A stretch of DNA of 32,000 nucleotides from Isorropodon fossajaponicum endosymbiont JTNG4 (GTDB lineage: Bacteria > Pseudomonadota > Gammaproteobacteria > PS1 > Pseudothioglobaceae), in NCBI RefSeq assembly GCF_016592615.1, contig NZ_AP013043.1:450001-482000 (forward strand). Reading direction: 5' to 3'. A program made the position numbers and the translations under genes. Under the pieces are notes generated by a model. The model saw only the letters and a program-made list of their open reading frames with translations. It made no database searches and was not told the origin of the DNA. Positions 1 to 32,000 of the stretch are shown one piece after another. How positions within the stretch are numbered: position 1 is the stretch's first letter; every line of letters begins with the position of its first letter.

Positions 1-10
1 TAAAACGCTT

Positions 11-36
11 AACGCCTCTACTATAAGGCGTTTTTT
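11..36 (+). terminator. Rho-independent terminator of a gene ending upstream of the window
   Basis: Stem AACGCC (11-16) pairs with GGCGTT (27-32) and runs into a T6 tract (31-36). Confidence 0.6.
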
Positions 37-69
37 AATTTAAAAAATTATTTAAAAGCTCATTTATTT

Positions 70-100
70 TTAAAATATTTATTAGCTTTGTAGGTATAAT
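70..100 (+). promoter_or_regulatory. Possible sigma70 promoter for the tRNA
   Basis: Perfect TATAAT at 95-100, 12 nt upstream of the tRNA 5' end. The only -35 candidate is weak (TTAAAA at 70-75, 19-nt spacer). Confidence 0.3.
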
Positions 101-112
101 TTCCCCTTTAAT

Positions 113-194
113 GCCGAAGTAGCACAGTTGGTAGTGGTAGTGCAACTGATTTGTAATCAGTAGGTCGCCAGTTCGAGTCCGGCCTTCGGCACCA
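113..194 (+). tRNA. tRNA-Thr (anticodon UGU) with encoded CCA and an abnormal 14-nt D-loop
   Basis: Hand-folded cloverleaf. Acceptor stem GCCGAAG/CTTCGGC. D-stem GCAC/GTGC. Anticodon stem ACTGA/TCAGT with loop TTTGTAA, giving anticodon TGT. T-arm GCCAG-TTCGAGT-CCGGC, then A-CCA. The D-loop AGTTGGTAGTGGTA contains a GGTAGT-GGTAGT tandem duplication. The T-stem has one A.C mismatch. Confidence 0.8.
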
Positions 195-373
195 TACAAA
201 TCTAAACTAATAATAACCCCAGTTTCTACATCTCGTACTAAGATTATTGGCAGGTTTTTAGATGCCAAAACAGATTATCGACACATCTTTGAATTGGGTG
301 GTGGTATTAATAATGGCTGGATTAGCAAAGGATTAAGCACCACTAAAGCGTTCACAAAACTAAAAAAACCTTG

Positions 374-1176
374 GTGGCAGTTTTGATAATAGCATCCAAC
401 AGTGTTGGTATAGGATTAAGATATCAACACTTGGCGCAATTTGTTGATGAAAAGCCAGATATGGTTTGGTTAGAAGTGCATGCTGAGAATTTTTCTCTCA
501 AGGTAAGCATACTTATCAATTGGATAAAATAGCGCAATATTACCCATTAAGTTTGCACGGTGTTGGGCTGTCTTTAGGCTCGTCTGATAAGTTGAATCAA
601 AATCATTTAAACCAGTTGAAGCATACTATTAATAGGTATAAGCCAAAACTATTTTCCGAGCATTTGAGTTGGGGGAGTGTCAATGGTCAATATTTTAATG
701 ATTTGTTGCCAATGTCTTATACAAGAGAAAGTTTAGCTCACTTTGTTGATAAAGTTAAGCAAACTCAGGATTATTTAGGTAGACAAATATTAATTGAAAA
801 TCCTTCTTCTTATTTGCAATTTGGTGAATCTAAAACGAATGAATGGGATTTTTATGCCCAATTACCCGGCCTAACAGGTTGTGGGTTATTGCTTGATATT
901 AATAATGTTTATGTCAGTTGTCAAAATTTTGGTTATGATGTATTTGATTACTTAAATGCTATTAATGGTGAGTATGTGGCTGAGATTCATCTAGCAGGGT
1001 ATACGATAAACGCTTATGAAAAAGGTGATGTTTATATTGACGATCACGGCTCTAAAGTGAGTGATCAGGTGTGGGACTTGTGCCAAAAAACCATTCAGAA
1101 GTTTGGTCAAAAACCTACCCTAATTGAGTAGGATAACAATATTCCAACTTTATCAGTTTTATTGCTGCTGAGTTGA
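374..1176 (+). pseudogene. DUF692 / MNIO-family (MbnB-like, UPF0276) enzyme, inactivated
   Basis: Translation from 404 gives VGIGLRYQHLAQFVDEKPDMVWLEVHAEN. Homology then continues in another frame (FFSQGKHTYQLDKIAQYYPLSLHGVGLSLGS...PTLIE), a 1-nt shift inside the T5 run at 490-494. The Trp codon of the conserved IEWD motif is TAG (1129-1131), and homology (DNNIPTLSVLL) continues past it. No ATG start exists; only GTG 374 or TTG 383 are available. Confidence 0.85.
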
Positions 1177-1639
1177 TTCAGATTTATCGAAATCACTATA
1201 CGCTGAGTTTGATTGATGCACTTAAGGCAAGCTATAGTTGCGTGCTGCGTTTAGTAGGCGAAGATTTTTTCAAATTATTGGCAAAAAATTACATTAGTGT
1301 ATATCCACTTAGTGCTGGTTTTTTGCAAAATTATGGTCAGTTTTTTGCTCAATTTTTAAAAGGTTTTAAGCCTTGTAAGCCTTATCCATATTTAATTGAT
1401 ATCGCCTATTTTGAAAGGTATCATGAACAGTGCTACCATGTGACAATGCACAATTTTTAATACATTCTATTTATCCCATTATAGATATTTGGCAATTAAA
1501 TGAAAGCAGCGAAGATTTAAACCTTACAGAGCAAGCGCAGTATGTTTTAATAGCCAAGAGGAATTTAGAAGTTGTGGTTAGTAAAATAAGTCAGTCAGAT
1601 TTTTTAACACTAGGGGGAGAAAATGGAAAAATTACTTAA
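1173..1639 (+). pseudogene. DUF2063-family protein (partner of DUF692 enzymes), N-terminally truncated and frameshifted
   Basis: IQIYRNHYTLSLIDALKASYSCVLRLVGEDFFKLLAKNYISVYPLSAGFLQNYG matches the YRNN..L..AL....LVG..F..LA..Y core of DUF2063. The usual N-terminal segment is absent. The reading frame switches around 1430-1460 (ORFs 1173-1460 and 1430-1639). Confidence 0.7.
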
Positions 1640-2085
1640 TTTATGTAATACAATCTTTGATTTATATAATACAGTTTTTAATAAAATTTATATATTTAGC
1701 AACGATTTTCTTAAATTATTTGTACGTCTTTATGTTGCAGATGCTTTTTTTCGTGCTGGCTGGATTAAACTTAATGCCTGGGATTCAACCTTGTATTTAT
1801 TTGAATCAGAATACAGCGTAACCCCTTATTCCTTGGAAGTTAGCAGCTTATTTAGGCACAGCAGCAGAGCTTGTTTTGCCCATATTTTTAGTGCTCGGAT
1901 TGGCAACACGTTTAACAGCACTTATGTTGTTTTTATTTAATATTATTGCAGTGGTATCTTATCCTGTTTTGTGGGAAGGTGGGTTTTATGATCATAAACT
2001 TTGGGGTATTATGTCGCTCTTAACAGTTGTTTATGGGCAGGGGAAGTTGTCATTGGATCGTTTAATTTGTAAGAAGTGTTGCTAA
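1623..2085 (+). pseudogene. DoxX-family membrane protein, frameshifted
   Basis: FVRLYVADAFFRAGWIKLNAWDSTLYLFESEYSV is followed, in the +1 frame from 1822, by PLIPWKLAAYLGTAAELVLPIFLVLGLATRLTALMLFLFN, the typical DoxX core. An extra base near 1819-1821 places a TAA in the continuing frame. Confidence 0.75.
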
Positions 2086-2101
2086 TAACAAGGAGTTATT
2101 A

Positions 2102-3528
2102 ATGAAAATGGAAATGATGGAGGCCGTTAGAACGGTTACGCCTATTTTAGAAATACTTTCTACGTTGTTTGTTTTTGTTATAGGTTTGGTTGTTTTGATG
2201 ATTGCTGTTACTTTTGTTATTGACATCAATCAAAGCAAAAATGCAATTTTACGAAATTATCCAGTTGTTGGGTATTTTCGCTCTATTTTCTCAAGTTTGG
2301 GCGAGTTTTTTCGTCAGTATTTTTTTGCCATGGATAGAGAGGAAATGCCCTTTAACCGCGCAGAAAAAGATTGGGTGCATAAAGCAGAAAATAACAACAA
2401 TGCCACGGTTGCATTTGGCTCAACTAAAAATATTAATCCTGTTGGTACGGTACTTTTTGCCAATTGCCCCTTTCCTACTTTGGATGAAGATGCTGTAGAG
2501 ACACACCCTGTTACTATTGGAAGAGATTTTTGTAAACAACTTTATCAAGCAAAATCAGTTTTTAATATATCAGGTATGAGTTTTGGTGCCATTTCAAAGC
2601 CTGCGGAAATGGTGCAAGAATGGCAAATTGTTGGTACAACACAGGTGAAGGCGGTTTATCGCCTTATCATTTAGAAGGTGGTGCTGATATTGTTTTTCAA
2701 ATTGGTACGGCTAAATATGGCGTGCGTGATGAAATGGGCAAATTAAGTGATGAAAAATTGCTTGAGATTGCCGCGCATGACCAAGTGAAAATGTTTGAAA
2801 TTAAGATGAGTCAAGGTGCTAAACCAGGTAAAGGCGGTATTTTGCCCAATCGACATGTAGATATCGCTTCAATTAATGATTTGCTTAATATGATTAATCA
2901 TGTGCGTGAGGTGACAGGGAAACCCACTGGATTTAAGTCTGTGATTGGTGCAACGGCGTGGATAGATGATTTCTTTAAAGAAATTAACAAGCGAGGCAAG
3001 GCTTGCGCACCTGATTTTATCACTCTTGATAGTGGTGATGGTGGCACAGGTGCAGCACCCATGTTGCTACTTGATAATGTTGGACTTCCTATTAAAGAAA
3101 CGTTACCGTTTTTAGTAGATAAGCTTAATCAATATAATTTAAAACAGCGTGTGAAGGTCATTACCTCTGGTAAGTTAATTATACCAGCTGGTGTGGCATG
3201 GGCATTGTGCGCAGGTGCTGATTTTGTGGTTTCAGCACGTGGATTTATGTTTTCACTAGGCTGTATCCAAGCACTAAAGTGTAATAAAAACACTTGCCCT
3301 ACTGGTATTACCACTCATAATAAACGTTTGCAAAAAGGGCTAAATCCAGAAAACAAAGCATTAAAGGTGGCTAATTATGTTCGTAATATAACTCATGCAG
3401 TGGAGATTATTGCTCATTCTTGTGGCGTGAAAGAGCCACGAGAGCTTAATAGATCTCATGTTCGTATCGTTCAAAACAATGGTAGCTCTGTTGCTATGGA
3501 TGAAATCCACCCTTCCCAATCTGAATAG
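2102..3528 (+). pseudogene. FMN-binding glutamate-synthase-family (GltB domain-2-like) membrane-anchored protein, inactivated
   Basis: N-terminal TM helix plus NISGMSFGAISKPA, then the frame breaks around 2605-2625 before (G)ARMANCWYNTGEGGLSPYHLEGGADIVFQIGTAKYG. In addition, KPGKGGILP runs directly into NRHVDI. The segment that family members usually carry there (xKV..EIA.IRGI..G.D.ISP) appears deleted in frame (about 2840-2850). Confidence 0.75.
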
Positions 3529-3540
3529 GAAAATAAAAAA

Positions 3541-5169
3541 ATGAAAGCATCTGATTTATTTGTAAAAGCGCTTGAAAACGAAGGCGTTGAGTATATTTTT
3601 GGTATCCCAGGTGAGGAAAATTTGGATTTATTGGATTCATTAAGAAATTCATCAATTAAATTTATACTTACTCGTCATGAGCAAGCTGCTGCTTTCATGG
3701 CAGCGACTTATGGGCGATTAACTGGCAAAGCTGGCGTGTGTTTAGCAACGTTAGGTCCGGGTGCAACTAACTTAGTTACTGCTATTGCTTATGCTCAATT
3801 AGGTGCGATGCCAATGGTCATCATTACAGGACAGAAACCCATTAAAGCAGGCTTGCAAGGCAAGTTTCAAATTCTTGATATTGTGCGCATGATGGGGCCA
3901 TTAACTAAAGATTCTGATCAAATTGTATATGGTCGACAAATCCCGGCATTGGTACGTGGCGCATTTCACATTGCTGAAGAAGAGCGTCCTGGTGCAGTAC
4001 ACTTGGAATTACCTGAAGATATTGCTGAAGAAGAAGTTAGAAACGATGAAGTATTTACGAAGCAAATTCATCACCGAACTTTTGCAAGTAATTGTACGAT
4101 TAGCGTTGCAGTTGAAGCGATAAGAAATGCCAAACAACCCTTACTGCTAGTAGGTGCCGGCGCTAATAGGGGGCGTATTAGAAAGTCTTTAAGTTGCTTT
4201 GTGCAAGAAACGGGTATTTTGTTTTTTAATACACAGATGGGCAAGGGAGTGGTTGATGGCTGTCATAATCAGTTTATTGGAACTGCTGCTTTTTCTTCTA
4301 AGGATTATGTGCACGAGGTCATTAAAAAAGCTGATTTGATTGTTAATATTGGACATGACATTATCGAAAAACCGCCTTTTATCATGCAAGGTGATATGCA
4401 AGTCATGCATATTAACTTTGAAAGTGCACAATTTAAAGATATTTATTATCCTCAAATTGAATTAATTGGGGATATCGCTAATTCAATCTCTAGAATTAGA
4501 AAGTCAATGGAAGGGCATCAGTGTGAGTCCTTGTGGGCAGCATCCATTTGTGAGAAAACTCGTTATGCCATTCATCATTTAGACGAGGATGATTCATTTC
4601 CAATGTTGCCACAACGCGTTGTGGCTGATGTGCGCAAAGTGCTAGATGATGATGGCATTGTCTCACTTGATAATGGCATGTTTAAGCTTTGGTTTGCGCG
4701 TCATTACCACACTTATCAGCCTAATACATTGCTATTAGATAATGCGCTTGCAACGATGGGTGCAGGACTACCTGTAGCAATGACATGTGCATTGATGTAT
4801 CCTGAACGCCAAGTGGTGGCCGTATGTGGCGATGGTGGTTTTATGATGAACTCTCAGGAGTTAGAAACTGCCATGCGTTTAAAACTCAACTTAATTGTAT
4901 TGATTTTTACTGATGAAGGTTATGGCATGATTAAATGGAAGCAGGCAGTACAAGACTTGGTTGATTTTGGCTTAGATTTTAACAATCCTGATTTTGTTAA
5001 ATATGCAGATAGCTATGGTGCTAAAGGGCATAAAATAACCTCAGCGAATGAATTAATTCCTGTAATGGAACAAGCCTTTAATGCAGGTGGTGTACATATA
5101 ATTGATGTGCCAATTGATTATTCTCAAAATACTAAAACGTTATTAGAAGAACTTAAACAATTTAATTAA
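3541..5169 (+). CDS. Thiamine-diphosphate enzyme of the acetolactate-synthase large-subunit family (specific reaction unknown)
   Basis: Intact 542-aa ORF. N-terminal FGIPGEENLDLLDSL...TRHEQAAAFMAATYGRLTGKAGVCLATLGPGATNL and a C-terminal GDGGFMMNSQELET TPP-binding motif. AGGAAA lies upstream of the ATG. Confidence 0.85.
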   Translation: MKASDLFVKALENEGVEYIFGIPGEENLDLLDSLRNSSIKFILTRHEQAAAFMAATYGRLTGKAGVCLATLGPGATNLVTAIAYAQLGAMPMVIITGQKPIKAGLQGKFQILDIVRMMGPLTKDSDQIVYGRQIPALVRGAFHIAEEERPGAVHLELPEDIAEEEVRNDEVFTKQIHHRTFASNCTISVAVEAIRNAKQPLLLVGAGANRGRIRKSLSCFVQETGILFFNTQMGKGVVDGCHNQFIGTAAFSSKDYVHEVIKKADLIVNIGHDIIEKPPFIMQGDMQVMHINFESAQFKDIYYPQIELIGDIANSISRIRKSMEGHQCESLWAASICEKTRYAIHHLDEDDSFPMLPQRVVADVRKVLDDDGIVSLDNGMFKLWFARHYHTYQPNTLLLDNALATMGAGLPVAMTCALMYPERQVVAVCGDGGFMMNSQELETAMRLKLNLIVLIFTDEGYGMIKWKQAVQDLVDFGLDFNNPDFVKYADSYGAKGHKITSANELIPVMEQAFNAGGVHIIDVPIDYSQNTKTLLEELKQFN

Positions 5170-5175
5170 CCAAAT

Positions 5176-6561
5176 ATGATGAAAGCAAGTATTTTAACTG
5201 TCAAACAAGCCTACACTGGGAAAACCTTAAAAGTATTAACCATGCACGATGCTGGTGATGTTGAATTGATGCTTAAAACAGCAAAAAATTTACACGAACG
5301 CGAGTGTTTGCCAGCCTATCAACGACTTAAAATTTTGCAAAAATTAGCAAATTTAGTGGTTGAAGAGCATGAAGATTTTGCACGGTTGATTGCTAATGAA
5401 GGCGGCAAGCCTTTAAAAGATGCACGCATAGAAGTAACTAGAGCGATTGATGGTATTCATATTGCCATTGCTGGTATTAGAAATATTAAAGGTGAACAAG
5501 TTCCAATGGACTTAATGCAAGCAGGCGTGCAACGCTTAGCTTTTACGATTATGGAGCCAATTGGTGTGGTTGTAGCAGTGAGTGCTTTTAATCACCCACT
5601 TAATTTAATTATTCATCAAGTAGTGCCTGCTATTGCAACAGGATGCCCAGTGATTGTTAAACCAGCAGCAATCACGCCTTTATGCGCATTACGCTTTGCC
5701 CAATTGGCAATTCAGGCGGGCTTACCTGAGGGCTATTTACAAGTGGCGTTGACTGATAGGGAAAACTCAGAAAAATTGGTCACCGATTCAAGAGTGGCAT
5801 TTTTTAGTTTTATTGGTTCTGCACAAGTAGGCTGGATGCTTAAATCTAAGCTTGCACCAGGTGCGCGTTGTGCATTAGAGCATGGTGGTGTTGCTCCACT
5901 TATTTTTGATGAGTATAGTGACATGGATGGATTTATTGCGGGTGTGGTTAAAGCTGGTTTTTACCATGCTGGGCAGGTATGCGTTTCAGTACAACGTGTA
6001 TTTGCACCTAAAGATAAGGCCAAGGAAGTTGCGCAAAAAATTGCAGATGTTGCCAGTCAATTGGTTGTGGGTGATGCTATTGATGAGGTGACTGATATAG
6101 GTCCATTAATTTTACCCAAAGAGGTGGATAGGGTAGAAGCATGGGTCAATCAAGCTATTGCTGAAGGTGCGACTTTAATCACAGGTGGCAAGCGCATTAA
6201 TTCGGTGAGCTATGAACCGACTGTGTTATTAAATCCTAGTAATCATTCTAAAGTTTCTAATCAAGAAATATTTGGCCCTGTGGTTTGCGTATATAGCTAT
6301 TTTGATATTAGTGAAGCGATTGAAACTGCTAACAGCTTAGAGGTGTCGTTCCAAGCATCAATCTTTAGTGATAATATTACCACTGCCATGAACAGTGCAA
6401 AAGTACTGGCTGCTTCAGCCGTTATGATTAATGATTACACCACCTTTAGGGTTGATTGGATGCCATTTGCAGGACGTAAACATTCAGGTTATGGCATTGG
6501 TGGTATTAACCATACTATGCATAATATGCTTGAGCATAAAATGATTGTTATTAAGCATTAA
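5176..6561 (+). CDS. Aldehyde dehydrogenase family protein
   Basis: Intact 461-aa ORF only 6 nt after the TPP enzyme. It carries ALDH motifs: FNHPLN, LEHGGVAP (ELGG-type) and the catalytic-Cys region GQVCVSVQRVF. Confidence 0.85.
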   Translation: MMKASILTVKQAYTGKTLKVLTMHDAGDVELMLKTAKNLHERECLPAYQRLKILQKLANLVVEEHEDFARLIANEGGKPLKDARIEVTRAIDGIHIAIAGIRNIKGEQVPMDLMQAGVQRLAFTIMEPIGVVVAVSAFNHPLNLIIHQVVPAIATGCPVIVKPAAITPLCALRFAQLAIQAGLPEGYLQVALTDRENSEKLVTDSRVAFFSFIGSAQVGWMLKSKLAPGARCALEHGGVAPLIFDEYSDMDGFIAGVVKAGFYHAGQVCVSVQRVFAPKDKAKEVAQKIADVASQLVVGDAIDEVTDIGPLILPKEVDRVEAWVNQAIAEGATLITGGKRINSVSYEPTVLLNPSNHSKVSNQEIFGPVVCVYSYFDISEAIETANSLEVSFQASIFSDNITTAMNSAKVLAASAVMINDYTTFRVDWMPFAGRKHSGYGIGGINHTMHNMLEHKMIVIKH

Positions 6562-8279
6562 TCCTCAAATTGATGCTTGTACAGTTGAGTATATTCACCT
6601 TGATGATCTAATAGTTCTTGATGAGTGCCTTGTTCAACGATACTACCATGGCGCAGTACAATAATGCAGTCGGCCTTTTGAATGGTGCTTAATCGATGTG
6701 CAATAATAATAGTAGTTCTGTCTTTTTGCATTTCATGAATCGCATTTTGTACCTGTTTTTCAGTAGCACTGTCTAATGCCGAAGTGGCTTCGTCTAAAAT
6801 TAAGATAGGGCTGTCTTTAGCAATTGCCCTTGCAATAGCAAGTCGTTGGCGTTGTCCGCCTGAGAGTGATACGCCATTTTCGCCAATTTGCGTATCAAAC
6901 CCATGCTCTAGTTGTTGAATAAATTCATCAGCATTGGCAGCAATTGCTGAGCGTTTGATTTGTTTGTCTGGTATGGTGCCTAGTTGTCCTAAGGCAATAT
7001 TGCCTCTAATAGAGTCATTAAATAGTTGCACATTTTGATCAACAAAGGCAATATTTGAGCGTAATGAATCAATTTCAAATTGGTTAATATCTATACCATC
7101 AATAGTGATGGAGCCTTGTTTTGGCGAATAAAAGCGCATCAATAATTGAATAATAGTGGTTTTACCACTACCTGTTGCACCAACAAATGCAATTGTTTCA
7201 CCTGGTTTGATGTCTAGATTGATACGTTTAAGTACGGTCGTATTATTGTTATAACCAAATGATACGTCGTTAAATTGAATAGCGCCTTTAGGTTTTTTTA
7301 GTTTTTTAGTACCAACATTAGATTCTTCCTTTTCATTAATAAGTCCAAATACACTTTCACCTGCTGCCATCGCATTTTGCAAAGGTTTGTTGATATTGAC
7401 TAAACTTTTAGCAGGTTTAAGTAGCATACTCATTGCCGTAAAAAAAGACAAAAATTCACCCGCACTCATTTGTAGTGAAGTAGAGGAAAAATACACCACA
7501 TTACTTAAAGACAAGCCAATTAAAATATTAACAAAAGCGGTGTTAAAGCTACTAGTCATATCAACTTTAAAACGCTGTTGACGAATGTTTTTAATCAAAC
7601 TGTTAAACTTTTCACTTATTTGAGATTGGGCGTGATAAATCTTAACCAGAGTATTGCCAGAGATATTTTCATTAAGTAAATGCGTCATATCACCCATTGA
7701 TTTCTGCACCTTGATACTTGAACGACGCATACGATTAGAGGATAGTTTAACGGCTAAATACACCAGTGGTAGGAGTGCTAACAGTGTTAAACTTAGCTGC
7801 CAGTTTTTATAAAATAAATAGCCAATTAGAATAACAACAGTCATTGACGATTTAATAAAATCCAGCCAAATGGTTGAAGCACTGGCTGCAATTTGCTCAA
7901 CATCAAAAGTGAGTTTAGATAATGTTTTTCCCGTAGGGTGTTGATCAAAATATGACTTAGGTAATTTCAGTAATTTAGCAAACATGGTAACGCGTAAATC
8001 CATAATCACTTTATTAGACACCCAAGAACTAACCGCAGTAGAAGTAAGCGCAAACAATGAACTAAGAACAACAATGCCAAACAAAGCAAAGGCATAAATA
8101 AACGCAGTTTTTGATTCACGTTCAGTTGCAAACAATTCATCAACAATTCTACCTGTGATTTCTGGTACCGAACTTTCAAGCACTGTTGCCAACATCATCA
8201 TGACTGAGGTAAAGACAAGTTTGCCGACGTGTGGCTTTAAATAAACAAACAAATGAGAGATGAATTGTTTGTATTTCAT
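6558..8279 (-). CDS. msbA: Lipid A export ABC transporter permease/ATPase (MsbA-like)
   Basis: 573 aa with a six-TM N-terminal domain, Walker A GATGSGKTT, signature LSGGQRQR and Walker B ILILDEATS. Confidence 0.85.
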   Translation of the reverse strand: MKYKQFISHLFVYLKPHVGKLVFTSVMMMLATVLESSVPEITGRIVDELFATERESKTAFIYAFALFGIVVLSSLFALTSTAVSSWVSNKVIMDLRVTMFAKLLKLPKSYFDQHPTGKTLSKLTFDVEQIAASASTIWLDFIKSSMTVVILIGYLFYKNWQLSLTLLALLPLVYLAVKLSSNRMRRSSIKVQKSMGDMTHLLNENISGNTLVKIYHAQSQISEKFNSLIKNIRQQRFKVDMTSSFNTAFVNILIGLSLSNVVYFSSTSLQMSAGEFLSFFTAMSMLLKPAKSLVNINKPLQNAMAAGESVFGLINEKEESNVGTKKLKKPKGAIQFNDVSFGYNNNTTVLKRINLDIKPGETIAFVGATGSGKTTIIQLLMRFYSPKQGSITIDGIDINQFEIDSLRSNIAFVDQNVQLFNDSIRGNIALGQLGTIPDKQIKRSAIAANADEFIQQLEHGFDTQIGENGVSLSGGQRQRLAIARAIAKDSPILILDEATSALDSATEKQVQNAIHEMQKDRTTIIIAHRLSTIQKADCIIVLRHGSIVEQGTHQELLDHQGEYTQLYKHQFED

Positions 8280-8302
8280 TTGTGAATAATTAATCTTAAT
8301 AG

Positions 8303-10952
<2,650 letters not shown>

Positions 10953-10978
10953 CACAATACCAATATCAAGAAAACACC

Positions 10979-12376
10979 TTAACGCTTTTTAACAAATTTC
11001 ATTAAACGACGCTTTTTGGCAATTTGTCTAGCATTCAATACATTTTTTCTATCTTTAAAAGGGTTGTTGCCACTTTTGTATTCAATTTTGATAGGGGTGT
11101 TGATCAATTTTAGGGCATTAATAAAAAAGTTCTTTAAATAACGCTCATAGGCATTGGGCACATTTTGTAGGTGATTGCCATGAAAAGTAAACGTAGGCGG
11201 AAATACATCGGTTTGATTGACGTATTTGATTTTTAGCCTTCTGCCTTTAACAGGTGGTGGCTGATGACCTTGATTGGCCTTTTCTAAAATTTTATTCAAT
11301 ACTGAGGTTGAATATTGTCTGCCAGCGTTTTGATAAGACTGGTTAATGGGTGCAAATAATTTACCCACACCAGAGCCGTGTAGGGCAGAAATGTAATGCA
11401 CGCTAGCATAATTTGCAAAAGAAAGTTTAATGTCCAATTTGCGTTTAACTTCTTGCTTTTGATAATCACCCAAACCATCCCATTTGTTAATGACAATGAG
11501 TAATGCTCTACCTTTATCTGCAATCATGCCCAGTAGGGTAGCGTCTTGTTCAGTCACTCCAGTTTGTGCATCTAATACAAGAATGACAACATGAGCTTTT
11601 TCCAAGGCATCAATGGCTTTAATAATAGAAAATATCTCAACTTTCTCATGGGTTGAGCGTTTACGGCGAATGCCTGCTGTGTCAATGAGTGTATATTTTT
11701 GCCCTTCGCGCTCAAAAGGGATATAAATACTATCACGCGTGGTACCTGGCAAATCAATCACCAGCACACGCTCTTGCCCTAAAATACGGTTAATTAATGT
11801 TGATTTACCCACGTTAGGTCTGCCAAGTACAGCTACAGCAATGTCTTCCACTTCTTCCATTTCATCAACGGTGGCTTGAGGTAGTAAGGGCAAGGTAGCG
11901 TCAATTAAATCAGCAATACCTTGGCCATGTTCGGCTGAAATCAGCATGGGCTCACCCAGTCCAAGTTCAAAAAATTCAGCAGCTAAGATCGGGTTTAAGC
12001 CCTCAGCTTTATTACAAACTAAGATGATATTTTTTTTAAGCTTTCTAAGGCGTGCTGCGATTTCTAAATCAAGACCAATCACACCATCTCGGCTACTAAC
12101 CATAAAATAAATAACGTCTGATTCTTCTAACGCGTTCAGCACTTGACCTTGAATGCCGCTGTCAACTAAATTGTCTTTATTAGTCAGTCCGCCTGTGTCA
12201 ATAATTGTGGCAAAAGTTTGCGTATCATCATCCAAAAGCACTTCTGCATATTGACGATCGCGAGTTAACCCTTCAAAATCAGACACCAATGCTTGGCGTG
12301 AATGGCTTAGGCGGTTAAACAGCGTGGACTTACCAACATTAGGTCGTCCAACAAGACAAATAATAGGTAAGCCCAT
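10979..12376 (-). CDS. der: Ribosome-associated GTPase Der (EngA)
   Basis: 465 aa with two tandem G-domains, each containing GRPNVGKST, and a basic KH-like C-terminus. Confidence 0.95.
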   Translation of the reverse strand: MGLPIICLVGRPNVGKSTLFNRLSHSRQALVSDFEGLTRDRQYAEVLLDDDTQTFATIIDTGGLTNKDNLVDSGIQGQVLNALEESDVIYFMVSSRDGVIGLDLEIAARLRKLKKNIILVCNKAEGLNPILAAEFFELGLGEPMLISAEHGQGIADLIDATLPLLPQATVDEMEEVEDIAVAVLGRPNVGKSTLINRILGQERVLVIDLPGTTRDSIYIPFEREGQKYTLIDTAGIRRKRSTHEKVEIFSIIKAIDALEKAHVVILVLDAQTGVTEQDATLLGMIADKGRALLIVINKWDGLGDYQKQEVKRKLDIKLSFANYASVHYISALHGSGVGKLFAPINQSYQNAGRQYSTSVLNKILEKANQGHQPPPVKGRRLKIKYVNQTDVFPPTFTFHGNHLQNVPNAYERYLKNFFINALKLINTPIKIEYKSGNNPFKDRKNVLNARQIAKKRRLMKFVKKR

Positions 12377-12382
12377 GGGTGG

Positions 12383-13000
12383 TTAATTAAGATCGCTTAA
12401 TTTAATTTTAATCAAATTTTGCAATCCAGAATTTTTAGAAATTTGACTTAGGGCTAATTCATAATGTTTTTTAGCATTGTCAGTTTGCTTGTCAGCCAAA
12501 TAAATATCCCCTTTAAGTTGATTGTACAAGCCATCAAATGCACTATTAGGCGCAGTATTTAGCGTCTTAAGCGCTTGTTTGTAATGGCCTATTTCTAAAT
12601 GCAGGCTGGCTATTCTCATGTTGACAACTTTAGCAATAGAGACATTGCTTGTATCACTCAACGGAGTAAGGTATTCAAGTGCTTGCGTATAATTTTTATT
12701 AGCCACCGCATTTTTAGCTAGAATTAATGTTGCTTGGTCAAAATAGCCGCTACTTGCATGGTTGTTTTTTAGTTGTTCGTAGGCTTGTGTGTCGTTAGGA
12801 TTGGCGCTAAGTGTTAAGTAAATACTTCTCGCTTCAATCAATTGTGTGTGTTGATAATTTTTATAAGCATCAAAACCCCAAATGCCGCTTAAACCTAAGG
12901 TAATACCAACAACAATTTGTAGTGTATTTTCTTTGATCCAACGTTTAACTTGCTCAACCTGTTCTTCTTCAGTCTTACCTACTTCAATAAAATTTTTCAT
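12383..13000 (-). CDS. yfgM: YfgM-family (UPF0070) TPR-like membrane protein
   Basis: 205 aa with an N-terminal TM anchor plus TPR-like repeats. It sits in the conserved position directly downstream of hisS, overlapping it by 4 nt. Confidence 0.75.
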   Translation of the reverse strand: MKNFIEVGKTEEEQVEQVKRWIKENTLQIVVGITLGLSGIWGFDAYKNYQHTQLIEARSIYLTLSANPNDTQAYEQLKNNHASSGYFDQATLILAKNAVANKNYTQALEYLTPLSDTSNVSIAKVVNMRIASLHLEIGHYKQALKTLNTAPNSAFDGLYNQLKGDIYLADKQTDNAKKHYELALSQISKNSGLQNLIKIKLSDLN

Positions 13001-14268
13001 GTGTTTTCCTTAAAATATTTAATCGCTTCTTCTAAATCCATGGTTTGTTGTACTCCTTGGCCTTTTAGAGGTTTGATACTCACTTGATTGTTGTTTAATT
13101 CTTGCTCACCCAAGATTAATGCAAAATGCGCTTTGGCTTTATCTGCTTTTTTAAACTGACTTTTAAAACTACCCAAAGTGATGTCATTATAAAGGATTGC
13201 ATTAGGTAGTGCATCATGCAAAGTACTGGCTATTTGCATCGATTTAATCTGCGCTTTTTCACCTAATGCAACCAAATAAATAGACAAAGTAGTAGGCTCA
13301 ACTATCATTAGGTTTTGCGCTTCTAATAGCAACACCAAGCGCTCTAAACCAATCGCTAAACCAACTGCTGGTGTCGGTGTGCCACCCATTTTTTCAACCA
13401 AACCATCATACCGTCCACCGGCGCAAATCGTACCTTGTGCACCTAAATCAGTTGTCGTCCATTCAAATACAGTGCGGTTGTAATAATCTAATCCGCGAAC
13501 CAGGCGGGTATTAATTATATAAGCAATGTCTAAGGCACCTAAATAAGTCTTAAACTGCTCAAAGTGTTGTGCAGATTCTTCGTCTAAACAATCCATTAGC
13601 TTAGGTGCATCGCTAATTAAAGAGTGCATCGCTTTATTCTTACTATCTAAAATGCGCAAAGGATTGGTTTTTAATCGCCTTAAACTATCCTCATCAAGCT
13701 GGTCTTTATGCTGATTAAAATACACAACCAATACTTTTCTATAAGCAGCCCTAGCCTCACTAGAGCCTAAAGTGTTAATCTCTAATATAATATTTTTCAA
13801 ACCTAAAACTTGCCACAAAGCATGCGTCATTATCATAAGTTCAGCATCCGCCTTGGTATCATTTGCACCAAATACTTCAAGCCCCACTTGATGAAATTGA
13901 CGATAACGCCCCTTTTGCGGGCGTTCGTGCCGAAACATTACCCCTTGATAAAAAACTTTTTGAACCCCTTCTCTGGGCAAGTTATGCTCAATCATCATGC
14001 GCACACAACCCGCTGTGCCTTCAGGTCTTAAGCTTAATGACTCGCCGCTTGACTCTGTCCACGAATACATTTCCTTTTCAACAATATCCGTAGCCCCACC
14101 AATTGCACGACAAAAAGTATCCGTTTTCTCAACAATTGGCGTGCGAATATTTTGATAGCCATAACTAATAAACAAATTAAATATTGTCTTTTCTAACGAC
14201 AGCCAAAACGCAGAATCTTTGGGTAATAAGTCGTTCATGCCACGAATGGCCTGGATTTTTTTACTCAT
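12997..14268 (-). CDS. hisS: Histidine--tRNA ligase
   Basis: Class II motifs, including FRHERPQKGRYRQFHQ. The start was moved to the internal Met (MSKKIQAIRGMNDLLP), which matches the canonical HisS N-terminus. The track ORF extends to 14298. Confidence 0.93.
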   Translation of the reverse strand: MSKKIQAIRGMNDLLPKDSAFWLSLEKTIFNLFISYGYQNIRTPIVEKTDTFCRAIGGATDIVEKEMYSWTESSGESLSLRPEGTAGCVRMMIEHNLPREGVQKVFYQGVMFRHERPQKGRYRQFHQVGLEVFGANDTKADAELMIMTHALWQVLGLKNIILEINTLGSSEARAAYRKVLVVYFNQHKDQLDEDSLRRLKTNPLRILDSKNKAMHSLISDAPKLMDCLDEESAQHFEQFKTYLGALDIAYIINTRLVRGLDYYNRTVFEWTTTDLGAQGTICAGGRYDGLVEKMGGTPTPAVGLAIGLERLVLLLEAQNLMIVEPTTLSIYLVALGEKAQIKSMQIASTLHDALPNAILYNDITLGSFKSQFKKADKAKAHFALILGEQELNNNQVSIKPLKGQGVQQTMDLEEAIKYFKENT

Positions 14269-14401
14269 TTGTTGGTAAGTGTTAGGAGTTTTTAGCATTT
14301 TACCAATTTATATCTTATGGATTAGAAAAATAAAAAACAAAATGTGGTATTTATTTTTATGATAGAATTCCTTCAATTTCCTCAAACATCTAGGAGCATC
14401 C

Positions 14402-14837
14402 ATGCCCACTAACTACCGCTACCTATCCTTCGGTATCGCTGTTTTTGCTGCTGCTCTTATCATCTTCTCCCTTAACATCGACACTCAACCTAATAACAAC
14501 ACCTCATCTATATTTATCCAACCAACCCAAAAACCCTTTCAACAGCAACAACCTCATTAACACCGCCAATGACAGTGAATACAACCCCAATCTACCCCCA
14601 GGCTTTCCTAAACCTCTACCCCCACTAGACCAAGACCAACTCAAACAAACCGATGACTTAATTGCCCAAGGTGATGCCATCATTGCAGAAATAGACGCCC
14701 TAATCGTCACACTTGATCTACCCAAAATCAAACTAAGTAAAGCCGAACAAACCAAGCTAAACACCCAGCGCCAAAGCCAACAGACCCAATTAGCAGACAT
14801 CAGAGCTCAACTAGAAACCCTAAAGCAAGACCTATAG
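14402..14837 (+). pseudogene. Hypothetical membrane-anchored, Pro/Gln-rich coiled-coil protein, apparently frameshifted
   Basis: AGGAG (14391-14395) precedes ATG 14402, giving MPTNYRYLSFGIAVFAAALIIFSLN (TM helix), which stops at about 14560. An overlapping frame (track ORF 14445-14837) continues with a Pro-rich then coiled-coil sequence. The region is C-rich and unlike its flanks. Confidence 0.35.
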
Positions 14838-14847
14838 GAAATTAACA

Positions 14848-15123
14848 ATGCAAGCATTACTCACCCAATCCATCAGCCTAATCACTTCAACTCTATTAGT
14901 CTTCCTACTGGGTATATCTACCCAAGCAAGCGCAACCACAACTACAAACATTGATACCACCAACCCTAGTTGGCAGCACCGCAGGAGCTTTAAGCGTTAA
15001 CCAAGGTGCAGCAAACTACACCATCCCCATCACTGTCCCACCCGGTGTTGCAGGCATGCAACCCGAACTTAGTATTAACTACAACTCAAACGCTGGCAAC
15101 GGTATTCTAGGCATGGGCTTTAA
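14848..15123 (+). pseudogene. N-terminal fragment of an SpvB/TcB-type (Tc-toxin or Rhs/YD-associated) secreted toxin, frameshifted and truncated by the IS
   Basis: AGGAA RBS, then MQALLTQSISLITSTLLVFLLGISTQASA (signal peptide). After a frame change (14934-14966) comes GSTAGALSVNQGAANYTIPITVPPGVAGMQPELSINYNSNAGNGILGMGF, the hallmark N-terminal motif of SpvB-domain toxins. The sequence ends at the IS left end (15124). Confidence 0.7.
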
Positions 15124-15150
15124 TGCAATGCTCTAACCTACTTGGACACA
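15124..15150. repeat. IS left terminal inverted repeat
   Basis: These 27 nt are identical to the terminal 27 nt of the second copy at 31501-31527. Confidence 0.85.
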
Positions 15151-15188
15151 AAGATAGCCTTATAATACAAACCATAAGGAGGTCAGTA

Positions 15189-15540
15189 ATGACACAATAT
15201 AAATCAAGAAAACAACGAGTGACTTTTACCGTTGAACATTCTGTTCAATACCCCCTTGAGGGGGAAACACTAGATTATGCCAAACTCATGGTGCATGAGA
15301 ATTACACCAATAAAAAAAATCATGATAATATCAGGAGCTTGCTCCTCAGCAGTTAGCAGATGGAGAAAACAATACCTAGCAGAGCTTGGTGGACAAACAC
15401 CAGAGTCAGGCAAAGCGCTGACTTCTGAACAACAAACAATACAACTGCTTGAGAAACAACTTTGGCGCGCACAAAGGGACAATGAAATCTTAAAAAAGGC
15501 AACAGCCTTGTTCGCTGTGGACAATCACCAAGTGATATGA
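15189..15540 (+). pseudogene. IS3 transposase OrfA (HTH), frameshifted
   Basis: TATAAT (15161-15166) and AAGGAGG (15176-15182) precede ATG 15189. MTQYKSRKQRVTFT... runs to a stop at 15354. Homology (KKIMIISGACSSAVSRWRKQY...RDNEILKKATALFA) continues in the +1 frame. The switch fits one extra A in the A8 run at 15312-15319. Confidence 0.8.
15492..15498 (+). promoter_or_regulatory. Programmed -1 ribosomal frameshift heptamer A AAA AAG (orfA to orfB)
   Basis: The heptamer is in the X XXY YYZ phase of orfA. The -1 frame is the orfB frame (both frame 0 mod 3). Confidence 0.7.
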
Positions 15541-16394
15541 TTATCAAGATAAACAAGGCTTGCCAACAATACAATACTAAAGAATTATGAGCATTACTCA
15601 AACTTCCTCGCAGTAGTTATTACTATCAAGTCAAAGATAAGCGAGTAAACAACAACACCAACGCTATGATTAAATTAATCAAACAAACTGCTATTGAAGT
15701 TGGATACACCTATGGCAAACGCAGAATGCGAGTAGTTTTGAATAACCAAGGTTATAACATTGGTATTTACCAAACTGCAACGCTAATGAAAAAAGCCAAT
15801 GTAGTTGCCATACGCCCAAGAAAGCGTCATTATTACCCTAATACTAGATTGATGTTTAAAAAGGCAAAAAACCTATTAAATCGTGTGTTTGAGCAGCAAT
15901 CAATTAATACGCATTGGGTTGGTGATATTACCTATATCAAAACCTATCAAGGTGGGAGTTATTTAGCCAGTGTGTTGGATTTAGGCTCAAGACAAGTTGT
16001 TGGTTGGGCATTGTCAAAACAGCCTAATGCTCAGTTGGCAAAGGATGCGCTTAGTAATGCTGTGTCTAGACACCAGCCCAATACAAATAAACACATGTTC
16101 CACTCTGATCAAGGGACTCAATACTCTTCTAAAGTTTTTATTGATTATTGCAACAAGAACAACATTACTCAAAGCATGAGCAGGCGAGGTAATTGTTGGG
16201 ATAATGCGGTCATGGAGCGTTTCTTTAGAAGTCTGAAGACTGAGAGATTAAATTATCAAAGTTTTGCAAATCATAGTGAAGTCGTGCAAAATGTAGAGGG
16301 TTATATCTACTTGTATAATTACAAAAGGATTCATTCAGCGATTGGGTATTTAACACCTGCTCAAAAGATGGCTGAATTGAAAAAAGCGGCTTGA
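15498..16394 (+). pseudogene. IS3 transposase OrfB (DDE integrase domain) with a premature TGA
   Basis: The orfB frame reads ...MIIKINKACQQYNTKEL*ALLKLPRSSYYYQ. TGA at 15588-15590 sits where family members usually have Cys. The long ORF 15666-16394 (242 aa) carries the catalytic core. Confidence 0.8.
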
Positions 16395-16396
16395 AA

Positions 16397-16423
16397 TGTG
16401 TCCAAGTAGGTTAGGCCGTTACA
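16397..16423. repeat. IS right terminal inverted repeat, with the outer 9 nt diverged
   Basis: 16397-16414 is the exact reverse complement of 15133-15150. The outermost 9 nt (GCCGTTACA) match the expected AGCATTGCA at only 5 of 9 positions. Confidence 0.6.
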
Positions 16424-16541
16424 CTAAATCCAAGTTGATTGGTTAAAAGTGGTAATATTTGAGTGATAATTTATTCTTTATTTGGGTTTGTGCGTTAAAA
16501 TAAATCGCTAAAATTTTAAACATTATATGACGAGGAAAACT

Positions 16542-17795
16542 ATGTTCGATAAATCTCAAACGTTAGCTAAAGTAGATACTGAAATTCATCAGGCGATTGC
16601 ACTAGAAGAGGCTCGCCAAGAGGCGCATATTGAGTTAATTGCCAGTGAAAACTACACCTCACCTGCAGTGATGGAGGCGCAAGGCTCGCAATTGACGAAT
16701 AAGTATGCTGAGGGCTATCCTAAAAAGCGTTATTACGGTGGATGCGAGCATGTTGACACAGTTGAACAATTAGCGATTAACCGTGCTAAGGCATTATTTG
16801 GTGCGGATTATGCGAATGTTCAGCCACATTCTGGTTCTCAGGCGAATGCTGCAGTTTTTCAGGCATTGTTAGTGCCCGGAGATACAATTTTAGGCATGAG
16901 TTTGGCACATGGCGGGCATTTGACGCATGGTGCTGCGCCTTCGTTTTCGGGTAAAAACTTTAATGCCATTCAGTATGGCTTGAATGAAAAAACGGGTGAA
17001 ATTGATTATGAGCAAGTTGAGGCTTTAGCAAAAGAGCATAAGCCTAAAATGATTATTGCTGGTTTTTCGGCGTATTCACGTGTGGTTGATTGGCAGCGTT
17101 TTAGAGAAATTGCAGATGCTGTTAGCGCTTATTTAATGGTTGATATGGCGCATGTTGCAGGTTTGATAGCAACGGGTGAGTATCCATCGCCAGTGGCAAT
17201 TGCAGATGTAACCACAACAACCACGCATAAAACACTTCGCGGTCCTCGTGGCGGTTTAATTTTGGCTAAGGCTAATGAGGTAATTGAGAAGAAACTTAAT
17301 TCTGCTATTTTCCCTGGTATTCAAGGTGGACCACTGATGCATATTATTGCTGCTAAGGCGGTGAGTTTTAAAGAGGCAATGAGTGATGAATATAAGGCTT
17401 ATCAAAAGCAAGTAAAGATTAATGCACAAGTGATGGCCAATACATTTATTAAGCGTGGGTTTGATGTGGTGTCAGGTGGTACGGATGACCATTTATTTTT
17501 AGTAAGTTTTATTGACCAAGGATTAACAGGTAAAGCAGTAGATACTGCCTTAGGTAGTGCATATATTACAGTTAATATGAATGCCGTGCCAAATGACCCA
17601 CAATCCCCTTTTGTAACCAGTGGTATTCGCGTGGGCACGCCAGCAGTGACAACGCGTGGTTTTAATGAAAATGATTGTGCCGATTTAGCTACGTGGATGT
17701 GTGATATTTGTGATGATTTAGAGAATGAGGCTGTGATTGACAAGGTTAGAGAAAAAGTCACTAGCCTTTGTGCTAAGCACCCAGTTTATAACTAG
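16542..17795 (+). CDS. glyA: Serine hydroxymethyltransferase
   Basis: [18 protein letters not shown] and the PLP-lysine motif [19 protein letters not shown] (16532-16536) favours ATG 16542 over the track start at 16527. Confidence 0.95.
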
Positions 17796-17806
17796 ATTAA
17801 GCCTAT

Positions 17807-18147
17807 ATGCGTTGTCCATTTTGCCAATCTGATGATACTTAAAGTATTAGACACACGTTTGATTGATGATGGCTCTCAAGTACGTCGTCGTCGTGAGTGC
17901 ACTTCTTGTGGTGAACGTTATTCAACGCGTGAAACGGTTGATCTTAACCTACCACGCTTGATTAAAAGTGATGACTCTAGGGAGGCTTTTGATGAAGATA
18001 AACTGCGCTCTGGTTTGTTGAAAGCCTTAGAAAAACGCCCCGTTTAAACCTCGCAAATTGAAACCTCTATTGCGAGCATTGAGCGTAAATTAATGAGCCA
18101 AGCTGATCGTGAAAAGTGCCTTGTACTAAGATTGGCGAGTGGGTGTA
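17807..18147 (+). pseudogene. nrdR: Transcriptional repressor NrdR, heavily degraded
   Basis: [11 protein letters not shown] stops at 17840. Homology resumes one frame over ([31 protein letters not shown]...LEKRPV), consistent with an extra T at 17839/17840. An in-frame TAA lies at 18045-18047, followed by TSQIETSIASIERKLMSQADRE. There is another frame change near 18105-18115 (VPCTKIGEWV*). The rest of the ATP-cone is absent. Confidence 0.85.
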
Positions 18148-18209
18148 GGTTATCAATTAATGGCACAATAAATTTATCAATTGTTGCTTGACAAAGGTGC
18201 GTTAGAATA

Positions 18210-19571
18210 ATGGCAAAAACAAAAGTTGAATTTGTCTGTCGTGAATGCGGTTCTTCGCATCATCAATGGGCAGGGCAGTGCTTAGATTGTAAATCTTGGA
18301 ATACGCTAGAAGAGATTGTGTTGTTGCAAACTGCGCCATCAAAATCTACAATTTTGCAAGACCTTCCTGCCTCTAAAGTTCAAAATTTATCTGATATCAA
18401 ATCAGAAAATAAGGTTAGACTTTCAACGGGGCTAAGTGAGCTTGACCGTACTTTGGGTGGTGGCTTGGTTGATGGCTCGGTGGTGTTGATTGGTGGTGAC
18501 CCTGGTATTGGCAAATCAACTTTGATTTTGCAAGCGGTTGCTAAAATTAATCAAAAGCACACAACTTTGTATGTGAGTGGCGAGGAATCGGCTGACCAAA
18601 TCAGCGACAGGGCGTTGCGCCTTGGTATTAAAGAGGACATTCTTTTGCTGAGTGAAACGCATTTGGAAAAAATCATCACACTTGCTAAAGCAGTACAACC
18701 CAAAGTTATTGTCATTGATTCTATTCAAACCATGGTAACAGATGGCTCTACTTCGGTACCAGGCTCGGTAACACAAGTGCGTGATTGTGCTGCACAACTG
18801 ACTCAATTCGCCAAGCAAACCAATACCATTCTTTTAATGATTGGCCATGTTACTAAAGATGGTGTGTTAGCAGGTCCAAGAATTCTTGAGCATATGGTAG
18901 ACACGGTGCTTTATTTTGAAGGGGATGCAGGTGGGCGTTACCGTATTATCCGTGCGGTAAAAAACCGTTTTGGTGCAGTGAATGAAATTAGTATTTTTGT
19001 GATGAGCGAGGCAGGCTTACAACAGGTTGAGAATCCATCAGCAATATTTTTATCAAACTCAGCCAAGCCTTCACCAGGCTCTATGGTGATGGTAACACGT
19101 GAGGCAACTCGACCACTGATGATTGAAATACAAGCATTGGTAGATACTGCCAGTGGCAATTCTAAGCGTGTATGTGTTGGTTTGGATCAAAATCGTTTGG
19201 CTTTGCAACTTGCAGTACTACATAAGCATGGTGGCATTGCAACTCACGATCAAGATGTATTTGTTAATGTGGTTGGTGGTATTAAGATGAATGAGACTGC
19301 CTCAGATTTGGTGGTCATGTTGGCAATTATGTCTAGCTTGCGGGATAAGGTTATTCCCAAAGATTGGGTTGCTTTTGGTGAGGTGGGTTTAACGGGCGAA
19401 GTGCGTCCAGTTTATAACGGCATTGAGCGTTTGTCAGAAGCGCAAAAACATGGCTTTAAAGTAGCGATTATACCCAAGGGGAATGCGCCTAAAAAAATAC
19501 TTAAAGGGCTAAAAATTGTGCCGGTAGAATACTTGCATCAAGCTTTACAGTTTATGATTGAAAACACCTAA
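18210..19571 (+). CDS. radA: DNA repair protein RadA (Sms)
   Basis: 453 aa with zinc finger CRECG...CLDC, Walker A GGDPGIGKST, the KNRFG motif and a Lon-like C-terminal domain. Confidence 0.95.
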   Translation: MAKTKVEFVCRECGSSHHQWAGQCLDCKSWNTLEEIVLLQTAPSKSTILQDLPASKVQNLSDIKSENKVRLSTGLSELDRTLGGGLVDGSVVLIGGDPGIGKSTLILQAVAKINQKHTTLYVSGEESADQISDRALRLGIKEDILLLSETHLEKIITLAKAVQPKVIVIDSIQTMVTDGSTSVPGSVTQVRDCAAQLTQFAKQTNTILLMIGHVTKDGVLAGPRILEHMVDTVLYFEGDAGGRYRIIRAVKNRFGAVNEISIFVMSEAGLQQVENPSAIFLSNSAKPSPGSMVMVTREATRPLMIEIQALVDTASGNSKRVCVGLDQNRLALQLAVLHKHGGIATHDQDVFVNVVGGIKMNETASDLVVMLAIMSSLRDKVIPKDWVAFGEVGLTGEVRPVYNGIERLSEAQKHGFKVAIIPKGNAPKKILKGLKIVPVEYLHQALQFMIENT

Positions 19572-19597
19572 GATTTCAATCTAGGTAAGCTTTATGA

Positions 19598-20736
19598 TTA
19601 GAGGTCTATGTCTTTTTGGGCTTTAATATTTGCCCTAAAAGCGTGTTTAATGTCTTTAACTTCACTTACTGTGTCAGCAAGTTTGACTAAATTTTAGCTA
19701 GCCGCTCTACCTGTGATAATCACATGTTGATTTTTTGGGCGATCGGCTAAAACGTCAAGAATTTTTTGCTCATCAAGATATTTATAATTAATCATGTAAG
19801 TAAGTTCATCTAAAACCACCAAGTCAATGGATTGATTGGTTAGATATTTTCCAGCTTCAGACCAAGTTTTAACAGCTATTTTAGTGTCAAATGCTTTGTC
19901 TTGAGTGTCCCAAGTAAAACCTGTTTTCATCAGTGCGGTTTGTACGTTGGGTTGTTTGGCTAGAAATATATCTTCGCCTGTGTCTTGCGTGCCTTTTAAA
20001 AACTTGGCAATGCCAATGTTCATTCCATAACCCAGTGCACGGCAAATCATGCCCAGTGCAGATGATGATTTGCCTTTGCCCAGACAGGGTGCGCGACCAG
20101 AGGTATCAGTAATGGTGCTAGAAATCATGATTGGTAATTCGACATTGTCGTCTTCAAAGACTTGTTCAACCGCAAAGATAGCAGCTTTGGCGTTGAGTGT
20201 ATCAAAGATGGTTTCAATCAGAATAATATCCGCACCACCTTTAATCAAGCCACGAGTAGATTCTATATAAACATCAACCAACTCATCAAAGGTGACGTTT
20301 CTAAACCCAGGGTCGTTGACATCTGGCGAGAGTGAACAAGTGCGTGAAGTTGGACCAATAACACCAGCAACAAATCTTGGCTTTTCAGCACTTGAAAATT
20401 CATCTGCTACTTGGTATGCAATTTCGGCACTTTCAAGGTTAATTTCATAGGCCAATGCTTCCATTTTGTAATCAGACATGGAAGTACGCGTTGCATTAAA
20501 AGTATTGGTTTCAATAATATCAGCACCTACTTTTAAGTAGTCTTTGTGAATGTCTTTAATAATTTGAGGCTGAGTCAGTGAGAGTAAATCGTTGTTACCT
20601 TGAACCAAAACATACCAATCTTTAAAACGCTCGCCACGATAGTCTTGCTCGGTTAATTTATGCTTTTGAATCAAGCACCATCAAGTACTAAAATTCGCTG
20701 CTCTAAAAGGGATTGTAATATTTGTTTTGTATTCAT
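19598..20736 (-). pseudogene. Chimeric remnant: the N-terminal Hcy-methyltransferase domain of methionine synthase MetH fused in frame to the C-terminal part of corrinoid adenosyltransferase CobO/BtuR
   Basis: ATG at 20736 gives [21 protein letters not shown], then a frame break. ORF 20674-19694 reads [20 protein letters not shown]...[11 protein letters not shown]...[15 protein letters not shown] (MetH) and runs directly into [31 protein letters not shown]...GFTWDTQ...[11 protein letters not shown]...HVIITGR (CobO P-loop region). TAA at 19694-19696 is followed in frame by NLVKLADTVSEVKDIKHAFRANIKAQKDIDL*, the CobO C-terminus. Confidence 0.85.
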
Positions 20737-20782
20737 GGTTGGCATTATACAAGTATATAATAAGTTCTAAATTGTAAGGGGT

Positions 20783-21184
20783 GTGGTGAAAAAGATATTA
20801 TTACTTGGATTGCTAATTACAAGTTTAAATGCAACTGCATTTTTAGACTTTAACAGTTATGGCTCTGGTTATAAGAATAACGATTGGCCAGTTTGGACAC
20901 CCATGTACTGGATGGAAAGGGTGGATAATAACAGCGCTCGTTATAATTACCCTTATCCCTATAACAATCAAGCATTTAATACCAATGCCTCACGCTTTAA
21001 TATGAATCAAATGCCAACCCCTAATCAGGCATATCAAGCAGAAAATAATACCACGCCTTTGATGTATGAAACGCCCGCAGCCATGTCGTTTGCTAACCCT
21101 AATCATGCACCAATCATAAATAACCTTGGGTCGTCAAAGTCTTATGCTGACTATCGATATTCACGTAATCCTCGCTCTTTTTAA
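20783..21184 (+). CDS. Small secreted Asn/Tyr/Pro-rich low-complexity protein (paralogue 1 of 3)
   Basis: 133 aa with a GTG start after AAGGGG. Signal peptide MVKKILLLGLLITSLNATA|F. The mature part is rich in N, Y, P, W and M. Confidence 0.6.
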   Translation: MVKKILLLGLLITSLNATAFLDFNSYGSGYKNNDWPVWTPMYWMERVDNNSARYNYPYPYNNQAFNTNASRFNMNQMPTPNQAYQAENNTTPLMYETPAAMSFANPNHAPIINNLGSSKSYADYRYSRNPRSF

Positions 21185-21209
21185 ATATTAGCTTTGCTTA
21201 AAGACCAAT

Positions 21210-21237
21210 TTGCATAAATATATCATTATGTTATAAT
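21210..21237 (+). promoter_or_regulatory. Sigma70 promoter for the second small secreted protein gene
   Basis: TTGCAT (21210-21215), a 16-nt spacer ending in TGT (extended -10), then TATAAT (21232-21237). Confidence 0.5.
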
Positions 21238-21269
21238 ATAAATTGAATTAAATAAATGGAGATATGATA

Positions 21270-21617
21270 ATGAAAAAGATTTTTGCAATAGTGCTATTGG
21301 CATTCACTCTAAGTGCAAATGCATTTTGGAACAGCAACAACACCCCTTGGGGCAACAACCATAATGGTTATGGCTATCAAGAAGATAATGGCATGTTTGG
21401 CTACAACCCATACGATTTTTGGGATCCTCGTTGGTATCCAGAAGAAATGGGCAATATGTTTGACGAGTTTGACAACAATGGTTGGAGTAACAACAACAAC
21501 TATTATAGTTATGGTCGTAATGGTTATGGTTTCGCACCCAATGGTTATACAAATACCCCATGGGGACCTGGCGTTGTACCTAACATGACTACACCAGTAG
21601 TACCAACAGCAAGATAG
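21270..21617 (+). CDS. Small secreted Asn/Gly/Tyr/Trp-rich low-complexity protein (paralogue 2 of 3)
   Basis: GGAGA (21258-21262) favours ATG 21270 (the track start is 21264). Signal peptide MKKIFAIVLLAFTLSANA|FW. NTPWG occurs twice, with many GY/NGY units. Confidence 0.7.
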   Translation: MKKIFAIVLLAFTLSANAFWNSNNTPWGNNHNGYGYQEDNGMFGYNPYDFWDPRWYPEEMGNMFDEFDNNGWSNNNNYYSYGRNGYGFAPNGYTNTPWGPGVVPNMTTPVVPTAR

Positions 21618-21633
21618 CATAAAAGCTATGATT

Positions 21634-21663
21634 AAAAAACCAGCATTAGTTGCTGGTTTTTTT
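21634..21663 (+). terminator. Rho-independent terminator
   Basis: AAAAAACCAGCA (21634-21645), loop TTAGT, TGCTGGTTTTTT (21651-21662), extending into a T7 tract (21657-21663). Confidence 0.75.
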
Positions 21664-21725
21664 CGCTAAAAGTAAGGCATTAGGTTTATAATAACGATTA
21701 ATTAATAATTAAGGAGTGAAAAAGT

Positions 21726-22142
21726 ATGAAAAAAATAATAACAGTTTCCTTGCTAATATTGGCACTTAATGCTACTGCAAATTGGGGTAATAATTGGAAT
21801 AGCAACAGTCCAATGAATTTTGGCAACAACACGCCTTGGAATGGTGGTAACTTTAATAACGCGCCATGGGGTGGTAACAATTGGGGAAACTCTCCTTGGA
21901 ACAATAATAATTCTTTTACGCCGTTTAGAACTAATAACAACTTCAGTCCTTTTAATAATAGCAATGGTCAGCCGTTTAGTTTTGACACTGGCACTACTAG
22001 ACCTTGTGGGTTTAATACCAACCCTAATTCGTTTGGAGCAATGAATAATAGTCCTTGGAATTATGGCTACAATCAAGCAATCCCAGTAACGGCTGAAACA
22101 GAAAATGACGAGTCTTCAGTATCAACCGAAGACACTCAATAA
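21726..22142 (+). CDS. Small secreted Asn/Trp/Gly/Pro-rich low-complexity protein with an acidic tail (paralogue 3 of 3)
   Basis: AAGGAG (21711-21716) and TATAAT (21687-21692) lie upstream. Signal peptide MKKIITVSLLILALNATA|NW. About 34 of 138 residues are Asn (hand count). Repeated N-x-P-W-G/N units: NTPWN, NAPWG, NSPWN twice. C-terminal tail AETENDESSVSTEDTQ. Confidence 0.7.
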   Translation: MKKIITVSLLILALNATANWGNNWNSNSPMNFGNNTPWNGGNFNNAPWGGNNWGNSPWNNNNSFTPFRTNNNFSPFNNSNGQPFSFDTGTTRPCGFNTNPNSFGAMNNSPWNYGYNQAIPVTAETENDESSVSTEDTQ

Positions 22143-22158
22143 ATCTAAGTTGTGTAGT

Positions 22159-22183
22159 AAAACCGGCTTTATGCTGGTTTTTT
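22159..22183 (+). terminator. Rho-independent terminator, resembling the one at 21634
   Basis: AAAACCGGC, loop TTTAT, GCTGGTTTT (one G.U pair), extending into a T6 tract. Confidence 0.65.
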
Positions 22184-22261
22184 ATTGCCTGATTTGCTGC
22201 AAGCATTATGCTCATTAATGCTTGTCTGGGTTAAAATACTCATTAAACCTAGGAATAAAAA

Positions 22262-22654
22262 ATGAATACAGATTGCTTGTTTTGTCAATTGCGTGAAGAA
22301 AGAATTATTGGTCAGTGTGATTTAACTATTACGTTTTTAGACTCTTATCCTGCCTCTCCTGGGCATGCGTTGATTATCCCTAAAAGACACGTTGCTACTT
22401 ATTTTGATATTACCGAACAAGAGCAAAATGCGATTGCTAAAGCCATTCAAAAAGCCAAATTGATTCTTGATGAGGAGTTTTCTCCAGATGGTTACAACAT
22501 TGGTGTGAATAATGGTGAAGCAGCAGGGCAGAGCATTATGCACTTGCATGTGCACTTGATTCCTAGATATAAAGACGATGTTGAAAATCCTAAGGGTGGC
22601 GTGCGTTGGGTGATTTCAAACAAGGCTGATTATTGGAGTAATCGAGATAAATAA
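22262..22654 (+). CDS. HIT-family nucleotide hydrolase/transferase
   Basis: 130 aa with the histidine triad HLHVHLIPR and an ALIIPKRH motif. Confidence 0.85.
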   Translation: MNTDCLFCQLREERIIGQCDLTITFLDSYPASPGHALIIPKRHVATYFDITEQEQNAIAKAIQKAKLILDEEFSPDGYNIGVNNGEAAGQSIMHLHVHLIPRYKDDVENPKGGVRWVISNKADYWSNRDK

Positions 22655-22672
22655 CACATTTGAGCATGCAAT

Positions 22673-22698
22673 AAAAAACCCGTTTTAATGGGTTTTTT
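22673..22698. terminator. Probable bidirectional terminator between the convergent HIT gene and ssb
   Basis: AAAAAACCCG, loop TTTTAA, TGGGTTTTTT. The A-tract on one side and T-tract on the other allow function on both strands. The GC stem is short. Confidence 0.5.
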
Positions 22699-22722
22699 AT
22701 TGGTGTTGTGTATGTTTATTTT

Positions 22723-23214
22723 TTAAAAAGGAATGTCATCATCAAACCCAGAATTATCAACAGGTGCGATAGGGTCTGAGATTGGTGCTACTGCAGCTTG
22801 TTGCTGTGGTACAGGTGCAGAAGGCGCTGATTGTTGAGGTTGGGGCGCGCCACCCATATCAGTATTATCGTGACGATCTAACATTTGTAACGTGCTATTA
22901 AAACCAGACACAACTACTTCAGTCATGTAACGGTCAGCACCAGTTTGGTCTTGCCATTTGCGTGTTCTTAGGTTGCCTTCAACGTAAACCTTGGAGCCTT
23001 TGTGTAGGTATTGACCAGCAATCTCAGCTAATTTGCCAAATAAACTAACACGGTGCCACTCGGTTTTATCAACCTTTTGTCCTGTATTTTTATCTGTCCA
23101 GCTTTCACTGGTTGCAACGGATAAAGTGGTTACTGCTCTACCATCAGAGGTGTATTTCAATTCTACATCTTGACCTAAATTGCCTACTAAAATTACTTTG
23201 TTGATTCCTGCCAT
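22723..23214 (-). CDS. ssb: Single-stranded DNA-binding protein
   Basis: The internal Met gives [16 protein letters not shown] (canonical SSB N-terminus), an OB fold, a Pro/Gln-rich linker and the acidic tip DDDIPF. The track ORF extension to 23292 overlaps the upstream gene. Confidence 0.93.
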
Positions 23215-23228
23215 TTTTTTTGCTCCGA

Positions 23229-24404
23229 TTAATTTTCTGTTGCCCGTTTGATGGGTATTTTTTGCTTTGTTATTAGGATAATTATCCACCAAATAATTGC
23301 AATAAATGTGGTGAATAAGAATACACTATTTAGATTAGATATGTTGTAAATCCATCCGCCAACAATGCCACCAACGAACGCACCTAAAAACTGTGATGTA
23401 GCGTAAAAACCCATTGCCAAACCGCGTTTATCAGCACTTGCACTTGAAGCTATGAGTGAAGGTAGAATGGCTTCTAATGCGTTAAAAGCAATAAAGAATA
23501 AAGTTAAGAGAATAAAAAATGAAGTGTAAGTAAGTTGCATTTGGTAAAACAAAATTTGACTGATAATCAGCAGTGCAATGGCGCTTAAAAATACAGGTTT
23601 AATTTTTTGATATTTGGAAGCTAGAATAACCATTGGCAACATACCAACAAAGGACAAGATAATAATGGGTAAATACATTTGCCAACTGTCTTTAATATCA
23701 ACAATATTGTTTTCTTTTAAAAAGATTGGCATGGCGATAAAAGCACAAGTTAGGATTAAATGTAGCGCAAAGACGCTAAAATCTAGCCGTAGTAAATCAA
23801 CATTGATTACTTTTTTGATGTTTGCAATTGACAAAGCATACTGCTCTTTAGGTTTGGCGTTGGGCAGGGTACTAACAATAATCAGTGCAACAACAGAGAG
23901 CAAAGCAATCACCCAAAATAAACCAGATATGCCTAGATTAACACTGATGATAGGGCCTAGTAGTAAGGCCAGCATAAAGGCTACGCCTATTTGCACACCC
24001 ACAAAAGCATTGGCTTTGGAGCGTTGATTTTCACTAACAAAATCTGCTAAAAACGCCATCAATACTGCTGAAATAGCACCTGCACCTTGCAGCGCCCTAC
24101 CAATAACAATATCTATGATGTCTGTTGAGTTGGCGGCCACAACACTACCAATAAAAAAGATAACAAGACCAATGATTAGCATGGGTTTGCGACCATACTT
24201 GTCTGATAAATAGCCAAAGGGAATTTGTAATAACGCCTGAGTTAGTCCATAAATGCCAATAGCCAAGCCTATTAAGTAAGGTGTGGTACTGGTATATTCA
24301 CTGGCATAAACTGAAAATATAGGAAAAATCATAAACAAGCCCAGCATACGCGTGGCCATGATTAAAGAAATCTTAAATGCGAAAGCTCTTTCTTGTTTGT
24401 TCAT
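23229..24404 (-). CDS. MFS transporter
   Basis: 391 aa, about 12 predicted TM helices, with the MFS loop motif [11 protein letters not shown]. Confidence 0.85.
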
Positions 24405-24422
24405 TGGAGCTGGTTAAGAATT

Positions 24423-25190
24423 TTAGTCTTCTAAAGAGTAATGTGGTGTGTACGAAGGGTAGCTACTCTTTAGTACGCGACGTGCATCTTTTGCCAGTAT
24501 GTTTGCACTAATAGCGTCATAATTATAGGCTATTAAATGTAGTGCTGCAGGAACTGAAGGTGTGTTTGGATATTTTTCAATGATAAATTTAGTGCGGTTG
24601 ATGGCAGCAATATTAGCCCCTCTTTTGGTGTAGTAAATAGCTACAAATAACTCATGTCTTGATAAAATATTTCTAAGTATAACTAAATGGGTTTTGGCCT
24701 CTTCAGCATACTCGGTTTTGGGGAATTTATCAATCAGTGCTAGATAGTAGTTAAAGGCATCACGCACTGAGTTAACATCGCGCTGGGCGCTATCAGTAAG
24801 GTAGTCATCTAAAAATGAGCGAGATTTGTCTTGTGAAATAACGCCACGTAAATAATAGGCATATGGGGTTGAAAAGTGTTCTGGATAAAGCTTAATATAG
24901 TTATTTAAGCGATCAATTGCTTGATTGTAATCCTTGCTCTTATACAATGCATAAGCGATTTCTAATTTAGACCGTAGTGCATATTTTGAGCCAGGGTAGG
25001 CTACTTGTAGCTGTTCAAAAAGCGCAATGGCTTTGTCCGTTGAGCCTGATGAAGCCTCTTCTTTAGCTTGAGCAAAGAATGTTTTTGGCGACCAGCCTTT
25101 AGTAATAGATTCTCTTTTGGCTTCTTCTTGCCAAGAACAACCATTAAGTAATAATGTTAAAAAAGGTAGGATGATGAATAATTTTTTCAT
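24423..25190 (-). CDS. bamD: Outer membrane protein assembly factor BamD (lipoprotein)
   Basis: 255 aa with signal peptide and lipobox LLLNGC, TPR-like repeats, and length and sequence typical of BamD/YfiO. Confidence 0.85.
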   Translation of the reverse strand: MKKLFIILPFLTLLLNGCSWQEEAKRESITKGWSPKTFFAQAKEEASSGSTDKAIALFEQLQVAYPGSKYALRSKLEIAYALYKSKDYNQAIDRLNNYIKLYPEHFSTPYAYYLRGVISQDKSRSFLDDYLTDSAQRDVNSVRDAFNYYLALIDKFPKTEYAEEAKTHLVILRNILSRHELFVAIYYTKRGANIAAINRTKFIIEKYPNTPSVPAALHLIAYNYDAISANILAKDARRVLKSSYPSYTPHYSLED

Positions 25191-25276
25191 AACTTAAGGT
25201 ATTGTATGTGAGGGCATTATACTGGTGTGGTTGTATTATAATGGCAAAGATTTATCCTTAAATTTAACTATATTGA

Positions 25277-27379
25277 ATGAATTCACCTGATAAAAGAGTC
25301 CTAATTAGCGAGCTGTGTAATACGCTAGAAAATTATATGTCTAAAGAGCAAATTAAGGGTGTTTATCAGGCTTACACTGTTGCAGCGATGGCGCATGATG
25401 GGCAATATCGACAATCGGGCGAGGCCTATGTATTTCACCCCATATCAGTTGCTATGATTTTGGCAGAGTTAAAATTAGACTATTATTGTATTGTGGCAGC
25501 AATATTGCACGATTGTATCGAGGATACTTCAGTCACTTACGAGCAAATTAAATGTGATTTTGGTGATGAAATTGCACACATTGTAGAGGGAGTGTCCAAA
25601 CTAACTGGGCTGGAATTTCACTCAAACACAGACAAGCAAGCACAAAATTTTAGAAAGTTGTTTTTAGCCATGAGTGATGACATGCGTGTTATGGTAATCA
25701 AACTGGCGGATCGTTTGCACAATATGCAAACACTTGGCTCTATGCGTCGAGACAAGCAACTTAGAATTGCCAAAGAAACGGTAGAAATACATGCGCCCAT
25801 AGCGCGTCGCTTGGGTCTTAATAGTATTAGGGTTGAGCTTGATAATTTGTGTTTTGCTATTATTTATCCGTTTCGTAATAAAGTTTTGCTCAGTCAAATT
25901 AAAAAACAATGTGGCAATCGTAAGAAAACCATCAGTCACATCCAAACTGAAATAAAAAATCGACTAAACCAAGAAGGCATACCTAATGCCGATATCAATG
26001 GTCGTAGAAAGCAACCTTGTAGTATTTATAGAAAGATGAAAATCAAGCATTTGAAGTTTTCTCAGGTGTTAGACATGTATGCACTTAGGGTTATTGTGGT
26101 TGATGTGGCACAATGCTATCAAGCTCTAGGCATTATTCATAATTTATATAAGCCATTACCAGGCAAGTTTAAAGATTATGTGGCACTACCCAAATCAAAC
26201 GGCTATCAGTCGTTACATACAGTGCTATTTGGTCCTAACAAGATTTTTATTGAAGTGCAAATTCGCTCATCTGACATGCATTTTATTTCAGAATACGGCA
26301 TTGCTGCACATTGGCACTATAAGAGTGATTCTAATCATAAGTCAGAATTGGCTAATAACTGGTTAGGCTCATTACTTGATATTCAAAAAAATTCGGGCAC
26401 TTCTATTGAATTTTTAGAAGAAACCAAAGCAGATTTGTTCCCTTCCGAGGTGTTTGTTTTTACTCCTGAAGGGGATATTATTCAGCTACCTTATAAATCA
26501 ACCGTGCTTGATTTTGCCTACATGGTACATACTAGTATTGGCAATCACACCCTTAAAGCCAAGGTTGACCAAGTTAACACGCCCATTTCTACTGAATTAA
26601 AATCAGGACAAACCATTGAAATTATCACTGATGATAAGGCCACACCCAGGTCTTCTTGGTTACAAATTGTTATTACTGTAAAGGCCAGATCCTCAATCAA
26701 GGCATATCTTAAAAACGAATCTGCTGCTGAACTAATCCAACTGGGGGAATATTTATTAATCAATGCGCTGGATTATCAAAATATAGACACCGACGGCATT
26801 AATGAGGCTCAGTGGTTGGCATGCCTTAAAGCGTTAAATTGCGACTCTAAAGAAGACATGTATATGAAAATTGGATTGTCTGAGATTTTAGTATCAGTTG
26901 CACTGAACAAGTTGCAAGGCGATAACGCCAAGCACACAACGCAAAAAATTAGTATTCACAAAACCCAAGGTAAAGCCATTAGTTTTGCACATTGTTGCCA
27001 TCCCATCCCTGGCGATAAAGTGACTGGTGTTTTAACCACTTCTAAAGGTATGGTGATTCACAGGGTAATTTGTGCTAACTTGGTTCGTGCTAAGAGCAAA
27101 AATGCACAATGGCTTGATATTGATTGGCAAGCAGATAAAGACGAGGAATTTAAAGCCATGATTGATGTTGATGTTGCCAACCAAAGAGGTACACTTGCCT
27201 CTATTGCCAGTGTTATTTCAAAAATGAACATCAATATTGAGCGCTTAGAGATTCAAGAAAAAGACAATTCCATCAAATCACTCAATATGGTCATTAGTGT
27301 TGCAAATATCACTCAATTAAATGAGGTATTTGTACAGCTAAAGACGCTCGAATTTGTTCGAGATGTGAGTAGAGTGTGA
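25277..27379 (+). CDS. spoT: Bifunctional (p)ppGpp synthetase/hydrolase (SpoT-type RSH)
   Basis: 700 aa with an HD hydrolase motif (AAILHDCIEDT), the synthetase domain (YRKMKIK...GYQSLHT), and TGS and ACT-like C-terminal domains. Confidence 0.92.
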   Translation: MNSPDKRVLISELCNTLENYMSKEQIKGVYQAYTVAAMAHDGQYRQSGEAYVFHPISVAMILAELKLDYYCIVAAILHDCIEDTSVTYEQIKCDFGDEIAHIVEGVSKLTGLEFHSNTDKQAQNFRKLFLAMSDDMRVMVIKLADRLHNMQTLGSMRRDKQLRIAKETVEIHAPIARRLGLNSIRVELDNLCFAIIYPFRNKVLLSQIKKQCGNRKKTISHIQTEIKNRLNQEGIPNADINGRRKQPCSIYRKMKIKHLKFSQVLDMYALRVIVVDVAQCYQALGIIHNLYKPLPGKFKDYVALPKSNGYQSLHTVLFGPNKIFIEVQIRSSDMHFISEYGIAAHWHYKSDSNHKSELANNWLGSLLDIQKNSGTSIEFLEETKADLFPSEVFVFTPEGDIIQLPYKSTVLDFAYMVHTSIGNHTLKAKVDQVNTPISTELKSGQTIEIITDDKATPRSSWLQIVITVKARSSIKAYLKNESAAELIQLGEYLLINALDYQNIDTDGINEAQWLACLKALNCDSKEDMYMKIGLSEILVSVALNKLQGDNAKHTTQKISIHKTQGKAISFAHCCHPIPGDKVTGVLTTSKGMVIHRVICANLVRAKSKNAQWLDIDWQADKDEEFKAMIDVDVANQRGTLASIASVISKMNINIERLEIQEKDNSIKSLNMVISVANITQLNEVFVQLKTLEFVRDVSRV

Positions 27380-27458
27380 TTTAAAAAAAGCGACTAAATT
27401 TTTACCCATACCAAACCTTAGTTTGGTTAAAATTAAGATTTAATTTAAGGTATTTTTT

Positions 27459-27653
27459 ATGAATTGGACAGACTCCCTAGATATTGCGATGGCCTTAGAC
27501 GAGGCTCATCCAGAGGTTAATCCTAATATTATTAATTTTGTTGATCTTAGACAGATGGTGATTGCACTGGATAAGTTTGATGGTGATGCAAATAAATCAG
27601 GCGAAAAAATCCTTGAAGCCATCCAAATGAACTGGATAGAAGAAAAAGAATGA
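27459..27653 (+). CDS. iscX: Fe-S cluster assembly protein IscX
   Basis: 64 aa. MNWTDSLDIAMALDEAHPEVNP...GEKILEAIQMNWIEEKE aligns along its whole length with E. coli IscX/YfhJ as recalled from memory. Confidence 0.85.
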   Translation: MNWTDSLDIAMALDEAHPEVNPNIINFVDLRQMVIALDKFDGDANKSGEKILEAIQMNWIEEKE

Positions 27654-28924
27654 AGCAACTGCTTGTTTTTGTTTTATCACTTTATACCACCCTTGCTTGG
27701 GCAGTATTAGAAGTTACCATTCTCAAACAAGATGAAAATGCTTTCCCCATTGTTATTTCTGATTTTTCTGTTGTGGGTGATGCAAACCAAGGCAAAACTA
27801 TTGCACATGTTATGCGTGATAACTTTAATCGCTCGGGTGAATTTAGCGCCTCTGGTGCAAATTATGTGATTAATAACAAGCCCAATTTTGACAAATGGAA
27901 AGCAAAAAAAATTGAAGCTATTGTGCTTGGCAAGCTAGAAAAAATCAGCAAAAAAGTCTTCAATGTTGAGATTGAATTACTGGATGTTTATTCTAAGAAA
28001 ACACTCTATAAAGATAAATTTGCCGTGCACAATAGTGGCATTAGAAGAATTGCACACTATTTGTCTGATCAAATTTATCATGCTTTGTTAGGTGAAAGAG
28101 GCTCTTTTGATACGCGCCTAGCTTATATTACCGTTACTAATAAAGGCAAAGGTGGGCGTGAATATCGTTTAGAAATATCAGACTCTGATGCGCAAAATCC
28201 ACAAACCATCTTAAAATCTAAAGAGCCTGTTTTATCACCCGTTTGGTCACCTGACCAAAATAAAATTGCTTACGTGTCTTTTAGAAATGCCCGTTCAGAG
28301 GTGTTCATCCAATACCCATTTGTACGCCGAAAAACACAAAAATTGCCTTATTTTGATGGCATTGCCTCATCGCCATCTTGGCATCCAAATGGTAAAAGCC
28401 TTTTGCTCACGCTATCCAAAAACGGCAACAAGGATATTTATTCTTATCAATTAGCCTCTAAAAAACTAACAAGGCTGACTACAGATGTAAGCATCGATAC
28501 TGAGGCAAGTTACTCACCAGAGGGCGATAAAATTGTGTTTACCTCCAATCGTTCTGGACAGGTACAAGTTTATATTAAAGATTTAAAAACCAGTAAAATT
28601 AACAGAGCAACCTTTAAGGGCAGATATAATGCCAAAGCAGTTTTTTCTCCTGATGGTAAAAGCTTGGCTATGGTGCATAGGGTGGGTAAAGATTACCGTA
28701 TTGCCTTATTAGATATTGCCACTAAGGATTTGACTATTATGACAAATAATCAATTAGACGAATCACCATTTTTTTCACCAAATGGCGGTATGATTATCTT
28801 TGCTACTAATAAAGATAGCTCTGGTGTACTTTCTGTGGTTTCAATATTGGGTCGTCAAACCTTTGAACTGGCTAGTAAAGCAGGCGAAGTTAGAGAGCCA
28901 AATTGGTCACATTATTTAAAATAG
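27650..28924 (+). CDS. tolB: Tol-Pal system beta-propeller protein TolB
   Basis: 424 aa with a signal peptide and repeated SP(V)WSPDG/FSPDG propeller motifs. Followed by pal. Confidence 0.93.
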   Translation: MKQLLVFVLSLYTTLAWAVLEVTILKQDENAFPIVISDFSVVGDANQGKTIAHVMRDNFNRSGEFSASGANYVINNKPNFDKWKAKKIEAIVLGKLEKISKKVFNVEIELLDVYSKKTLYKDKFAVHNSGIRRIAHYLSDQIYHALLGERGSFDTRLAYITVTNKGKGGREYRLEISDSDAQNPQTILKSKEPVLSPVWSPDQNKIAYVSFRNARSEVFIQYPFVRRKTQKLPYFDGIASSPSWHPNGKSLLLTLSKNGNKDIYSYQLASKKLTRLTTDVSIDTEASYSPEGDKIVFTSNRSGQVQVYIKDLKTSKINRATFKGRYNAKAVFSPDGKSLAMVHRVGKDYRIALLDIATKDLTIMTNNQLDESPFFSPNGGMIIFATNKDSSGVLSVVSILGRQTFELASKAGEVREPNWSHYLK

Positions 28925-28934
28925 GAGGCGTTAA

Positions 28935-29504
28935 ATGTTAAAACTAATATCCCTAACAACAATAGTGTTGTTGTTGTCATGTTCATCCGTAGATGATTTG
29001 TATAAAAAAGTATTACCCAAGCCAAGCGTGGTTACCATTGAAGATAGGACGGAAAATACACAAGAAAATGTTATTGAGGCAGATCAGTCTAGTTTTCAAT
29101 CGCAAGGGTTTTCTAGAAGTGGTGTAGACACATCAAGCATTATTGAGCCAGTTGTCGTAGCAGATTTTAGAAACACGGACGTTAGTTTTGTTTTGTATTT
29201 TTACTATGATGGCACTGAGATTGATGAAGATTCAACCAAGCAAATCATCAAACATGCAAACTTTATGCGCAACAATCCAGCACTAAATTTACGCCTAGAA
29301 GGACATGCAGATGAGCGTGGCACGCGTGAATACAACCTAGCACTGGGTGAAAACCGCGCTTTAAGTGTTAAAGAAATCTTAGGCCTGTATGATCTTTCTT
29401 CAAGGGTTGAAGTTATTAGTTTTGGCGAGGAAAAACCCATACTACAGCACCACGATGAGGATGCATGGCAGAAAAACAGACGCGTTGAGTTTGTTTATCA
29501 ATAA
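28935..29504 (+). CDS. pal: Peptidoglycan-associated lipoprotein Pal
   Basis: Lipobox LLLSCSS and an OmpA-like C-terminal domain (LEGHADERGTREYNLALGENRA ... NRRVEF). Confidence 0.93.
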   Translation: MLKLISLTTIVLLLSCSSVDDLYKKVLPKPSVVTIEDRTENTQENVIEADQSSFQSQGFSRSGVDTSSIIEPVVVADFRNTDVSFVLYFYYDGTEIDEDSTKQIIKHANFMRNNPALNLRLEGHADERGTREYNLALGENRALSVKEILGLYDLSSRVEVISFGEEKPILQHHDEDAWQKNRRVEFVYQ

Positions 29505-29510
29505 AGATTA

Positions 29511-30194
29511 ATGCACCACCTTAGTTTGATTGCTTTTTTAAGTATTTTTGCTTGGCAGCCTGTCAGTGCAGGCATTAATACAGACAAGGTGGTGATGGGT
29601 CACAATCAAAAAACAAAGCGCTTGTTGGTGCGTAAAAACAAAGCCTTGTTGGGCAAAATTGAGCTTTTAGAGCAACAACAAAAAATAAGCACTGGAAAAA
29701 TCAAAGAGCTGTTTAACTTAATCACTTATCAAAAATCCAGTGCCACCATTGTAAAAACCACGCTCAGAGTCAGAGAGCATGATCAAAAAGCCAAGCGCAT
29801 TTATACGCAAGCGCGCAGCTTATTAGTGACGGATCAATACGACCAAGCCATTAAATTGTTTAAACAATATTTAGCTACTTATCCGAATAATAATCACACC
29901 TCAGATGTGCACTATTGGTTAGCCAAATCTTATTTAGCTAAAGATGATTTTTACAATGCTAGAAATACTTTTGTTACATTTCAACAACAAAACCCATTGC
30001 ACTATAAGTTTTCAAACTCTTTGTTTGAGTTGGCTAAAGTATATATAGAACTTAACCAACAAGACAAGGCACGTGGCTTGTTAAGCACAATGCTGGTTAA
30101 ATTCCCCTCGCATAAAGCAATTAATAGAGCTAAACAACTGCTGAACAAAATCATCACCCCTAAGCCAAAGATAAATAAATTAATCATCAATTAA
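29511..30194 (+). CDS. cpoB: Tol-Pal-associated cell-division coordinator CpoB (YbgF)
   Basis: 227 aa with a signal peptide, an N-terminal coiled coil and C-terminal TPR repeats. It occupies the conserved position after pal. Confidence 0.8.
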   Translation: MHHLSLIAFLSIFAWQPVSAGINTDKVVMGHNQKTKRLLVRKNKALLGKIELLEQQQKISTGKIKELFNLITYQKSSATIVKTTLRVREHDQKAKRIYTQARSLLVTDQYDQAIKLFKQYLATYPNNNHTSDVHYWLAKSYLAKDDFYNARNTFVTFQQQNPLHYKFSNSLFELAKVYIELNQQDKARGLLSTMLVKFPSHKAINRAKQLLNKIITPKPKINKLIIN

Positions 30195-30195
30195 A

Positions 30196-31485
30196 GTGAA
30201 GGTTCTATCCATTCCTGATGTTGCTTTAGAGGCGCTATCTTACGCCAATCCTGCGCGTTATCCATTTTTGCTAGAAAGTGTTAATCACAATGCTAACAAT
30301 CATTTTTCGATATTATTTGCACACCCTGACAAACAAATTGTACTAAACCACTTAGAAGAGTTTGATTTTTTAGACAAACTCACTGCCAGTATTGACACGC
30401 CACTTATTTACAGCGACTTACCCTTTACTGGCGGTTGGTTTGTATATTTGTCTTATGAATTAATTGGGCAAATAGAGCCGACTTTAAGGCGCATAATGCA
30501 CACCAGTGGTCAGCCTATTGCTATTGCTGTGCAAATCCCCACAGCCATTGTTATTGACCATGCCAATCATCAAACTTATTTACTAGACCAATTCGCCAAC
30601 CAACACAGAATAAACCAAGTATTGGCAGATATTGAGCAATTAAAAACCATACCTGAACACAAATTAGCAGGCATTTTATCCTCTGAAGAGGAGGTTAAAT
30701 TTTTATCAGGCGTGGCAAAGAGTCGTGAGTACATTAAAGCAGGGGATGTTTTTCAAGTCAATCTTTCAAGACAGTGGCAATACCACTTAACCAATGACAT
30801 TGCTCCAGCCCAAATTTACCAAGCATTAAAAAAAACCAATCCTGCACCATTTTCTGCACTAGCGCAATTCCAAACGTTTAGTATTATTTCCTCCTCTCCC
30901 GAGCGCCTATTTAGCATAGATGGTAACGTCATACAAACCAGACCCATTGCAGGCACTCACCCACGTGGCACAGGCAGTGAAGACAAACACCTTAAACAAC
31001 AACTCATTAATCACCCTAAAGAACGAGCAGAGCATATTATGCTGCTTGATTTAGAGCGTAATGATTTAGGCAGGGTGTGCGAATACGGCAGTATCAAAGT
31101 TGATGAAATTATGAGACTGGAAAGCTATCCCTTTGTGCACCATATTGTTTCAAACATCAAAGGTAAAATCAAGCCACATACCACCATTAAGCACCTAATC
31201 AGTGCATTATTTCCAGGCGGCACCATCACTGGCTGCCCTAAAATTCGTTGTATGCAAATTATTCAAGAACTTGAACAGATGCCGCGCCAAGCCTATACAG
31301 GATCGCTGGGTTATATTAGTAGTAACGGAAAAATGGATTTTAACATTCTTATTCGTACCATTAGTAAACAAGATAATCTATTAACTTTAAGGGCAGGGGC
31401 AGGCATTGTGTTTGACTCTATTGCCAAACAAGAATTGCAAGAAACCAAGCATAAAGCCAAGGGCATGCTTCAGATTTTTGTATAA
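30196..31485 (+). CDS. pabB: Aminodeoxychorismate synthase component I (chorismate-binding enzyme family)
   Basis: 429 aa with a GTG start. Chorismate-binding motifs: SSSPERLF, PIAGT.PRG, LFPGGTITGCPK, GSLGY. The short length fits PabB rather than TrpE. Confidence 0.75.
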   Translation: MKVLSIPDVALEALSYANPARYPFLLESVNHNANNHFSILFAHPDKQIVLNHLEEFDFLDKLTASIDTPLIYSDLPFTGGWFVYLSYELIGQIEPTLRRIMHTSGQPIAIAVQIPTAIVIDHANHQTYLLDQFANQHRINQVLADIEQLKTIPEHKLAGILSSEEEVKFLSGVAKSREYIKAGDVFQVNLSRQWQYHLTNDIAPAQIYQALKKTNPAPFSALAQFQTFSIISSSPERLFSIDGNVIQTRPIAGTHPRGTGSEDKHLKQQLINHPKERAEHIMLLDLERNDLGRVCEYGSIKVDEIMRLESYPFVHHIVSNIKGKIKPHTTIKHLISALFPGGTITGCPKIRCMQIIQELEQMPRQAYTGSLGYISSNGKMDFNILIRTISKQDNLLTLRAGAGIVFDSIAKQELQETKHKAKGMLQIFV

Positions 31486-31500
31486 CATTTGAATTCAAAC

Positions 31501-32000
31501 TGCAATGCTCTAACCTACTTGGACACATTTCAAGCCGCTTTTTTCAATTCAGCCATCTTTTGAGCAGGTGTTAAATACCCAATCGCTGAATGAATCCTTT
31601 TGTAATTATACAAGTAGATATAACCCTCTACATTTTGCACGACTTCACTATGATTTGCAAAACTTTGATAATTTAATCTCTCAGTCTTCAGACTTCTAAA
31701 GAAACGCTCCATGACCGCATTATCCCAACAATTACCTCGCCTGCTCATGCTTTGAGTAATGTTGTTCTTGTTGCAATAATCAATAAAAACTTTAGAAGAG
31801 TATTGAGTCCCTTGATCAGAGTGGAACATGTGTTTATTTGTATTGGGCTGGTGTCTAGACACAGCATTACTAAGCGCATCCTTTGCCAACTGAGCATTAG
31901 GCTGTTTTGACAATGCCCAACCAACAACTTGTCTTGAGCCTAAATCCAACACACTGGCTAAATAACTCCCACCTTGATAGGTTTTGATATAGGTAATATC
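31501..32000 (-). mobile_element. Second copy of the IS3-family element, inverted orientation, truncated by the window edge
   Basis: 31501-31527 is identical to the IRL of copy 1. The encoded OrfB C-terminal 140 aa (31530-31952) are identical to copy 1. Confidence 0.9.

Follow-up and report, generated by a model that had tools for sequence, protein, structure and literature searches.

A chimeric metH–cobO pseudogene in the genome of a Candidatus Ruthia-type clam symbiont

Vitamin B12 genes in clam symbionts and the locus under study

The loss of vitamin B12 genes is already established for the clade of clam symbionts to which the DNA analysed here is closest. The main text of Breusing et al. 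(bioRxiv 10.1101/2020.10.19.345819) describes metH, btuM and btuR/cobA as conserved in Candidatus Vesicomyosocius and as missing or degenerated in all Candidatus Ruthia except R. phaseoliformis and R. southwardae, places metE together with metR in Ruthia only, and reports several independent inactivations of metH, even among very closely related lineages. Perez et al. (bioRxiv 10.1101/2020.02.01.930370) documented inversions among clam-symbiont genomes and found that the symbionts R. phaseoliformis and R. southwardae also vary structurally within hosts. The locus presented here involves the same clade, the same genes and the same direction of change, towards the loss of B12-dependent methionine synthesis and corrinoid handling, but here the two remnants are physically joined in one open reading frame (ORF), and its lineage is about 97% identical to a metagenome-assembled genome of the Abyssogena southwardae symbiont in which both genes are intact. 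A metH–cobO joint of this kind is not described in the main text of bioRxiv 10.1101/2020.10.19.345819, supplements aside. The proposal of a first-pass annotation of this sequence, that the organism abandoned its B12-dependent functions jointly, fits the findings for Candidatus Ruthia in that text. What our analysis adds is one more independent instance of the loss, in which the remnants are joined.

The locus also belongs beside a more general class of events. Chimeric ORFs at deletion or inversion joints are known from the reductive genome evolution of symbionts and pathogens, and the present case shares with them a short-homology joint, truncated unrelated genes lying in one frame, further frameshifts and nonsense codons, a neutral pattern of substitution and a background rich in insertion sequences (IS). 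It stands apart only in that its two partners come from one cofactor system. Among proteins that matched the chimera are stand-alone MetH N-terminal proteins (~350 aa, for example in Pseudoalteromonas), which carry the same module as a separate frame. Such proteins, annotated as "homocysteine S-methyltransferase family protein", keep the whole ~350-residue barrel and its zinc ligands, whereas the locus here retains only residues ~25–219, without the native start. For the other half the closest described proteins are the corrinoid adenosyltransferases CobA/CobO/BtuR (PDB 1G5R, 4HUT); ORF residues 199–324 align with Salmonella CobA residues 38–162, including the GKGK(S/T) motif, but the N-terminal 28–37 residues, the strand before the P-loop and the last 31 residues are missing, and the family scores stay below their cut-offs.

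We analysed a single window, a stretch of 32,000 nucleotides. Within it, positions 19598–20736 on the minus strand consist of metH codons 1–224 followed by cobO/btuR, which begins at its GKGKS P-loop and runs through to the native stop. The 326-codon ORF inside this segment (19694–20674, minus strand; 326 aa) is a chimera of two unrelated genes, as the first-pass annotation had recognised and as profile and PDB matches bear out. The features of the locus and of its IS surroundings are as follows.

20744–20771, minus strand: promoter-like site, TTTAGA-16-TATAAT, with 10 of 12 consensus matches, upstream of the native metH start; a putative promoter, judged by its motif
20671–20736, minus strand: metH 5' remnant with its ATG at 20734–20736, 21 codons ([21 protein letters not shown]) and a premature TGA at 20671–20673; located by tblastn with MetH residues 4–24
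20673..20674, minus strand: 10-nt deletion of ATGGGyACCA (codons 22–24 plus 1 nt); alignment with four relatives
20093–20674, minus strand: metH remnant in the frame of the ORF, codons ~25–219, part of the homocysteine-binding barrel; profile, tblastn and PDB matches
20091–20092, minus strand: 2-nt GC insertion, where relatives read GGTCGy|ACCCT
20081–20092, minus strand: the residues APCL, which are metH codons 220–223 read out of frame; alignment with relatives
20075–20080, minus strand: recombination joint GGCAAA; BLAST end points and alignments
19697–20080, minus strand: cobO/btuR remnant from the GKGKS P-loop, codons 29–156 of the 188-codon gene of Asou_11_S2, equal to profile positions 38–164 of 197
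19694–19696, minus strand: nonsense codon TAA, which is CAA (Gln157) in the closest relatives and AAA or GAA in others
19598–19693, minus strand: cobO 3' remnant, 31 in-frame codons after the TAA and the native stop at 19598–19600; alignment and translation
15924–16423, plus strand: right end of an IS3-family element (orfB 15666–16394), one arm of an inverted pair
31501–32000, minus strand: second IS3 copy in inverted orientation, cut off by the end of the window; Asou_11_S2 has the same insertion

The two family matches far exceed chance and divide the ORF cleanly. Residues 1–195 match positions 30–226 of the 1234 in the NCBIfam methionine synthase profile NF007024 (E = 2.4e-92), and residues 199–325 match positions 38–164 of the 197 in the cob(I)yrinic acid a,c-diamide adenosyltransferase profile NF004637 (E = 1.3e-43). 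PDB sequences give the same limits, with human MTR residues 27–224 on one side and Salmonella CobA residues 38–162 on the other. Upstream, the 46-nt intergenic region 5' of metH is nearly identical in relatives by alignment. Downstream, the cobO 3' remnant is convergent with radA, which ends at 19571. When the window was searched by tblastn with full-length MetH and CobO for the missing halves of the two genes, the known remnant alone matched, and searches with BtuB, with a ~190-aa protein of the same operon and with the products of genes 3' of metH in relatives gave no real match. One stray tblastn match in the window was to an unrelated M48 peptidase at 29% identity. An Rfam scan of the window found no cobalamin riboswitch.

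Inactivation of both halves

Both halves fall short of the families from which they derive. The MetH part scores 310.5 bits against a curated cut-off of 1497 (NF007024 / TIGR02082), and the CobO part scores 149.0 against 185 and 128.8 against 167.75 (NF004637 / TIGR00708). There is no unbroken metH frame from the native start: exactly 10 nt are missing between 20674 and 20673 in comparison with four relatives, after codon 21, which confirms the indel of about 10 nt after LDGA that had been noticed from the sequence and removes the conserved MGT of LDGAMGT. The resulting frameshift gives rise to the premature TGA at 20671–20673, and it is a TTG at 20672–20674 that opens the 326-codon ORF. E. 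coli MetH binds zinc through Cys247, Cys310 and Cys311, and all three positions fall past the point where the metH of the window stops, the in-frame MetH ending at codon ~219 and the metH DNA at codon ~224. On the CobO side only GKGKS is left of the P-loop GNGKGK(S/T), the preceding strand and the N-terminal segment, and a CAA>TAA change ends the frame 31 codons short of the native stop; the recognisable CobO C-terminus that had been reported beyond this TAA is indeed there, as 31 in-frame codons leading to the native stop. Judged from what is encoded, the product should be unable to work as MetH, because it would be without the start-proximal strand, the zinc cysteines and the folate, B12 and AdoMet modules (the retained part is without four of the five modules), and it should likewise be unable to work as CobO, because its N-terminal 28–37 and C-terminal 31 residues are gone.

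The chimera is a dead pseudogene and not a functional fusion. Against the intact metH and cobO of Candidatus Ruthia sp. Asou_11_S2, which are 97–99% identical, it carries five disabling lesions, which bears out the earlier claim that both genes are inactivated at this locus. Substitutions were counted by branch, with Asou_11_S2 as the sister and a further relative as the outgroup. On the branch of the window the remnant has a ratio of nonsynonymous to synonymous changes (N:S) of 10:3, or 77% nonsynonymous against a neutral expectation of 78% from site counts, the counts being small, and nine intact neighbour genes on the same branch have 28:44 (Fisher p = 0.015; binomial p = 0.008). On the Asou_11_S2 branch the intact counterparts in metH and cobO have an N:S of 1:5 (p = 0.04), again from small counts. 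With more distant sisters the remnant gives 16:11–15 against 43:135 (p = 0.0004–0.004). Some of the replacements specific to the window strike conserved positions, as in the segment ISGTITDASGR, which here reads [11 protein letters not shown]. Within the limits of such small counts, purifying selection has been lost on the remnant, which is evolving neutrally. Pairwise dN/dS values of 0.12–0.20, which would seem to indicate constraint, were rejected as a test since they average over a long shared history.

No protein spanning both halves was found among ~5.8 billion protein clusters, a scan of 185,579 species genomes yielded 566 confirmed candidate loci, none with the chimeric architecture, and a degenerate-pattern scan of JGI metagenomes for the joint returned no hits. 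The first-pass annotation had held that the same architecture, conserved in relatives under purifying selection, would make this a functional fusion; no relative carries the fusion, and the remnant is neutral.

Three readings that would change the standing of this locus can be weighed against these results. A new functional fusion would consist of truncated homocysteine-binding and P-loop modules, with translation starting at the TTG at 20674, a codon that shares bases with the stop of the 21-codon leader; the 326-codon frame does stay open behind an apparently intact metH promoter-like site, and the +2 insertion restores the frame just upstream of the joint, but such a function is barely credible given an N:S at the neutral expectation, the absence of the architecture from every protein and genome collection searched, domains that are both cut through their folds with the MetH part stopping before the zinc cysteines, a CobO part below both curated cut-offs, and a prior of 1 in 3 for restoration of the frame by chance. 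That the assembly wrongly joined two unrelated loci at 20075–20080 is highly improbable: the joint is absent from every independent assembly searched, which would suit an artefact, but the shared 3–6 nt are far shorter than any assembler k-mer, both halves carry disabling lesions of their own and a neutral pattern that are expected only of dead genes, and the long neighbouring genes are free of frameshifts, which argues for good sequence quality in general. Exact-protein look-ups with RadA and the HIT protein of the window, made in search of independent assemblies, returned no record. It is also improbable, if to a lesser degree, that the chimera is an incomplete, redundant copy or a structural variant present only in a minority, with intact metH and cobO elsewhere in the genome or population. 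In favour of such a copy, within-host structural variation is published for the closest named lineages (bioRxiv 10.1101/2020.02.01.930370), the segment is bracketed by inverted IS3 copies, and R. southwardae-type symbionts are reported in the main text of bioRxiv 10.1101/2020.10.19.345819 to keep metH and btuR. Against it, radA, glyA, relA, tolB and other flanking genes are intact and evolve as single-copy genes (28:44 against 29:49 in the sister), duplication is described in that same main text (bioRxiv 10.1101/2020.10.19.345819) as very low in these genomes, and an exact-sequence look-up places each protein of the window on one contig only.

Gene order in relatives and formation of the joint

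The nearest matches of the flanks of the window and of both halves of the chimera fall in the SUP05 / Candidatus Ruthia clade (GTDB "Ruthturnera"), whose members are clam and mussel symbionts, and the 90% clusters of the window proteins include Candidatus Ruthia sp. Asou_11_S2, Candidatus Ruthia endofausta and the Abyssogena phaseoliformis symbiont. Of the references, Asou_11_S2 comes nearest, with 97.2% DNA identity over window positions 20075–31620 and 96–99% over 16424–20080, and the metH remnant is 97% identical to its metH. In that relative metH (1220 aa) and cobO (188 aa) are both intact and lie on different contigs. Because this relative keeps the two genes intact and separate, the chimera arose after the split from the Asou_11_S2 lineage, and the event is recent and specific to the lineage of the window. 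The Asou_11_S2 assembly is fragmented and does not give the gene order of the immediate ancestor. Three relatives have both genes on one contig, arranged as follows.

CP125320.1: metH on the minus strand at 486,021–489,674, cobO on the plus strand at 931,708–932,274; 442 kb apart
Candidatus Ruthia sp. Apha_13_S6 contig: metH on the minus strand at 342,248–345,910, cobO on the plus strand at 511,628–512,221; 166 kb apart
Outgroup Thioglobus contig ctg48072: metH on the plus strand at 386,110, cobO on the plus strand at 279,097; 107 kb apart, cobO first

Around these genes the surroundings are conserved. In all relatives cobO is the last gene of an operon that consists of a cobalamin riboswitch, a btuB-like TonB receptor gene, a ~190-codon gene and cobO, and this operon is convergent with radA–nrdR–glyA. 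The product of the ~190-codon gene matched no Pfam or NCBIfam family, and the name btuM used in the literature is left unconfirmed for it. The block upstream of metH (relA, bamD, an MFS gene, ssb, a HIT gene and small Asn-rich ORFs) is likewise conserved, and in CP125320.1 and Apha_13_S6 it sits between metH and cobO; metH itself sits before other genes or IS elements. The window runs collinear with the cobO block over 16424–20080, and with the block 5' of metH starting at 20075 and extending past 31485. GC skew across the flanks, considered for a change of replichore, gave small values dominated by local gene content.

The joint itself can be placed closely. By BLAST end points metH homology reaches 20075 and cobO homology begins at 20080, which moves the junction away from the 20081–20093 first proposed for it to 20075–20080. 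The hexamer there is common to metH (GG GCA AA) and cobO (GGy AAA), and the homology is six of six if the ancestral cobO read GGC, or 3 nt perfect or five of six if it read GGT; among relatives GGC AAA is found in three and GGT AAA in the two closest. In simulated random joints in these genes, homology of at least 6 nt has a probability of 0.003 and of at least 3 nt a probability of 0.06. The description of the genes as fused in frame does not hold at the joint, which is out of frame by one base, the hexamer starting at codon position 2 in metH and at codon position 1 in cobO. Continuity of the frame is due only to the separate +2 GC insertion 11 nt upstream, and the residues APCL lie out of frame because of this insertion at 20091–20092. 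The apparent in-frame fusion is thus two changes combined, for which a chance outcome of 1 in 3 suffices, and the GC insertion probably aligned the frames of the two halves by accident.

Comparison with the syntenic loci of close relatives, which had been proposed as a means of sizing the deletion, finds the genes 107–442 kb apart and leaves room for a deletion of ~8 kb only after an inversion. On the evidence of gene order an inversion is required, whether it preceded a deletion or itself made the joint, because one deletion in the Ruthia order would join the two 3' parts tail to tail and one deletion in the outgroup order would yield cobO-5'/metH-3'. The earlier estimate that about 1000 codons of metH and the start of cobO are gone stands in its extent, since ~990 metH codons and the first 28–37 cobO codons are absent, but not in its claim of one event, and the single deletion proposed with it could have occurred only as the last step of a route in two steps.

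Such a two-step route is the likeliest origin of the region, although we favour it tentatively and at somewhat less than even confidence: the region would be the scar of short-homology (illegitimate) recombination in an IS-rich, eroding Candidatus Ruthia-type genome. An inversion, probably by homologous recombination between IS copies, would have turned the metH locus and left metH head-to-tail upstream of the B12-uptake operon of riboswitch, btuB, ~190-codon gene and cobO. A deletion of several kb (~8 kb) between the GG(C/T)AAA of metH codons 223–225 and that of the cobO P-loop would then have cost metH its last ~990 codons and cobO its first 28, along with the DNA between them. This order of events and the mediation of the first step by IS are suggested by what is found in relatives, and the 10-nt deletion, the CAA>TAA change and the +2 GC insertion are best read as independent decay events. 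CP125320.1 carries two copies of a 1.27-kb IS, 98% identical and in opposite orientations on the chromosome, one of them 2.8 kb 3' of metH and the other separating btuB from the ~190-codon gene. Were these copies to recombine, metH, IS, ~190-codon gene and cobO would come to follow one another in tandem, and a hexamer-to-hexamer deletion of ~8.1 kb would then reproduce the joint of the window. Judged by this IS layout the two-step route is feasible. Both Asou assemblies break 100–194 nt past metH, as expected at a repeat, and the window itself offers support in two IS3 copies that are inverted, 99% identical and bracket a 15-kb segment with the chimera, and in a 478-nt deletion in nrdR beside it. 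The IS3 of the window is unlike any IS in the compared loci of the relatives and so offers no link to the joint. Against the route, no IS is present in the 14 kb upstream of cobO in Asou_11_S2, so that an extra IS insertion on a short branch would be needed, no trace of an IS, btuB, the ~190-codon gene, metH-3' or cobO-5' is left in the window, and the same local structure could arise in one event, a single reciprocal inversion.

That single event would be an inversion between inverted GG(C/T)AAA hexamers, one in metH (minus strand) and one in cobO (plus strand), 166–442 kb apart, with nothing deleted. One step from the arrangement in CP125320.1 or Apha_13_S6 gives the exact structure of the window, in the Ruthia gene order the two hexamers form inverted repeats, the closest relative Asou_11_S2 is without IS in its btu operon, and both inversions and within-host structural variation are published for clam symbionts (bioRxiv 10.1101/2020.02.01.930370). 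We regard it as a serious possibility that nevertheless remains doubtful. Large inversions through 3–6 nt of homology are far rarer than IS-mediated inversions or short-homology deletions, and both random breakpoints would have to hit two small, functionally linked genes. If this doubtful reading were right, a reciprocal cobO-5'/metH-3' chimera would be expected at the other end, after btuB and the ~190-codon gene. No such joint is present in the 32-kb window by tblastn, and it had no hits in JGI metagenomes, a weak counterpoint where the forward joint had none either. A simple local deletion, acting without any inversion in an ancestor where metH already lay beside cobO on one strand, is very improbable. 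The joint does resemble a deletion joint, with short direct homology in the sense of the genes and a clean transition, but in the three relatives that carry both genes on one contig these are neither adjacent nor arranged as metH followed by cobO, cobO is tied in all relatives to the conserved btu operon convergent with radA, and it is other genes or IS elements that come after metH.

Significance for symbiont genome evolution

The locus is an ordinary chimeric pseudogene, and it leaves general understanding unchanged. It carries a caution for annotation, in that a 326-codon "in-frame fusion" can be a rearrangement joint combined with a chance compensating indel, and such an ORF should not be named as a new bifunctional protein. 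The joint is usable as a simple PCR marker of structural rearrangement in this lineage. Were the less favoured history correct, in which one inversion through 3–6 nt cut metH and cobO simultaneously and so ended B12-dependent methionine synthesis together with corrinoid adenosylation, the reciprocal cobO-5'/metH-3' chimera would lie hundreds of kb away, the joint would mark a large inversion, perhaps one still polymorphic inside individual hosts, and an R. southwardae-like symbiont lineage would have lost a cofactor dependency in a single "one-hit" event that could be dated. Under either history the locus provides a roughly dated case, described at the nucleotide level, of a clam symbiont dismantling its dependency on vitamin B12, and it extends the pattern of repeated metH and btuR loss to a lineage only ~3% diverged from one that keeps both genes.

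The inverted IS3 pair and genes decaying near it

Two IS3-family copies, 99% identical and in opposite orientation, occur in the window, the second running past its end:

window 15924-16423: copy 1, in an element that extends from about 15,120 and carries orfA (15277-15540) and orfB (15666-16394)
window 31501-32000: copy 2, inverted relative to copy 1

The 15,077-nt segment between the two copies holds glyA, nrdR, radA, the metH-cobO chimera and the entire block upstream of metH. The right-hand insertion is common to the window and to Asou_11_S2, the closest reference, whose fetched locus terminates within the element, and on the glyA side Asou_11_S2 carries the end of another IS, 38 nt off.

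Inside this segment nrdR (window 17808-18209) is a second pseudogene besides the chimera. Comparison with three relatives revealed a +1 T insertion close to its start, an AAA>TAA nonsense codon, a +2 AA insertion, and a deletion of about 478 nt that removed the 3' end of nrdR together with almost the whole neighbouring GDSL-lipase gene. Ca. Ruthia has kept nrdR according to Breusing et al. (bioRxiv 10.1101/2020.10.19.345819).

A 61-codon fragment at window 14951-15136 matches the SpvB/Tc-toxin N-terminus (PF03534 positions 4-45 of 287, E = 1.7e-9), and its truncation beside the IS3 element makes it probably the remnant of a toxin-related gene. Further damaged genes may lie at window 520-1131, where the profile match of an MbnB/TglH-like ORF begins at position 43, and at 2102-3528, where the match of a glutamate-synthase-domain ORF (2620-3528) is limited to profile positions 179-368 and this ORF overlaps an upstream ORF (2102-2674) in a different frame.

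The metH neighbourhood in the SUP05 clade

Directly upstream of metH, a tandem trio of small ORFs (window 20783-22142; 133, 117 and 138 aa) is kept across SUP05-clade genomes. These mutual paralogues have signal-peptide-like starts, are rich in Asn, Trp and Pro, and match no Pfam family. In the SUP05-clade genome GCA_029237605.1, metH is broken into four ORFs on a 703-kb contig (fetched locus L001, 10001-13674), and tolB, relA and ribBA are split as well; the genes may have decayed independently there, or the long-read assembly may contain many errors.

The btu operon among Ruthia lineages

CP125320.1 contains four copies of a single 1.27-kb IS, 95-98% identical, in just 44 kb sampled from this genome:

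L082 7755-9023
L082 14386-15652
L088 16419-17686
L088 19616-20817

One of these copies sits within the btuB-cobO operon; this genome is therefore IS-saturated, with its B12-uptake operon already interrupted.

The cobO gene of Apha_13_S6 (L091 6112-6594) is unusually divergent from window 19598-20080 (79% DNA identity, dS about 1.06). Its neighbours radA and glyA have diverged little (dS 0.19-0.29). CP125320.1 displays the reverse pattern. These opposite divergences suggest that the btu operon may have been recombined or replaced among Ruthia lineages.

What the first reader, a model, noticed from the sequence alone, without database searches (positions are those of the whole stretch)
20783..22186. 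Tandem trio of secreted Asn/Trp/Gly/Tyr/Pro-rich low-complexity proteins with a shared N-x-P-W-G/N motif
Three consecutive same-strand genes (133, about 115 and 138 aa) each encode a Sec-type signal peptide ending in a similar cleavage context: LNATA|F, LSANA|FW and LNATA|NW. Each mature protein is extremely biased in composition. Paralogue 3 is about 25 % Asn by hand count, has 7 Trp, and has no charged residue across roughly the first 50 mature positions, then ends in an acidic tail. The pentapeptide N-[TSA]-P-W-[GN] recurs 6 times across paralogues 2 and 3, and paralogue 2 adds regularly spaced GY/NGY units. Paralogue 2 has a good promoter, paralogue 3 has a TATAAT, and all three have purine-rich RBS-like sequences. 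The terminators after paralogues 2 and 3 resemble each other, which suggests duplication of a whole expression cassette. I do not recognise a named family. Small size, signal peptide, regularly spaced Gly and aromatic residues and multiple paralogues recall sulfur-globule envelope proteins (Sgp) of sulfur oxidisers, but that link is only a hypothesis. Other possibilities are periplasmic or outer-surface structural, amyloid-like or host-interaction proteins. These genes are intact while many neighbours are decaying, which argues they are under selection.
Basis: partly seen in the sequence, partly recalled or inferred. Interest (0 to 1): 0.72.

Follow-up and report, generated by a model that had tools for sequence, protein, structure and literature searches.

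The report
Secreted disordered protein array, sulfur-oxidiser clade
Three adjacent genes in a deep-sea clam symbiont encode small exported, structureless Asn/Gly/aromatic-rich proteins that belong to an unnamed gene array conserved throughout the SUP05 sulfur-oxidising bacteria; they are plausible coat proteins of stored sulfur globules, but this is not shown.

Summary
Three same-strand ORFs (133, 117 and 138 aa) have Sec-like signal peptides, extreme N/G/W/Y/F/P bias and six N[TSA]PW[GN] motifs. The window comes from the Isorropodon fossajaponicum endosymbiont JTNG4 (SUP05/Thioglobaceae).

The trio is a reduced copy of a tandem array found between metH and a HIT gene across 66 SUP05-clade genomes. 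Free-living forms carry four families, A-B-C-D. The window has A (P1), B (P2) and D (P3). The most reduced clam symbionts keep only B.

B and D are homologous through the missing type C (hhalign 99.4 % and 98.7 %). P1 is a separate co-conserved family. P2 and P3 are under purifying selection (dN/dS 0.12-0.31), and P1 and P2 are predicted disordered.

No Pfam or NCBIfam family matches. The Pfam sulfur-globule family SGP (PF17228) does not match either, although UniRef names three P2 orthologues "Sulfur globule protein CV1".

Type D shares its GPF/SPF repeats with a second family (type E). Members of that family are among the most abundant proteins of Ca. Thioglobus autotrophicus and are probably the published putative Sgp proteins.

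Best reading: periplasmic sulfur-globule coat proteins analogous to Sgp, not demonstrably homologous (confidence about 0.45). The host-interaction and junk readings are rejected.

The parts
20783..21184 (+). P1 = type A gene. Secreted 13.4 kDa mature protein with conserved motifs AFLDFNxYG..Y.DNDWPxWTPMYWME, YPY.N, F.M.QMPTP.QA, TPAA.SF and an invariant C-terminal Phe. Likely real start is GTG 20786, with RBS AAGGGG at 20776-20781.
   Evidence: ORF. 38 homologues, all in the SUP05 clade. 28 invariant columns. C-terminal F in 29 of 29 members. AF2 pLDDT 50.6.
21264..21617 (+). P2 = type B gene. Secreted 11.3 kDa acidic protein with the family core DNGxFGYNPYDxWDPRWYxEEMxNMxDEFD, flanked by N/G/Y/W-rich segments and one GRNGY unit. 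Likely real start is ATG 21270, with RBS GGAG at 21258-21261.
   Evidence: 100 % identical to P0001 of the I. fossajaponicum endosymbiont JTNG4. Alignment A1 has 16 invariant columns. dN/dS 0.12-0.31. AF2 pLDDT 49.
21726..22142 (+). P3 = type D gene. Secreted 13.3 kDa protein, 28 % Asn in the mature part. It has NxPW and (S/G)PF repeats, the conserved tail PWNYGYNQAIPVTAE, and an acidic end. RBS AAGGAG at 21711-21716.
   Evidence: ORF. 19 type D genes found by tblastn and ORF extraction in SUP05 genomes. hhalign C-D 98.7 %. dN/dS 0.20-0.27.
21209..21237 (+). Sigma-70-like promoter before P2: TTTGCA, 17-nt spacer, extended -10 TG-TATAAT.
   Evidence: 10 of 12 matches. This is a consensus match only. 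The number of sites in the region is not above shuffle expectation.
21634..21662 (+). Intrinsic terminator after P2: A-run, CCAGCA-UUAGU-UGCUGG hairpin, U-run.
   Evidence: RNAfold -17.6 kcal/mol. Aligns with the terminator after P3.
22159..22183 (+). Intrinsic terminator after P3: AAAA, CCGGC-UUUAU-GCUGG hairpin, UUUUUU.
   Evidence: RNAfold -17.5 kcal/mol. Alignment.

Best explanation
The three genes are the local version (types A, B and D) of a clade-wide tandem array of Sec-exported, intrinsically disordered, Asn/Gly/aromatic-rich proteins of SUP05/Thioglobaceae sulfur oxidisers.

The most likely role is structural: they coat or organise the periplasmic elemental-sulfur globules that this clade deposits. 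In that role they would act like the Sgp envelope proteins of purple sulfur bacteria, without being detectable members of that family.

Inferred mechanism:
- After signal-peptide cleavage the 11-13 kDa chains stay unfolded in the periplasm.
- Their many Trp/Tyr/Phe side chains contact the hydrophobic sulfur surface.
- The Asn/Gly/Pro-rich spacers form a hydrated, flexible shell.
- The invariant acidic core of type B (WDPRWYxEEMxNMxDEFD) serves as a protein-protein docking or nucleation module.

Type B is the indispensable component, since it is kept even in 1.02 Mb symbiont genomes. Types A, C and D are accessory.

Shown: export signals, disorder prediction for P1 and P2, conservation, synteny, purifying selection, and restriction of the close family to SUP05. 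Inferred: periplasmic retention, sulfur binding and coat formation.
For: - Every one of the 66 genome loci found with the type B profile is in the SUP05/Thioglobaceae clade (Ruthia, Vesicomyosocius, Ruthturnera, Thioglobus, Thiodubiliella, Bathymodiolus symbionts). The literature describes this clade as distinguished by sulfur globules and rDsr.
- The array sits at a fixed site between metH and HIT-ssb. Architectures are ABCD in 11 loci, ABBCD, ABBBCD and similar in others, and B alone in 24 loci, which include the reduced clam and mussel symbionts.
- B orthologues are intact in all six vesicomyid symbiont loci, with dN/dS 0.12-0.31, similar to ssb. Type D gives 0.20-0.27.
- Distant type B relatives found by profile search carry the same core followed by Gly/Tyr tandem repeats, for example GGYGYPYGGGGRGYPYGGGG in P0181. 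This matches the published description of Sgp as keratin-like or plant-cell-wall-like proteins. P0181 lies on a contig with cbbL/S/X, so its host is an autotroph.
- Size (11.3-13.4 kDa mature), Sec signal, multiple paralogues and aromatic-rich repeats match the Sgp profile.
- Type D shares its repeat region with type E (hhalign 92.6 %, E 4.6e-7; reversed control E 0.25). EF1 homologues of type E, SP60_00725/730/735, rank among the most abundant proteins, and their count fits the '4 putative sgp, 3 detected' of Shah et al.. A type B-like 86-aa gene sits next to type E in a second cluster.
- UniRef names Rmag_0508 and the V. okutanii and R. endofausta orthologues 'Sulfur globule protein CV1'.
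Against: - There is no significant match to Pfam SGP PF17228 for P1-P3, for 47 C/D/E members, for B orthologues or for distant relatives. The best scores are E 0.6 and E 3.8, 8.9-11.4 bits against a cutoff of 26.7. NCBIfam gives nothing, and NCBI calls them all hypothetical.
- The UniRef name is probably automatic.
- A. vinosum SgpA-C are described as extremely hydrophobic. Mature P1-P3 have GRAVY -1.06 to -1.28.
- In the EF1 proteome the syntenic genes SP60_00075-00090 were not detected, and SP60_00095 (type A by synteny) gave only 5 spectra. This is weak evidence, because B and D yield tryptic peptides of 29-70 residues.
- No sulfur-metabolism gene is linked to the array.
- I could not compare directly with the SgpA, B, C and D sequences.
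Confidence: 0.45

Rival explanations
1. They are general cell-envelope or periplasmic structural disordered proteins with no specific link to sulfur, for example spacers or peptidoglycan-associated proteins.
For: No genetic linkage to sox or dsr; the neighbours are housekeeping genes (metH, HIT, ssb, bamD). The C-termini are conserved: Lys/Arg in 58 of 65 type B and 24 of 27 type C, and Phe in 29 of 29 type A. These recall envelope-targeting or attachment signals (my own knowledge: Lpp C-terminal Lys, OMP C-terminal Phe). The sequences are hydrophilic.
Against: Close relatives are confined to one sulfur-storing clade. Distant relatives look like Gly/Tyr-rich Sgp-type proteins. There is no lipobox and no beta-barrel pattern.
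Confidence: 0.27
2. They are periplasmic metal- or mineral-binding proteins, for example Cu(I) or Fe handling through the Met/Trp/acidic core.
For: The invariant core contains W..W..EEM.NM.DEFD, a Met-x-x-Met plus Trp and acidic cluster. Five C/D members gave weak EF-hand hits, E about 0.3.
Against: All hits are far below threshold. There are no His or Cys ligands. No metal-transport genes are adjacent. P3 lacks the core entirely.
Confidence: 0.08
3. They are symbiosis or host-interaction effectors of the clam symbiont.
For: They are secreted, fast-evolving low-complexity proteins in an intracellular symbiont. B identity is 67-87 %, against 87-96 % for neighbours.
Against: The array is most complete in free-living plume and OMZ SUP05/Thioglobus and is reduced in clam and mussel symbionts, with A and D pseudogenised or lost.
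Confidence: 0.04
4. They are functional amyloid or curli-like fibres, or secreted Asn/Gly-rich microcins.
For: Asn/Gly-rich imperfect repeats and Sec signals.
Against: There is a Pro in nearly every repeat. No Curlin or Fap Pfam hit. No csgEFG, fapF, immunity or exporter genes are adjacent. AF2 predicts no beta structure for P1 or P2.
Confidence: 0.04
5. They are not real genes, only chance ORFs in AT-rich low-complexity DNA.
For: Gene callers often miss type D and E genes. The exact sequences of P1 and P3 are absent from the 15-billion-protein collection.
Against: Orthologues exist across 66 genomes at a fixed locus, dN/dS is 0.12-0.31, motifs are invariant, and RBSs and terminators are present.
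Confidence: 0.02

Closest known systems
Sulfur globule proteins SgpA/SgpB (CV1/CV2; Pfam SGP PF17228) and SgpC of Allochromatium vinosum
   Same: Sec signal peptide. Roughly 8-13 kDa mature size. Several paralogues per genome. Repetitive Gly/aromatic-rich, low-complexity sequence. Host is a gammaproteobacterial sulfur oxidiser with periplasmic sulfur storage and rDsr.
   Different: No HMM match. Asn/Trp/Phe-rich rather than Gly/Tyr-rich, especially P3. Hydrophilic by GRAVY. Type B has a conserved acidic core, DPRWYxEEMxNMxDEFD; none of the three sub-threshold SGP alignments obtained scored above 11.4 bits, and the one with a scored stretch (P0190) covered only the Gly/Tyr tail. Genes are clustered in one array, whereas the A. 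vinosum sgp genes carry widely separated locus tags.
Putative Sgp proteins of Ca. Thioglobus autotrophicus EF1 (Shah et al. 2019, PMC6509183); by my inference SP60_00720-00735 = 'type E'
   Same: Same clade. Secreted and low-complexity. N-terminal (N/S)(W/F)GP(F/W) repeats that align with the repeat region of P3/type D (hhalign 92.6 %). A type B-like gene is adjacent to type E in the second cluster.
   Different: Type E has an Ala-rich ADAxAK repeat tail that is absent from P1-P3, and lies at another locus (tpiA-secG/tsf-rpsB in L062). It was detected at very high abundance, whereas the A-D array products were essentially undetected by tryptic proteomics. The identification of Shah's sgp genes with type E is inferred, not stated in the paper.
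Glycine/tyrosine-rich structural proteins (cytokeratin end domains, plant glycine-rich cell-wall proteins)
   Same: Short Gly/aromatic tandem units: GRNGY in B orthologues and GGYGYPYGGGGR in distant relatives. Predicted disorder.
   Different: Bacterial, periplasmic, Asn-dominated. The resemblance is compositional only.

Membership tests
Pfam SGP PF17228 (SgpA/SgpB, CV1/CV2) | Match to the family HMM at or above the gathering score (26.7 bits) | tested here: not met
   No SGP hit at E<=10 for P1-P3 or for 47 C/D/E members. Best scores elsewhere are P0190 at 11.4 bits, E 0.6, and P0007 at 8.9 bits, E 3.8.
Sulfur globule proteins (functional class) | Cleavable Sec signal peptide that targets the protein to the periplasm | tested here: met
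   KK n-region, 11-14-residue hydrophobic h-region, A-x-A cleavage motif, invariant -1 Ala. Heuristic only; SignalP was not available.
Sulfur globule proteins (functional class) | Small mature size (about 8.5-13 kDa) and several paralogues | tested here: met
   Mature masses are 13.4, 11.3 and 13.3 kDa. There are 3 genes here and 4-6 in free-living relatives.
Sulfur globule proteins (functional class) | Regularly spaced Gly and aromatic (mainly Tyr) residues, keratin-like or cell-wall-protein-like | tested here: inconclusive
   P2 has 13 % Gly and 23 % aromatic residues, with GY/NGY units. P3 has 28 % Asn and only 2 % Tyr, with aromatics mostly Trp and Phe. P1 has 3 % Gly. Distant type B relatives are clearly Gly/Tyr-repetitive.
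Sulfur globule proteins (functional class) | 'Extremely hydrophobic' proteins (Kumpel et al. 2023) | tested here: not met
   GRAVY is -1.06, -1.23 and -1.28. Only 9-23 aliphatic (including Met) residues per mature chain.
Sulfur globule proteins (functional class) | Physical presence in the globule envelope; induction by sulfide or thiosulfate | not testable with these tools
   Needs globule proteomics, fusions or expression data. The EF1 tryptic proteome is uninformative for B and D, whose peptides are 29-70 residues long.
Sulfur globule proteins (functional class) | Host stores periplasmic sulfur and has Sox (without SoxCD) plus rDsr | not tested
   No sulfur genes lie in the 32-kb window. 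This is known for the SUP05 clade from the literature and for vesicomyid symbionts from my own knowledge.
SUP05 'type B' core-motif family (defined here; unnamed) | Signal peptide plus DNGxFGYNPYDxWDPRWYxEEMxNMxDEFD core, located between metH and HIT | tested here: met
   P2 has all 16 invariant columns of A1. Syntenic with 51 loci.
SUP05 'type D' family (defined here) | NWGNxWNSNxPMNFGNNTPW start, NxPW and SPF repeats, PWNYGYNxxIPxTAE tail, no acidic core | tested here: met
   P3 aligns with 18 further type D genes. hhalign to type C gives 98.7 %, E 4e-16.
Curli/Fap functional amyloids | Curlin or Fap repeat HMM match and a dedicated secretion operon (csgEFG, fapF) | tested here: not met
   No such Pfam hits. 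Neighbours are metH, HIT and ssb.
Bacterial lipoproteins (Lpp-like) | Lipobox with Cys at +1 | tested here: not met
   The residues after cleavage are F, F and N. There is no Cys in mature P1 or P2 and a single internal Cys in P3. The LPAM_1 hit has E 2.1.

The most novel reading that the evidence does not exclude
SUP05/Thioglobaceae build their sulfur-globule envelope from a clade-specific, convergently evolved set of intrinsically disordered Asn/Trp/Gly-rich proteins (the A-B-C-D array plus type E) that are unrelated to the Chromatiaceae Sgp family. The invariant acidic Met/Trp core of type B would be the essential nucleating or docking module, which would explain why it alone survives extreme genome reduction in clam symbionts.
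Probability: 0.35. Interest if true: 0.6.

Novelty: new variant of a known kind. Interest (0 to 1): 0.5.

Why it matters
SUP05 bacteria and their clam and mussel symbiont relatives are major marine sulfur oxidisers and dark carbon fixers. Their ability to bank sulfur is thought to underlie their success across redox gradients.

- The proteins that build their sulfur globules have not been identified experimentally.
- This array gives a concrete and testable candidate set. It includes one gene (type B) that is retained under purifying selection in genomes as small as 1.02 Mb, which implies an essential role.
- The work also shows a practical blind spot. Gene callers often miss these genes, family databases do not cover them, and standard tryptic proteomics is nearly blind to them.
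- If they are not sulfur-related, they are still an unexplained, strongly conserved class of exported disordered proteins.

Tried and rejected
- Pfam and NCBIfam scans of P1-P3, of 47 C/D/E members, of B orthologues and of distant relatives gave no curated family and no SGP match.
- Cluster-name look-ups gave only 'hypothetical protein', plus the UniRef name 'Sulfur globule protein CV1' for three B orthologues. Distant relatives are unnamed.
- AF2 of P2 and P1 with family alignments gave pLDDT 49 and 51. There is no fold to search.
- I tried to locate Shah et al.'s sgp genes. Fig. S5 is not held, and 'sgp' and 'globule' do not occur in the dataset. I mapped the array by synteny to SP60_00075-00095 and found only SP60_00095, with 5 spectra. 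Peptide-string searches then tied the abundant SP60_00730/735 to type E instead.
- Literature searches for Rmag_0508 or COSY tags, and for sulfur-globule proteins in vesicomyid or Bathymodiolus symbionts, found nothing specific.
- The consensus terminator scan missed both terminators, because the A/U runs extend the stem. RNAfold was used instead.
- I could not obtain the A. vinosum SgpA-D sequences, so there is no direct alignment.
- I did not trust my memory of those sequences.
Full report
**What is there**

The window carries three consecutive + strand ORFs at 20783-21184 (P1, 133 aa), 21264-21617 (P2, 117 aa) and 21726-22142 (P3, 138 aa). Each starts with M-(x)-KK, a hydrophobic stretch of 11-14 residues and an A-x-A site: LNATA|F, LSANA|F and LNATA|N. 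No Cys follows the site, so they are not lipoproteins.

- P3 has 34 Asn (25 %) and 7 Trp. Its first charged residue is at mature position 50, and it has an acidic tail.
- N[TSA]PW[GN] occurs twice in P2 and four times in P3. The shuffle means are 0.005 and 0.014, and none of 20,000 shuffles reached the observed count.

The mature proteins are 13.4, 11.3 and 13.3 kDa. Their pI values are 8.1, 4.2 and 4.1, and their GRAVY values are -1.06 to -1.28.

P2 has a good promoter-like site at 21209-21237. P2 and P3 are each followed by a hairpin plus U-run (-17.6 and -17.5 kcal/mol), and P1 is not. The two terminators align. The signal-peptide coding regions of the three genes are 73-89 % identical over 18-31 nt.

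From RBS spacing and the orthologues, the real starts are probably GTG 20786 for P1 and ATG 21270 for P2.

**Where it comes from**

P2 is 100 % identical to a 'conserved hypothetical protein' of the Isorropodon fossajaponicum endosymbiont JTNG4, on a 1.45 Mb contig. This organism is a vesicomyid-clam symbiont of the SUP05/Thioglobaceae clade.

The neighbours are housekeeping genes: glyA, radA, HIT, ssb, an MFS transporter, bamD, spoT, tolB, pyrG, hisS, der and msbA. The window holds no sulfur-metabolism gene.

**No curated family**

Pfam and NCBIfam give nothing for any of the three proteins.

**The trio is part of a clade-wide array**

A scan of 185,579 species-representative genomes with the P2-family alignment returned 66 loci. 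Every one of them is in Ruthia, Vesicomyosocius, Ruthturnera, Thioglobus, Thiodubiliella, Bathymodiolus symbionts or unnamed SUP05 MAGs.

tblastn and ORF extraction on these loci show four families in fixed order between metH (opposite strand) and HIT-ssb:
- **Type A (= P1).** AFLDFNxYG..DNDWPxWTPMYWME, YPYNN, F.MSQMPTP.QA, TPAA.SF, and always a C-terminal Phe.
- **Type B (= P2).** Core DNGxFGYNPYDxWDPRWYxEEMxNMxDEFD.
- **Type C.** A P3-like signal peptide, a variant core NNPYSMFTPDWFSEEMDDMMDEFD, many NNGPW repeats and a SNYGYNxxIP tail.
- **Type D (= P3).** No core, NxPW and SPF repeats, and a PWNYGYNQAIPxTAE tail.

The architectures found were ABCD (11 loci), ABC, ABBC, ABBCD, ABBBCD and similar, and B alone in 24 loci. 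The window is the only ABD. Only 108 bp separate P2 and P3, and the same B-D spacing is seen in two Ruthturnera genomes.

In the vesicomyid symbionts:
- Type B is always intact.
- Type A is a remnant or frameshifted in L001, L002, L004 and L006.
- Type D is intact in L003 and L006, a remnant in L004 and absent in L001, L002 and L005.

The Thiodubiliella and Bathymodiolus-type symbiont loci L012, L041, L042, L045, L047 and L054 keep only B.

**Are they paralogues?**

I ran profile-profile comparison on the mature regions only, using reversed sequences as a composition control.

| Pair | Probability | E-value | Note |
|---|---|---|---|
| B-C | 99.4 % | 5e-21 | |
| C-D | 98.7 % | 4e-16 | |
| B-D | not significant | 0.03 | |
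| A-B | 20 % | 1e-3 | 14 columns, DWPVWTPMYWMERV against FWDPRWYPEEMGNM; control E 0.17 |
| A-C, A-D | not significant | | |

P2 and P3 are therefore homologous through type C, which this genome lacks. P1 is a separate family that shares only a related signal peptide and perhaps one short motif.

**Selection and structure**

NG86 dN/dS against close relatives:
- Type B: 0.12-0.31.
- Type D: 0.20-0.27.
- Neighbouring genes: 0.06-0.33.
- Degraded type A remnants in other symbionts: 0.70-0.88 in L001, L002 and L006, but 0.16 for the best-scoring fragment of the frameshifted L004 copy.

AF2 with family alignments gives mean pLDDT 49 for P2 and 51 for P1. Only the signal helix is confidently structured. 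Both are predicted to be intrinsically disordered. P3 was not modelled.

**How far the family reaches**

A full HMM search of 1.84 billion representative proteins with the type B profile found only 72 hits at E<=1e-3. The distant hits keep a signal peptide, an N/G/W segment and the core NPYDEWDPRYWMEEMEDM.DDD. After that they carry Gly/Tyr/Pro tandem repeats, for example GGYGYPYGGGGRGYPYGGGG and YGYAPYGYAP.

All of them are unnamed. One, P0181, lies on a contig with cbbL, cbbS and cbbX, so its host is an autotroph. Another, P0187, lies directly after a HIT gene, as in the window.

**Test of the sulfur-globule idea**

*For the idea:*
- SUP05 is described as distinguished by sulfur-globule formation and rDsr.
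- Ca. T. autotrophicus EF1 makes periplasmic globules and has 'four putative sgp genes', three of which were seen in the proteome.
[quoted passage not shown] P2 and the distant type B relatives fit this description.
- UniRef names the B orthologues of R. magnifica (Rmag_0508), V. okutanii and R. endofausta 'Sulfur globule protein CV1'.

*Against the idea:*
- The Pfam SGP model (PF17228) exists but matches nothing here. That covers P1-P3, 47 C/D/E members, B orthologues including Rmag_0508 and distant relatives. The best scores are 8.9-11.4 bits against a cutoff of 26.7.
- NCBI annotates all of them as hypothetical, although PGAP does label Sgp proteins in Thiocapsa. The UniRef name is therefore probably an automatic prediction.
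- A. vinosum SgpA-C are called extremely hydrophobic. P1-P3 are strongly hydrophilic on the Kyte-Doolittle scale.

**Which genes did Shah et al. mean?**

By synteny in EF1, ssb is SP60_00050, HIT is SP60_00070 and metH is SP60_00100. The array must therefore be SP60_00075-00095. Only SP60_00095 appears in the proteome. It is 145 aa, uncharacterised, type A by position, and has 5 spectra.

In contrast, SP60_00725, SP60_00730 and SP60_00735 are three consecutive 'extracellular' or unknown proteins of 176, 174 and 171 aa. They have 646, 311 and 813 aerobic spectral counts, and SP60_00720 is undetected. Peptides of SP60_00730 and SP60_00735 were retrieved: FAGVADANAK, GQADAFAK and AQADAYAK. These match a 171-aa protein that I found in a second SUP05 cluster, at L062 3334-3849. 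It has NWGPF repeats and an Ala-rich ADAxAK tail, and I call it type E.

Four genes with three detected fits the paper's statement. I therefore infer that Shah's Sgp candidates are type E, not the A-D array.

Two links connect the two sets:
- The repeat region of type D aligns with that of type E (hhalign 92.6 %, E 4.6e-7; reversed control E 0.25).
- An 86-aa type B-like gene ending in QDNGIFGYNPYNIMDPRWMLEEMSNVID sits next to type E.

Non-detection of B, C and D in EF1 is weak evidence. Mature P2 and P3 give tryptic peptides of 29-70 residues.

**Conclusion**

The genes are functional, exported proteins under purifying selection, and P1 and P2 are predicted to be disordered. They belong to an unnamed SUP05-wide array whose type B member is retained in genomes as small as 1.02 Mb.

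The best-supported function is a structural role at periplasmic sulfur globules, analogous to Sgp (confidence about 0.45). Membership of the Sgp Pfam family was tested and not met, so 'works like an Sgp' is a hypothesis and 'is an Sgp' is not supported.

The main rival is a sulfur-independent envelope role (about 0.27). The conserved C-terminal Lys/Arg of types B and C and the conserved C-terminal Phe of type A could point that way. The host-interaction, amyloid or microcin, and junk readings are disfavoured by the phyletic pattern, the gene context and the selection data.

Noticed in passing
window 19694-20674 (-): Chimeric ORF. The N-terminal 195 residues of methionine synthase MetH are fused to residues about 38-164 of cob(I)yrinic acid a,c-diamide adenosyltransferase. 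Relatives carry an 80-92 % identical metH N-terminal segment (194 aa) at this position; its full length there was not checked. This looks like a deletion-generated pseudogene and suggests loss of B12-dependent methionine synthesis in this symbiont.
   Followed up: partly
window 14848-16394 (+): A 61-aa fragment at 14951-15136 matches the N-terminus of the SpvB toxin-complex domain (PF03534, E 1.7e-9, profile positions 4-45 of 287). It is followed by an IS3 element, with an orfA-like HTH_Tnp_1 ORF at 15277-15540 and a transposase at 15666-16394 (NF033516, E 8e-77). This appears to be a toxin-related gene truncated by IS insertion.
   Followed up: partly
L062 2272-4264 (also L061, L063, L064): A second SUP05 cluster of secreted low-complexity proteins lies between tpiA-secG and tsf-rpsB. 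It holds a 188-aa protein, the 171-aa 'type E' protein (NWGPF repeats plus ADAxAK Ala-rich tail) and an 86-aa type B-like protein. In EF1, SP60_00730 and SP60_00735 match type E by their peptides, and together with the adjacent SP60_00725 they are among the most abundant proteins of Ca. T. autotrophicus.
   Followed up: partly
families A-D across L001-L066: The C-termini are conserved. Type A always ends in Phe (29 of 29), type B in Lys/Arg (58 of 65), type C in Lys/Arg (24 of 27), and type D in Lys or Glu. This may be a targeting or attachment signal. It is unexplained.
   Followed up: no
P0002, P0005, P0007, P0059 versus window 21264-21617: The GRNGY tandem unit in type B orthologues varies in copy number, from 1 in this window to 4-5 in Vesicomyosocius. 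This is repeat expansion and contraction in an otherwise conserved gene.
   Followed up: no
L067-L069 (GCA_015488755.1, GCA_027070535.1): A distant type B relative (P0187) also lies immediately downstream of a HIT-family gene, as in the window. The HIT adjacency may be ancient. The organism was not identified.
   Followed up: no
window 20783-21184 and 21726-22142; L043, L053, L062: The exact sequences of P1, P3 and several type D and E genes are absent from the 15-billion-protein collection. The protein search for P3 found only 3 homologues, whereas tblastn and ORF extraction found 19 type D genes. Gene callers seem to under-call these low-complexity genes.
   Followed up: partly
window 13000-15000: GC skew swings strongly negative here (-0.18 to -0.36), in the region of hisS and the unannotated 14402-15136 segment. 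This coincides with the IS/toxin-remnant region. It was not analysed further.
   Followed up: no
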